Assembly: GCA_000182565.2 (NCBI GenBank)
Contig: KQ257467.1
Origin: Spizellomyces punctatus DAOM BR117
Taxonomy: Eukaryota
Direction: 5' to 3' (one strand)
DNA length: 64,000 bases
The notes under the pieces are model-generated. The model was not told the origin of the DNA, did no database searches, and saw only the letters and a program-made list of their open reading frames with translations. The translations under genes and the position numbers were made by a program. Of this stretch, positions 1 through 64,000 are shown piece by piece; the first letter of the stretch is position 1, and every line of letters begins with the position of its first letter.

Positions 1-307
1 AAACGTGGTCTTTGACGACAGGTAGGCGCCGTTAATGTTTGCGGCCACATGCTTGGCGACGTTGGGAACGGATGACTTGGGGGCTCCAGCGGACGCGGCG
101 CCCAATACACGCGGAATGCCCGTTGCCGGTCGTGAGACCCAAGAGCGAGAGGACAAAAGGGAAGGGGCCACCTTGCTCGCCATGATTTCAAAAAGTTGGA
201 AGGTAAAAAATCCAATCAGGTTCAGGCGTTGAAAACCGTTGCAAAAGGTTTTGTTGCTTGCCTGACTCTTCCGATGCGAAATAATTTCGGATGGGCGCGG
301 GGGATTA

Positions 308-343
308 TCACGTGAAATGACTCACGCTATGCTAGGTCACGTG
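308..343. promoter_or_regulatory. Two CACGTG E-boxes flanking an AP-1/Gcn4-type TGACTCA site upstream of PFK
   Basis: TCACGTGA 308-315, TGACTCA 318-324 and TCACGTG 337-343, about 95-130 nt before the PFK ATG (437). Function is inferred from the motif matches only. Confidence 0.5.
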
Positions 344-436
344 GACAGGATTGCACAATCCAACAGATCCGATAAGGTTCGCGTGAAATCCGCCCTCGGC
401 TTGGCCATCGTTTTTGCCATTGAAAACTTGTGTGTG

Positions 437-3400
437 ATGGCCCCCATCTCTGCGCTTTCCCATCTGACTCTAACGGCTCCCAATAGGAGACTCCACGAAG
501 AGTCTCTCAATTTCTATAGTCGCCTGGGATTCAAGGCCATTTCTCAGGAAACAGACGACGTATGGTTGCACTTGTTCCCGCCTCCGAGTGCCAAGCACGG
601 CGCTGGCTTCACGTTGCATTTGATAGTGGACAATGTACCTACGTTTGATGAAAGCACCTTTCAAAGGAAATGGAAAAAGACAGCAGACTCTTTAACCGAC
701 GACAAGGTCGGATACGCGTCTTGGGGCTGTTTTGTCGTCGACGACGTACAGGTGAGTGGATATCGACCGTAGGTGATAGCCAGCAGAGGTGCTACCTCAG
801 AGAGCATTGTGATTCTATCAACGTAAATTATATTGGAGGGGCGAGAGAACTTGCCATTCTTTAAGAACAAAGACGTCAGATTGTCCTGCAAAGACATGCA
901 TCTGTTCTTATTTGTATATCCGTCATCAGGCAATCCAAGCTGAATTGGACAAAACCAATTACCCTTACAAAGTGTCCAGCCTTCAATACTCACAACTTTG
1001 GACGTCTCAACGGGTCACTTCCCACTCGCACATTACTGGTCCCGCCAGCGAAACCCCACAGACAGAAGCGGTTGCACTCCAGACATATGATCCTATAGGT
1101 AACCTTCTGACTTTCACGAACCGCGCGTCTCCTTTTGGAACGGGAAAGGTGGATGCCGTTGCAGTATCCCAAACATCCTTGGCCTCTATAGCTACCGTGG
1201 ATGGCATCCCAACCGCGTCAACGGACGAAGGGAAACCACGGCAGCGCAAGCGAATTGGAATTCTAACCAGCGGTGGTGATTCGTCAGGAATGAACGCTGC
1301 TGTCAGATCCATCACTAGAGTAGCGTTACAGCGTGGGTGTGTTCCATTCGCCATTTATGAAGGATACCAAGGTCTGGTTGATGGCGGTAACTACATCAAG
1401 CGTCTTGGCTGGGAAGATGTTCGTAGTCTGCTTGCAGTCGGAGGCACTTCCATTGGTACAGCTCGCTGTGCGGACTTTCGTACTCGAGAGGGGCGTTTGA
1501 AAGCAGTATATAATCTCATTACAAACGGAATTGATGCATTGGTGGTAATTGGGGGCGACGGGTCCCTTACAGGAGCTGATATGTTGAGAGCAGAATGGAA
1601 GGGTTTGGTAGATGAGCTCGTGGCTCTTGGAAAAATAAAGGAAGATGAGTGTCAGCATTTACGGGAAGATCTTACCATCGTTGGCATGGTTGGGTCAATC
1701 GACAACGACATGTCGTCCACAGACATTACCATTGGTGCCGTAACCTCGCTCCATCGAATTTGCGAGGCTGTCGATAACCTCACCTCGACGGCACTATCTC
1801 ATCAGCGTGCCTTTGTTGTGGAGGTCATGGGCCGTCATTGCGGTTGGCTAGGGTTGATGGCGGGTATCGCTGTTGGCGCAGATTGGGTGTTTCTACCCGA
1901 AAGGCCTCCTCCACTAGACGATGCTCGCTACGGTGACGATTGGGAGACTGAAATGTGTGATACCATAAAGAAATACCGAAGCAGGGGCAACCGCAAATCC
2001 CTCGTAATTGTATGTGAAGGTGCCATCGATCGTCAGTTGAACCCGATAAAGGCAGACTATGTACAGAAAGTTTTAACTGAAAGGCTTCATTTGGACACAC
2101 GTGTTACTTGCCTCGGTCATGTACAACGGGGTGGGACTCCATGCGCATACGACAGGTTTCTGGTAAGGGGAAAACATTAGACCACCTGCTGTGTGAATAC
2201 ATTTCTAACTTATATGTGTCATATAAATAGGCGACGGTTCAGGGAGTGGAGGCGGTGGAAGCGGTGCTGCGTTCCAAGCCTGGGGTTCCTGCACCGATGA
2301 TTGGCATTAGTCATAACAAGATCACCGCCGTTCCGTTGATGGAGGCAGTGCAGTTGGTACGAAGGTAAAATCGTTATTGGCTGCGAAGAATATCACTAAA
2401 TTTTTGCGTATCAACACAGACACATGCAGTGGGAGAGGCAATTAAGAAAAAAGACTTTGCTCGAGCTATGGAGTTACGCGATCCCTCGTTTACTGCCATT
2501 TATGATGCCTTTTTAGAGACAACCATCTTCTCACAAGGCAAAAATCAGCCTGGTCCCGACGGGCAGGTACAATACCGTACATTGCTACTATTGGCGCTGA
2601 CATACTGATCTGATGACGCCGTTGTCGATTAGAGACTTCGCATTGGAATCATTCACACTGGTGCCCCAGCGGGTGGAATGAATGCAGCCACCCGTACGGT
2701 GGCACGTCTTTGCCTGAACCGAGGACATGTACCTATTGGAATTCGCAATGGGTTTTCCGGTTTGATTCGGGACGAGGTTGCACTGTTGAAATGGAATGAC
2801 ACTGTGGGGTGGCAGGTTCGCGGTGGCTCTGAACTGGGCACTAACCGCGACCATCCGCAACCTCTACCGGGCGGACCAAAGATTGCTCCCAAGGGGGATG
2901 GGGAATTCGTTGATCTCGGTCTCATCGCATATCACATGCAGAAGCATGACATTCAGGCTTTGTTGATTGTGGGCGGATTTGAAGCGTACACAGCGCAGCT
3001 CACGTTGACGCACGCTCGAAGCGTGTTCCCAGCATTTTGCATACCAATGATTCAACTTCCAGCTACGGTTTCTAACAATGTTCCTGGCACGGATTACTCC
3101 ATTGGCAGTGACACGGCATTGAATGCCATTGTGGAAGCTTGCGACCGTATCAAATTGAGTGCGAATGCTAGCAGAAAAAGAGTTTTTGTTGTGGAGGTTC
3201 AGGGCGGAAACTGCGGGTATGTGTCATGGTCAGATTATGTTCCCCCCACGCAGTTCTCATGAGTGTCAATTTGCAGGTATCTCGCTACGCTTGGGGGCCT
3301 GACAACAGGGGCCACCACGGTATATATCCCCGAAGAAGGAGTGAATATCGACAAACTTCAAAGCGACATTCGTCATCTCTGTAAACGTTATACAGAGGAA

Positions 3401-3961
3401 GATCGGTGGGGTATACCTAATGAAGGTCGTGTTATTCTTCGGTCTGAAATGGCGTCAAGCACGTACACCACCGACGTGATTTCGAACATTTTACGCGCAG
3501 AAGGGAAAGGTTTATTTGACTCTCGTACTGCGGTTCTTGGTCACCTGCAACAAGGTGGGGTACCCAGTCCGCTGGATCGTATCCGGGCGACTCACCTAGC
3601 CGTGAACTGTGTCAATTGGCTTGAAAAGGCTGCCGCTGCCGCAGGCGAGGCTCTGGCCCACACGCCCGTAGCTGGTGCCAGTTCTGTGTACACAAAACAA
3701 CCGAGTCATAGCTGCATCATCGGGATTGTCGGTGCTGAAACAGTGTATACCCCAGTGGAAGACATTCTCAAGGAAGCAGATGTGAAAGCTCGACGTGGCA
3801 AAGACCAATGGTGGATGGGCTTCAACCGTTTGATTCGGGTCTTATCAAAGTATGAATACTCCGCGGATGTAGTAGATACCGACACAGTGGATCTCCTTAG
3901 GAACAGAGACCCTTCGAGGACAATGCCGAAACACTCTCACAGCGAATCTGATGATCGCTGA
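437..3961 (+). CDS. PFK1: ATP-dependent 6-phosphofructokinase, eukaryotic two-half type, with an N-terminal glyoxalase-like extension; spliced
   Basis: N-half motifs [44 protein letters not shown] and LGHVQRGG; C-half motifs [20 protein letters not shown] and [11 protein letters not shown] 437 ([10 protein letters not shown]), first intron 752-929, stop at 3961. Confidence 0.96.
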
Positions 3962-4185
3962 GAGACATATTCGGCACGGACCGATTTAGATAGTAGTAAC
4001 AGCATTATCCTCAAATCAAGAGACTTGAGTTGCCGCATCAACACTCATACAATCGCACACCGTCCTCTGAACGGCAAATTCAATATAGTTTTGAATATCA
4101 ATTTTCAACATTAAATGGAGCATATTTTTTCGAATTCGTTTATTGGAAGCCCTATACATCACTAACCCAGACCTCAATAAACATT

Positions 4186-4954
4186 TTATTCGGCAGGGAT
4201 TTCAATTTCCTGCATGCGAATATGAATATTAGCACACTTGAGCCAGCTCCCTTAAACTTCAGATAGTAAACGTACCCCAGAGGCAACTTTCTCGCTGATG
4301 TCCTGAGGAGATTGACCTTCGACTGTGCAGCCAACGGAGAAGGCAGTACCGAGAATTTCCCGGACGGTACCCTTCAATTCCTTGGCGTACGACTTGAATC
4401 GCATCTTACGAGCAACATCAATGATTTGGTCAAGCGTGAGGTTGCCAGTGTGTTTGACTGACGGGATGCGGTGTAAGTACATATCATGAACTGCCATTTT
4501 AGCCAGTTAATACATACTGTTCTTCTCCTTCTTACGGTCCCTTGGGGGCTCCTTCAAAGCCTGGATGACCAAAGATGAAGCACTTGGGAGCACCTCCACC
4601 GCCGCTTGACGGTTCTGGATCACCAATCGGACAGTGATCCTGAGGCCTTTGTATTCCTTGGTAGCCTTGGCGATGTCTTCACCGACCTTTTTGGGAGACT
4701 GTAGAGAGCGCATCATTAAGATTGTCGTTCGTCATCAACTCCATACATTGTCAGTCAGTACGTACCAGACCAAGAGGACCGATCTTGGGAGCCAAGGCCG
4801 AACCACCAGCAACTTCACCACCAGTCGTACGAAGGACGACTAAGGATATTCAGAAATTAAGTGTTCAGTCTAAGCGGTCCCAAAAAATGTCGGCACTATG
4901 GTATTGCCTTCACTTACCGTAGCTAACGGCGGAGGGGTCAAACTTGGGTGGCAT
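4186..4954 (-). CDS. RPL12: 60S ribosomal protein L12 (uL11); spliced
   Basis: MPPKFDP start at 4954; exons encode [43 protein letters not shown] and [13 protein letters not shown]; last exon EIEIPAE* ends at 4186. Confidence 0.97.
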
Positions 4955-5263
4955 GATTGACTACAAAACACGGGAAGAGAAGCAGGGGTTCAGTCCAACT
5001 GAGTAGTAAGAAGCGTTTCTTCTATGATCCCATTAATATCCGATGTCCTCAAATCGACGTCCACTGGTCATTTCTGGGGATGCAGCGACCTTCCAACGAG
5101 ATCGCCAATCTCAAACCATGTCGCTCGCTCCTTGACCCAGAAGAATACTACTCCACCCGACAATGGTGCACACAGTCTCGTTTTGCTGTTCGCCAATAAA
5201 ATCCAGGTCGCTCTCCAAAGTCATTTCAATCTCGCCATCCCCCATGCACCTCCAACTCTTCCT

Positions 5264-5296
5264 ATCCATCCCATCCATCCCATCCATCCATCCATC
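5264..5296. repeat. Imperfect (CCAT)n microsatellite in the RPL12/NEO1 divergent intergenic region
   Basis: atccatcccatccatcccatccatccatccatc read directly. Confidence 0.85.
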
Positions 5297-5624
5297 TCTT
5301 CAGTGTCATTCTAACCCCGAATACATGCAGCGCATCTCTGCCCACCCTCCGCAGGACCCGTAGAGGCAGCAACGTACCTAAGAGTCTGTGTGGGAGCACG
5401 CAAGCACTGCTAAATCTCGCGTAGATGCTCTTTTGCCGCAGGACCCAAGCGCTGAACGGAAAGGCCTAAAATGCTTCAAGTCATAGATCACATGATCAGA
5501 GGCTTAGTTATGACTCATTCAACTGCCAGTACGCGCGCAGGCGGCTTTCCAACATTGCTGCTTGTCGGGACACTTGAACAAACGTTCAATGTACCCTAGA
5601 CGGGGGAGAGGCAATCGAAGTGCG

Positions 5625-8600
5625 ATGGAAATACAGCTAAAGACTTTATTACCTGACAAAATGGCACATAAGCATCGCGTATCGGGCTCGGAAGATGATT
5701 CATCACCACTAATGGACGAAGAGGCCTTGTCGTCCTCCTCTCACGATGTATGTGCCACTTGGTCGAACTTTTTATTTGCACATTATCAATACGCAGCCGT
5801 TGGGTTGGGGGTTGCGATTATGAATACAAGAATGATATTCATTGATTGTGATCATTGATATGGGAGGAATATCCGACCGATTCACTGTTGAATTCCTCCA
5901 CTTAGTCGTTACCAATACATACCGGCGAACAAAGGCGAGCTGCGCCATCGAAACATAGAACCTGGATCAAGCGGCTGATTACAGGAAGTGGTCCTTCTAA
6001 AACCCCGAGAACCATACCTCTTGCTGGTGAGAGCGCCATACGCCGCAACAGAAGACTTTTCCACCATCATCTTGACGAGATTCGTTGGGTTTGCATGCTT
6101 CTATTGTAGGAAATGTACCTAGCGAAAAATACCCTCCCAACGTCATCAAGAATCAAAAATACAATGTGGTCACGTTCTTACCTATAGTCCTATATGAGCA
6201 GGTTCGCTTTATTTTTATTTTGTGTACGGAAAGTTACATGTTTTAATCTCCACTATCATTAGTTCAAGTTCTTTTTTAATTTATACTTCTTGCTCGTCGC
6301 TCTATCGCAGTTCATTCCTGCCTTGAAAATTGGTAAGAGGCTGAAAGCAGCCTCCTTCGTACGCAAACGGCCTTTTATTTATACATCAACTTATGTGACA
6401 GGATATCTTTTTACATACTTTGCCCCGCTCTCGTTTGTTTTGGTAGTTACCATTGGAAAGGAAGCCTGGGATGACTGGAAGCGGTATAAACGAGATCAAG
6501 TAAGGGAATTGTTGATTGTCTTGAGGGTGGAGAAAGGCATTGACCGAGAGCAGGAAGCAAATTCCCAAGTATACCAAAAGCTTACGAGCTCGGGATACCA
6601 GGGCACTCCCAGCTCTGAAATCAAAGTAGGAGATCTAGTATTGATAGAGAAAAACCAGAGGGTAAACGGAATGTTTGCAACCAGTATACTTGGGCCATGA
6701 GCTGAAGTGTATTTTGGACACCGATAGGTTCCCGCTGATTGCATACTATTGCGAACCACAGAGTCCGGCGGGGCATGCTTCATTCGCACTGATCAGCTTG
6801 ACGGGGAAACTGACTGGAAGTTAAGGTAAGATACACCTGGGTCTCGTCATGCGATTCATTCCTCAATGTATGAACAGAATAGCAGTACCATATACCCAGA
6901 AGCTTGCAAACGACCAAGCGCTGTTGCGCTTACGTGCATTTGTTTATGGTGAGGATGAGGATACTGCGTATGGTGTTTAAGAACCAGCCCATCTGATTGA
7001 CCGCTGACTCCAAAATAAAATAGCTGAAAAGCCTCACAAAGATATTCACACCTTTGTGGGAAACCTTAGTGTCGAAACCCCTACGGTTGGTGCTGTGTAT
7101 CGTGACTTAGTAGTGCATATCATACAGAGCCTGATAGCAACGCCTGAATTTGACATTAGGGAGATCAGGTAGAACCGCTCAGCGTCGAGAACACCCTTTG
7201 GACCAACACAGTAGTTGCCTCGGGCCAGGCTATTGCAATGGTTATGTACACTGGCGTCGACACCCGCGCAGTGATGAACACAAGTTTTCCCAGCACAAAA
7301 GTAGGGCAGCTTGATCTCGAGATCAATCGACTCTCCAAAGTGAGTAGTTGTGTGGGTCTATGCTCCAAATGTCCATCAGCGTCCTGATGCGGTAAGCGAA
7401 ATAGATTCTAGCCGCAGTAACATTCGTGCTCTCGATCACCATGGTTGCATTGAATGGATTCCGAGGTTTATGGTATATCTATATGTTCCGTTTCCTCATT
7501 TTGTTCTCTTCGATCATTCCCATCAGGTAAGGAAACTTAGTTATGAGCACGCGACGTAAAGGGGTGCTAATTCATTTTACGCAGCTTGAGAGTCAACCTA
7601 GACATGGGGAAAACGGTGTATTCTATGCAGATCATGCGAGATAACAGTATACCAGACACAGTTGTTCGAACAAGTACGATTCCGGAGGAGCTAGGTCGAA
7701 TAGGATACCTTTTGACTGACAAAACTGGCACTCTCACGAAGAATGGTAGGCGCATATACCAACAATTCGACGCTACCGGTGTCATCAATGCGCTTGACAT
7801 TTTTAGATATGGAACTTAAGCGTCTGCACATGGGAACAATGTCTTATGGGGGCGAATCAATGGAGGATGTACGCGGGCTTGTGCAAACTGCATATAGCGC
7901 CCGTCAAGGTAAGCAGAATAGGATTCGCTTAGAGGACTCCTAGGTTAGCGTCCGCAAGTTTTGGCACTTCCTTGACAAGTGCCTTGTCAGGTACGGAAGG
8001 TTCCGCATTCCGCTTTAAGCGTGCTCGCGATATCGCCTCTCGAGTTCGAGATATAGTGCAGGCCCTTGCACTTTGCCACAATGTGAGACATGGTCGACTT
8101 TATACAGCGCTTGATTTTTTGCTCTAACATGATAATATAGGTGACTCCTGTGATTGCGGATGACGGTGAAATAACCTATCAGGCCTCATCCCCAGACGAG
8201 GTAGCAATTGTAAAGTGGACCGAATCAATTGGCCTGACGCTTTACTTTCGGGACCGCAATGTCATACGCATTCGCACACCTGATGGTCAGATGCTGGATT
8301 TCCAAATCATTGAACTATTTCCGTTCACGTCCGAAACAAAGCGCATGGGCATTATTGTCAAGGATACAGCGACCGGCGAGATCTTTTTTTACCAGAAAGG
8401 CGCCGATGCTATTATGAGCAAGATAGTGCAGTATAATGACTGGTTGGACGAAGAATGTGGAAATATGGCAAGGGAGGGCCTGCGGACGTTGGTGATTGGA
8501 AGGAAACGGCTCTCAGAAGAAGCACTCCGGGAATTTCAGAGGAGGTATATTTACGTCGGAGTATCGTTTACCGATGGGATGAATTCTCAGTACCATCTGC

Positions 8601-10579
8601 ATTCTGTAGGTATTCTGAGGCTAAAATTAGCGTGGGTGACCGAAACAATATTATGCAGCAAGTCGTTTCAGAAACGTTGGAGTGCGACTTGGAGCTTTTA
8701 GGGTTGACTGGAGTTGAGGATAAACTGCAGGTATGTGGATAGCTCGGCAGGTTTCGTTGGGAGAGACCGGTATTTGACAACTATTGTTAGGATGGCGTGA
8801 AGACAACATTGGAGCTTTTGCGAAATGCTGGCCTTCGAGTCTGGATGCTTACAGGTAACCGGACGAACCTTCTCGGACCGATACTGGATACAGTCAACTC
8901 ACATGTGCCTAGGTGATAAAATCGAAACTGCCACCTGCATCGCCGTGTCTTGCAAGCTCGTTTCACGCAATCAAGCCATTCACCAGATCGCTAAAAGTAA
9001 GTGCGCTCGTACGGTGCTGACCCATCTAAAAAGAGCTGATTTGGCATTGTAGTGACCAATTCTATGGAGGCCATGGAAGAATTAAGTCTCCTTCAAGGAA
9101 AGACTGATTGCTGCCTGGTAATCGATGGAGAGTCCCTACATGTATGTTACCTTCGTTGCGGCTGTGTGCCCATGTTTGATGTTTATTAATGTCCAAATCC
9201 ATTTCTGTAGACTTACTTGGATCGCCACCACCTTGAGTTCATCCAAGTCGCTATTCGCTTGCCGGCCGTCGTCTGTTGTCGCTGCTCGCCAACGCAGAAA
9301 GCGGAAATAACGAAACTTATCAAGAAGTATACTGGCCAGCGCACATGCGCTATCGGAGACGGAGGCAACGATGTATCAATGATCCAGGCAGCGCACGTGG
9401 GAGTGGGAATAGTTGGCAAGGAGGGGAAACAGGCGTCACTGGCCGCCGATTTCTCAGTGACTCAGTTCAGCCATTTGACTCGACTACTACTATGGCACGG
9501 GCGAAATAGCTGTGCGTTCACGGTCGTCCGTTCATATTCCTCCTGACGACTTATCTTACGTGCTATTTATCTTTGTAGATAAGCGGTCGGCCAAATTGAG
9601 CCAATTCGTTATACATCGGGGTCTGATTATATCCATTATGCAAGCCGTATTCTCAGCCATTTTCTATTTCGCTCCAATTGCGCTATACCAGGTAACATTC
9701 GTAATGTTCAGTACCTGCATGTCATGTAAGTTATTGAATCTTCCGATTTGATAGGGCCTTCTGCTTGTTGGGTAAGATGTTGTTCTTCCACTCTGGAGTT
9801 AAACGTTTTACGAAACTTGGGTAAACTAGATACGCGACGGTCTTTACCATGGCACCCGTCTTCTCCTTGGTGCTTGACAAGGACGTCAGTGAAGACACTG
9901 CGTTGCTATATCCTGAGCTCTATAAGGAATTGCGGAAGGTAGATCAAAGAACGGTGCAATCGCGTTGGTTTGATGTTTATCATTCCTATGGCATAGGGTC
10001 GCTCGTTGTCGTTCAAAACTTTTTTCATTTGGCTTACGATTAGCGTGTATCAAGGTACGCTTTTGCCGCGCCTGTAGCATGTGAGTATTGCTAACGATCG
10101 CATCCTTGTTGGCTATAGGCGGTGTAATTATGATGCTTGCTACTTGGCTGTTCGAGGACGAGTTCATCAACATCGTATCAATTTCTTTTACGGCACTTAT
10201 TTTTAATGAGCTGCTAATGGTTGCCTTAGAGATCAACACCTGGTACGTCTCCAGTGGTGCTGGTTTCATAGTCCTATTTTGTGCTGATTTATCTCCAAGG
10301 CACCCTTACATGGTATATTCTGAGGTCATAACGGTAGCACTGTACATATCGTCTATGTGGGTGCTGAAGACAGATTTCGGTCAGTGTAACGCATTATGCT
10401 CGATTGACCAGGATAACGCTGAACATCCACGTTTATCCTTAGATCTGACATTTATTCTCACCACTACATTTATTTGGAAAACCGCTGTGATAACCGCTGT
10501 GAGCAGCTTTCCACTGTACATATTGAAGTTCCTGAAGTGGAGGTGGAATCCGCCTAGTTATACAAAACTTGCAGGATAA
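5625..10579 (+). CDS. NEO1: P4-type ATPase, phospholipid flippase of the NEO1/ATP9 class; more than 20 introns; start codon uncertain (5589, 5625 or 5661)
   Basis: [31 protein letters not shown], phosphorylation motif [63 protein letters not shown] and C-terminal PPSYTKL. Confidence 0.95.
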
Positions 10580-10627
10580 CTGTGTCGATTGATGGTCATT
10601 TACAAAATTTACAAATTATTACACTTT

Positions 10628-13600
10628 CTAACTTGCCGCTGCTCGCAAATAATAAATCCAGACGACATTGCTTTCCCCATGACTAATCATTAACTTTCCC
10701 ACTTTAGATATCGGGCCGGTTACAGTTTTGGCTGGTGTCGTTGTCGGAGCAATGGCTGCAGCTGTGTCCTTGGCTCGTTCGCTTCGTTCTCGACGCGAAG
10801 CGGGCGGCGCTGTCGCTTCTTCTTTTTCACCCTTCTCTGCGTTTGGCGTATAAGGGACGCCCGAAGGCGGTTTGAACGCAATAGAGACCTGTATGGTCTT
10901 TTTGGGTCCAATGGTTTCCGCTGCTTTAACAGCGAATGCAGGATTATCCTAAAAGGACAGACTTTCAATTGATGTCTTGCGAACCACAAGAAAACTATAT
11001 CCATGCTTACCACAATGAAATTAAATGTAGCGCTCGAATTGAAAATATTCTTGAAGGGCAATGACGCTGGTACACCAGGTTTGATGCTGACTGGTCCTTG
11101 GGGACGGGGTGATATGCAATGTCCAAACAATGGACATATGTAATCCCCACCGGTTGGTGAAGATACAATCAACTGCGTGCGTGTGTCCCCCAGTCGGGAT
11201 GGCTCGTATGTTACGTCGATGCAAACCTCACATCCGCTATTGGTGGCTGGTAGATACAATATTAGACAAAGTTCTATCACCCAAAAGACATTCACCTTCG
11301 TACCTGCAGGCACTAAAATCGTTTTTTCCGTGAAAAAGTCGGCACTATCGATTTTGCATGTATATTCTGTTTTCGCTTTGGCAAAGCTTACAAATCGGAA
11401 CGATTGAACTTGGCTACCGCCAAGACCGACTTTAAAATGTAAGCTGCGTTCTGGACCCGCTGGATTTGCTATCAGTTTGAGGTCGTACTGATAGACGCCT
11501 AATTCGCTAGATGATATTGCGAGTCGTGCGGTCGACTCGCGTGGTTGCAAAGGTAGAAACTCAATTGTGCATATGCTTTCAGCTCTATAGATCGCGGTTA
11601 AAGGTTTGAATATTGGGTATGTAGATGTTCGCGAAACTTACCGAGGCTGAACAACCAGTGAATGAGGAACTGTGATGTCCGGATAATTGCATGACACATT
11701 GAAAGCCACTGGGACTGCAAGGGGATTCGCGAGGACAATATCCTTTGTTGTCGCCTGTCGGACAGTGGTGGCGAGTTCAATCGTCGAGATAACCCCGGGT
11801 GACGTGCTCCGGAAGGTCACATTGAAGAACGTAAATTCCTGGGTGGCCTCGTTCTTAAATATGATTCTCGCACCTGTAACTCCTTCCTTGTACGCATAAA
11901 AGGAAAGCTTGTAATCCTTGCTTAAAAGAGACGGCAGGTCGATGAAGTCATGTCCTTTTAAGATTACGCTGGGATCGGGCTTCGCCTGTTCGATTATTAC
12001 TTTTAGACGCTGCGGTTTCTTCAGCCAGTTTGTAACAGATAATATCTCGGTAAACTGCGTCTTTGAAGGGACGTCGCGGGTGATATTGCCAGCAGCTACA
12101 GGTTTATCGGCAGTACCATACAATTTGTACAGCATGCCCGTCCCGTCTGGAAGGGGAAAGAAAATTGATCCCTCGTGCCGTCCACCATCTCCATCGCCGG
12201 TCATTACCAGAGGAGTGAAGGTTATATCGTACGATTTACTCTGGCCGGGCTCTATGTCGATAATTTCTGGTCCGCTCCAGAAGTCATTTTCTATGATCGG
12301 GCGAACATGCCAGTATGTGCTAGTTCTATTCGACAGTGATATGCTCTTTGTATCTGACTGACGTACGGGTGCGGCAAACTTCAGTACTTCATTTTGCACT
12401 GGTGGCGGGATACACATGCCGGTTAAGGTAAGATACAGAGGTGGTATGCCTTCAACATGACATGTCAGATTCTCATAACGGATATCCGGATTCAATTCGG
12501 TCGGGCGGAAGGTTATCTCCAGTGCAATCTCCATGCCTGGAGAGATGTAGCCTTCCGATGGCGAGATGGTGAAATCGGGAGCGAATTTGGACACATCCCA
12601 ATGGAACGTCGCGCCTATGTCCCCAACGTTCTGCATTTGCACACGACGAGCGGCCGTGCTGTGGTAGACTACAGCACCAAATGGAAGCGTTTCATTCTCT
12701 AAACGGACCTCCGTCCCTTGGCAAGCACCGCTAACTATCGCGAGAGACTTTGAAATCCCAGGTGCCTCTAAGCATATCTCCTCCGAAAACGCCGGAATGC
12801 GGGATTGAGGATGAAACCGAACGTCGACGTTGAGGGTACCACGAGGTCGAAGGGTGCAACTGCCGCGAGGAGATAGTTCCACAGAATGTGCCGCAAGACT
12901 TTCAAGAGCAGACGGTGGCCCTATGTTAAAGTTGGCTGGAATGGTGCTATGGTTCACTAACTTCATGGTACGACTAACAGCATGGCCGACTCTCGCTGCA
13001 CCAAAGTTCAATGTCCGCTGTTCTGCATGTAGGGGCTCTACACGAAATTCCGTCCCATTCCCCTTGACGATGAAATCCACCGTTGACAAACCATTGATTT
13101 CGATTTTTATTATTTCAGTATAGGCCACAGAATCTCGCGGATAGAATGATATCTCAAGTGGTGTGGTCTGGCCAGGAGGCAGAGTACTAGCAACTCGTTT
13201 TACATCGAACACAGCTGAATCCAGAGGAAGAATATCGAATAAGATGTCATTCACGTCCTCGTTGGTTAACTCGATCGTAGTCGTAGCAGGGTTCATCCCA
13301 GCTTTGTAGACGAAATGTGTGCCAAAATCGTGTAAGACCTTGGAAAGTTTTAGGAGCGGTCTCACTCCACTTCCGCGGAAAGCAATCTGGTACGATCGAC
13401 CATTTAAAATATGGCATGTGGCTTTCGCCTCCTTCAGGGATACGACTTGTGTTGGTAGGAATGAGACATCGCAGACCATCCGTTCTCCCTTCCGCACAAT
13501 GCCGGTTTCTGGCGTGATACACAACGCTCCACTTCTCTTGCCTTGTAGCTTCCAGTTGAAGTCAAAATTGAATCTTCCAGAATTGATGATAGCAATTCGC

Positions 13601-16600
13601 CGAAGCCGCTTTTCGTTCAGTTGAACCATCCCAAAGTCAACCACATTTTCCGCCGTAGGCCCAGATATCAAATCTGCCAATGCACCATCTGGAAGCTCAC
13701 TTTGAAGAGAGTCGTGTATCTCGTACCCTTCTCCTTTGACATTAATCGACAAAGGAGAAGGTTTCTTTCGAACGTTACATAGAAGGTTATAATTGAACAT
13801 CTTCTCCGCTGACGGTACAAATGTAATCTCGATGGCAGCTTCGGACTTAGCCGCTATTGTACCCGCCGTCGGAGAAAATCTCAACACCGGAACGCCATCA
13901 TTATTCATTTCGAACGAAGTGTCGTTGAAGCAGAAACTGAACGGCACAGCTTCGTTGTTCACTAATTTGACAATTTCCTTCACTTGACGTCCGACAAGAA
14001 CTGATTTGAAGTTCACACTTGGTCGATCCATGAAAACGTTGGGCTCCATAGCTTGTCCAACGAGTAAAAATGAAACAGAGAGCTTATGACCTACAATATT
14101 GAAGCGCCAAAGAGATTCCTAAACGAAGGATAATTCGCATTAATAGGCGACTACATCGATGAGAGCTACGCAACGCACCTTTAAGTCAATCGATTCCGGG
14201 GTGAATTCGAAGACTATTTCGTACTTCTTGTTTGCCGTAACAAGACCTCTCGGTGTGAGACACTTGAACATCCGCTCGTCTCCTGCTTCATGAACCCATT
14301 CAAAACTGTAGCTGATGTTGGTGGGATTTACCAGATAGAATCGCTTGGTGTTTCGGATCTTCACTCCATAAGAAAAGAACTCAATCACTTTGGTGCCTGG
14401 ATCGAGAACCTTTGTAATCGCAGCGACTGAGGTGAGATCCATGTTGCGCCTAACTAGGTAGTCACTCTCTTCAATCTCGAAGTGGCAGAAGGGTCGCTGG
14501 GAACTTCCCTGGATGTGAAGCTGCATGGCCTTTTGCCCTGCTGCCAGATTGGACATTGAGCTCACCAGCTTAGCGGTGTATGTTCCAACTTCTACTGGGG
14601 AAAATCTCAGGGTGAAGCTGGCCGTCTCCCCACCCTCAATAGTGCCGGACGATGGTAGAACACTGAAAGGACAGTCTACCGAATCCGGGTCCAGTGGGGA
14701 ATTATCATCATCGATAAAGGTGAACGTGTAAGGTAACCGCACCTTGCCCGTGTTGCGGACTGTGAAAATATATATCCGTGTTTGATACATCATGGTGTCT
14801 TTGAAGCGAACATTCGTCACGTCACATTCATACGAAGAGAATTCGGCAAATCCGGAAAGAAGCAGGGTGCGATCCGGCAAAATATGGCCGAGTATCTCGA
14901 CAGCTGGCTCCGGATGCTGTTCAACAATCTTCTTAGGCGTCATCACCCTGGACAAGTCCGTCATTACCCAACGAACTGCCTTCATAGAATCATCCCAATC
15001 CGCATCGGGTGGTTGAGATTCATACTTGATTTTGGCAACTTTAACCGGTACATGGACACCAACGTGTTCATTGGGATGCCGGGCTAGGAAGGAAGCGGTA
15101 ACTTCCTTACTTCCCTTCGGACGAATGTGCAAGCACGAAGGTGAGAAGCTGAAGTCGTCGTGATCTCCGAAAGCGATACGTAAATACTCATGCGAATGGT
15201 TAGTTACGCTGAATGCGATCTGCTTTGGTTCGTTCACAAAGCAGTCTCCGAAGAATAGTTCGTTTTCCGAGTCATTCGGTAAGCCATCGAAGCTCAGTTC
15301 GTCAAGATACCCTTCCCCAGAAAGCTGTATTGAAGTATCCTCGAATGTATTATCAATCACACGGACACGCAACTCTGCATCAAGCTTTCGGGCAGCGCTT
15401 GCACGGCATCGCACGTCATAACTACGACTCTCCTGAGGCTTCAATGTGTATGTTTGATTTAGTCCAGCACAGTCAAAATCATCTGTATCTTTCGCATTCC
15501 ATTCCAGTTTAACCTTTGCCGCTATAATTCCATCATTTCGAAGCACAATAGGTAAAGTTTGCGATGCGCCAATCAGCAGTCTTCGGAAATGGAGTAAAGG
15601 AATTCCTGCCTTGTTTCTGAGCGAGGGCCTGTCAACAGTTATGCGTGGGAGTGTTCCTTCCCCTCGTAATTCAAAAGAAAGAGTTTTTGTTTTGCTCTCG
15701 GCGACATTTTCGACGACTGCCTCGAAGATTCCGGCATAGCTCTGAATCAGCATAGGATGAAATGTGACGGTAATATAGCGGCTTTCATGGCTTGGAATCG
15801 ATAACCTCTTCGGTTCTGAATCAAAAGCGAAGTCAGCAGCTTCACCACGGGCTTTTGTTCGGGGTCGCGTTGATATAGTCACATCGCATGGGATTTTGTA
15901 TGGATTGGACAGCTTAAAGCGAACCTGCGCTTGCTGCCCCACTAAATACGGTCCAAAATAGAAAATGCGATCATCCTCGGCATAATAGCTGGTTTGTGAA
16001 GAGAACAGTTCCAGGCGTTTGCAAAGGGTATGCTCCTCAAAGATTGATGCGTAATCTGAAGTGTTGATTCCAGGTATGCAGCTTTCGCCGATTAAACGAT
16101 ACTCCAACACATCAGGATACTCCGATGGAGAACGATCCGATATGTCGATTGCTGCAATTTCCTCGAAACTGCCAGGAGTTTCAGAATGGAATTCGACAGT
16201 AATAGGCTGTTTTTGGCCAGCGCTTACAACCCCACTTGTGGGGAAGATGGCAAATGCTCCAAAATTAAGCGTATCGCCCTGCTTGATAACATCTTTCCGG
16301 CTCATTATTTTAGATGATGGTGGCGAAGTTGCCCGTCCACCTGTTTTGCTGGCCCGTGAGTTAGTTCTTGTCTTGCCCCCAAGTTTGTTGTCCGTCAACG
16401 CGGCAACCAATTTGTAGATGGAGTAACGGAAGTCAAATTCCCCCAAGTTTTCGATTATAAATTGCCGCGTTGCTTTCGTTCCATGGACCAGTGCTCCAAA
16501 GTTCAGATCTCGTACGGGAAGGATACTAAACTTGCTAAATACAGCCCGTGCAGAAAGTTTCACTGGAATAGTAGCGGTAACCTCTCCTGTCACTGGTTCA

Positions 16601-19600
16601 AAGAACTGGCATTTGCACGAGGTGCTATCTCTGATTGTCAGCTCACGGCCGCTTCGGAACACTAGCTGCACTTGGAACGGCTTGTCGGACGGCTGAATGA
16701 CTCCTTGTTGTGGGGAAACGGTAAAAAGGTCGCTGCACTCCTTACTGTCGAAGGCAAATCGGTACCCAACTTCGTATTTGCCCTTGTTTCTGAGCGTACA
16801 CATTTGCTTGCCCTCCTCGAATACCTTGATGACGCCGAAATCTAATCCCCCCTCGTAACCCTTGGGAAAATGAAGATCTACCGCGATATCGTACGCTTCG
16901 GCAGTCACCAAGATAGGCACCTCCTGTACAACGCCCGCTATTCTATCAGTATCGCTGACCTCGAGGCGTACTAATTTCTTGACTACAACTGGTTTGTTTC
17001 CCTTGAAATCCGCTGCAATGGTGCACTCCTGTGCTGGGTCCAGCACCCCTTCCACTGGCCCAACTTGAAATTCATCTCCAAGCGCATCGGCTCCAGCAAG
17101 CTTCCATGCCACTGGCAAAAGGGTGTTATTCCTCAACCGCAGTTCTCGCCTTTCCATTTTCCCCAATAGCAGCTTATCGAACGTCAGAGATTTCTTGTCA
17201 ATTTCCAATTCGGGCTTTACTCCAGTACAAGTCAACTTAAAGGAATAGGGCTCTGGATTGTCTTTCACGCAAATTACGAACAAATCTTCTACGTGGTTGG
17301 TATTGCGCGGATATGCCCATATTGACAAGGTCTCGGTCTGTCCAACAGACAGATCCATACTCTGTGGCTCAAAAAAGAAGACATCACCCTTTACATCGTT
17401 ACGGAGTCCAAATGCCACCTTTATTTCCGACTTGCCAGGGTTGGTGATATTCAACAAAGCTCGGTTTTCTGGATATCTGTCCAGGTACTTCTCTCTGGGT
17501 TTGCTGTAGAGAAGGGGGCCAAAATCGTACGTTCCTGTCGATGCAATGTATTCGCCGTGCACTATAGCCTTGTCATCCTTGGTCTTTCGCCATTTTTGAA
17601 AAATCTTTTTGGGGTCGCCAGCAATCTGAGCGTACTGACAATATCCAGCGCAATGAATGGAATATCGTCCTTTCGCTCCGACCAACTCAAAGTTGAGGGT
17701 CTGCTCAAACTTTCCAACTTCCGCAGCGCTAAATTTGACAAATAGCTCCTTTCGTTCGTGCGGTTGAATTACCCAACGGAATCGCCTGATCTCATCTTTG
17801 TCAATATCATCATCACTCTCAACTGCAAGTTTGACGTCTTCGTTGACTTTTACCACCGGGCGTGCACGTCTGCCATTATCCGTTCGCGCACCCGTATTGC
17901 TGGAGGTACTTGCAACTGCTCCTGTCGCAGGAGTTGTAGCAGCGGGTAGAGAAGGGACTACTTCCGTCAAAGGAAGGGCATCATCCTCGCTTTCAATAGC
18001 AGCCGGGGCGAACAGGCTAAAGTATTTTAAATGAGGGGCTACATCAGCCCTTTCGGGAGGTAACGACATAATCTGCTCTATGTAAGGCTCCGGCATTCTG
18101 TCAAAAACATCGACTCCCTCCTCCGCTTTCGACTGAGTGGGAAGATGCTCGGTGATGGTCTTAAAGACAGTGTCCTCATCCAAGTTTGCATTGATTTCAA
18201 CATAATACCGTGCCATACTTTCTTCCGCACCGTGTTGCTCACCTTCCGAAGTTGAGAGAACGCCGCTCGCTGCAGCCACGTCCGGAGGAACTGTCCCTCC
18301 AGCACCAATTTTCGTTTTTGGTGCCTTTTTTTCTGCCTGTACTGTCCCGGCTAGCTGCCGACCGGGGACCGGTCTGTCCCCATCCTTCAACAGATTGATA
18401 ACTGCTTCCAGCGTTGAAGAGTAGTTGTCAACTCGTCGATAGGTACTCTCATTCAAAAACAAGTCACCTCCTTCGCTCAGGGTAAAACGCGAAGACAGAT
18501 CGTCAAAAGCGTCTTTGTCAATACGCTCCCCCAGCTCACTGCGAGTACCCTTCTCTGATCCACGTTCTATTTTATCCAAAGCAAGTCGCTTTATGACTTT
18601 CGGAGACATTGCGTCCGTTTTTACTTCACCTATCGATAAATTGTTACGACTCAATCGCGCATCGCTCTTGCTTCCAGGGGATGGGGCAGTTTTGTCAGGT
18701 TTGTCAATGGGACGGGTACTAATGGGTGGCCTTCGTGCTCCCTTTTTGGCTTTGGCCTTTTCTTCCTCAGCTTTCCGCTCAAGCCTGATTGCAAGTTCGT
18801 CCTCCCAATGTCGATGCTCCACCTTCTTACGATCTTGTTGCTCTTTCAAACGTCGCCTATATTTAGCTATCAAATGATCATATTTTTCTTTTTCTTGCTC
18901 TGTCATATTGTCGTAATCTGCTTCTGACACCTCCTCAACGTGAAGAGCATCTGCATCTTTATCACCGCCACCACGGTGTGCACTGCCTTCACGTTCACGG
19001 ATATGCAAAACATCCGCAGCTAGATTGAATAGCAGAGGTTTTCGGCTCCTTTCAGGGTTGCCGCGCATAATCGCTCGCATTATCACCAAAGGCGTTCCAT
19101 ATTTGCTTTCGAGCCCATCAAAGACAATTCCGCGAGTGCAATCTTCCTTCTGCAATCCGACTCTAATGATGTCTGCAATGAGGTCTTCGGATAGGGAGAA
19201 CTGCGTGTCGCCCGTATGGTAATGATCGCGCTGAGGGGATTCCCCATCATCGCGTTCCAGTGCTGGCGTTGCCGAGAATGGGTAATGATCGTCAGCATCT
19301 GCGGCCACACTAGCACTCACGAGTACTTTTGCGCCCCCCGCACCTCCAGAGATATTTTCAGCATGAACTCCTGATAAAGCTTCTTTCAGCCTAGATGCAA
19401 TGTCATGCCCACTACCTTCAGCGCCTAGGTGGACATCAATCATCTCATCCACTCGCACATAGACATAACCAAAGGTCTTGGAGATACGTCGCGCCTGTGT
19501 CTTACGACCGGCAAATGGAGGTCCATGAAGAATGATGTTTACTGGGACATCTGGGGTGGAGACGGTTGAACTTTCGTTCGCATGTGTTGTCCCTGTAGGC

Positions 19601-22600
19601 AAATGCGATAAAGCGGTAGAGGACTTTGCAAATCTTGATTGTTGCAAGGAACCTCCCACTGGTAGGGTTTCTACAAGGTCGCCAACACCAGTGTCACTGG
19701 GCATAGGCTCCTTGCCATTTCTCTCCTGTTTGATTTTTGCAAGGGCGGCTTCCACGATGGGTTCAGGTAGGCCACCTCCAGGTTCTCGCGGGGGAATATA
19801 TAGCACTCCATTTTGGTACCAGCCATCTAAATGTTTCAATAGCTCTTCTTCTTCCAAATACTGCTGATCGAATTCCAAAGAATACATCTCCAAAGGGTAG
19901 TCGGTGGGATTGTATGCAATGAATTTTCGCACCGCTCCATCAGAGAACGGTAGTACTGGCCCCATAATCAGCGCCTCAGGTTCGAAAATGATAGAGGGTT
20001 GAATCCCTTTGCCGGTGACACGGAGTTGAGCGGCCTTTGCATTCATCGTAATCTTGATGGGAAAGGTTTCGTCGTAAATCCTATCTTCCATTGGCACAAA
20101 GTGCACCATCATCATAATCTTTTCTCCTGGCTGCAGGATGCCCGAAGATGGGATGAAATCAAACTCTCTTATCACTTGCGCTCCCAGCTTCTTTTTGACT
20201 TTCTTCTTTGTTGGTACTGGGACAACATCGGTTGTGACAACCGTCCATTCACAGGGCACCGTGTAAGAATTGTGCAGTCGCACCATAACTGTCTTGCGAT
20301 AACCACACAGAACCTCTCCAAAGTCAATCTCATTGGTTGAAATCGTGAGGTCAGGGACCGTTACATATGCTCGAAGTGCAAGATCAATGCTCGGACCGCC
20401 AGCAATCTTCACAGGTAAATCTACCCCCACAGTTCCTAAATCCATATTGATACTCATGTTTCTGGCTTGAAATGTAATTTGAATGTCGATACATTCATGG
20501 TGCGGTGCTCCAGGAAGGAGCCTAACTTTGTCAGGCTCTACGGAGAAACCAGTCCCAGTCAATACAGATTTGTCTATCGTGAAAGAGATCGGGTGCAATC
20601 CGGTGTTCTTCAGTCGCACCGTTTTCTTCTTCTGAGTATTGCGGATTACATTGCCAAAATCGCAAATGTAACTCGCCAGTTTCACTTGAGAGCTTTCACT
20701 CAAGCTAACAACACTCTTTTTGTCCGATCCTTTGCCTTGCTGTATTTTAGAGAATAGGATCGGAGACCCCACATATTTTCCCCTAGGTACGGGTGGCATG
20801 CGTGTGCGAATGTCATCGTTGAGTCGAGCTAGAAGGTCCAATGTTCTCTCCTTGAGAAGGAGCCTTTCAGCCTGAGCTTCTGCTTCAGGATCCGGAAATT
20901 TGCCTGGTGCATTGTCGCTAGCCAAGTTTTGTTTGGCCTTTTTGGTGCACGCAGACTTCACTTCGGCCAAATGCGCGTCGTATCGTTCATCGGGCATCCT
21001 AGGAATATTCAAGCTCAAACGGGGAAATGTGCCTGCTCCGGTAACTTGGATCTTCACCGGCTCAAATTGCGCTATCTGGACGAAGAAGTAGTCATCCACA
21101 GTCTCGGGAACAGCAAAGCAGCATCGTACGGCTAAACGCTGCTTCGTTCGAGGTCCAATAGTTCCTGCAGCTGGGAAGATGGCGATCTTTTGCTGAAGTG
21201 GGGATTCGGCCAGGAGCAAGGTGTTGAAGTCAAAGCTCACTCGCCCCATATTGGTGAGTATCAAATCTTGCTCCAAAATGTCTTGATATGACTGTGTCCC
21301 AAAATCGATTACATGGCGATCAAACTGGTACTCAATCAAAGACACCTCTCCTTGGAGACTGATCTCGTACTTTGGACCCCCTGCAACATCGCAAATGGCA
21401 ACTGCACTAAATCGGCCACCAAGATGACCATAGAAGGTTATCTCAACGGTCTCGCTGTCGCCAGGCATCAGCATGCCGTGCAGTGGTCGAATATCGAAGA
21501 TTTGGTCAATCAGGACATCTGACAATTCTGACTCGTCTTGCAGTGTCGTCTGAAATGCTGGAGCATGGAACAACCATGAATAGGAGACAGGCAAAACGCT
21601 GCAGTTTGTCATAACTAGCGTTTTCTTCTGTTCGGTATTGATCGGTATGCATCCGTAATCCATCGACATGGCTCCGAACGACAGGTTAGGGAAGGTGACT
21701 TCACTGTACATCTCCACTATATCTTTCTGTGGATGCTCAGCGTAACGAATAACGAGTTTGGCGTGCTCCTTTACAGTGACGCGGTCCGTATGGAAAGACG
21801 GGTCATAAGTGACCGTTACAACGGATGTATCTCCGGGATTTAGCGCATTCTCAAGCTGGGGTGGATTTACGGTATATGAGCTCGGGCATTTAAAGAAGAC
21901 ATGCAGTGGCAGTGGCGATGTGTTCTTCAGTTGCAACTTTTGCGTCAGTACCGTACAATCTTCATCTCTCTCATGGGCCGCAAAAAACTTTAAGCTTGGA
22001 GGTGTCAATTTCATTAATGGTGTAATAAAGTTTGCCGAAACTAGGGTCGTAAGGATTTGTCTACGAGTTGGATCTTTGTCGATAAATCCTTGGCAGACCA
22101 AGGTCTCGGAAACCTCAATGGCTTTGCTGGAATATCCCTTGATCGTAATAACTTGCTGACCATTTGGCTTGAGCGTGAACCGGCTAGGAATGACTTCAAA
22201 TACCGGCTCCCAAATGCCATTAGCATCCTTGCTTCGCTTCTCTTCCACCGACCAGATGAGTGTTTGCGACCGTCTTCCTTTATTAACGAGGGTGAAGTCG
22301 CGACTGCATTCTCTACTGCTGAAAACATCGTCGAAATGCACTTCCTCCAGTGACTTGTCAAAGACAATTGTTGTCCCCTGTCCGCGTGCGACTAAATGGA
22401 CCTCGTGAACACCTCCGGAGTGTGTAGCAATCTTAATAATGTCCGTGAATTTGAGCGCATCATCAAGAAACGCCGTGACCTCGAGATCTACTTCTGCTTG
22501 AGGAGAAACCCACCCTTCACTTGGCGATACTCGATATACCGATTGGTCACTGACTGCGTTACAAGAAAAATGAGCCGCAATCGGAGAGTCATTCTTGAGA

Positions 22601-25600
22601 GACAAAGACATAGGAACATCTTTCAAGACGGGTATTTTGCCCCAGTTGAGTTCGGTAGTGGAAACGACCACAGACGGACCAATGCCGTTTGCAGTGATGT
22701 CAACAACCACCGGTATCTCTTCGTTCCCGCTAATCGTTAGGAAGATAGGAAAGTTTATTTGTCCCAGCCTCTTGATTTGAATCTCCAGATTTATTTTGGT
22801 CTCTGAGTGCGGTTCTATTACCCCAATTGCGTTCCGTGAAGAGTACTGAAATACCGCCTTTGCTGATTCTTCCTGCAGCTGTAGTTTATAACGAGCCGGA
22901 AAGTCGGTTGGATTTTCCAATAATACATATCCGTCGTAGAGATAGTTCAGAAAGCAATCGCCATATTCCAACGCGAAAGAGTGTAGTTTGATCTAAAAGT
23001 AGAACAACACCTGTCAGATATACAGACGACAGCCCGTTAGGCTACGCGGCTGACCACGAACCTCTGGCACAACACTTTGTGCAAATACCGAAAGTCTGCA
23101 CATATCATCGCTCACTCCAGGAACATCGACAATAATGTGGGTATCGTATTGTTGAACCGATGTGGGCGTAAAGGCCACATGGATCTTCTGCGATGCGGTC
23201 GGAGGTATCACCCCACGCGATGGTTCTATCGCGAACTCTGTTTCATTTGCGGATACCCGCAGATGGAAAGACATCGGGATTTGTGAAGTATTAACCAGAG
23301 TCACAGCTCGAACGCTTTCGAATCCGTAGGCAACTTTTTGGTAATCCAGCTCTGCCAGATCGAAGTGGAAGTTGGGACCCACTACCTGCCCTTTGAAACC
23401 AAGAATGATCGGCTCCGCAGAACCCTGCAAATAGTTATAGGCATTAGCTTCGCGGCCATAGCTTGTGCATTAAAATTTACAACCTGCAAGTTCCAGGTAA
23501 ACTCTTCAATAAAAGAGCCAAGAATATCCGGATGGAATACAATATTGATTGCCTGTTGTTCACCGACACCAATGACACCAGATTCCGGGATGAACGAAAA
23601 TTTTGGCCCAAATAAACTACCAGATGGTCGCAAGGAGAAGATTACGTCGATATCCCCCAAATTCTCTAGGATGACCTGCCACAACCGAGAGAGGCGGAAA
23701 GTAGGCATTAGTAAGCTACTATGACAGATTATTGACGTGCACCTGCAAATACGTACCTCATATTTGTGAACAGTGTCAATATAAATGTCCTCTAAATCCA
23801 ACATATCATACGAAAAGCGAGCTTTTGGACCAACACCTTCTCCCTTGAGACTGGAAGTCAGCATCCCAAAGCTGTTGAGAACTCACAAGACCCACCTTCA
23901 GTTGTAGCGGCAGTCGAATGTCCCGACCAGCAACATCACAGTATATTGTTTGCGAGTGTACCCCAGGTGTGGTCGGCTCGAAAAACACGTTTACTTCAAC
24001 GAAGGATTTCGGCCATACGATTCCATCTGTCGGTTCAACGCGAAAGATTGCGTCCTCAAACAATAAGGGATCGTTGTCGATTTCTCTCTTCTGATTCTAA
24101 GATGAAAGTGAATAGGGTGCTACCTACCATCTGCTGCCCAGAGGTATCATGACCATACCTTGTATTTTTGTGCCAGAAGAGCCAAATCAACAGAGTCTCC
24201 GATTCGTTCCCCAGACTATGTGTAGAAAGGGTTCTGAGTTAGAGACGCCGAGCTTTGGCCATTGCAGTGGCGAGTTACAATGCGACATTTTATGCTTACT
24301 GCTATCTCTTGGCTTCGACCCTTTTCTTCCTCTTCATAGCACAACAGCTCTGCATTTCGCCTCATACGGTATTGAGCCTCTTCTGTAGAATCCGCAAATC
24401 GTTTCCATTGAAACTTCGCCTGTCGCAAAGGTGAGATGGATCCTTCTGTCACTACTGGGTACTGAATACAACGATAAGGCTTACCATAATGTCGCTCCGG
24501 TTGAAGATCTTGACCGTCTTAATAGACGCCAAAGTGATATAAGTACTGTCCAGTTTCAAGGTCGGCTTTTCCAAACGAATATGAGCGTTCTCCGCGCTCC
24601 CCATCAATGAAACATAAATCTCCTCCCCAGTGTCAAAGCAGACACAAAGATCCTGTTTAAAGCTTCCACTTTGCTGTGGTAATGAAGGCCATTAAGCAAC
24701 TGATGGTCTTCATTCACGAACCAAACGTTGGGGGTTCTGACCTCAGGATGGAACACAACGTCTATCTGCATGCTTTGCTTCAAATCAAGATATCCGTTGG
24801 TGGGGCTCACATGAAAGGGGGGCTCGGTCTTGATATGGAATTTTGCGGGGCGATTTCCAATATTACGAACTAATAAAGTGCGGGTGGTGTCGAACTTGAC
24901 AGGTGCGTCTGTGAAAACCAATTCATCCGGGAAATCTAGTACGGCTATCAAAAGCAAGAGAGATTAGCTTAATTGTAGAGGAAATATTGTCGCAGACGTT
25001 ACTAAAGGGCTCCATTGGATACCTCGTGCACCAATGGCTTCAATCGGCACCAGGAATGTCTCTCTTTCGGTTACGCAGACCAAATTATATTTGTAGTCCG
25101 TTTCGGCCTCTGGTGTAAAACGTAAAATATACGCAACATCCATTCCTGGGGCGACCTTGCCAGAGTTCAAATTGTCATTATTCGATCCAACTATTGTAAA
25201 ATACGGGCTGTCTATGGGTTCTATTCGCAACCGTCTGGGAACCTGTCATTGGAAAAGTGTTCAAACAGTTCCCTTAGATCTCAGATTCGCTTGTCGCGAG
25301 TGGACACCAAACGTCTCCCTTTAGTGTACCTTATCGTTGTTTCTAAAGTTAATAACTATCTCGTAAGTTTCGAATGGTACACAGGACTGTAGCACGATGG
25401 TTGAAGGGAACGGCTGGAAGAGTGGCCTGTCTATTGGAACGTCCGAGGGTTTTGTCGCTGTGTCACTCTGATCGATATGCCCAATTATGCGTGGTAAGTA
25501 GCCAATACATGATACTTTTGCCATTCGTTCTGCAGTTGATAATGATCGTTCTTTGATAAAGTCTGATGGGCGCCGTTTCGTCGCGGTACCGCTGTCTGGG

Positions 25601-25770
25601 AAGATCTTGGCAGATGGACTAGTTCCCACCAGCGAGACTGTATGTATACCATGGCCAGCGGTATGACCCGTCCGAAGCCGCGTAACTAATCCTCCAGTCT
25701 TGTGGCCACCCGGAGAGAAAGGCTCACGGGGCAAGTGCCTTTGAGCACTCCCGAGGTCGGTGGCCGCCAT
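10628..25770 (-). CDS. HYDIN: Hydin, axonemal central-pair protein with many ASH/Ig-like repeats and an internal adenylate-kinase-like domain; roughly 4,600-4,700 aa by estimate
   Basis: Repeated Ig-like units (e.g. F.v.P..G.i.p, l.l.G.g, dFG); N-terminal FQPFPSTIV...FRNNDKV; ILHGPPFAGRKT P-loop-like segment; C-terminus VVWIYYLRAAAS* (stop 10628-10630). Giant exon 14179-22992. Confidence 0.93.
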
Positions 25771-26014
25771 TCCGGCGGCTCTATTTTAATACGCGTAAGA
25801 TTATGCAGATTACTGCTGCAGCCTTGGAGGTGATCGGTTCAGATGTCGTCTGCTCCCCCAACGTTGCTGCCTGCTTACGACAATCTCCGCCCGTCGTGGT
25901 TGCGATCAGACTTGGTTTTGTACATTCGAACCGGTTAAGGTTAAGATAACTCGGTACGTAATCACATGAAAGGATCTTCCTCCAAAGCACTTTGTCCGTC
26001 ATCTTCTGCCGACC

Positions 26015-26657
26015 ATGGGTAATATCTCGCAGGTGTCGCCAAGAGTCTTCTCTCTACTCACCCGCCGCTTTACCACTGCGCTGACAGTTCTGGCAGGTAG
26101 ACATCTTGCTGTGATCGCCACGTTTTATACGGTCGCGTTCAGCCTTGAGTCTTTGACAGTGAAGCCAAGTCGAGAAGCAGATTGGTACCTTCCTGCCGGG
26201 TTCCGCCAAGAAGGGGAACTCGCGGCCAATTATGAACTTGCTGCTGGAAATGAGCGTTATGAGTACTTGAAGCGCTTACTTCGAGAGGAACCATGGGAGG
26301 ATATGCGACCTCTGGTGATGATACGCCGCGGAACGCCGAAAGATCCGATCATCATCCAAGGGATTGATCCTGAACGTTATATAGGTTGTACAGGTATGGT
26401 ATCATCGTATTTTTTTGATTAGAGACTACTATATGATGGTCCCGATTAGGCTTTCCAGCCGATTCCCATGAAGTGATTTGGCTGACCATAAGGCCGCTGC
26501 CGAAGGGCCGTCTCGATCGCTGTCCACACTGCGGAAATTGCTACAAAGTGAGTGAAGCGGTTATATTAAGTTTTTTCTCATTTCAGGTGCGAACTCAATT
26601 CGTCACGTTCATTTGTTTATTTTTTAGTATATACGCAGGCCTCTTGCTGATCATTGA
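26015..26657 (+). CDS. COX4: Cytochrome c oxidase subunit 4 (fungal Cox4, COX5B family), zinc-binding; spliced
   Basis: GTPKDPIII...RYIGCTG|FPADSHEVIWL...RCPHCGNCYK gives the C-H-CxxC zinc ligand set. Arg/Ser/Thr-rich N-terminus resembles a mitochondrial presequence. Introns begin at 26097, ~26394 and ~26548. Confidence 0.9.
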
Positions 26658-27485
26658 ATGCTTCGATTTGAATTGCTTACTGAAAGCATATGCTGTGGGA
26701 TGCAATCAACTATTATGTGTAAATACTATTTTTGCAGGCGTTGTAGTATAGTTGAATGGAGAGCGTCACTTTTTGAATGACCCAAACACCTGCACTTGCA
26801 TCATGCCGGTAGACATTCCCCTGGGCTTCTAAACACGTTTGTGATGGAATCGCATGAAGAGTTATGTTTGTCTGAATCTTGTAGACAGATGCATCATTTT
26901 GCAACCTGCCCGTATTCTGCACAGACAATGATCGCAAAGGCAACCCTCCTCCAAATTCAGATTTTGAGATGCAAGCCGATCTCCTTCGTGGCCATAAATT
27001 TGGAGAAGGGCACGTGACTCTGAAGGAAGCGAAAAGGCGACAAACCCCCTTGCTGTTTGTTCCTCTTCATTCCATGGCACTCCTTCCAGCGAGGGCCAAG
27101 CAACACCCAAGGTCAAACTGAACGGCAGTATAAAAACCACCCCGCTTCGTAGTCGTGTGAAGGCAAACTCTGATTATCACTCATTGAAAAGTAACCAGTT
27201 GTTGGCCAATCGAAAGAAGATCTCAAGGTGAGATTCAGCAACCGGAAACATGGACCGTCTAGTTGCGATATGGTTGCCTTTGCTCAGTTGGCTTTGCGGT
27301 ACAATACTGACGCACCAATATTATGTTGCAATAGAGCACAGATTCCGTGTGATCGGCAGTTTGCCGATATGTGTGTTTGATAATTGTTCGGCTGGGAACA
27401 GCGAAGCGGCTTTACATCCCAGTTAAACCGTTTATATTTCTCGAAACCTGTCATTTCAACCTTTTTTATCCGTCCATTTTATTCC

Positions 27486-29594
27486 ATGCCCTCACCTGAA
27501 ACTCCCATGGTAAGCTTGTATTATTTTAGGTGGACCATCTCATATATATTAGCTTACCGGTTGCGTCCCTTGCGTCCCTTGTTGACAAAAGACCCAGGAA
27601 GTTCCTTGTCTTGATCAAGACGGTTCTGGTGTCTCGCCAGAGCAAAATTCTGGAATAATCAGCAAATCACCATCAATTCTGAAGCAAAAGTCCGAAGGTG
27701 GAACAAATCCACTCACAGGGTCGCCACCTTGTGAGGATGATGATGTTGTATCCAGTTCATCTACTAGCGGAAGTGGAAGCATATCGTCCCCATGCCAGTC
27801 TGAGACCTCGGCAGATGCTGCATCCGAGGGCAATTGGGCCTCTGTGGATCCCCTACTATTGACCGCCGTACGAAGCTCTAAGGATCGGCTGTTTGTTTTG
27901 AAGCTGGATCAGCGGTGTGACGAATTCCTTAAAGACGCAAGGTTTGCATGATGGTTTCTATTTTCTAAGCACTCAAGGGAGTGCATGATTTCAGCGGTCA
28001 ACTTACACCATTCTCTGGCGTCTAGTCAGACCCGACTGGAGTTTCCCCAGATGAACTCCTATCAGCGACTGATAGTACATCGTGTAGCCCAATATTTCAA
28101 GCTGGTTCACGTTGCGGACTCAGCTCGTCGAGCGGTGGTCTTGTATAAGAATGCAGATTCTGAAACGTACGATCTCTATATATCGGATTTTGCTAACGTG
28201 GGCAATTTATGTTAACATGCCCTTGTTCTCATTACAGACCTTGTCTACGACTATGCGATATCCCTTTGGATGCGAGTACTGCATCCCAGAGCGCGGTGTC
28301 CTCCATCCGAATCATGCAAAGACATTCTCATCATCACAATCACAGTCACAATCGAGCCTCACGCCATTCAAGCACTGATAGCGGTTCTGAAGGGGCTAAT
28401 GGACCTTCGGGTGCTTTCAAATCAATTGAGGAACGCGAGGCTGCCTATCAGGCGGCGCGAGCACGAATATTTCAGGAAGATTCAGAGTCCGATGTCTCTA
28501 GCACCTCACGGACATCGAACCAGTCCAATAGTACAACGGGAAAGAGCACAGCCCGCAGTGGAAAGCATCACAATCGCAGTCAGGCTTCACGTTTAAAGCA
28601 GCAGCCAGGTGCAGCGCGGGGAAGAGGACAGCAATTCACTCCTCAAGGTGGCGTCCCATTCTCCATGCCTCCCAGCGATTATGCTCGCGTATCTCCGTAC
28701 TATGCGTACGACAATGGACCTCGCGGTGGATATCCATTAAACCCTTCTAATGGAATTCGGCCGAACTTGCGTGGACATCCACCAGCATTTGAGGCAATGT
28801 ATGGATCCGGAGCACCGCCGCCTTTCAACACCAACGGTCCTATGCCGTCTGGGACCCGCTACATGGGATCGTACGTAGACTGGAACGGGACAGTTTGTCA
28901 TGCCCAAGGCGAGTCGCCCGGTCAATCTGTGCAGGAGCCCAAGGCTCTGGACTCTATAAACAATCCCTTCGGAACAGCATCCATACCTGCACCCTATCCG
29001 TTTGCGCGTCCGGATTTTGGCATCCCTCCGTACACGTCACCTTTCACCGCTTCTCACATGGATGGTGTGGCGCTACATTACTACCCAGAGATTGGTACAT
29101 TTGTGCCTGGGCCAATGGTTGATCATGAAGGGGGCATAATGCAGCATGGTAGTGCACCAGGGCTAATGGGACCGAACGCCCCATACGCTGGTGGTTACCG
29201 AGAAACTGAACAAGGAGGATATGTTCCGCAACAGAAAGCACATTTCCCTGGAGGTCGCGATAGGCCGCTTCCTCGTCACGACCCATCTTTCTCAGATTTT
29301 TCTGTGCCAGATAGATTACAAGATCCATTGACTGACTGTTTTCGGCCAACGAACCCCCCCATATATCATTCACCTGATCCTCGGCCTCCTTATTCTTCCC
29401 ACACACCCATTTTTGAAGGAACATCGGTAAGAGTTCCGACTAGTGGACTTGGACGAGGAGGTTATGGCATGGTGAGAGGAGTTGTACCTTATTCAAATGG
29501 GAGTAGGGTTGGAGGACCAGAGGAAGGAGAGGTCGACGATCTAATCTCGGGAATAAATAGCGTTACGATAGATAGCATTGGAGATCAAAGCTAG
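27486..29594 (+). CDS. R3H + SUZ domain RNA-binding protein (ARPP21/R3HDM/Rbs1-like) with a Pro/Gly/Tyr-rich low-complexity tail
   Basis: KDRLFVLKLDQ...LEFPQMNSYQRLIVHRVAQYFKL (R3H) and KSIEEREAAYQAARARIF (SUZ). A short first exon MPSPETPM splices in frame to the second exon at ~27592. Confidence 0.85.
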
Positions 29595-29935
29595 CGGCTC
29601 ATGGTAAAGCTAGTTCTGTAAATATAGTGAAATTATTACACTCGAAAATATCCCCATTTCATCTGTTAAATTGTGGGGGTTTGGGATTTGATCATGTGAG
29701 CGCATGTGATGTGATACAACGGCCAATGTGACACAACCGCCTCGCCTCAACCCGTCGGACGTGGCTTGCCGCAACTTTTGGTTGGGTCCGTTTTGAGTTT
29801 CGGTTGGTGTGTGTTTGTTCATTGGGTTATCGGGTTTTGGAAATTATTGTGTTTTTTCAGAGGTTGCTTTTTGGTGGGAGCATCAACGACAGGTTAACGG
29901 GCAGCCAAAAACACATTTACTGGCGGTAACTCACC

Positions 29936-31389
29936 ATGAACTTTGATTCAACCCTTCAACGCATTCCGACGGGAGGTTCAAATGAGTATCGGCCAGCACC
30001 TGCACGACACATGACATGGAGGTCTAGACTGGTATGATGATATTATACGACAGGTTTCTTTATAACAACTTTATGAACTTTTTGACGATCATTACAGACA
30101 CCCAAGGATCCCTGGGCGAAGGGTGCTGTAATTTGGGCGACATCCCAGCTACTCGTCATTGTGATACTAGAAGCCGCCATAGCCAAAATTCACGGGGACT
30201 ACCGCTCAGAGCTCGAAGCGCTCAACGATCCTGCCGTGGATCAAAGTGTTGTGCCAAACGCAAGAGCAATAACAATCTATCATGCACTTTTTATTGTCGC
30301 GCAGGCGTTTCAGTGGGTATTGGCGGCCGATGCGGTACGTTTCCTCATTCTTGTGGTTTATTTTGTTGGACTTTCGTTGGATTAAGGAGAGCTGGCATGA
30401 TAGGTCCTTACCTCTTCCATGATCCAACTTGTTTCGACAACACTTTACAACACTGCGCTGTTTGCATACTCTATCGTGCAATTTAAACAAGCCAAAGATA
30501 TTGCTGACCAAGTCACACAACTGGGGCTGCCTAACTTGCCCAAACCTCATCCCACAAAAACACCAGAATTTATCGTCATTGTCGCTATGGCAATCTTTGC
30601 AGCGGGCTGGATGGTCATCTCTCAACGGCTGTACCGTGTGTTCGGATGGAGTATTTTCAAAGAGCTTGGAGCAGATATTGCCGTTCGAAGTACGATGCAT
30701 CGCTTTTTGGTCGGAATCCTGATCCTCCCTCGCTGACGCAACTTGTTCTTTTCATTAAAGACCGACTAAAGTTGTACCATATTTATATGATGCTCCTCAA
30801 GCTTGATGTCTTTTTCTTCCTCGGATTTGATATACAGTTCCTCCTTCTTGTTCTGCTGAACGATGGAGACGTTTCCTCGAGGTGGACACATGGATTGATA
30901 GCAATACCATTTACCTTGATTCTCTTGGTCATTGCGTACTTTGCGGTATGGTACTTTTGCGAACACTACTTGTTTGCGTACTCATCATCGTTTTCTCGTA
31001 GATTCGTAAAGAGAGCAACATTTTAATGACGCTGACACTGTTGGGATTATCTGGGGGGATTGGGTACTTGATTGCCAAGCTGGTCGATGTCATGAAGAAA
31101 GGGGATACGCCAAAGTATTCTGGCAGTCGAAACTCTTTGACATTCTTTGGTATGAGTTTTTGAGTGCCATGGCTATAGCAAAGACAGCGGCTCACAATTT
31201 AATTTTCTTATCTATCGCGTAGAGTCTATCACCTTGGCACTATCCGTAGCGACATTTGTAGTTGCTATTATGAATTTTAGAAATTTTGGGAAGGGGTTGA
31301 AAGAGCAATTGGAAAGAGCGCGCGGCCAAAATATGGAGCTGGACGACATACAACGGCCGCCGAAAGACAATCGCTGGACTCTTGATTAG
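29936..31389 (+). CDS. Multi-pass membrane protein resembling the fungal UPF0658 Golgi membrane family; spliced
   Basis: About 7-8 hydrophobic segments; motifs LYRVFGWSIFKELGAD, LLKLDVFFFLGF and C-terminal NFGKGLK...RWTLD*. Family assignment is from recalled motif similarity. Confidence 0.75.
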
Positions 31390-31637
31390 ATCTAAACCTA
31401 GATATATGGTGTTAGATAGTTTCTTGTTTGTATTTAGGTCGTCCTATTCTTATGCTTTTTTTAGTTTTTGCAATTTATTGACATGACATGCAAAAATCGC
31501 TCTATGACTGTCTGGAAAGATGATACTATTTTGTTGATTTGTATATTACGTAACAGGCCATAGCGTTCATCGTCCCCAAACGAAATCACCCAAAAACCAC
31601 TCTTCTCCACACATTTAAAAAACATTTGCATTGTCCT

Positions 31638-34407
31638 TTAATCATTACTGGTATCTGCATTGCTCTTGGCTTTCTGTGTCGTAAGCTCTTCCAGAGATTT
31701 ATGGCGTGAGAGCTCAGAGAGCACAGTTTCATCGACGGGTAACACCGACTTTCGCCTGAAGCGTTGTGGAGTCGGTCTGTCTTCAAATTGTTGCTAACGT
31801 GTGGGGTAGGTATTAGCGCTCAGCATGTGAATTGCATTCCAAGATGTAGCCAATGAAAACACGTACCAACTCCTTGTTCAGCACATCATCCTCTGGTGGC
31901 TCTGGCTTTGTTGGAGTTTCTTCCAGCGGATCAGCTGTCAGAGGTACGGCTACTATCATCCCACGTATTTTAGTAAAAACTCCTCTAAACATCTAATCAC
32001 TAAATAACCCACATGGAATGACCGCCGTAACACTTGGAATGGATACCGGTAAACGTGCAGCCTGGGCGGATGGCAATTTTCCTGCATTCTGTGTCGCCAG
32101 CTGTTCAAGTTTCTGCCATATTTCTTCCCGGTCCTTTTGCTTCTTCCGCTCACTGGTATGAGAAAGTATGAGTAATCCACAAAGGAACTGTCCTCTAGCT
32201 ATTGCACGCTTACAGCTGGCGATTTTGTTTGTATTTGTTTGTGCATTCGTCAAACAGCTTTGGGCTGATCTCCATGAAAAGCTTTAAGGCATTGTAAACT
32301 AGGCCATGAATGGTCCTAAGTCCACAAAATGCTAAGTAGGCTGAACAGAAGATGGCTTAAACATTGATTCAAGAAATACCTGTTCCAGTGTGTTTTTGAA
32401 TTTCGATACAGGGAGGAAAACATGATGGGAAGTATGACGCTGGCATTGTCACCAATCAAGTTGATAATATAGTCGTTGTTCCAATAATACAAAGCTCGCT
32501 CTGCCACCTGAAACGAACGGACGTGAGAACGGTGGGCAAAAAGGTGGAGACCTGAGACCTGAAGAATTCGCTTTAGGCACTGAAATTACCTGGAAATGTG
32601 GGCTAGAAACGCATCGAGAGATTTGCTGGAACAATGGAACTTGAATCTTTACAAACTCTTGTGGTTCAATCACGTCCAATATTTCCTCAATCTCGTTCAG
32701 AAACATGACTTCCTTTGGGCTGTTCACTTTGGGCCAATACCGGAGCAGTCCGCACACCACCTATACAGAGGGCGTCAGCGCCAAATCTTTCACAGCTGAC
32801 AAACGAGCTTCTGACCTCCTCAGTCAACGCGGGATCCTTTTCGAGAAATTGCACCACACAGTACGCCAACTGAGGATGATACAACGTCAACGATTTGGCC
32901 TTGTGCAGTGGGATCAGGACTCTAGTGAGGAAGACTTTGTGCTCTTCTTTCAGTGGCAAAGCAAAACCGTTGATGATACTGTGAAGCATATCGCTGAGAA
33001 ATCCATGCAAACCAAGTAAGAAACGGTGCCAAACGATGGTACCTTCCAAGGATCTCCAACAATTCTGCGATACCGTTGTGCCGCTCCTGTTCATAAATGA
33101 ACTGGAAGAACACGTTGTTGATGGATCTCCGAATGAAGGCTCGCAGGTTGAGAAATTTGCCGTAGATGCGATGCAGCGTTGTTTTAAGGAAATCACGCTC
33201 CCGTGGATCTTCGCTGTCAAACAGATCCAGCAACTATGCCATAGCATCTAAGTTTCTACACTGTTCATCGAATGAACGCCAAATTGACGTACCTGCAAGA
33301 TGAAGTGCTGATCTATGTACTTCTTCGCAATGTTGGTATTGAAATCCGGCGATTCAATGAACCGCAAGAAAAATTCGTACACAATTTGCAGGTGGGGCCA
33401 AGCCATTTCAAGGACGGGTTCGTCTTCCTCGGGATCAAAGGCATCACCACTGGGATTTACTTGAGGAGGTATTGTTCGGAATAGGTTGGTAGCAAACTAA
33501 TGCGAATCCATAAAAACAGTCAGTACTTGTGGAGCATTCACGATAAGCCATTCAGACGCTTGCCACACCATATTAACGACTTCCGGGTAGATCGGTTCCG
33601 TGATGACGCCCCGGTTGTTACTGATGTATTCTACCAGTTCGGTCAGAGTCTGACGTTTGATCTCCTTTCCTTTCAGGTCGGACAATGAGTCGCTAAAGTC
33701 GAAGATGACGTTACACTGTTGGATCTTCTTGACTAGAAGATCCTGACGTTCAGAGGCAACTACATCTGCAAATGACGAAAAATCACGTCAGCTCCGCTTG
33801 TGTGCCATAGAAGTAGCAAGAGGTGCGGACCTTTAAAGGAAACCAATTTCTCCAGCTCAACACGTTCTGTGACGTGGAAGCGAGATGACCTTTGACGACG
33901 AGGTGCCTTGCTGGTAGGTACTGCATCTTTCGGGGTGTTTTTCAATCGATTGAGCGGACCACTCTTTGGAATCTCTTTATCGAGTATTTTATGACCGCCA
34001 ACGGATGTTGAAGAGGATGATGATGCCTGAACATTGACATTCAGCAAAGCGGCCTACTATTCATCAACTTGATACTATACTCACCGGTATCAATTGTGGT
34101 TGAGGTTCCATTTTCGCGTCTTCCCTCTTCGATGAAGATTTAGGGGAGCTTTCCTTTGTTTGCTTGTCCTTGGAAGACGCCTGTGCCTTCTCTTGTTTCT
34201 GCTGCTGGGGTTGTGGAGCAGCCGCTACCTTATTCGAAGCCGTTGACTTGCTAACGTTTGAAGAGCCGCTGGAATCGGGGGTCTTATTTCTAGACAACTG
34301 CATTTCGGATACATGTTTGTCAAATGGGTCCGATGAAATGGTGCTTGGACAAAAGTCGTCCGCTGCAGAGAATGGATACCTACGACGCGATTTTTCAGCC
34401 CTTTCAT
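31638..34407 (-). CDS. RTS1: PP2A regulatory subunit B' (B56/RTS1 family); spliced
   Basis: [83 protein letters not shown] and C-terminal RRKSVLP. Start MKGLKNRV at 34407. Confidence 0.95.
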
Positions 34408-35779
34408 CGCGAGGCGGGTCAAGTAGTCCAGGAAGGAGATGCCCACAACAAGCGAGCAACAACACGCTAGGGACAGCGAGAAGATGGCCCAGATGTGGAG
34501 ACAAAGTGCAAATCACGAGAGAATGCGAATGACGAAAATGGAAGCGGGCAAGCAAATGCATTAGCACCTTACATAATAATCACACAAATTGCAAGAAGCC
34601 CGGGTTGAACATACCGGTTTGAAAAACGAAATAACCCAATAGCCGAGTGCAAATGGGAAGCACTGCTGTTCTCACTAGTCCCTGTCAGCGGACGCACGTA
34701 GGACGCCGGAAGGTAAAAGCAAACGAAACGGACGGGTGCGGGAGGCAGCCAGACTAAAAAAGATGAAAACCCAAAGGCACTGTTAAAAGTCCAGCTCGTA
34801 ACGTGCCAACGAAAATCCTCTTTGTGTGTGATTGCCAGCTATCTGCAACCAAAAACAACTGGCCGCGCGTTTGGTTATTCCCTTCTACAGGCCCCCCGGC
34901 CCGAACCCGTCTCGCGTAGCAAAGAACAAGTTGCGAGAATGTCCGCAAAAAACAAAAGCAGACAGAAATCACGATGCAGCCAAATTTCCCCACGCCTTTG
35001 CAGAACGGCACGCCGAGTTCGGAGTTTTGCCCCGTCCTTTGATTGAATCCCGCTGTGTGTGTAACCGCCGCGGCTTAGTCTCATGATGGCCCCTCCCCCA
35101 ACGAGAAGCCCCGCTTCTGTAAGTCTTGCTATCGACGTTTGGCGACTTTCCAAGAACGAGAGCAGCTTCCAGCGTTCAGCAACGCACATCCTCCATTTTA
35201 GGTTGACATTCCTTCTTTACCCCCCCTCCATGGGGAGTTGAAGGAATAAAAATACATTCTTGTCCCATCAAACTCGTGCGATACGACGGGGCGGCCGTCC
35301 TTTTTTTTTGTATCTGCTCATGAATATCCCCATGTCTTTTTGCTTACCTTGCTGTCCCTTTATGAAAATGTTCCAAGCAGCCCGAAAGCAGTGTTACTGC
35401 AAGGTCGGGAAAAAAAAAAGGCAACAGGGTGCAGCAAATCACAAAAAGGCTGCACGTTCAAGAACAGTTTGAAATCCTCATGTTCAAAACCTCCTTCCAG
35501 GGCGATATTGTCATCATCGTCTATATATAGAGATGCATTGAAATTCGTGTTGGGACGCGATCTTCTTTTCGATGCAAGCCACACATACATTGCTCATAAA
35601 ACGAACATGTTCTGGAGGGCCACAACTGGTGGATGGGAGTGGTGCCCAGTTTCATTTAGCTTGCATTTAGCTTGCTGCTCCAAGGTATTTCCCTGGGATG
35701 GTACACACATTACAGGAAGAAGGTATTATTTACTACCACTATACAAACAAGCCAAAGATCACAATCTCTACAGCCAAAA

Positions 35780-38046
35780 TTATCTTACAGCAACACTGAC
35801 AATGGAAAGGTAAGTACATCTTTGAAAAATCAAACAGTCAACTCACAACCGTAGAACGTACATGTCGTCAATCTTCATAATCATCTTGACCGTTTCCGCT
35901 GCAAGCTCAATGGCGCTGGTGGATACCAACAACGGTTGTACGACATTCTCCTCCAAGATGTTGGAAATTGTCCCCTGACAAATAAGCAATGTTTAACACT
36001 TGAAAAAGCACCAATGGTCCAGAAAAAAATGAAATACCTTGCGGACATTGATGCCGGCAGTTTTCTCGCCTTTGGCATGTCTGTTACGCAATTCCGTCAC
36101 AATCGCAATCGGGTGCAATCCAGCATTCTCCGCCAAAGTGGTTGGGATGATCTCAAGAGCTTCGGCAAAGGCTTGGAAACAATAGGCCTCCATGCCCTTT
36201 AGCGTCCTGGCATGCTCCATCAATCGACGAGAAACCTCAATCTCCGGAGCACCGCCCCCAGCAATGAGCGCACGTTTCTTGACGAGGCACCGAATCACAC
36301 AAAGAGCATCGTGTAAAGACCTTTCCGCTTCCTCCAGGACCAATGGGTTGGAACCATGGATCAAGACTGACACAGTCTTCCCGGCATTCTTCACTCCCTG
36401 CACCTTGACCACCTTGGCCCCAGCGCTCTCGACCTCCTCCACGACATCTGCGTACCCAAGTTTGTCTTCGGTGAATGATTCGATATCGGCAATCGGTTTG
36501 CAGCCAGTAGACTAGTGGGTCGTCTCATTGATTAAACGTTCAGATATAAATTTTAGGCTTCACTCTGGAAATACCTTGCAAATGAATTCGATCTCGTCTC
36601 TTTCCACATCTCTAATGGCCAAAATCTTCAGCTTCGACAGGAAGTGTAATGACAGTTCATTCACAGCATCGCGAAGAATGGACTTTTGAATCAAAAGAAC
36701 GTTGCACCCGGTCTTTTTGATCTTCTTGCACATATTCAAAAGATACTGGCGCTCCTCTTTCAGAATTTTATCCATTTGACGGTAATCATTGACAATGACT
36801 TGATTCTCCATCTGTTCCGAACAATGTTCATGAGACTATTGCTATGTGCACAACAATGTCATTTGTGAACTCACGTCAGGTTTAGGAGGCGATAACTGGA
36901 ACTGAATCAGTCCAATTTTCGCCTTTTCAATACGGGTCGGGCCACCGGCGCTTTTTATCACATTCTGTGTCAAGACCAGACCATCCACCAACTCCGTATC
37001 GTCAATAGTACCCCCAACTTTTTTGACTAGCCGGATGTCTTTAAGATCCACATTGTCAGAAATTGCGGGATCAATGACGCGGAGAACACTATCCACGGCG
37101 ATAGGAGATAGAAGGCTAGAGTATTGAGACACAATCTAGTTGCACCATATATAATCTATCAATCTCGGGACCACTTTGACATAGTTGTTGCTCGCTGTCA
37201 CATACCTTTGAGCTAAGCGAGGTGGTTGCACTCTTCAGTAGTGATTCCCGATCATTGAGATCCAGTTTTACGGACATTTCAGTAAGGTACTGAGTTGCTT
37301 TTCCAGCTGCGCGCTGGAACGACTCGGCAATAATTGTTGGATGAATTCCTAAGCTAGTATTAGGAACTCAGGCGGCCATAACATGCACATCATAGGACGC
37401 AAACCTTTCTCAAGTAACCGTTCTGCGGCTGTCAATAGACTTCCTGCCAAAACTACAACTGATGTTGTTCCATCTCCAGCCTCCACGTCCTGTGCTGCGG
37501 ACAAATCCACCAACTGCCCAGAACTATGAATATCACCAGCGCAGTAGAATAAGAATAAGATCTCACAATCTCTTACCATCTTCGCCGCGGGATGCAGGAC
37601 AGACATATGCTTCATTATGGTTGCTCCGTCATTTGTAATCACGACGTTTTCTCCGGCCTTTCCTGTTTGAATCTGGATATACGGAATGTGAGATTGCCCT
37701 GCGCACCGCTGGCGAGACACGATCGCATCAGATCTCACAATACCATCTTGTCCATTCCCTTCGGTCCCAAACTCGTTCGGACGGCATCTGCCACAGCTAT
37801 GACACGTAATGGTAATGCGTTAGCACTGTACGTTGCAGTTGGCGATGGGTTGCAGATGGACGTGTTTGCTCGCAATTTCCGCGAAGAGACAAACGTCTCT
37901 TCGTAGTATCGTTCTACGGGCGCCAAATCCTCATTATCCTCCATCTCCAGAAGCGCACGCTTACCTTTTGCAGCGATGATATTACTCGCTCGAACCTCAG
38001 TGGGCTTCTCCTTGTCCTGGAACTGCTTTGGTTTGACTGCTGCCAT
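35780..38046 (-). CDS. CCT4: T-complex protein 1 subunit delta (TRiC/CCT chaperonin); spliced
   Basis: [64 protein letters not shown] and [10 protein letters not shown]; last micro-exon IVAVR* ends at 35780. Confidence 0.96.
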
Positions 38047-38087
38047 ATTGAGACCAAGGGGACGACGTAGAATAAGATATCACAAGG

Positions 38088-38180
38088 TGGTGGATGGAAC
38101 GTTCGGATGGATGGAGAGGTACGAATTCGAGGACGGATGGAAGGATGGATGGATATTTGGGCGATGGATGGATGGATGAG
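38088..38180. repeat. Interrupted (GGAT)n/(ATCC)n tract just upstream of the CCT4 ATG
   Basis: Several ggatggatgg blocks at about 38105, 38131-38153 and 38163-38180. Confidence 0.8.
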
Positions 38181-39673
38181 ACTTCTACGGATGGCCTGTC
38201 GCAAGCGTATCTTGCAATCGGACTCGTTAACGCGCTGCGCATGTCCGGACGGGAGACACGTAAAGTACGTTACACACATATTTGACCGATGATGGTGGAC
38301 GACCTTTGACCTAATAGTTTTGAACGGAAGTAAAGGGAGCATCAAGGCGATCATCAAAGCCTACGTCTGACACTCCTTCAGATGCAATGATTGATGGCAG
38401 TTGCTGGACTGTTCATCAATTAACTTGAACCACTAACTGGGTGGAGGATGAAATGCCAACCCTTGGGAGAGTCTAGAAGCCGAGAGCTGAGGAGGTTGCA
38501 AGTGACGGCCCTTGGTTATGGACCAACTGACTTTCGATGTATAACATATGGGAGGAATTTCAAGATATCTCTGGCCACCTATCGCTAAAGTTGACATTTG
38601 ACATTCGATGCCTTGTTGAGTAGAACTGGATACATTTTGCACAGTCTTTTGGCTATAGTCCAAGATTAAACCATTGTCATGCTCGTCACTACTTGGCAAG
38701 TTCCACAGAGCACGGACATGGTGCCACATTTTCCAATCAATGCAGGCAAGAAACAGCATGTACCATTGACCGTTCCAAGATGATACGCTCCGCCTGAGCT
38801 ATTCCCCTTGCTTGCTCCCGCAAATAATTGTAGACAATCCTCAGCTGTTCAGCCCTTCATAGTATTTGAACGGCTAGCAAGGCACGAGTCAGTGTAAGAA
38901 TACCCACCAAGTTCTGTTTTAGGAAGCATCGTCAAACCATCAACGTCTTTTCCGCCATCTGTACGCCTAGCCACCTCAACGAGATCAATAGATATTCGTC
39001 ACCGGAAGCTGCATTTGACGACATCTTCCAGATATAACCCCAATACGGCGCCATAGAGGACCATACTATGTTACAAAGATCATCCAAGGAAGTGAGAGAA
39101 CACAGATATGACAAAGAGGCCCTATATTCCAAAGCAGAGGGTTCCACAGATGATGGAGTCCAAACCTTGTAGGTTGGTTCCCATATTTTCTTTTTACAGC
39201 GCATTGGTGGTTGCAGCACAGTGGTGAGTGCCGTGTGAAAACAGACTTGGAGAAATCACAATGTCAACAGGCTGCAAAACACTAGCACCTAAAGTCCCGC
39301 CTAGTCCCATCCTTCGAACAAGGGCGGGGCATTACTGTCATTTGCGGAGGACAAATGTCAATTGCCATCCAGCTTCTGGACGACGAGCGACAAACAATCA
39401 AACACACGTGAGGGAAGGATGCTTGCGGTCTTGTGTGACGTGTTGTACATCCGTGGCTTTTCGGTTGTATCCTTTTCCATCAGCGTTGTACAGATAGCGG
39501 CCAACGTTGAACGAAGCGCATCGCTCGGAGGATTTGCACGACGACGAGCGGATTGTCCATTTTACTGCATCCATTTAGTTTCTTGGTCGACGTTGCCCCT
39601 TCCTTTGTGGATCCCAGTTCTGGTCGACTGGTGCCACTGGTGCTTCTACAATAGACTAAAAGAATAGAGCACA

Positions 39674-41677
39674 ATGGGCAACTCGTTCGGCAAAGAAGAT
39701 ATAGACTTTAAGTCAGTTCCTTCTTGAACAATTCCGAGTAGCTTATCGGTTTTTGACATACATGCTTACCTTTGTTGTTCCTTATCCGAATAGTTGAGTT
39801 ACGGCATTTCGAGCTACTGCGATGTGTGGGGAAAGGAGCTTTCGGCAAGGTATGTTGCTTATTGAATGCCAGGTTGAAGAGCGGGGAACGCAAACAAACG
39901 CCGCCCTTTCTCTGCCAGGTCCGAATCGTTGAAAAGCGGGACACAAAAAAGCTATATGCTTTGAAATACATCAACAAACATCAGTGCATTAAGATGCGGG
40001 CAACCCCTAATATCTTTCGAGAGCGAGCTATCCTTGAAGAGATCGAACACCCTTTCGTAGTCAATTTGCGGTTTGCGTTTCAGGATGACGAGAACATGTT
40101 TATGGTGATGGATTTAATGATGGGAGGTGACCTGCGGTTTCATGTAGATCGGATGGGAGGATTTAGCGAGGATGCAATGAAGTTTATCACGATGGAACTC
40201 GTTTGCGCATTGGATTATCTGCATCGAAAATTGATTGTGCATAGAGATCTGAAACCGGACAATGTCCTACTGGATGAACGAGGTCATGTACATATCACGG
40301 ACTTTAACATTGCAGTACACTACAACACCAAGACCCTAACTTCTCAATCGGGAACATTGGCGTATATGGGTATGTACCGGTAACGAGCATGCAAAATGAC
40401 CGTCACTTTACTGAAGCGCTTGGCATTTCATATTAGCTCCAGAAGTGTTTGCTGGAAAAGGTTATAGCTGGCCGGTAGACTATTGGAGCTTGGGTGTCAT
40501 GCTGTACGAATGCCTGTTTGGAAAGCGACCTTTCCGAGGACACACCGATGACCAGCTGAAGGAAAATATTTGCCAAGGACCGATCAAGATTCCGCAAGTC
40601 AATCTCATCACCAACAAGCCGATGACCATTTCTAAAGAATGTGAGGAGTTCCTGCTCAGATTACTGGAACGTGATGTTTCTAAGCGAATAGGATGCGGGC
40701 GAATGGGGGTGGAAGAGATACAGGCGCATCCATGGTTTAGAGGGATTGATTGGGATGCCGTGGAGAGAATGAAATATCCACCACCTTTTGTACCGGACCG
40801 GGATAAGGCAAACTTTGACGCTACATACGACCTAGAGGAGTTACTCTTGGAGGACAATCCCCTAACGTATCGGCCACGAAAGAAGAAACAACAACCAAAG
40901 CAATCACCAGACAAAACACATTCAGCACCACTCTCGCAAGCGCCAGCCACTAAAAGTCGTCCACATTCCTATAACGTACTTTCGCGAATAGGGCGTGGAG
41001 GCACCAACAGCCCGAACCCTCCTGCAGAAAAGGAAAAGAAGAAGCTTTCCCAAAAGGAAAGACTACAAATGGAGCTCGATTATATTGATCAAAACTTTAA
41101 GCTATTTGATTCAAGCGTATTTGATAGATACACGGGATTTGTAAATCCTCACACTCTTCAAGTATCGGACGACGTCCCAAGTTGGGTCAAAAACCTGGAC
41201 GCCGAACTGAAGCAAGCGCAAGTTGGTAATGAGAATCTACCGCCACCCGTCCCGCCTGTGCCTTCGTCATTGCTCGGATCGACTGAGAGTTCACCAGTAC
41301 TCTCGCGGAGCAGACGAGGTAGCGCATCGCAATACAAACCCCCACCACCCCCGCTGTCCGAGAGGTTTTCAAATTCGTCTTCTCGGAGAACCAGCGCTCA
41401 AACCAATAATTTCCCACCCGCTGGGAGCGCCCCTTCCTCACAGTCTGCGCGATATAGACAGTCTCAGCATCGTCCGGATGAAATGGCGGACTTGTCAGAC
41501 TATGGTCGACGAAGACAGCCCGACGCATTCGACGTTGTGGATGCATATGCGCCTCAACGAGCCGGCTTAGTTCCCGTCGCTTCAACCTCACCATCATCAC
41601 CAAAAGCGGGTTCTCCCCCGCCACAGGGCACATCGCTTTCGTCGAGATCTGCCCGTTTTAGGAGAGGCAGTAGATAG
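39674..41677 (+). CDS. AGC-group Ser/Thr kinase, YANK/STK32 family, with a disordered Ser/Pro-rich tail
   Basis: HFELLRCVGKGAFGKV, YALKYINK, HRDLKPDNVLL, the family-typical DFNIA in place of DFG, SGTLAYMAPE and NFDATYDLEELLLEDNPL. N-terminus MGNSFGK resembles a myristoylation site. Confidence 0.92.
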
Positions 41678-42558
41678 AGAGTGTAGCCTGATTCGAACCA
41701 TTTTGATGGCCAGCCCTTCTTTTAAATTTCTTTAACTTAGCTAAATATCAACCCATTTTTCAATGATCTCCATCATCGCTTGTGAATTGGAACATTTTAC
41801 TTACTCGTCAACAGAGGATGCAAATGCTGTGGTTTGTTTGGAGGTGTAGTTGACTTGAAAGGCAAGGTGTCTATACGGGAGTATGAGCAATTGGTGAGGT
41901 GCATCCAAGCTGGGTTCCCATGTTATCATATCCACATGGGGTTTTGGTGCAGACAGCATATCAGAGTCATTAGATGCATTCCCAAGTATTGTAACGGACA
42001 ACGTGAAGGTCAAATCTAATATATATATATATTGCTAATTGTTTAATAACCAAAGCTAGCCGGAGGCAGGTGGAAAGATCGATCCTGGAATCTGGCAATT
42101 GAGCATGGTAGCCGACCGTCTCTGGTTATACTTGGATCAACTTGCAGAATGGCATATTTGCTAGAACGAGTGTTAGGTGACGAAGCAAATGATGCTGACA
42201 AGTGCTGACTGGAAGGGTCCTAGATGTAATAATCTGCAAGCGCCTTTGCATCTCATTATTAGCACTGGTTCAGACTCCTATCTTGTCGATGATGAATGAT
42301 GGCATAATGTCTGCTTGCTTTCAAAGAGCGCTATTTGGAGTGATGCTCGTTTGTAAAATCGGACACTCACGTGCGTGATGTCCGAATGCGCGTCCTTCTT
42401 CGATTTCACAGTTTCGTTCCTTCTGCAATACCACCAAAGCATCAAGCAGGTAAACATCCACATCCTCCAAACAACCCGTCAAAAAGGGAAGACGGCCGGG
42501 AAGAAGACATACCTGGGAGCGCGAGACACGTGCGAACACTGGTGAAGGTCCCCAGACG

Positions 42559-45500
42559 ATGTTCTATGGAGGTTTCGGCGAGCGAAGCTCTAATAAGGAA
42601 AATGGGCGTCCTCCGTCGCGTGGAGGCAGCGGGGGAGATCATCACACTGTGAAGGTGATGGGCGTACGTACAGACGACGTCGACATTCTGAGGAAGGAGC
42701 TCCACAAACTACGTAAGTATGAAATATGGGAATGCCAATCACTACGCGTAGCTGCGAATACACATTCGCTGAACTTGATATCCTTGTCTCTTTATCGACC
42801 GTAGAGAACCGCGTAAACGAGCTGGAGACGCAAAAGAACAAAGCTGAGAATTTGCTTGACAAAAAGGCGAGGGATTGTGACGAACTACAGAAGCAGGTAA
42901 CATCATTGTTAAAAATACGACACATGGACCCCTTCTAAGCGAAAACTGGCACAGAATGCCGAAACGCAAAAGAAGAATGGAATACTTGAGAATGAGAAAG
43001 CCAGGGTCGAACAGGTATCCAACTGGGGCACAGCGCGACTCTCATTCTCCCGTAGCTAACATATTAGACATTGTCACAGCTAAGAAACCAGTTGCAAATT
43101 AAGCACGACAATGCAAACCTTCAGTGGACGGCAGAAAAAAAAGAATTGCTTGCAGGTACGTTATTCCGCTGACCTGATCTGAAAGAATCCAGTACTTAAT
43201 ACATCGGGCATCGTTACATTGCAGCCAAAGATAACCTGAAGCGTGAAAATGGTGAACTTCAGCGTCGAAATGACCAACTCGAAAGGCAAAAGGTAGAACG
43301 AAATGTTGGCTCCAAGTCCTTGGAGGGCGCTCGAAGCCCTGCTCCAGAGTCTCAAGTAAGCTGCTGGCGACAGTAGATCTGTTGACGCGAGGATCAAAAT
43401 TAAATTAGATATCGTAGGTCGCAGGCGGCTCTTCCATTCCACTGCCAGCATCCAGTGGAGGACGATTCTTTCGTGGAAGCCGCTTACCAGCACCGATGTC
43501 ACCCATGGCGACTAGCGCGGGTACTGCCTTCCAGAGCGAAAACATAGCCCTAAAGCGGCAAATCAACAACTTGGAAACAACCAAGATTAACTTAGAAAAC
43601 AAGGTGTTACATTTGGAGAAGCAGCTGAAGGCATCAGAATTCAAGCTGAAGGAAGTAGAGGTGGAGCAAAAGCACATTGTCGATGACTTACAAAGTCAGC
43701 TCGATGAAGAGAAGACAAAATGTGTTAAACTCAAGAGAGAATATGAATCGCAGCTGATAGACGCCCAAAAGACACTGATGAAAGTTCAGAACGAGGTTCG
43801 AGAGAAGGAGGCTGAGGTTACAGGAATAAAAGACCAAAAAGAGGCATTTAAGCAAATGATCGATACTTTGGAGGCCAAATGTCAAGACCTGGAGGCCGAG
43901 AAAGAAAAGCTCGCGGCCGATATCAAACGCATTGTTGTCGAAAAGGATAACATTCATGCAGAGTATACGGCGGAAAAAGGCACCCTCCTCGAGCAAGTCG
44001 CAACCCTTGAAGTTTCCCTCGAAGCTGCCAAAAGCCATGCCGATCAATTCTGTACCCATGCGAGTATTGACTCGGCCGCTGTCGATCAATTGCGAGAAGA
44101 CAACCAGACGCTGCGTCAGCAAATCGAGGAGATGACTGCGTACAAAGCCGAACACGAAGCTGCTGCTAAGCTACAGAAAGAGACTAGTCAATCACTCGAG
44201 GAGATGAGAACTAAGCATGAGCAGATGCTTGTACATATCGAACAGCTTGAAAAGGAGCGGGAAGCTCATAAAGATGAAATTTCTACCTTGCGCGAACGGT
44301 TGGCAGCAAGCGAAACACAGAAAAGTAGTGTGGACGAGGAGCTCCATGCAACGAAACAAATGATTCAGGAGCTTGAGCAACAGCGTGAGCAGCTCTCAAA
44401 AAGTATTCCTGAAATGGAAGATCAGCTCAGAAGTCTGAAGGACGAGTTGGGAGCCAAATGTGGCATTATTATGGACTTGGAACTACTTAACGAAGAGCTT
44501 CGGGGACAAACAGAACGCGCTGAGCAGGTGGCCACGGCGGAGACTGAATTCAGGAAGCAGTTAGAGTTGGCGGTTGCGGAGGCGAAGGATAAGCAGATGC
44601 AGGCTGAAAACCATCTGGCTAGCGTCGAAATCGGCGCAGCCGAGAACGCCGTGCGCTTGGAAATCGAGCAGAGTGAGCGTAAATTGGCAGCCTCCCGCCT
44701 AGCCGATCTACAAGTGAAACTCGACTCCACCGAACAAGAGGTCACATCTCTGCGGGCACAAATCGCTACACTCCAAATTCCTGCAAATGAACCAGAAGCA
44801 TTGGATGCGGACAATTTGAAAACACATCTTGGAAAAGCCCTCAAGGAACGTGATGAAAAGATCATCGAACTTGCACAGTGTCAAGCCAACTTGACGACTA
44901 GGGAAGAGGATTGCGACGAGTTGGCAACCCAAAACGAGCAGTTGCTTGATGTCATAGAGCAGAAGGAGAAGAAAATTGCAGAACTTGAAACTGCAGTGGG
45001 ATCTCTAGTTTCCATCGAAGCTATGGAAAACAAACTTGCTGAGTCAGAGAGCGTAAGGCTGAGTTTGGAACGCAGGATTGAAGGCATAGAGCAGTCTCGA
45101 CTGAATTTGCAGCAGCAACTGGATCGTGCTAGCCTGGAAAGTGAAGCTTTGGCTTTGCAAAATGAAGAACTGGTTTGCCAAGTGAAGGAACTTGAAGGTA
45201 GTCGTGTAGCCATACAAGCGCGTATAACGGAGTTAGAAATGGCTTTGGAGGGAACAGCAAACGAGCAACAAGCTGCCCGACAGCGGGTCAGCGAACTTGA
45301 CGACATGATCGCTATCCTGCAAGAGCAGGGCCAAGCCAAGGAAGAGCTGTACAACGAAGAACTTGCCCGTAACATGCAGCTTCGAGCTAACGTCAATGAA
45401 TTGACGGCGCAAGCAGAAAAGTTACGCAGCGACCTACTAGACAAAGCACAGCGTTGTGAGAAGTTTGAAAGTACACTATTGGAAGGCAGTGAGAAGGATA

Positions 45501-48500
45501 TACGTATGGGAGAAATGGAAGCTCGGATAGCACAACTGACCGATGAGAGAGATCAATCAGCTGAGCAGATGGCGATTTTCGAAAGGGAAGCAGCGGAATT
45601 GAAGGCCAGTCTCGCGGAGAAAGACACGTGTTTGGTTGAAATGGACGCTCGTATGGGACAACTGAACGCTGAAAAAGATTTTGCAGCCGAACAGATGGCC
45701 AACCTCGAAAAGGAAACTATTGAATTGAAGGCTAGTCTCGCGGAGAAAGACACGTGTTTGGTTGAAATGGACGCTCGTATGGGACAACTGAACGCTGAAA
45801 AAGATTTTGCAGCCGAACAGATGGCGAACCTTGAAAAGGAAACTACTGAATTGAAGGCTAGTATCGCGGAGAAAGAAACTTGTCTCAAAGAAATGGACGC
45901 TCGTATGGGACAACTGAACGCCGAAAAAGACCGTGCAGTGGAACAGATGGCGATACTCGAAAAGGAAGTTACTGAATTGAAGGCCAGTCTCGCGGAGAAA
46001 GATGTGCACCTGGAAGAAATGGGCGCTCGTTTCACACAACTCAACGTCGAAAAGATTAGTGCCACGGAACAAATGGCGATTCTCGGGAAGGAAGTTATTG
46101 AATTGAAGGCTGGTTTCGCGGAGAAAGAGACGCGCCAAGAAGAAATGGACAGTCATATCGCAGAACTGAACGCCGAAAAAGACCGTGCAGCAGAACAGAT
46201 GGCGATTCTGGAAAAGGAAGCTACTGAATTGAAGGCTAGTCTCGCGAAGAAAGATGTCCACCTGGAAGAAATGGACGCTCGTATCGCAGAACTGAAAGCC
46301 GAAAAAGACCATGCAGCTGAACAGATAGCAAACCTCGAAAAGGAAGCTACTGAATTGAAGGGGAGTCTTGCGGAGAAAGACGTGTACCTAGAAGAAATGG
46401 AGACTCGTATCGGACAACTCGATGCCGAAAAGGATAGTGCCACGGAGCAAATGGCGATCCTCGAAAGGGAAACTCCACAGCTGAAGGCTGATCTCGCGGA
46501 AAAGGAGGTGCGTTTAGGAGAAATGGAAGCTTTTATTCGGAAACTAAGTGAGGAGAAGGAAGTGGGAGTTGAACAAATGGCAGTCATGGAAAGGGACGCC
46601 ACAGTCATGAAGGCTGATCTCGCGGAGAAGGAGGTGCGTTTTAGGGAGAAATGGAAGGTCTGATTGGAAAACTGAGCGAGAGAGGATACTGCACTGAGCA
46701 GATCGCGATACTCGAAAGGGAAACTACAGCATTGAAGGCTGGTTTCGCGGAGAAGGATGCGCGTTTAGGAGAAATGGAAGATTTTATTCGGACGCTAAGC
46801 CAGGAGAAAGAGCTGGCAGCTGAGCAGATGGCAATGATGGAAAGGGACGCCACGATTTTGAAGGCGGATCTTGCGGAGAAGGAGGTGTGTTTAGGAGAAA
46901 TGGAAGGTCTGATTGGAAAACTGAGCGAGGAGAAGAACGAAAGGGAGCAGACCCTCGAAAAGGAGAGACGACGGGCGGAGACTGCGGAAGCCGAGAACCA
47001 GAGTATAGTTCGCCAACGTGACGATCTGCAGGTCCTTGTGGCTGATCTAGAGGTTGTCTGCGCTGCACTGAGAAATCAAGTCACGAATCTTGAATTTGAG
47101 AAGGATGAGATCAATGCTAACTTGCATTGCGAACATGAAGAATCCATCATTAACCAGCAGAAGTTGCGCGAAGCAGAGGAAATGGAGAAAGCCTTACGAG
47201 CGGCACTAGAGCAAGGGCACAAGGAACTCGGAGCTGCAATACAATTAAAGGAAGCAGCCGAACATGCTCTGCGTCTTGCTCTAGAGGAAAAAGAAGATGG
47301 CCTCGCTGCGGCTCTCAAAGAGAAGACGATCGCAGAAGCAAGTTTGCGTTCGGCGCTGGAGGAGAAAGATCAGGTGCTACGTCATATTGATATCCTTGGC
47401 GGACAATTAAAAGACAAAGTACAGGAGATGGAGGATTTGAGTAATCAGCTTCGCCAGCATGGGCAGAAATCTGTCGAACTACTGGAACGACTGGAGGAGC
47501 TTGAGACACTGAATGCTCGGTTAGAAGAGGATAAAATTGGTCTGTCGGATATCCTCGACCGTCAGATTGTAGACAATGAAACTTTGCAAGAAGAGAACGC
47601 AAGACTACAGACAGAGTTACATCGTATGGATGAAAACGACTCAAAGGAGTTGGATGAGCTACGCGAAAAATGTACTAGAGCAGAAGAGGAGACCGAAGAA
47701 ATGAGGGTAACCATTGATAGACTTCGCTGTCGGCTGAAGGAGGTAGAAGAAAAACTGAAAGATCAGGAAAGACGCCTGCTAGAAGTCCAAGGGGAGAGAC
47801 AGAGCATGGAAAACCAGAATGACATACTTGAATCTGAAATCTTGGAACTACGGGCAAAATGTGACGAGCTTGCAGGCGAGTTGGCCGAGGAAATAGAAGG
47901 TGGACAGGTCACAGCGCAGAAACTCGCGGACACGTTGGCTAAATTAAGTGAGATGGAAGCAAATATGGAAAGCTACCGTCAACGCCTGGAAGCACCAGCG
48001 AGTCCAAAGCAGCCAAGCAAAGATGACCACACCATCGCACCTACACACGTTGAGGTAACCTCACCGGACCTGGCTGAAATCGAAAACTTGTTGGAGATGG
48101 TCCGAACTCTCACCAGCGAACGAGACGAAGCTCTGCAAGCTCATGAAAACTTGGTCAAAGAGCGAGATGAAGCGTTCCAGAAGATGCACACTGCGTTGGC
48201 GGTTACCCACGAGGAAGTGTTCCAAGGCGGATTACAGCTGATTTTGCAGCAGCTTGAGGACGTCCGGCAGCTTGCTGCGAGCAAAGAAAATGACGTGCAG
48301 GAAAAATATGTTTTATTGGATGCCAAGCTTGTGGAACTGGAGAACGCACACCGCGCGCTTGGGGAAGGGGTAATTGTGCAGCAACTTGAGAGATTGATTA
48401 AGGAGAAAGAAGCAGAAATAGAAGATCTTCGAAAGGACGCTGAATCGAAAATCGAGCAAATGGAAACCTCCCACAGTACGGCGTTGTGCACCGTGAATAA

Positions 48501-49881
48501 ACAGCTGGAGGATACAACGTGCAGGATGGAGGAGAAGGAATCAGAAATACAGCGCTTGCAACAGGAGCTGGACTCGTTGAAGGAAGCGACAGAGCAGATG
48601 ATGGCACTTACCCAGAAATTGGAAGACGCCCAGATAGCTATTGCTGAGAAGGAGGCGATGCTGCAAGCGTTACAAGACGAAGTGGACACCTTGAAGAAAC
48701 AAGCTGCGCAGAGGGTAGAACTCGATCAGCGACAGGTGGAACTTGCGGACCAGCTGGAAGGTGCTCGGGCGACGATTGCCACAAAAGAGGCGATGCTACA
48801 AGAGCTGCAAACGGAGCTCGACTGCCTCCAGAAAGAGGTTGCGCAAAAGAACGAACTTGCTGAGCAGCTGGTCAAAGTTAACACCATGGTTGACGAGAAA
48901 CAGTTGAAACTGCAAGAGCTGCAAGAACGTTTGGACAATGCGAGTGCACGATGCGGACGAAGGAGGATGAGCTGGCTGCCATGATCCAGGANNNNNNNNN
49001 NNNNNNNNNNNNNNNNNNNNNNNNNNNNNNNNNNNNNNNNNNNNNNNNNNNNNNNNNNNNNNNNNNNNNNNNNNNNNNNNNNNNNNNNNNNNNNNNNNNN
49101 NNNNNNNNNNNNNNNNNNNNNNNNNNNNNNNNNNNNNNNNNNNNNNNNNNNNNNNNNNNNNNNNNNNNNNNNNNNNNNNNNNNNNNNNNNNNNNNNNNNN
49201 NNNNNNNNNNNNNNNNNNNNNNNNNNNNNNNNNNNNNNNNNNNNNNNNNNNNNNNNNNNNNNNNNNNNNNNNNNNNNNNNNNNNNNNNNNNNNNNNNNNN
49301 NNNNNNNNNNNNNNNNNNNNNNNNNNNNNNNNNNNNNNNNNNNNNNNNNNNNNNNNNNNNNNNNNNNNNNNNNNNNNNNNNNNNNNNNNNNNNNNNNNNN
49401 NNNNNNNNNNNNNNNNNNNNNNNNNNNNNNNNNNNNNNNNNNNNNNNNNNNNNNNNNNNNNNNNNNNNNNNNNNNNNNNNNNNNNNNNNNNNNNNNNNNN
49501 NNNNNNNNNNNNNNNNNNNNNNNNNNNNNNNNNNNNNNNNNNNNNNNNNNNNNNNNNNNNNNNNNNNNNNNNNNNNNNNNNNNNNNNNNNNNNNNNNNNN
49601 NNNNNNNNNNNNNNNNNNNNNNNNNNNNNNNNNNNNNNNNNNNNNNNNNNNNNNNNNNNNNNNNNNNNNNNNNNNNNNNNNNNNNNNNNNNNNNNNNNNN
49701 NNNNNNNNNNNNNNNNNNNNNNNNNNNNNNNNNNNNNNNNNNNNNNNNNNNNNNNNNNNNNNNNNNNNNNNNNNNNNNNNNNNNNNNNNNNNNNNNNNNN
49801 NNNNNNNNNNNNNNNNNNGCACAAGAGAATAATGAGCAAGCGCACAACAGTGAGATATCACTTGTAAAATTATGTAAATAG
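42559..49881 (+). CDS. Very large acidic coiled-coil protein (about 2,300 aa if the gap is coding); start and end uncertain; apparent frameshifts near 46640 and 48950
   Basis: Four short 5' exons splice in frame into ORF 43496-46663, followed by ORF 46651-48984, with continuous heptad-like E/K/L/Q composition. A post-gap frame AQENNEQAHNSEISLVKLCK* ends at 49881. Confidence 0.7.
45490..46935 (+). repeat. Coding tandem array with a 126-bp (42-aa, six-heptad) unit, about 11 copies
   Basis: Unit approximately EQMAILEKEATELKASLAEKDVxLEEMDARIAELNAEKDxAA; gaacagatgg recurs at 45689 and 45815 (spacing 126). Confidence 0.93.
48992..49818. other. Assembly gap (827 N)
   Basis: Run of N. Confidence 1.
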
Positions 49882-50246
49882 TTAATATATATAGTATATT
49901 CCCATCGTCAAACACATTCTTGTCGTTGTGCCATTCATCATCCGACCTTGTGAAATATCGCGGGCTGGTGTGATAACGTAAGAATCATTTAGACCATCTC
50001 GGATGCAATATGCCTTTAAAAGGATAATGATCGCTGTAATAGATCTGCTGTGGAAGATGACTCCACGGGGGGCTTGGTTGGTTCGCCAGCTGCAAATTGA
50101 CAGGGTCGGTTTTGAAATTCGAAAGGCGCTGCCCCCACCGCCCACCACCTGGATGCCCAGTCGGGGGTAGCCAAGTTATCTACTGTTTGCAACAGGGTAC
50201 ACGCCCATGCGGACCTCTGTCGACGAACGTTACTCGCCCTGAATCA

Positions 50247-51836
50247 ATGACGACTTCAACGGCTACAGTGGTGATACCCGACTCTGCTTCGAAGCAACCA
50301 CGACATGATTCTTCAACTTCGAGCCCACCTTCAAACTCGTCACAACCGAATGCAGTTCAGAAATGCAATGGGGTAAACGATACTGACTCACACCCCACCA
50401 AGCGCCAGAGCCGTCGCCGCAAATACCATTATCTAAAGATTTCAATTTCTCCTCCTGTCCGCGGAGCGTTACCTGGATATGACGGTGATCGAAGGGTCGA
50501 ATGGGCCGTTTGTGATGGCTCGTCGTCGCTGGTCGACGCCGCTGAAAAGACAAGAGAAGCTCTCGTGACCCTTCGTACATTTTGGAACGAGCTCGCGCCT
50601 GAGGAACTGAATTTTGAGGAATTCGCGTGGTGCGTATTTGGGGAGGATTTGCATGACAGTGTCAAAAACGGTGATGATTGGGATGGAGAGGATTTGACTC
50701 CTAAAATGGCTGCGCGACTGGCTGGACACAATAGTGCATTGTCGGGGTTTTTAGCGGACGTGAGAGATTGGGATGCTTTTAGACTAATGGTTAGGCGGCG
50801 AGCTGGGAGGATGCCAATGAGCTGGGCGACACGCGGGCGGGCTGTCCAGCAGGGAGGAGCACAACATCGGGATGAAAGTAGTGATTCCGCCGTATCATCA
50901 TCATCTTCCGACAACAATGGATCTGCCGATAGGATGCTTTCAATACGGGAAGAAGCAGTGAAACTGCTTGCGTCTGAGGCATTTATGATGGTATTGGCGG
51001 AAAAAGAGGCCCAATGGGATGCAGAGAGGGCGGAACTGGAGAACGCGCTTGCGAATGCGGAAGGAAAAGTGCAAAGAATCGTGCATTCCATAACGGGAAC
51101 GTTGGGGGAGATGATTATACCACAGTCCTCAGCGCGTCCACGTCAGCGGAGACAGTATTTCCCGGATACAGTTTCTAGTGGCTACGAGGTCTTGGTACCC
51201 CCAAGTCATTATCAACCTTCTACATCGAGTAGACGAAACCGAAAGCCAAAGCGAGAGAGATCATTGCCCAAGAAGGTTAGTTTCGATCAAGATGCTATTC
51301 GACGTGACGAGGGAAAGATTCGACTGCGTGTGGCGTTAGAGGATGTGTGGGGGGATATTGCCGGAGCACGCAGCGCCTCTGAGGATGACGACGAGTCTGA
51401 TTGCGATTCCAACAGTGAGGAAAATGTTTCTGGGAATCTGGGCCATCTTTGGGAGAAGGTTGCTGCGGCATTGGATGAGGATAATGCCGAGATTACTTCC
51501 AAGTCGACGCCACCGGAGAACCCCAGCGTGATGAACGGGAGACGTGCTGGCACTTCTACACAAGGGCTGTACAAGCTGGATAATTCCGCCTTCATTTCTA
51601 CAACGCGTAACAATGTAACGGAAGAGCCTGGCAGTCATGACCTCGATAAGACACGCACCCCATCAACGCTAGCCGATTTTTTGAAACCGATTGCAAAATC
51701 GCGAGCAAGCGCGGATCGAGGTGGAGGACCTGATGCAAAACTGGGCAATACAGACGGACATTTAAAAAATGGGTCTTTCAGCAAGAAGCTTGGAAATCTG
51801 TTGAGACGGAGGTTGTCAAAGGAAACATTGCAATAA
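50247..51836 (+). CDS. Intronless hypothetical protein: possible Ras-association/ubiquitin-like domain, short coiled coil and KKVSF (RVxF) motif
   Basis: About 529-codon ORF from ATG 50247 with protein-like composition; domain guesses come from pattern reading only. Confidence 0.75.
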   Translation: MTTSTATVVIPDSASKQPRHDSSTSSPPSNSSQPNAVQKCNGVNDTDSHPTKRQSRRRKYHYLKISISPPVRGALPGYDGDRRVEWAVCDGSSSLVDAAEKTREALVTLRTFWNELAPEELNFEEFAWCVFGEDLHDSVKNGDDWDGEDLTPKMAARLAGHNSALSGFLADVRDWDAFRLMVRRRAGRMPMSWATRGRAVQQGGAQHRDESSDSAVSSSSSDNNGSADRMLSIREEAVKLLASEAFMMVLAEKEAQWDAERAELENALANAEGKVQRIVHSITGTLGEMIIPQSSARPRQRRQYFPDTVSSGYEVLVPPSHYQPSTSSRRNRKPKRERSLPKKVSFDQDAIRRDEGKIRLRVALEDVWGDIAGARSASEDDDESDCDSNSEENVSGNLGHLWEKVAAALDEDNAEITSKSTPPENPSVMNGRRAGTSTQGLYKLDNSAFISTTRNNVTEEPGSHDLDKTRTPSTLADFLKPIAKSRASADRGGGPDAKLGNTDGHLKNGSFSKKLGNLLRRRLSKETLQ

Positions 51837-52250
51837 TGAATAGTGGATCGATATCTTAATACTTTTTGTTTACAGTAGACTTTGTATATTTGAGAACATC
51901 ATTGGACAATTAATTAGATCTGTCATGGGTGGGTACGCTCACCCGTCACTTGCATAGAAATAAAATATACTGTTTCTTGGAGCCTTTGTTCAGTTTATAT
52001 GCCAGCATCGTTGTGGAAGTGATGTTCCCAACCACAGCAATATGGCACGTGATTCAATAATGTCCTTATTGGGCGAAATGGCTTACGGCATCCACTTGGC
52101 TCAAGTCGGACTTGCTGGTGGCCTTTCTTGCAAATGTGGTTCAAAATATGACACTACCAACAACAATGTCATGTCTTCCGCCGTGGTTTGGACGATAGGG
52201 TGAATATAAATACCTCATTTTAGAATCCATTTAGAGTTGATACGGACGTC

Positions 52251-54433
52251 ATGGGTGCCGCGGCATCTACCAATGGATCAACCGTCTCAACAGGACTGGT
52301 TATAGGACAGCGTTTGTGTATTGGGGGTAAAAAGGATGATAAAGCGGCAATACAAAGTGCAAAAGCTTGGAAAATGGCGTGGATGGAATACGTTCAAGCT
52401 ACAGAAGACAGTGCTGCCTCGACCGTTTTATGGGTGCAGGTACATTTATTGCCGATTTGTTAGGTACCAATCAATCGATCTCAGCTAATGTGAATGCTTT
52501 TGTTATAGTATGAATCACCATCCCAGAGTAGCGCCCTTCGAAAGTCTTTTACCAATATTGCCCATCTCACGTCTGAAGTACCAATTTTTTCACGGACACT
52601 TGTTGCATCTCTCGACGCCCATATCGCATTCCTCATCACCCTGTCCCGATCTGATGCATATGTACGCGAGCAAATGAAGTGTGAGCAAGGTATACGTCTT
52701 CTACATGCAGTGATTATATCGGCGCGCGGAATGTGGCAGAGGCTTTGCAATGTTTTTCGAGAAGCGATGGGTAACTGCCAGGTCGAGGTGGAGCGCATGG
52801 ATGGGATGCTTGGAGAGATAGACGAAGGTGCGGTAAAAGGAAAGATTGTGTCCTTGAAAAAAGGGTTGAAGAGTGTGCAGAAAGCGGCCAATGGATGGGA
52901 GAAGATGTGCAGGGAGCAAGAAAATCATTGTCGACTGCTTCGGGAGTGGTGGAGAAAAGATTGGATGGCAAGTTGACTCAACAAGACAAGGTTGTCCGTC
53001 ATCACCACTACAGTCTCACACTCTGTCCCGTGTAGGCCCATCTCAAATATGACGAAACACCGCCTACTCCTCGTTACTTGCAACTTTTAGACATGTTGCA
53101 TTCGCAGCTGGTCCTGCCCGCAACCACATTGTCTTTACGGACCTTTTCCACCAGCTTTGGCACAGTGTTACAAACGTTACGCCAACTGCTTGATCGGGAA
53201 GAAGGAAGCTTGCTCTATGTAAGGAAGGTAAAGGTGGCCGAAAAGAAGGCAGTAAGCGCAGAAAGGACGGCTAAAGCTCAAAGCCAACGCCAAGCCAAGA
53301 TTGCTCCGGAACCCTCTCTGGTGGAAACAGACGCGCAGGTTCTTCTGAATGTACCTGTACAGAAACAACGGAAGCTGTTGCGCAAAGTTCATCTATTGAA
53401 CGTTGCGCGGCATCGTCTACATGTAAATGCAAAGGATAACGCGGAATTCGCTCGCGAGCGCTTCTGGAAAGTGGAAGCTGAATTTTGGGCGTGTGCGTAC
53501 ACAGTTGCAAGTGCGTTGGAAAGCGTTTACTATGCTACTATGAAGAAAGAGGGGCTGGACCTCCCGGTATCGCAACGTCACGAGCATCTGGCGGACCCTA
53601 TCCCACCTGCAGGGCCTCCTCTTGCTTTGGCGGATCGGCCGAGGCCCGTGGGAACAAAGAGAGCGAGTCGCTGGAAACTGCCTGCGACAGATAATCAGGA
53701 AACTGCAGACGTGGACTCGGTAGTCATATTGAGTCCCATTGAGAGTCGTACGAGTGGATCATCAACATCGGCCGCAGGAATCAAGTGTGAGAGCAAGACT
53801 CTTGCTGCGGAAATTCGTTCAGAAGCCCGACGCGCGTCCGAACAAGCAGTGGACTCGTCTGCACCCGCGAAAGCGTTTGCACCGCAGAGTGATATCCTGA
53901 GCGGACACCAGAAGTTATATCCATGTGTACAGGAGGATCCACTTTTAGCATCCACTTTTCAACCTTTACCGTCACAGAGCACCAATCTGCTGCCAGAGCT
54001 AAAGGTCGCCGCCCCTTCGCCTACTGCTCCACCAGCCGCTCATTTTGACCCAAAATCGAACCTGCACTCTAGGAGCAGTGTAAAGGCGACTAGAGGACCT
54101 CCACCACCACCTCCTTTTGCACCTGGTCATGTACCTGATGCAGCTGAGATGGTCACCATGAGCGCCTTTGCAGAGGCGTGCATGTCACCTCTGGCTGTAA
54201 CGGCTGCACCTCATCCACCACCTATCCCACCGCGACCGGCGCATCAGAGGAGAAGGCTACTGAGGCATGTGGATGACAAGTTGCTTTGGAAACCAGATGA
54301 GCATGCTTTGGAGCAACGACCTTGTCCACCTCCTGTACCCCAAAAAAAGAAACCTAAACGTAAGAACCTGGATGGACTGGACATTCGGCGCACCGGCATT
54401 TCCGCCGGCTGCCATAACGAGATTTGTATATAA
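52251..54433 (+). CDS. Hypothetical helical protein, possibly with Pil1/Lsp1-like BAR segments and a Pro-rich tail; introns 52440-52508 (GT-AG) and 52968-53035 (GC-AG)
   Basis: Three exons join in frame from MGAAAST. TLRQLLDREEGSL resembles the Pil1 segment TLKSIRDIEGSV (recalled). PPPPPP and PPxPPRP motifs occur near the C-terminus. Confidence 0.7.
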
Positions 54434-55237
54434 GCATGTAAAATACGATGCTGTGGTCCTTTCTGGCCATACGCTTTTCACTTTCTACTTCTTACTATCT
54501 ACTTTCCATCTTGAACCCAATCCATTAAGGAATAAACAAATGACTACGTTTTACCTAATCGTTCACGTTACGCGTTCGCGTTCCACGCAGGAGAAGGGCC
54601 AGGAGGTAAAAGGAGGTTGGAAGCAACAAGTTTTATTGGACGCTTCAACAACGTGCCATCGTGGAAGTCGACGACGGGATGACTTACGCAACACACCATG
54701 TGAAATCCGGAAACTTCCGCCGACGAATTCCGAAATTGCAAAAAAAAGCGCAGTCCTCCAGGGTTATAAAAAGGCGACCTTTCCACTCCCCCCCGTTCTT
54801 CTTTGTTCCCCACCTTTCGCTATTGCTTTTTAGTGTGTTAGATGTTCTTGCCTTTTTTGCTATTTTGTGTTGCATGGGACTGTAGTCTGCGTGGCCGGAG
54901 CGACTGCCTCCATCCTTAGGTGGAGCCCAATGATGGGGCCGGAGGGCACCTTTGCTCAATGATGGTCACCGGAGGGAGGGCCCGGTGGGTGAACAAAAAC
55001 ATCTTTGTTTATTCCAATGGCTGTCGCCACAAAATGGAATCAAAAAAATACTTTAAAAATAAAGGAAGAAAAAAAACATGAAAAGCAATGAGAATAAGCC
55101 ATTACAAGTGTGCTCTGAAGCAAAGCGCATCTGCTGCAAGTCCTGCATCGCAAAAAGCGTTGGTTGCTCGCTGGTTGCTTTGAGAATCAACTCCGATTTC
55201 TCACGTGACCTAATGATTAGCCCATTTGAACCACAGT

Positions 55238-58200
55238 ATGCCCCACGTCAAGCAGAGCAACGTAATCGGCAGTAGTTCTGCTGTAGGCACGTTGAGGGCT
55301 GCAGACCCTCAAAAGATGACCCAATCCCTTCTCCGCCCATTTCCGTCCGCGGGACTTGGGTCGAAGCATCAGCAACCTCTACCACACCTTTACCCGAGCA
55401 TAATGTCGGATCATGAACCAGGTCCGGCCGTGGATCGGGTCACGTCGATGGCGGCCAGCATTTCAACAGATCCACGAGCTTCTATCCCTTCGCCGGCACG
55501 GAGCAATATACCCACAACTCTGCCTGCAGCAGCAGCAGCAACTACAAGTGAAGCACCTCCAGAACTTCCGCCTCTCTGGATGAATGCTGTCTCCATTAAA
55601 GAATTGGCGGGGAGAATGATCCAATCTGGTTACGCGAAGCTGCAAGAGCTAACTCGAAGGTGAGTTGACGAGTTAAATGGTGCCACCGATTTTCTACACG
55701 AGCACGGCGTAATGCATTGGGTTATGTGAGGATCTAAGACAATGCAGCTGGCGGAGATCTCTCACCTGGCCGTGAAGAGGAGTGGAATTGATACCAACTT
55801 TGATAACTTATTCCTTTATATGTTCACAACAATGCAGTCTTCCCAACGCTCCCGAAATGGAACGAAAACGACAGCTGCTTGATTATGCCTTGTCACAGCG
55901 CAAGGAGTTTCAAAAATTGCTCGTGTTGACAAAATGGGGTAGACAGCACAAGGATTGGCAAAAAATGATGGTACGCTAGGAGATCCATTCAATTCCCTGC
56001 GCCGCATTTACTTATATGTGAATCATGTACTCCATTCAGAATCTTCATCGTTTTATTGATGAGCAGAATGATGCCTATCGAAGAACAGCCGATGGATTGT
56101 ACTTTATGGTTGATAAATTTAAGCGGATGGCCGAGTGAGTTTTTGTAGGCGTTAAATGATTGTCGAATTTCCAACCAATGTTGCTTTTTTTGGTCCAGAA
56201 CGCCCGTCCCTGACGTTCCTACAGCGATTGACGTGCTTGGCACAGGGCGCTATCAGCGCTTACCCAAAGTTCTGAGGGTAGGGAGATCATCGATTGGCAA
56301 CGTTATCGTTAAGAAGCTTGAAATGTACTTGTGTTCCAGGGTGTGCTTCCGCGAAAACCGTTGACGAAAGTTCAAACTCGAGAAACGTTGGTGACGCTAG
56401 ACGAGCTGATCAAAAGGCGACTGGAGTTGGAGATAATACCAGATTCCATGCGGAAAAATTTAGTTATCGGTATTGTTTCATTGGAGTACGTGTTGCCTTG
56501 GCATTTTGTGTTCTAACACATGATGGTCCTATGTAGAAAAGGGCTGCGTTACATTCAATGTCAACTTATTCAAAGTTTCCCTCACTCTTGTCGGTAAAGA
56601 TTTCAGTCTTCCGTGGCGGATTGTGCAATTGGAGACGCATGTCAAATCTGCTGACTCGTATGGAGGTAGGACAGTCGGCATGGGTAGATTGTGCACGATG
56701 CATTGTTTTCTTATTACGGCCAGTTGTAGGAGTTTGTCCTGGATTCATGGATCATCAAATGCAGTATATCTTGAATAGTGCACAGGTCTTGATTGAGCAA
56801 GTGCAGAAGCGCAAAGCAAAACCACCATTGTCAGGAGTTGTGGAGCAGCCAAAGCCAACGTCAATATCAGCATCCAAACTTCCAACTGTTACTCGGAATA
56901 CCGCGCGAAAACCAACATCAACCTCAGCATCGTCTGTCGCCGCTCAGAAGCCCACTATCCCTGCATCATCATCATCAAACTCTAAAGACAGAGGAAAGAA
57001 GGAGAAATCTAAAGATAAAGCGAAGGTTACTATGGCAAAGGACACCGTTGATGTGAAGGGAAAGGGTAACGGACCACGTGAGTCCAAGGAGAAAGGGAAA
57101 TCGACAGCGACAATGAAAGTACGGACCATGAAGAAGGATAAAGGCCAACTGCCAGCGACAGCTCCTTCGACTTCAGAAGCCGGAGAGGACACCAAGACAC
57201 GGGGTACCACGACTGCTCCCATCACCTCGACCACGCCCATCCCGACGACAACTTCCAGTGCTCAACCTGCAGAGGCAACATCTGTACACCCTGCGCACTC
57301 ATCTGCACCTAAGCCGCACAACCCATATGCAATCCTCCACTTACACGACTTCCTGCAGAAACTCACACTGCGGCTACAATTACAGATGCTGTATATGCAG
57401 GTCGGTTGGATAGAACGCTTTACCTGTCGGATAGCTACTTATTGTGTTGAAATAGGCCATCTTCCTCTCAAGAGAGCGGTGGCAGGGCGCTTTGAAAATA
57501 GAATACCAGCAAGATAAGGAAATGTTGCGCATACATTTCTGGGATCATGAAATTCCTGGACCGGATCCAAAAACGGTGCCTGCCGGATTCAGTATGTCGC
57601 AGCTGTAGTATCCTAGTCATGAGAGATACTTAACTTTCCCCTTTTCAGAGGTGCCACATCGCTACAACGTTTTGGAGATGGGTATCAAGGTGGAGGAGCC
57701 ATTGAAAGACCCAATGTTCGAGACGTGGGTCCGAAAACGGAAACGCAAGTTTTGGAAGCATGTCAACACCGATCTCGTTAGCGCGACGGTTTTTGGGGAC
57801 AAGAGCCGACCGCGACGGTATTTTGACATACGATGTTATAGCGTAATACCTGACTTGAAGGGAAATGTGCAGAAGCTCGAACTTGTAAATCCTCAAACCG
57901 AACAAAAAATACCTTTGACTTTGGTAAGATAAGGCGTTAAGACAATTTTGAATGATTTCTCTAGGAGTAACACGACACTACACTCGATGCAGGATCCATC
58001 AAATTTGGATCTTGAACGACTGCTTAATAATATCGCAGAGCTCCAATGCCGCTTCACGCTTCGCCGAATGCGAAATATCGCTCTTGGACTACCCATCAAC
58101 TCTGGATTGGCAGAGATCGGGTTTATAACGCCACCGCTTGCCGAGGGGGACAATGCTGCATCCAGCGATTTGAGTTCCATTCCTGGCGACTCCTTGCCTC

Positions 58201-61200
58201 TATCCCCCGGCCGATCCACGGGTAGTGCTTCGTCTGTATACAAGCGGAAGCGTGACGCGGATGATGTGGAAGCGTCGCGTACCATGAAGAAGGGAAAACA
58301 AGATGCGGAAGGCGTGGAAGCAGCAGTGAATAAGCGAAAACGTGAATTGGAAATGGGTCACGAACCGGAGAGGACCAGTGGAGCACAGGACGGTCGAATG
58401 TTGTTCCAAGAGCAGGATCTGGAGCTCAAAGAGTGGTTTCCTACTGGGACGGCACACGAATGCATTCAACCTGAGCTTGAAGTAACATATCGACCTCAGC
58501 GCACACTCAAAATCGTCGTGGATATCCGTACAGGAAGGATCATGGTGTTGATGGATGGTAAACGCGGACAAACGACTGGGGACATCAAGCTGATGGGCAT
58601 CGAACAAAGGCTTAACGATCATATAGAAGAAACATTAGACATTTTGATGTACATGCGTTATTCGGTAAGGAAGTGCCAGCGGTATTAGGAGACCTGCTCA
58701 CTAACTAACTCTACCATGTTTTCAGTCTTACATTGATGACATTGAGGCTTGGGCACGGCGACTGGGACTGCGGGCTTTTCGGAACACTCCGCTCAAGTCA
58801 GAAGGTCCGTTTTTGGTTTCCAATTTCTTAATGATGGTGTCGCTAATCAGGGCATTAATGTATTTCAGAGGACTCAAAGATTGCAAAATTGTTGCCTCTT
58901 CATCGAATTTACCTTCGCCTACCTGCCTTCAGCGAGGGTTGGATAGTCGTAGCTGTAGCCCCGTTGAAACAGTGGCTGACTACGTACGGTGATCGACCTG
59001 CCGGAAGTGAGGCAAAAGCACGATTGAATTTGGGCGTCAAAGAGGATGATGCAATCTTTAGAGTATGGTTTATGATGACAAAGTAAGATAAAACCTCACC
59101 AAATGTTCGCCTGTGGCCTTTATTCTAATCTGGTGTGGCGGTAGATACGAGAGACGACGAGTGAAACGATTTGGCCGCGTGAAAAAGGAGATGCTGAGAG
59201 AAATAGAATTTATCACTCCTTTGTCAGTGGACGATGTGTTTGGAAGAGAGTTTTCGGGATATCAAGGGACAAAGCCATCCCAGATGATTGTGAACGCTGA
59301 TGATGGAGAGGGATCTTTTCCTCGGAAGAAAATAAAGTCAATGGAAAGCTCCATTCCTGTCAAAGGACAAGCGGCCGAGGACGGTTCTAGCTCCGCTGAA
59401 CTGGAGTCACTTGACGAAATGTTGCACAGTTGGGACCATCTTGATTACGAAACACTGGCCAAAGTGGAAACAATTTGCAGGTATGTGATGAATGTGTTCG
59501 CTCTCGTACCGCGAGAATAAGCTTGCCTAAAAAAATCTCTCTTTTATTTTGGTAGATTGCAGTATGGCTTTACTAGAGTCACGACAGAACTGCACATGCG
59601 CCAGGTGCCATATGAATACATTCTCGGCTCTTCCTTGCCAAGGGTCACCCCAGAGGAACTTGAAATACCGGAGACGCGCATTGCCGGACGAGGAATGCGA
59701 ATCTGTATTCCAGTCGATTATTTTGCAGAAGAGGATGCTGGTTGGAGGAGCGCGATTTTACCGTTTGGAGAGTTGTACATTAGTATCGAGAGTAATGTTG
59801 TCAGAGGCGCGACATCTGGAGTTACAAAAGTGCCGAGTGCAAAGATCCCTTTTGGAACTCCAACCACGGTAAAAAGCGCCCACGTTTTGAGCGTTTGTGT
59901 TATTAAAATGCAACTGGGAGTTCCGCCCATTGAAAAGCCAGCGTCAGGTCTGTCCCCGTCTTTTGGTGGCTTTTGTAATGAAAGCAATGCTCATTCCCTT
60001 TGTTAGAGGATTTTACGTTCGAACCTCAATCACACGCAATTACTTTCCGGTTTGTGGATGTCGATGAAATTGAGGACTGTGTTGCCCTGTTATTGGCTCG
60101 TATGCGATCAATCGTTATGATGACGCGGCTTGCACAACAAAGTACGTATATGTAGTATGATTCCTTGAATGGTGCATGGGGGTGAAGTTCTGACATCTGC
60201 TTTTGTAGCTGTCCGAAATAAGAAAAGGCTCGAGAAGATTGGAGTGCAGTTTGAGCGGTTTGACCTGGTAACCCTCAGTTTGACGTTCGGAGAAGACGTT
60301 CAAATCAAGCTGTGGTGGGAGGATGGAGGGGAAGAAAAGCTGCCGGACGGGTCCATCGTGGCGAAAGATGGTACCTTTCGCACTGCGTTCATACAGCAGA
60401 AGAGCATAAACGCAACAGGTACCAAAGGAATACCGCTGGAGATGTATGAAAGAATCAAAGACTTTTTTGAGGAGCACTTGAATACCGGAAGGGACCTGGC
60501 ACAGTCGCTTTTGGTGAGTTTCGTTGTCAATAGACGAACAAGAAGCAATTGATCTCTGAATACGTTCTTGTTTAAAGATGCTCTGGCATATGGCGCCATT
60601 ACTTCGATTAGTGTGGCAAGTGGAGCAGAAACGGAATGTTGATGCGTATGCACTGGAGAGCGGCAAGCCTCTCGTGAAACTTACGGTTCACTCATTGAGT
60701 CGAGTGCAGCTGGTATATGCGGAAATCTATAGTGTCGACTTTGTACTCCACCGGTCAGGCACGTTTGCTGTTTACGACAGCGCTCGATCGTCACCCAAAA
60801 GCAAAGACGCCATGCAGGTTTATTCCGAGATCCCCCAGTTCTATGCTGGGGCTGGGCTGACCACGGTGTTGGCCAATTCGGTCTATGATGCATCCGTGCC
60901 GGCTGGAACCCGCGCGTTAGCCGTACCCTATGGCGTGTTCTTTGATGGGCCGATGCTGGAGCTTGCTGTTACTAAAGTCGATTCGCATTTGACCAATATT
61001 ACTAGTTTAATGTGGTTTAATAGTGAGGCGCAAAAGCGGCTACCGGTATGTGTACGCAACATCGTAATCTCGTTGATCTTGTTCTTCGGCTAATATTGGT
61101 GCCCCCAGGCAACTGATGTCAAATTTGACATTAAAACGGAGACCGAGTCGTCAGTGATTATTCGGACGGAGGCTAGGGCATTCTATATTTCGGTAAACGC

Positions 61201-62084
61201 CGCCAGTAAATGGAAGGTGGCGACCCTCGGTATGCGTGCGTATTAAGTGTGGTACTTTGTTGCATCTGTCATTTTGCCATGTGCTGACCTCGAGTGTTTT
61301 TCTGCATAGCTGGTGGCGAAGTCAGCGGAGAAAATATACGTAATGATCTGTGGAGAATGATGTCGGATTCTATATCGGCAAAGGTAAGAGAATGGAGATA
61401 TTGTCATGTTCCAGCGCTTCAACTGTCAACCGGGCTCAATTCCGGCACTTTCCAGCTGAATGCTTTGCCACCCGGGACCAATATGCGTCCGTTCTTGATG
61501 ACGTTTGTGGATATGCTCTTGATGTGGCGGGATCCTATGGCTGATCTTCTCAAACTGATCGAGTTTGAGAAGAAACAAGCGGATGAGAACTTGCGGTTGA
61601 CGGTAGAGTGGTGCCTCGCGATTCCACCGGATGCGCCAGAGTATCTAGGAAAGGTTGGGACTCCGGCGTTTCATGTTCAATTGGATATGCATAGGATGAG
61701 CGTTCTGGTATGTGGAAACCCCGACCATTTCAACTGTTTGCCACGTACTTGTGCTCATCCTCAGCATCCTCTTTGCTACAGTACCGGTTTACAGACACTC
61801 AAACAAATGAGAATGTCCTCTTCCCGCTCCTCTACAATGTCACGACTGGGGTCCTCTGCCCGTGGGAAGCCACTCCCGATAATGATTTTACTCAATTAAG
61901 CGAAATGAACAACCTTCTTTACCAACGCCTACGAGATGACTGGAACAAGGAAAACTTTTTGTCCTTGTTGGTAAAGATGAGCCTTACTCCAAAGATTGCC
62001 GAGTCGATGGGATTGCCTGGAAAATTGTTTCCGATTATCAAGCAGTGCTGTAAAGGCAATCTACGGTATTTGAAGAAAAAGTAG
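55238..62084 (+). CDS. MED14: Mediator subunit 14 (Rgr1); many introns
   Basis: Med14 N-domain motifs VSIKELAGRMIQSGYAKLQEL, ERKRQLLDYALSQRKEFQKLLVLTKW and PVPDVPTAIDVLGTGRYQRLP; later LHDFLQKLTLRLQLQMLYMQ. Downstream exons are joined by eye, so the 3' part is less certain. Confidence 0.85.
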
Positions 62085-62616
62085 TGTGACGGAATATGGT
62101 GCTGGCCGTGTGAAAAAAGGAAATTGAACGAAGTTGGGAATGTACAGCCGCCCCGTGTGATTTAGCACACAATTGGGATTTGCCAATCTTTTTTTTATCC
62201 GGGGGGTTTTTTATTCCTGTCTTTTGTATAGTTAGATGATGTTGAAAGTCTTGACTGTAATTGTTGTGTTGTGGTGGTTTTGTATCATAATTTGGTGGGT
62301 TTATTTATCCTTTGCGTGGTCTGGTGGTAATGAGCGGAAATGAAAAGAATGAAGGGCTCAGCTGGATAAGGGTGTACAAGATTGTAATGCATTGTTGGTA
62401 AAAAGAAGTCCCAGAGTAAGGGATTGCAGACTGGTACAAGGCGTTGAGGAAATGGAGATCTTTGGCTGGAGTCAGTATTCTTTAATCTTTTCATGTTGCA
62501 GCCTACTTCCTATACAAGCTTTTGCAAACTGATCCTACAGACTATATGGTACATGTGGGAGACGAGTCTATCCAAACTTCGCCTCTTAAACTATTCAAAC
62601 GCTACACTAACAATGC

Positions 62617-64000
62617 CTATGACGACTCTGCAACCTTTGGCTCATCTGGTAGCACACATACTTCCGCATGCGAGACGCCCAAACCATCCACCAAACTCTC
62701 ATACACGAACCCTTCAAACGGCTTTGGACCACACACCAAAATCTTTTGCGATGCATCCGACATTGTCCTATTCCACCCCGCAACATTCAATGCCTGGTCC
62801 AAGACGGCTTGATCCAGCCTTCCCTCGTGCACGATGCACGAGTCCGAAAACGAAGCTTTTGGCGCTGGTGTGGAAAGAACCCACATGACACGAAGCTGGC
62901 CTGGATAGGCCAAGCAAGCTCCCTCAATAAGTTCCCGGCCAATACAGTCATCAACAGAATGTACACACGATAAGAGCGTCACGACGGGGAGGGCCCCACA
63001 TGGGGGATACGTGACGCCCAAGGGGAAGACACCAGACTCGTTGGTGGTTATGTTGCGCCCTTCTGCCCATCCATCATAAGAGTGTGAGTGGACGAGAACT
63101 TGATCGGAGGGAGACAGGGCGAGTTCGTCGGGGTTTTGTGGTGAGTAGGATTGGAAGACTTGGAGGGGAACTTGGGCGGGTAAAAAGAGGGTTGAAAGGA
63201 ATTGAAGGGCTTGAACGAGTGCCGAACCCGCCGAGATGTAAAGAATTTTTTCAGGAATGCTTTGTGTGGATGAGAGGGGACGAGATGGGTGTGTTGAGAA
63301 CGTGCCCACACCGCACGGTCCTCGGAACTTCCATTGTCGTTCCCCTTCTTTAGATCGAGTCAAAAAGGAGGATACGGGCCCTCCAGTGTGTTTGACAATG
63401 ATTTCAAAGGACCCCATAGATCCATTTATGGGAGTGTAGAATCTCGTGTGGATGGTGTTGTTGATGCGCGTTGAGAGCTGGATGGCCTGTCCTGGAACAA
63501 AGTGGGGTGGGTTGGTTGCAGTGTGTGGGTAGAGGATCGTGAATTTGAGCTTGTAGATGGGGGATGAGTGCGAGGGTGGAGTGAGGAGAGTCGACGATAC
63601 GAGGGCGTATCGATGGTATTGGGCTGGAATCCAGGTTGCGGATGAACCTGTGATTTCGCCCACCAGTAAGGTGGAGAGTCTTGCGAGGGCTGCGTTAGTG
63701 TGGGAATGGGTTCTCCGTGACTTTTGAATCAGCCGCCATTCCTGTTCGGTAAAGCTTGTTGAGCCGTACGTTGGTGGGGCGGCTGAGCTCGACCTCGGCG
63801 AGCTAGCCTCCATGAGCGTTTTGCGACGAGGCAAGGTCCTGACGCGGGGCAAGCTATTGTTCAAGTTGCTCTTGCCGTTTATTTCTGGAAGAACAGACGC
63901 ACGGTCGATACCGTCGCTCACATTTTCTCGCCGCAAAAACTCGTCGGGATCTACACCCGCTTCCCCAAAGTAATCGTTGGTAATGTCCGTTCCTGCCACC
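62617..64000 (-). CDS. 5'-truncated flavohaemoprotein: C-terminal part of a cytochrome b5 domain, FNR-type FAD-binding domain, and NAD(P)-binding domain with an inserted SH3 domain
   Basis: b5-like AGTDITNDYF...HSHTNAALARLSTLLVGEI; FAD domain PGQAIQL, RFYTP, FEIIVK, GPVSSFL and FRGP; NAD domain YISAGSA and ILVCGPKPF; SH3-like YSPQNPDELAL...DGWAEG...SGVFP. Confidence 0.85.
   Translation of the reverse strand, partial: VAGTDITNDYFGEAGVDPDEFLRRENVSDGIDRASVLPEINGKSNLNNSLPRVRTLPRRKTLMEASSPRSSSAAPPTYGSTSFTEQEWRLIQKSRRTHSHTNAALARLSTLLVGEITGSSATWIPAQYHRYALVSSTLLTPPSHSSPIYKLKFTILYPHTATNPPHFVPGQAIQLSTRINNTIHTRFYTPINGSMGSFEIIVKHTGGPVSSFLTRSKEGERQWKFRGPCGVGTFSTHPSRPLSSTQSIPEKILYISAGSALVQALQFLSTLFLPAQVPLQVFQSYSPQNPDELALSPSDQVLVHSHSYDGWAEGRNITTNESGVFPLGVTYPPCGALPVVTLLSCVHSVDDCIGRELIEGACLAYPGQLRVMWVLSTPAPKASFSDSCIVHEGRLDQAVLDQALNVAGWNRTMSDASQKILVCGPKPFEGFVYESLVDGLGVSHAEVCVLPDEPKVAESS

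What the first reader, a model, noticed from the sequence alone, without database searches (positions are those of the whole stretch)
63008..63174. SH3 domain inserted inside the NAD(P)-binding domain of an FNR-family reductase
Seen: after the first NAD-domain strand and helix (KILYISAGSALVQALQFL) comes LQVFQSYSPQNPDELALSPSDQVLVHSHSYDGWAEGRNITTNESGVFPLGVT, matching SH3 hallmarks (Y.p...dEL.l..gd.v......dGW..G......G.FP). The Rossmann-like fold then resumes (VVTLLSCVHS...EGRLD...ILVCGPKPF), all in one intron-free frame. The usual GGTGITP motif is altered to AGSALVQ while RxYT is intact. Established: b5 reductases normally lack SH3, and NADPH-oxidase systems carry SH3 on separate regulatory subunits. 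Inference: a self-contained, scaffold-targeted redox enzyme or sensor. This is my best candidate for an undescribed system in the window.
Basis: partly seen in the sequence, partly recalled or inferred. Interest (0 to 1): 0.75.

Follow-up and report, generated by a model that had tools for sequence, protein, structure and literature searches.

The report
SH3 inside a chytrid transmembrane reductase
A genuine SH3 docking domain sits inside the NAD(P)H-binding domain of a large, uncharacterised membrane protein of zoosporic fungi that appears to carry electrons from cytosolic NAD(P)H through a flavin and four haems to the cell exterior.

Summary
On the minus strand, window 62998-63168 encodes a true SH3 domain. 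Pfam SH3_1 gives E=1.5e-9, above its cut-off. An AF2 model of the segment has pLDDT 92 and matches solved SH3 domains at TM 0.83-0.87. The SH3 lies between the first helix and second strand of the Rossmann fold of a cytochrome-b5-reductase-like module.

The full protein (1071 aa, P0004) reads DOMON, cytochrome b561, split cytochrome b5, FAD domain, then NAD domain with the SH3.

- **Family:** 114 cluster representatives match at E<=1e-30. All named members are Chytridiomycota or Blastocladiomycota, and all are annotated only by automatic names.
- **Conservation:** the insert is present in 55 of 55 aligned members.
- **Relatives:** a Glomeromycota relative lacks the insert. Some relatives add an N-terminal haem peroxidase.

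Best reading: an NAD(P)H-driven CYBDOM-type transmembrane electron exporter, analogous to NOX/DUOX, with a built-in SH3 for docking or regulation. The SH3's partner is unknown.

SH3 within a NADPH-binding domain has a published precedent in Naegleria NOX homologues (PMC3591440). I found no paper on this family. Verdict: a new variant of a known kind, interest 0.7.

The parts
63961..63999 (-). End of the N-terminal half of the cytochrome b5 domain (VAGTDITNDYFGE...). The HPGG haem-ligand motif (H602 of P0004) lies beyond the window edge.
   Evidence: translation. Pfam Cyt-b5 on full-length P0004 at aa 584-620. H602 is invariant in 55 of 55.
63760..63960 (-). Disordered linker (P0004 625-691) that splits the b5 domain. 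It contains SLPRVR/TLPRRK and a PPTY motif (63766-63777).
   Evidence: AF2 pLDDT <50 for 625-691. The linker is variable in length and sequence in the family (mean pairwise identity 0.20). PPxY is present in 6 of 55 and PxxP in 29 of 55. An R-x-L-P-like core is visible in about half of the rows.
63643..63759 (-). C-terminal half of the b5 domain (EWRLIQKSRRTHSHTNAALARLSTLLVGEI), carrying the second axial His candidate, H711.
   Evidence: H711 and R706 are invariant in 55 of 55. AF2 gives helices 696-709 and 713-720 and strand 723-727 at pLDDT 77-87. Assignment as the second haem ligand is by analogy with canonical b5 (inference).
63307..63630 (-). FAD-binding barrel of the b5-reductase/FNR type, with RFYTP (63430-63444) and GGPVSSFL.
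   Evidence: Pfam FAD_binding_6 at E=1.2e-7. Foldseek of the full model gives b5 reductases first (2eix E=6.5e-14, TMt 0.78; human CYB5R3; yeast Cbr1). R797 is present in 51 of 55 and T800 in 46 of 55.
63250..63306 (-). FAD-NAD hinge carrying a PxRP motif (HPSRPLS).
   Evidence: PxxP is present in this hinge in 40 of 55. AF2 pLDDT is 61-74.
63181..63249 (-). First strand and helix of the NAD(P)H-binding Rossmann fold. The pyrophosphate loop reads AGSALVQ (63211-63231) instead of GGTGITP/AGSGITP.
   Evidence: AF2 strand 862-868 and helix 869-883. G869 is present in 54 of 55. Position 871 is G in 51 of 55 and A in the window. Position 874 is P in 42 of 55, and Q only in the window protein.
62998..63168 (-). 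SH3 domain (P0004 889-945) inserted between Rossmann helix 1 and strand 2.
   Evidence: Pfam SH3_1 at E=1.5e-9, above cut-off. AF2 of the segment alone has pLDDT 92.1. Foldseek gives TM 0.83-0.87 to solved SH3 domains. G921, W922 and G934 are invariant in 55 of 55, E903 is present in 52 of 55 and P937 in 51 of 55.
62638..62997 (-). Remainder of the NAD(P)H-binding domain, including VCGPKPF (CGP at 62725-62733).
   Evidence: Pfam NAD_binding_1 at 17.3 bits, below its cut-off of 22. AF2 gives alternating strands and helices 950-1060 at pLDDT mostly >90. C1034 is present in 51 of 55, G1035 in 55 of 55 and P1036 in 46 of 55.
62617..62619 (-). Stop codon of the gene.

Best explanation
The finding is the cytosolic C-terminal part of a 1071-aa single-polypeptide transmembrane redox chain.

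Domain order from the N-terminus:
- signal-like helix and a Ser/Thr/Pro-rich stretch;
- extracellular DOMON domain (one b haem, inferred);
- five-helix cytochrome b561 domain (two bis-His haems, inferred from four conserved His);
- cytochrome b5 domain split by a disordered linker;
- b5-reductase-type FAD domain;
- NAD(P)H domain carrying an SH3.

Most likely mechanism: cytosolic NAD(P)H reduces FAD. FAD reduces the tethered b5 haem. b5 reduces the inner b561 haem, and electrons then cross the membrane to the outer b561 haem and the DOMON haem. That haem reduces an extracellular acceptor, which could be Fe(III), Cu(II), O2 or a partner enzyme. In the relatives that carry one, the acceptor would be the fused haem peroxidase.

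The fused b5 plus reductase would take the place of ascorbate, the cytosolic donor of plant CYBDOM proteins.

The SH3 is a true, strongly constrained SH3. It projects from the helix-1/strand-2 loop. By standard Rossmann topology this loop is on the side away from the nucleotide/FAD cleft. The SH3 is therefore more likely a docking or regulatory module than part of catalysis. It could recruit a proline-motif partner, or bind another part of the same protein.

Shown: domain identities, their order, the insertion point, conservation, and taxonomic spread among named hits.

Inferred: cofactor content, topology, direction of electron flow, the acceptor, and any SH3 ligand.
For: - Domain calls on the full protein P0004 are DOMON E=2.2e-9, SH3_1 2.7e-9, Cyt-b5 3e-8 and FAD_binding_6 3.6e-7, with weak Cytochrom_B561 (18.5 bits) and NAD_binding_1 (17.1 bits).
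- FAD_binding_6 is found in 12 of the 13 long homologues and an SH3 family in all 13, with b5 ahead of both. b561 is found in 11 of 13 at E<=0.1. P0016 shows no FAD_binding_6 row.
- The AF2 full-length model has mean pLDDT 78.1 and five long helices at 338-525. Folded DOMON, b5, FAD, SH3 and NAD blocks are mostly >90.
- Foldseek gives b5 reductases and the nitrate-reductase b5R fragment as the best structural matches.
- Candidate haem ligands are conserved in the 55-row alignment. H344 is present in 53, H376 in 51, H417 in 53, H457 in 53, H602 in 55, H711 in 55, DOMON M215 in 46 and H314 in 50.
- NAD(P)H signature in the family: G869 in 54 of 55, G871 in 51, P874 in 42, and C-G-P in 51, 55 and 46.
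- The SH3 insert is present in 55 of 55. Its mean pairwise identity is 0.40, against 0.25 for the rest of the NAD domain, 0.30 for b561 and 0.25 for DOMON.
- Relatives with an N-terminal An_peroxidase (E 1e-84 to 1e-109) come from Sorochytrium and Blastocladiella.
- CYBDOM precedent: Arabidopsis HYP1 passes electrons over three b haems from cytosolic ascorbate to Fe(III)/Cu(II) (PMC10784544, abstract and passages).
Against: - No biochemical data exist for any member.
- The window protein departs from the family at two GxGxxP positions (A871, Q874). NAD_binding_1 is below Pfam's cut-off, so its own nucleotide binding could be weakened.
- Cytochrom_B561 is below Pfam's cut-off in P0004.
- Two canonical SH3 ligand-platform positions are not aromatic in the family. 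These are the first Tyr of ALYDY and the Tyr after the conserved Pro. Position 940 is V/I/A/C/K. The mapping to canonical residues comes from the alignments plus recall.
- In the Blastocladiomycota-type branch the SH3 is too diverged for Pfam. This suggests its conserved role may not be classical PxxP binding.
- No coordinates or PAE were available, so the SH3's contacts in the model are unknown.
- The N-terminal 611 aa lie outside the window and rest on a stored gene model.
Confidence: 0.6

Rival explanations
1. The SH3 acts inside the protein. It binds a motif of the same polypeptide and so tethers or gates the mobile b5 domain (autoregulation) rather than recruiting another protein. The motif could be the R-x-L-P core in the b5-splitting linker or the PxRP in the FAD-NAD hinge.
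For: - An R/K-x-L-P-like core recurs in the linker in about half of the 55 rows, and full class-I-like RxLPxxP occurs in 5 of 55.
- PxxP is present in the hinge in 40 of 55.
- The SH3 keeps W922 (55 of 55), E903 (52 of 55), Y896 (43 of 55) and P937 (51 of 55) but not the two Tyr of the other proline pocket. This would fit a half-site ligand (inference).
- The insert persists in the Blastocladiomycota-type branch even where canonical residues erode.
Against: - The linker is the least conserved part of the protein (identity 0.20).
- In the window protein the motif is SLPRVR without the upstream Arg.
- The full-length AF2 model leaves the linker at pLDDT <50.
Confidence: 0.2
2. The SH3 mediates dimerisation of the reductase, as the SH3 domains of JIP1/JIP2 do, or is only a structural spacer with no ligand.
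For: - JIP2 and JIP1 SH3 domains are among the best sequence and structure matches. The entries are titled as SH3 homo- and heterodimers (8rpp, 2fpe; descriptions).
- Two canonical ligand-platform Tyr positions are lost.
Against: - The preference for JIP over other SH3 domains is slight: 28.7 against 25.1 bits and TM 0.83 for many SH3 domains.
- Invariance of the surface Trp W922 and near-invariance of E903 and P937 argue for a used binding face.
- Dimerisation was not tested.
Confidence: 0.1
3. The window's copy is a catalytically impaired member (pseudo-reductase or sensor). Its NAD(P)H loop has decayed, and it works as a haem-binding or scaffold protein rather than an NAD(P)H-driven reductase.
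For: - AGSALVQ replaces the family's AGSGITP/GGSGLAP/GGTGITP.
- A871 is shared with only 2 other rows of 55, and Q874 is unique.
- NAD_binding_1 is below its cut-off.
Against: - G869, C-G-P, RFYTP and all six candidate His haem ligands are intact in the window protein.
- Its closest named relative, Phlyctochytrium arcticum P0005, has a similar loop (AGSAMVA). The change is therefore old and has been kept in an otherwise conserved protein.
- Gly-to-Ala is a mild change.
Confidence: 0.1

Closest known systems
CYBDOM proteins (DOMON + cytochrome b561), e.g. Arabidopsis HYP1/CRR
   Same: - Extracellular DOMON followed by a b561 membrane domain with four conserved His.
- HYP1 is a trans-plasma-membrane electron transporter over three b haems that reduces Fe(III) and Cu(II) (PMC10784544).
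   Different: - CYBDOMs use free cytosolic ascorbate as donor.
- Here a b5 domain and an NAD(P)H flavoreductase with an SH3 are fused to the cytosolic end.
- b561 scores below Pfam's cut-off in the window protein.
NADH-cytochrome b5 reductase and b5-b5R fusions (nitrate reductase C-terminal half, Cyb5R4/Ncb5or)
   Same: - FAD_binding_6 plus an NAD_binding_1-type fold.
- These are the best structural matches (2eix, CYB5R3, Cbr1, 5yly, 1cnf).
- RxYT, GxxS and CGP motifs are present.
- b5 is fused upstream.
- The ESM Atlas nearest clusters are nitrate reductase and Cyb5R4 at 0.79-0.85, which is a lead only.
   Different: - SH3 inserted after Rossmann helix 1.
- The b5 domain is split by a 60-110 aa linker.
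- The whole module is anchored to a b561 membrane domain.
- Sequence identity to solved b5Rs is only 15-19%.
NOX/FRE ferric-reductase-domain superfamily, including Naegleria gruberi NOX homologues with an SH3 in the NADPH-binding domain, and DUOX
   Same: - Works alike: one polypeptide takes electrons from cytosolic NAD(P)H through FAD and haems across a membrane.
- N. gruberi NOX homologues carry an SH3 (PF00018) within the NADPH-binding domain, and the authors suggested it binds an unknown proline-rich regulator (PMC3591440).
- Peroxidase-fused relatives mirror DUOX.
   Different: - Not homologous in the membrane part: b561 rather than Ferric_reduct.
- Uses FAD_binding_6/NAD_binding_1 rather than FAD_binding_8/NAD_binding_6.
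- Has extra b5 and DOMON haems.
- I could not compare the SH3 insertion site in the Naegleria proteins.
Canonical SH3 domains (POSH, JIP1/2, CIN85, vinexin, Fyn, Src)
   Same: - Pfam SH3_1 is above its cut-off.
- TM 0.83-0.87 and rmsd about 1 A.
- The Trp, the acidic RT-loop residue, one ALYDY Tyr and the Pro are conserved.
   Different: - Embedded in a loop of an enzyme domain rather than standing alone in an adaptor.
- Two platform Tyr positions are not conserved.
- The ligand is unknown.

Membership tests
SH3 domain (Pfam PF00018, clan SH3) | Profile match above the curated threshold | tested here: met
   SH3_1 scores 37.7 bits against a cut-off of 22.9, E=1.5e-9. SH3_1 or SH3_9 is above its own cut-off in 11 of the 13 long homologues. 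In the other two, P0012 (17.8 and 14.1 bits) and P0014 (20.6 and 15.3 bits), it is below.
SH3 domain (Pfam PF00018, clan SH3) | Five-stranded SH3 beta-barrel fold | tested here: met
   AF2 of the segment has pLDDT 92.1. Foldseek gives TM 0.83-0.87 and rmsd 0.9-1.2 A to POSH, Fyn and Src SH3 domains.
SH3 domain (Pfam PF00018, clan SH3) | Canonical proline-peptide binding face (ALYDY tyrosines, RT-loop acid, Trp, Pro-x-x-Tyr) | tested here: inconclusive
   W922 is present in 55 of 55, E903 in 52, P937 in 51 and Y896 in 43. The first ALYDY Tyr is Q in the window protein, and position 940 is V/I/A/C/K. The residue mapping is partly recalled. No ligand was tested.
Cytochrome b5 reductase / FNR superfamily (FAD_binding_6 + NAD_binding_1) | FAD-binding barrel with RxY(S/T) and GxxS/T | tested here: met
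   FAD_binding_6 at E=1.2e-7. RFYTP and GGPVSS are in the sequence. R797 is present in 51 of 55.
Cytochrome b5 reductase / FNR superfamily (FAD_binding_6 + NAD_binding_1) | Rossmann-type NAD(P)H domain with GxGxxP and CGP | tested here: inconclusive
   The fold is met: the top Foldseek hits are b5Rs (TMt 0.69-0.78) and the strand and helix order fits. CGP is present. GxGxxP reads G-S-A-L-V-Q in the window protein, whereas the family has it (51 and 42 of 55). NAD_binding_1 scores 17.3 bits against a cut-off of 22.
Cytochrome b5 reductase / FNR superfamily (FAD_binding_6 + NAD_binding_1) | NAD(P)H-dependent reduction of b5 or another acceptor | not testable with these tools
   This needs an enzyme assay.
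Cytochrome b5 (PF00173) | HPGG motif and two axial His | tested here: met
   Cyt-b5 at E=3e-8 on P0004, but only profile positions 14-50 of 74 are matched. H602 (HPGG) and H711 are both present in 55 of 55. The second His lies after a 67-aa disordered insert. Haem binding itself was not tested.
CYBDOM (DOMON + cytochrome b561) | DOMON domain N-terminal to a b561 core with four haem-ligating His | tested here: met
   DOMON scores 38 bits against a cut-off of 32.7. Cytochrom_B561 scores 18.5 bits, below its cut-off of 23, in P0004, and is above the cut-off in 4 of the 13 long homologues: P0011, P0012, P0013 and P0015. The four His are conserved in 51-53 of 55. AF2 gives five long helices. This part lies outside the window.
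CYBDOM (DOMON + cytochrome b561) | Ascorbate as cytosolic electron donor | not testable with these tools
   HYP1 uses ascorbate (PMC10784544). Here a fused b5/b5R module suggests NAD(P)H instead (inference).
NOX/FRE ferric reductase domain superfamily | Ferric_reduct transmembrane domain with FAD_binding_8 and NAD_binding_6 | tested here: not met
   None of these families is reported for P0004 at E<=0.1. Only stray sub-threshold NAD_binding_6 hits occur in relatives P0012 and P0100. The resemblance is functional analogy only.

The most novel reading that the evidence does not exclude
Zoosporic fungi (Chytridiomycota and Blastocladiomycota) possess a previously undescribed class of single-chain, NAD(P)H-driven transmembrane electron exporters, carrying FAD plus four haems. 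These were assembled from CYBDOM, b5 and b5-reductase parts and are a convergent counterpart of NOX/FRE. Peroxidase-fused forms are a counterpart of DUOX. Their activity or placement is controlled through a built-in SH3 that binds a proline-motif regulator. This parallels the phox-type SH3 regulation of animal NOX, but the SH3 is located on the catalytic chain itself.
Probability: 0.4. Interest if true: 0.85.

Novelty: new variant of a known kind. Interest (0 to 1): 0.7.

Why it matters
If the inferred chain works, it is a second, independent way that eukaryotes have built an NAD(P)H-powered transmembrane reductase. It uses a b561/DOMON haem wire fed by a tethered b5 and b5 reductase instead of the NOX/FRE ferric-reductase domain. 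It would also show that a CYBDOM core need not depend on ascorbate.

The family is present in Batrachochytrium salamandrivorans, an amphibian pathogen. It may therefore bear on metal acquisition or extracellular redox chemistry at the host interface.

The SH3, fixed inside the Rossmann fold for the whole history of the family, is a natural case of domain insertion. It can be used to ask how docking modules become wired into redox enzymes. A no-SH3 relative in Glomeromycota is available as a comparison.

Spizellomyces punctatus has an orthologue, SPPG_02277. A paper whose title and abstract I saw in a search listing reports that this species can be genetically transformed (PMC7213984). The question is therefore experimentally open.

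Tried and rejected
- **Intron or read-through artefact: rejected.** There is one open frame and 100% identity to the stored protein. The insert is homologous in 55 of 55 relatives.
- **Chance SH3-like motif: rejected** by the profile, PDB sequence and fold tests.
- **Membership of NOX/FRE: rejected**.
- **Complex prediction of the SH3 (886-946) against the b5-splitting linker (622-700):** no verdict, score 0.02 against a mark of 0.34. My alignment was not used and the controls were not run. This counts neither for nor against binding.
The taxonomy of most of the 150 listed representatives is therefore unknown.
- **ESM Atlas** gave only sub-0.9 leads to nitrate reductase and Cyb5R4 clusters, and no structure search was possible.
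- **Family tree:** only the quick tree finished, and the careful search did not. One row of 60 (P0018) was dropped because no b5N hit was found. The Dentiscutata row is a very long branch and the root is a midpoint only, so I draw no order of events from the tree.
- **Model coordinates and PAE** are not exposed, so SH3 contacts could not be measured.
- **The Iyer, Anantharaman and Aravind 2007 DOMON paper** is not held. It may list related architectures.
- **Literature searches** found no description of a b561 + b5 + b5-reductase fusion or of SPPG_02277. They cover only CC-licensed PMC and bioRxiv.
Full report
**1. What is at the coordinates**

The feature is on the minus strand. One open frame runs from the window edge (63999) to a stop at 62617-62619 and gives 460 aa (P0001).

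Pfam-A finds the following on this frame:
- SH3_1 at aa 285-326, E=1.5e-9, 37.7 bits against a curated cut-off of 22.9.
- FAD_binding_6 at aa 163-230, E=1.2e-7.
- A sub-threshold NAD_binding_1 at aa 340-432, 17.3 bits against 22.

A sequence search of all PDB chains puts SH3 domains first (JIP2 E=6.4e-6, vinexin 8.1e-5) and b5 reductases weakly behind.

I folded the 64-aa segment alone (window 62986-63177, minus strand) with a 49-row alignment. The mean pLDDT is 92.1. Foldseek places the model on solved SH3 domains at TM 0.83-0.87 and rmsd about 1 A (POSH SH3-4, JIP2, CIN85, Fyn, Src). There are 294 matches at E<=0.001.

**2. Where the SH3 sits**

In an AF2 model of the full protein (55-row alignment, mean pLDDT 78.1, folded blocks mostly >90), the order in the NAD domain is:
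- strand 862-868;
- helix 869-883;
- SH3 strands 889-892, 911-917, 922-927 and 932-937;
- strand 950-957 and helix 966-975, followed by the rest of an alternating strand/helix fold ending after the CGP strand at 1029-1034.

The best structural matches of the whole model are NADH-cytochrome b5 reductases, followed by flavohaemoglobin and ferredoxin-NADP reductases:
- Physarum 2eix, E=6.5e-14, TM 0.78 on the target.
- Human CYB5R3.
- Yeast Cbr1.
- The b5R fragment of nitrate reductase.

The SH3 is thus a true insertion between Rossmann helix 1 and strand 2. By standard Rossmann topology this loop lies on the side away from the nucleotide and flavin cleft. That placement is my inference, not a measurement, because model coordinates are not exposed.

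**3.

A search for longer proteins returned the window's own full-length product, P0004. It is 1071 aa and 100% identical over all 460 aa.

Pfam on P0004 gives, in order:
- DOMON (204-298)
- Cytochrom_B561 (344-476, 18.5 bits, below its cut-off)
- Cyt-b5 (584-620)
- FAD_binding_6 (774-841)
- SH3_1 (896-937)
- NAD_binding_1 (951-1043, below its cut-off)

The AF2 model adds further detail:
- An N-terminal helix followed by about 115 disordered Ser/Thr/Pro-rich residues.
- A beta-rich DOMON block at 143-334.
- Five long helices at 338-525.
- A b5 domain interrupted by a disordered stretch at 625-691.

After that stretch comes a conserved piece, RRTHSHT...LSTLLVGEI. It supplies H711, which together with H602 of HPGG is present in 55 of 55 aligned members. 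I read this as the displaced second half of b5.

An odd number of membrane helices fits DOMON outside and b5 plus reductase inside. This is inference.

**4. It is a family, not a one-off**

The exhaustive HMMER search with P0001 found 395 proteins at E<=0.001 and 114 at E<=1e-30, counted as 50%-identity cluster representatives.

I scanned the 156 proteins in hand with the segments of P0004:
- The long hits share the order DOMON, b561, b5N, b5C, FAD, SH3, NAD.
- Seven listed hits (P0034, P0040, P0055, P0066, P0071, P0136, P0153) are unrelated multi-SH3 proteins that match only the SH3.

All 12 named long homologues are Chytridiomycota:
- They come from Phlyctochytrium (three species), Dinochytrium, Polyrhizophydium, Gorgonomyces, Batrachochytrium salamandrivorans (two proteins), Borealophlyctis, Geranomyces and Polychytrium.
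- One further hit has no name.
- Nearly all are annotated 'hypothetical protein'. Borealophlyctis P0012 carries the name 'S-methyl-5-thioribose-1-phosphate isomerase'.
- All carry an SH3 hit in the same place.

Spizellomyces punctatus SPPG_02277 is another member.

In a 55-row full-length alignment the insert is present in all 55. Only 12 columns of the whole protein are invariant, and three of them (G921, W922, G934) are in the SH3.

Mean pairwise identity by domain:

| Region | Identity |
|---|---|
| b5 N-terminal half | 0.53 |
| FAD domain | 0.46 |
| SH3 | 0.40 |
| b561 | 0.30 |
| Rest of the NAD domain | 0.25 |
| DOMON | 0.25 |

The SH3 is therefore one of the most constrained parts of the protein.

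**5. Informative relatives**

Four unnamed representatives (P0072, P0093, P0053, P0069) and three further proteins (P0157-P0159) carry an N-terminal animal-type haem peroxidase domain. Its E-values run from 1e-84 to 1e-109, and it sits in front of DOMON, b561, b5 and FAD.
- P0093, P0157, P0158 and P0159 carry source names. They are from Sorochytrium milnesiophthora and Blastocladiella emersonii (Blastocladiomycota), with the automatic name 'DOMON domain-containing protein frrs1L'.
- In this branch the insert is still there in register and keeps G-W. It is too diverged for Pfam, or only weakly seen (SH3_9 E about 0.004-0.006).

A Glomeromycota protein, Dentiscutata erythropus P0161, has peroxidase, DOMON, split b5, FAD and NAD domains.
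- Its NAD_binding_1 match runs uninterrupted through profile positions 1-87.
- Its sequence goes straight from the GGTGITP helix into the next strand.
- It has no SH3 and is a natural comparison.

A quick tree places the window protein as sister to Phlyctochytrium arcticum, inside a 42-row group that contains all the named chytrid sequences. The careful search did not finish. One of 60 rows was dropped, and the root is a midpoint only. I draw no order of events from it.

**6. The NAD(P)H site**

The family keeps the signature. G869 is present in 54 of 55, G871 in 51 and P874 in 42. C, G and P of the CGP motif are present in 51, 55 and 46. Geranomyces has the textbook GGTGITP.

The window protein reads AGSALVQ. 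A871 is shared with two other rows and Q874 is unique. P. arcticum reads AGSAMVA.

Whether it weakens nucleotide binding cannot be told from sequence.

**7. How it most likely works**

The parts and their order suggest this path:

NAD(P)H -> FAD -> b5 haem -> inner b561 haem -> outer b561 haem -> DOMON haem -> extracellular acceptor

Candidate ligands are conserved:
- b561 His: 51-53 of 55.
- b5 His: 55 of 55.
- DOMON Met215 and His314: 46 and 50 of 55, with most of the remainder being gaps.

The Met/His assignment is by recalled analogy with other DOMON and CDH cytochromes.

The closest characterised system for the membrane half is the plant CYBDOM protein HYP1. It moves electrons over three b haems from cytosolic ascorbate to Fe(III) and Cu(II) (PMC10784544, abstract and passages). 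Here the fused b5 and flavoreductase would replace ascorbate as donor.

The acceptor is open. It could be metal reduction as in CYBDOM and FRE, oxygen reduction as in NOX, or supply of a partner enzyme. The peroxidase fusions allow two readings:
- The chain feeds the peroxidase with an oxidant made from O2, as in DUOX.
- The chain re-reduces the peroxidase, giving an extracellular NAD(P)H peroxidase.

I cannot choose between them.

**8. What the SH3 does**

This is the weakest part of the account.

Points in favour of a used binding face (mapping from the alignments and recall):
- The surface Trp is invariant.
- The RT-loop acid E903 is present in 52 of 55.
- P937 is present in 51 of 55.
- Y896 is present in 43 of 55.

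Points against a textbook PxxP site:
- The first ALYDY Tyr and the Tyr after the Pro are not kept.
- The Blastocladiomycota-type branch has lost more.

Candidate internal ligands exist:
- An R-x-L-P-like core in the b5-splitting linker. Full RxLPxxP occurs in 5 of 55, and PxxP in 29 of 55.
- A PPxY in 6 of 55, including the window's PPTY.
- PxRP in the FAD-NAD hinge in 40 of 55.

The one complex prediction I ran, SH3 against the linker, gave no verdict. It is evidence neither way.

I rank the readings as follows:
- Recruitment of an external proline-motif partner, or another regulatory docking role, is most likely.
- Intramolecular tethering or gating comes next.
- Dimerisation or a pure spacer role comes last.

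**9. Comparison with what is known**

An SH3 inside a NADPH-binding domain has been reported before. Two Naegleria gruberi NOX homologues have one, and the authors proposed an unknown proline-rich regulator (PMC3591440, passages read).

Those proteins belong to the ferric-reductase-domain superfamily. The present protein does not: there is no Ferric_reduct, FAD_binding_8 or NAD_binding_6 on P0004. The resemblance is one of working principle, not of membership.

Eight full-text searches found no description of a b561 + b5 + b5-reductase fusion, of peroxidase fusions of this kind, or of SPPG_02277. A 2022 NOX survey that sampled chytrids does not mention SH3 or b561 (PMC9421330, term search of the main text). 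The library holds only CC-licensed PMC papers and bioRxiv. The 2007 DOMON survey by Iyer and colleagues could not be read.

**10. Verdict**

This is a new variant of known kinds (CYBDOM, b5/b5R, SH3-bearing NOX). It is conserved across zoosporic fungi and uncharacterised. Interest is 0.7.

**11. Context of the window**

The neighbouring genes fit a flagellated fungus:
- A HYDIN/CFAP65-like giant gene at 10720-22992 (minus strand).
- Phosphofructokinase at 813-2180.

A run of N begins at 48993 and runs past 49500, the end of the stretch I read. It explains a stack of spurious overlapping frames at about 48.7-50.0 kb.

Noticed in passing
window 63643-63999 (minus strand); P0004 565-730: The cytochrome b5 domain is itself split. 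HPGG...TNDYF is followed by a 57-112 aa disordered, variable linker in the 55 members. Then comes the conserved RRTHxHT...LLVGEL piece with the invariant second His (H711). The Glomeromycota relative P0161 shares the split.
   Followed up: partly
window 63766-63777 (minus strand): A PPTY (PPxY, WW-domain-type) motif lies in the b5-splitting linker. PPxY occurs in this linker in 6 of 55 family members. It could be a handle for Rsp5/Nedd4-type ligases (recalled idea, untested).
   Followed up: partly
relatives P0053, P0069, P0072, P0093, P0157-P0159, P0161 (not in the window): These family members have an N-terminal animal-type haem peroxidase in front of DOMON, b561, b5 and reductase. The named ones are from Blastocladiomycota and Glomeromycota. 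They form a DUOX-like architecture built from non-NOX parts.
   Followed up: partly
relatives P0043 and P0075: In these very long representatives the module is preceded by Peptidase_S10 (P0043) or a DFP domain (P0075). These are probably merged gene models rather than real fusions. I did not check.
   Followed up: no
window 48993 to beyond 49500: A run of N (assembly gap) begins at 48993 and continues to at least 49500, the end of the stretch read. It probably accounts for six overlapping 'ORFs' on both strands at 48726-49984 and the low GC of that block.
   Followed up: yes
window 45507-46935: A 126-bp (42-codon) tandem repeat of about 10 copies at 75-80% matches. It lies inside long plus-strand frames 43418-46663 and 46645-48984. 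The first of these has only a weak, sub-threshold Fez1 (PF06818) hit. Together with the marked GC and AT skew here, this suggests a repetitive structural protein (inference).
   Followed up: partly
window 10720-22992 (minus strand): Three adjoining long frames (305, 826 and 2950 aa). The two longer ones carry many HYDIN/CFAP65/ASH-type Ig-like domains and the 305-aa one has no Pfam hit. Together they look like a giant flagellar central-apparatus-type gene.
   Followed up: partly
window 813-2180 (+), 28197-29594 (+), 40415-41677 (+): Phosphofructokinase (E=8.5e-97), a SUZ-domain protein, and the C-terminal lobe of a protein kinase. These are ordinary housekeeping neighbours. Several other long frames (50061-51836, 53036-54433, 56537-57517, 57933-58688, 60560-62084) have no Pfam match.
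   Followed up: no
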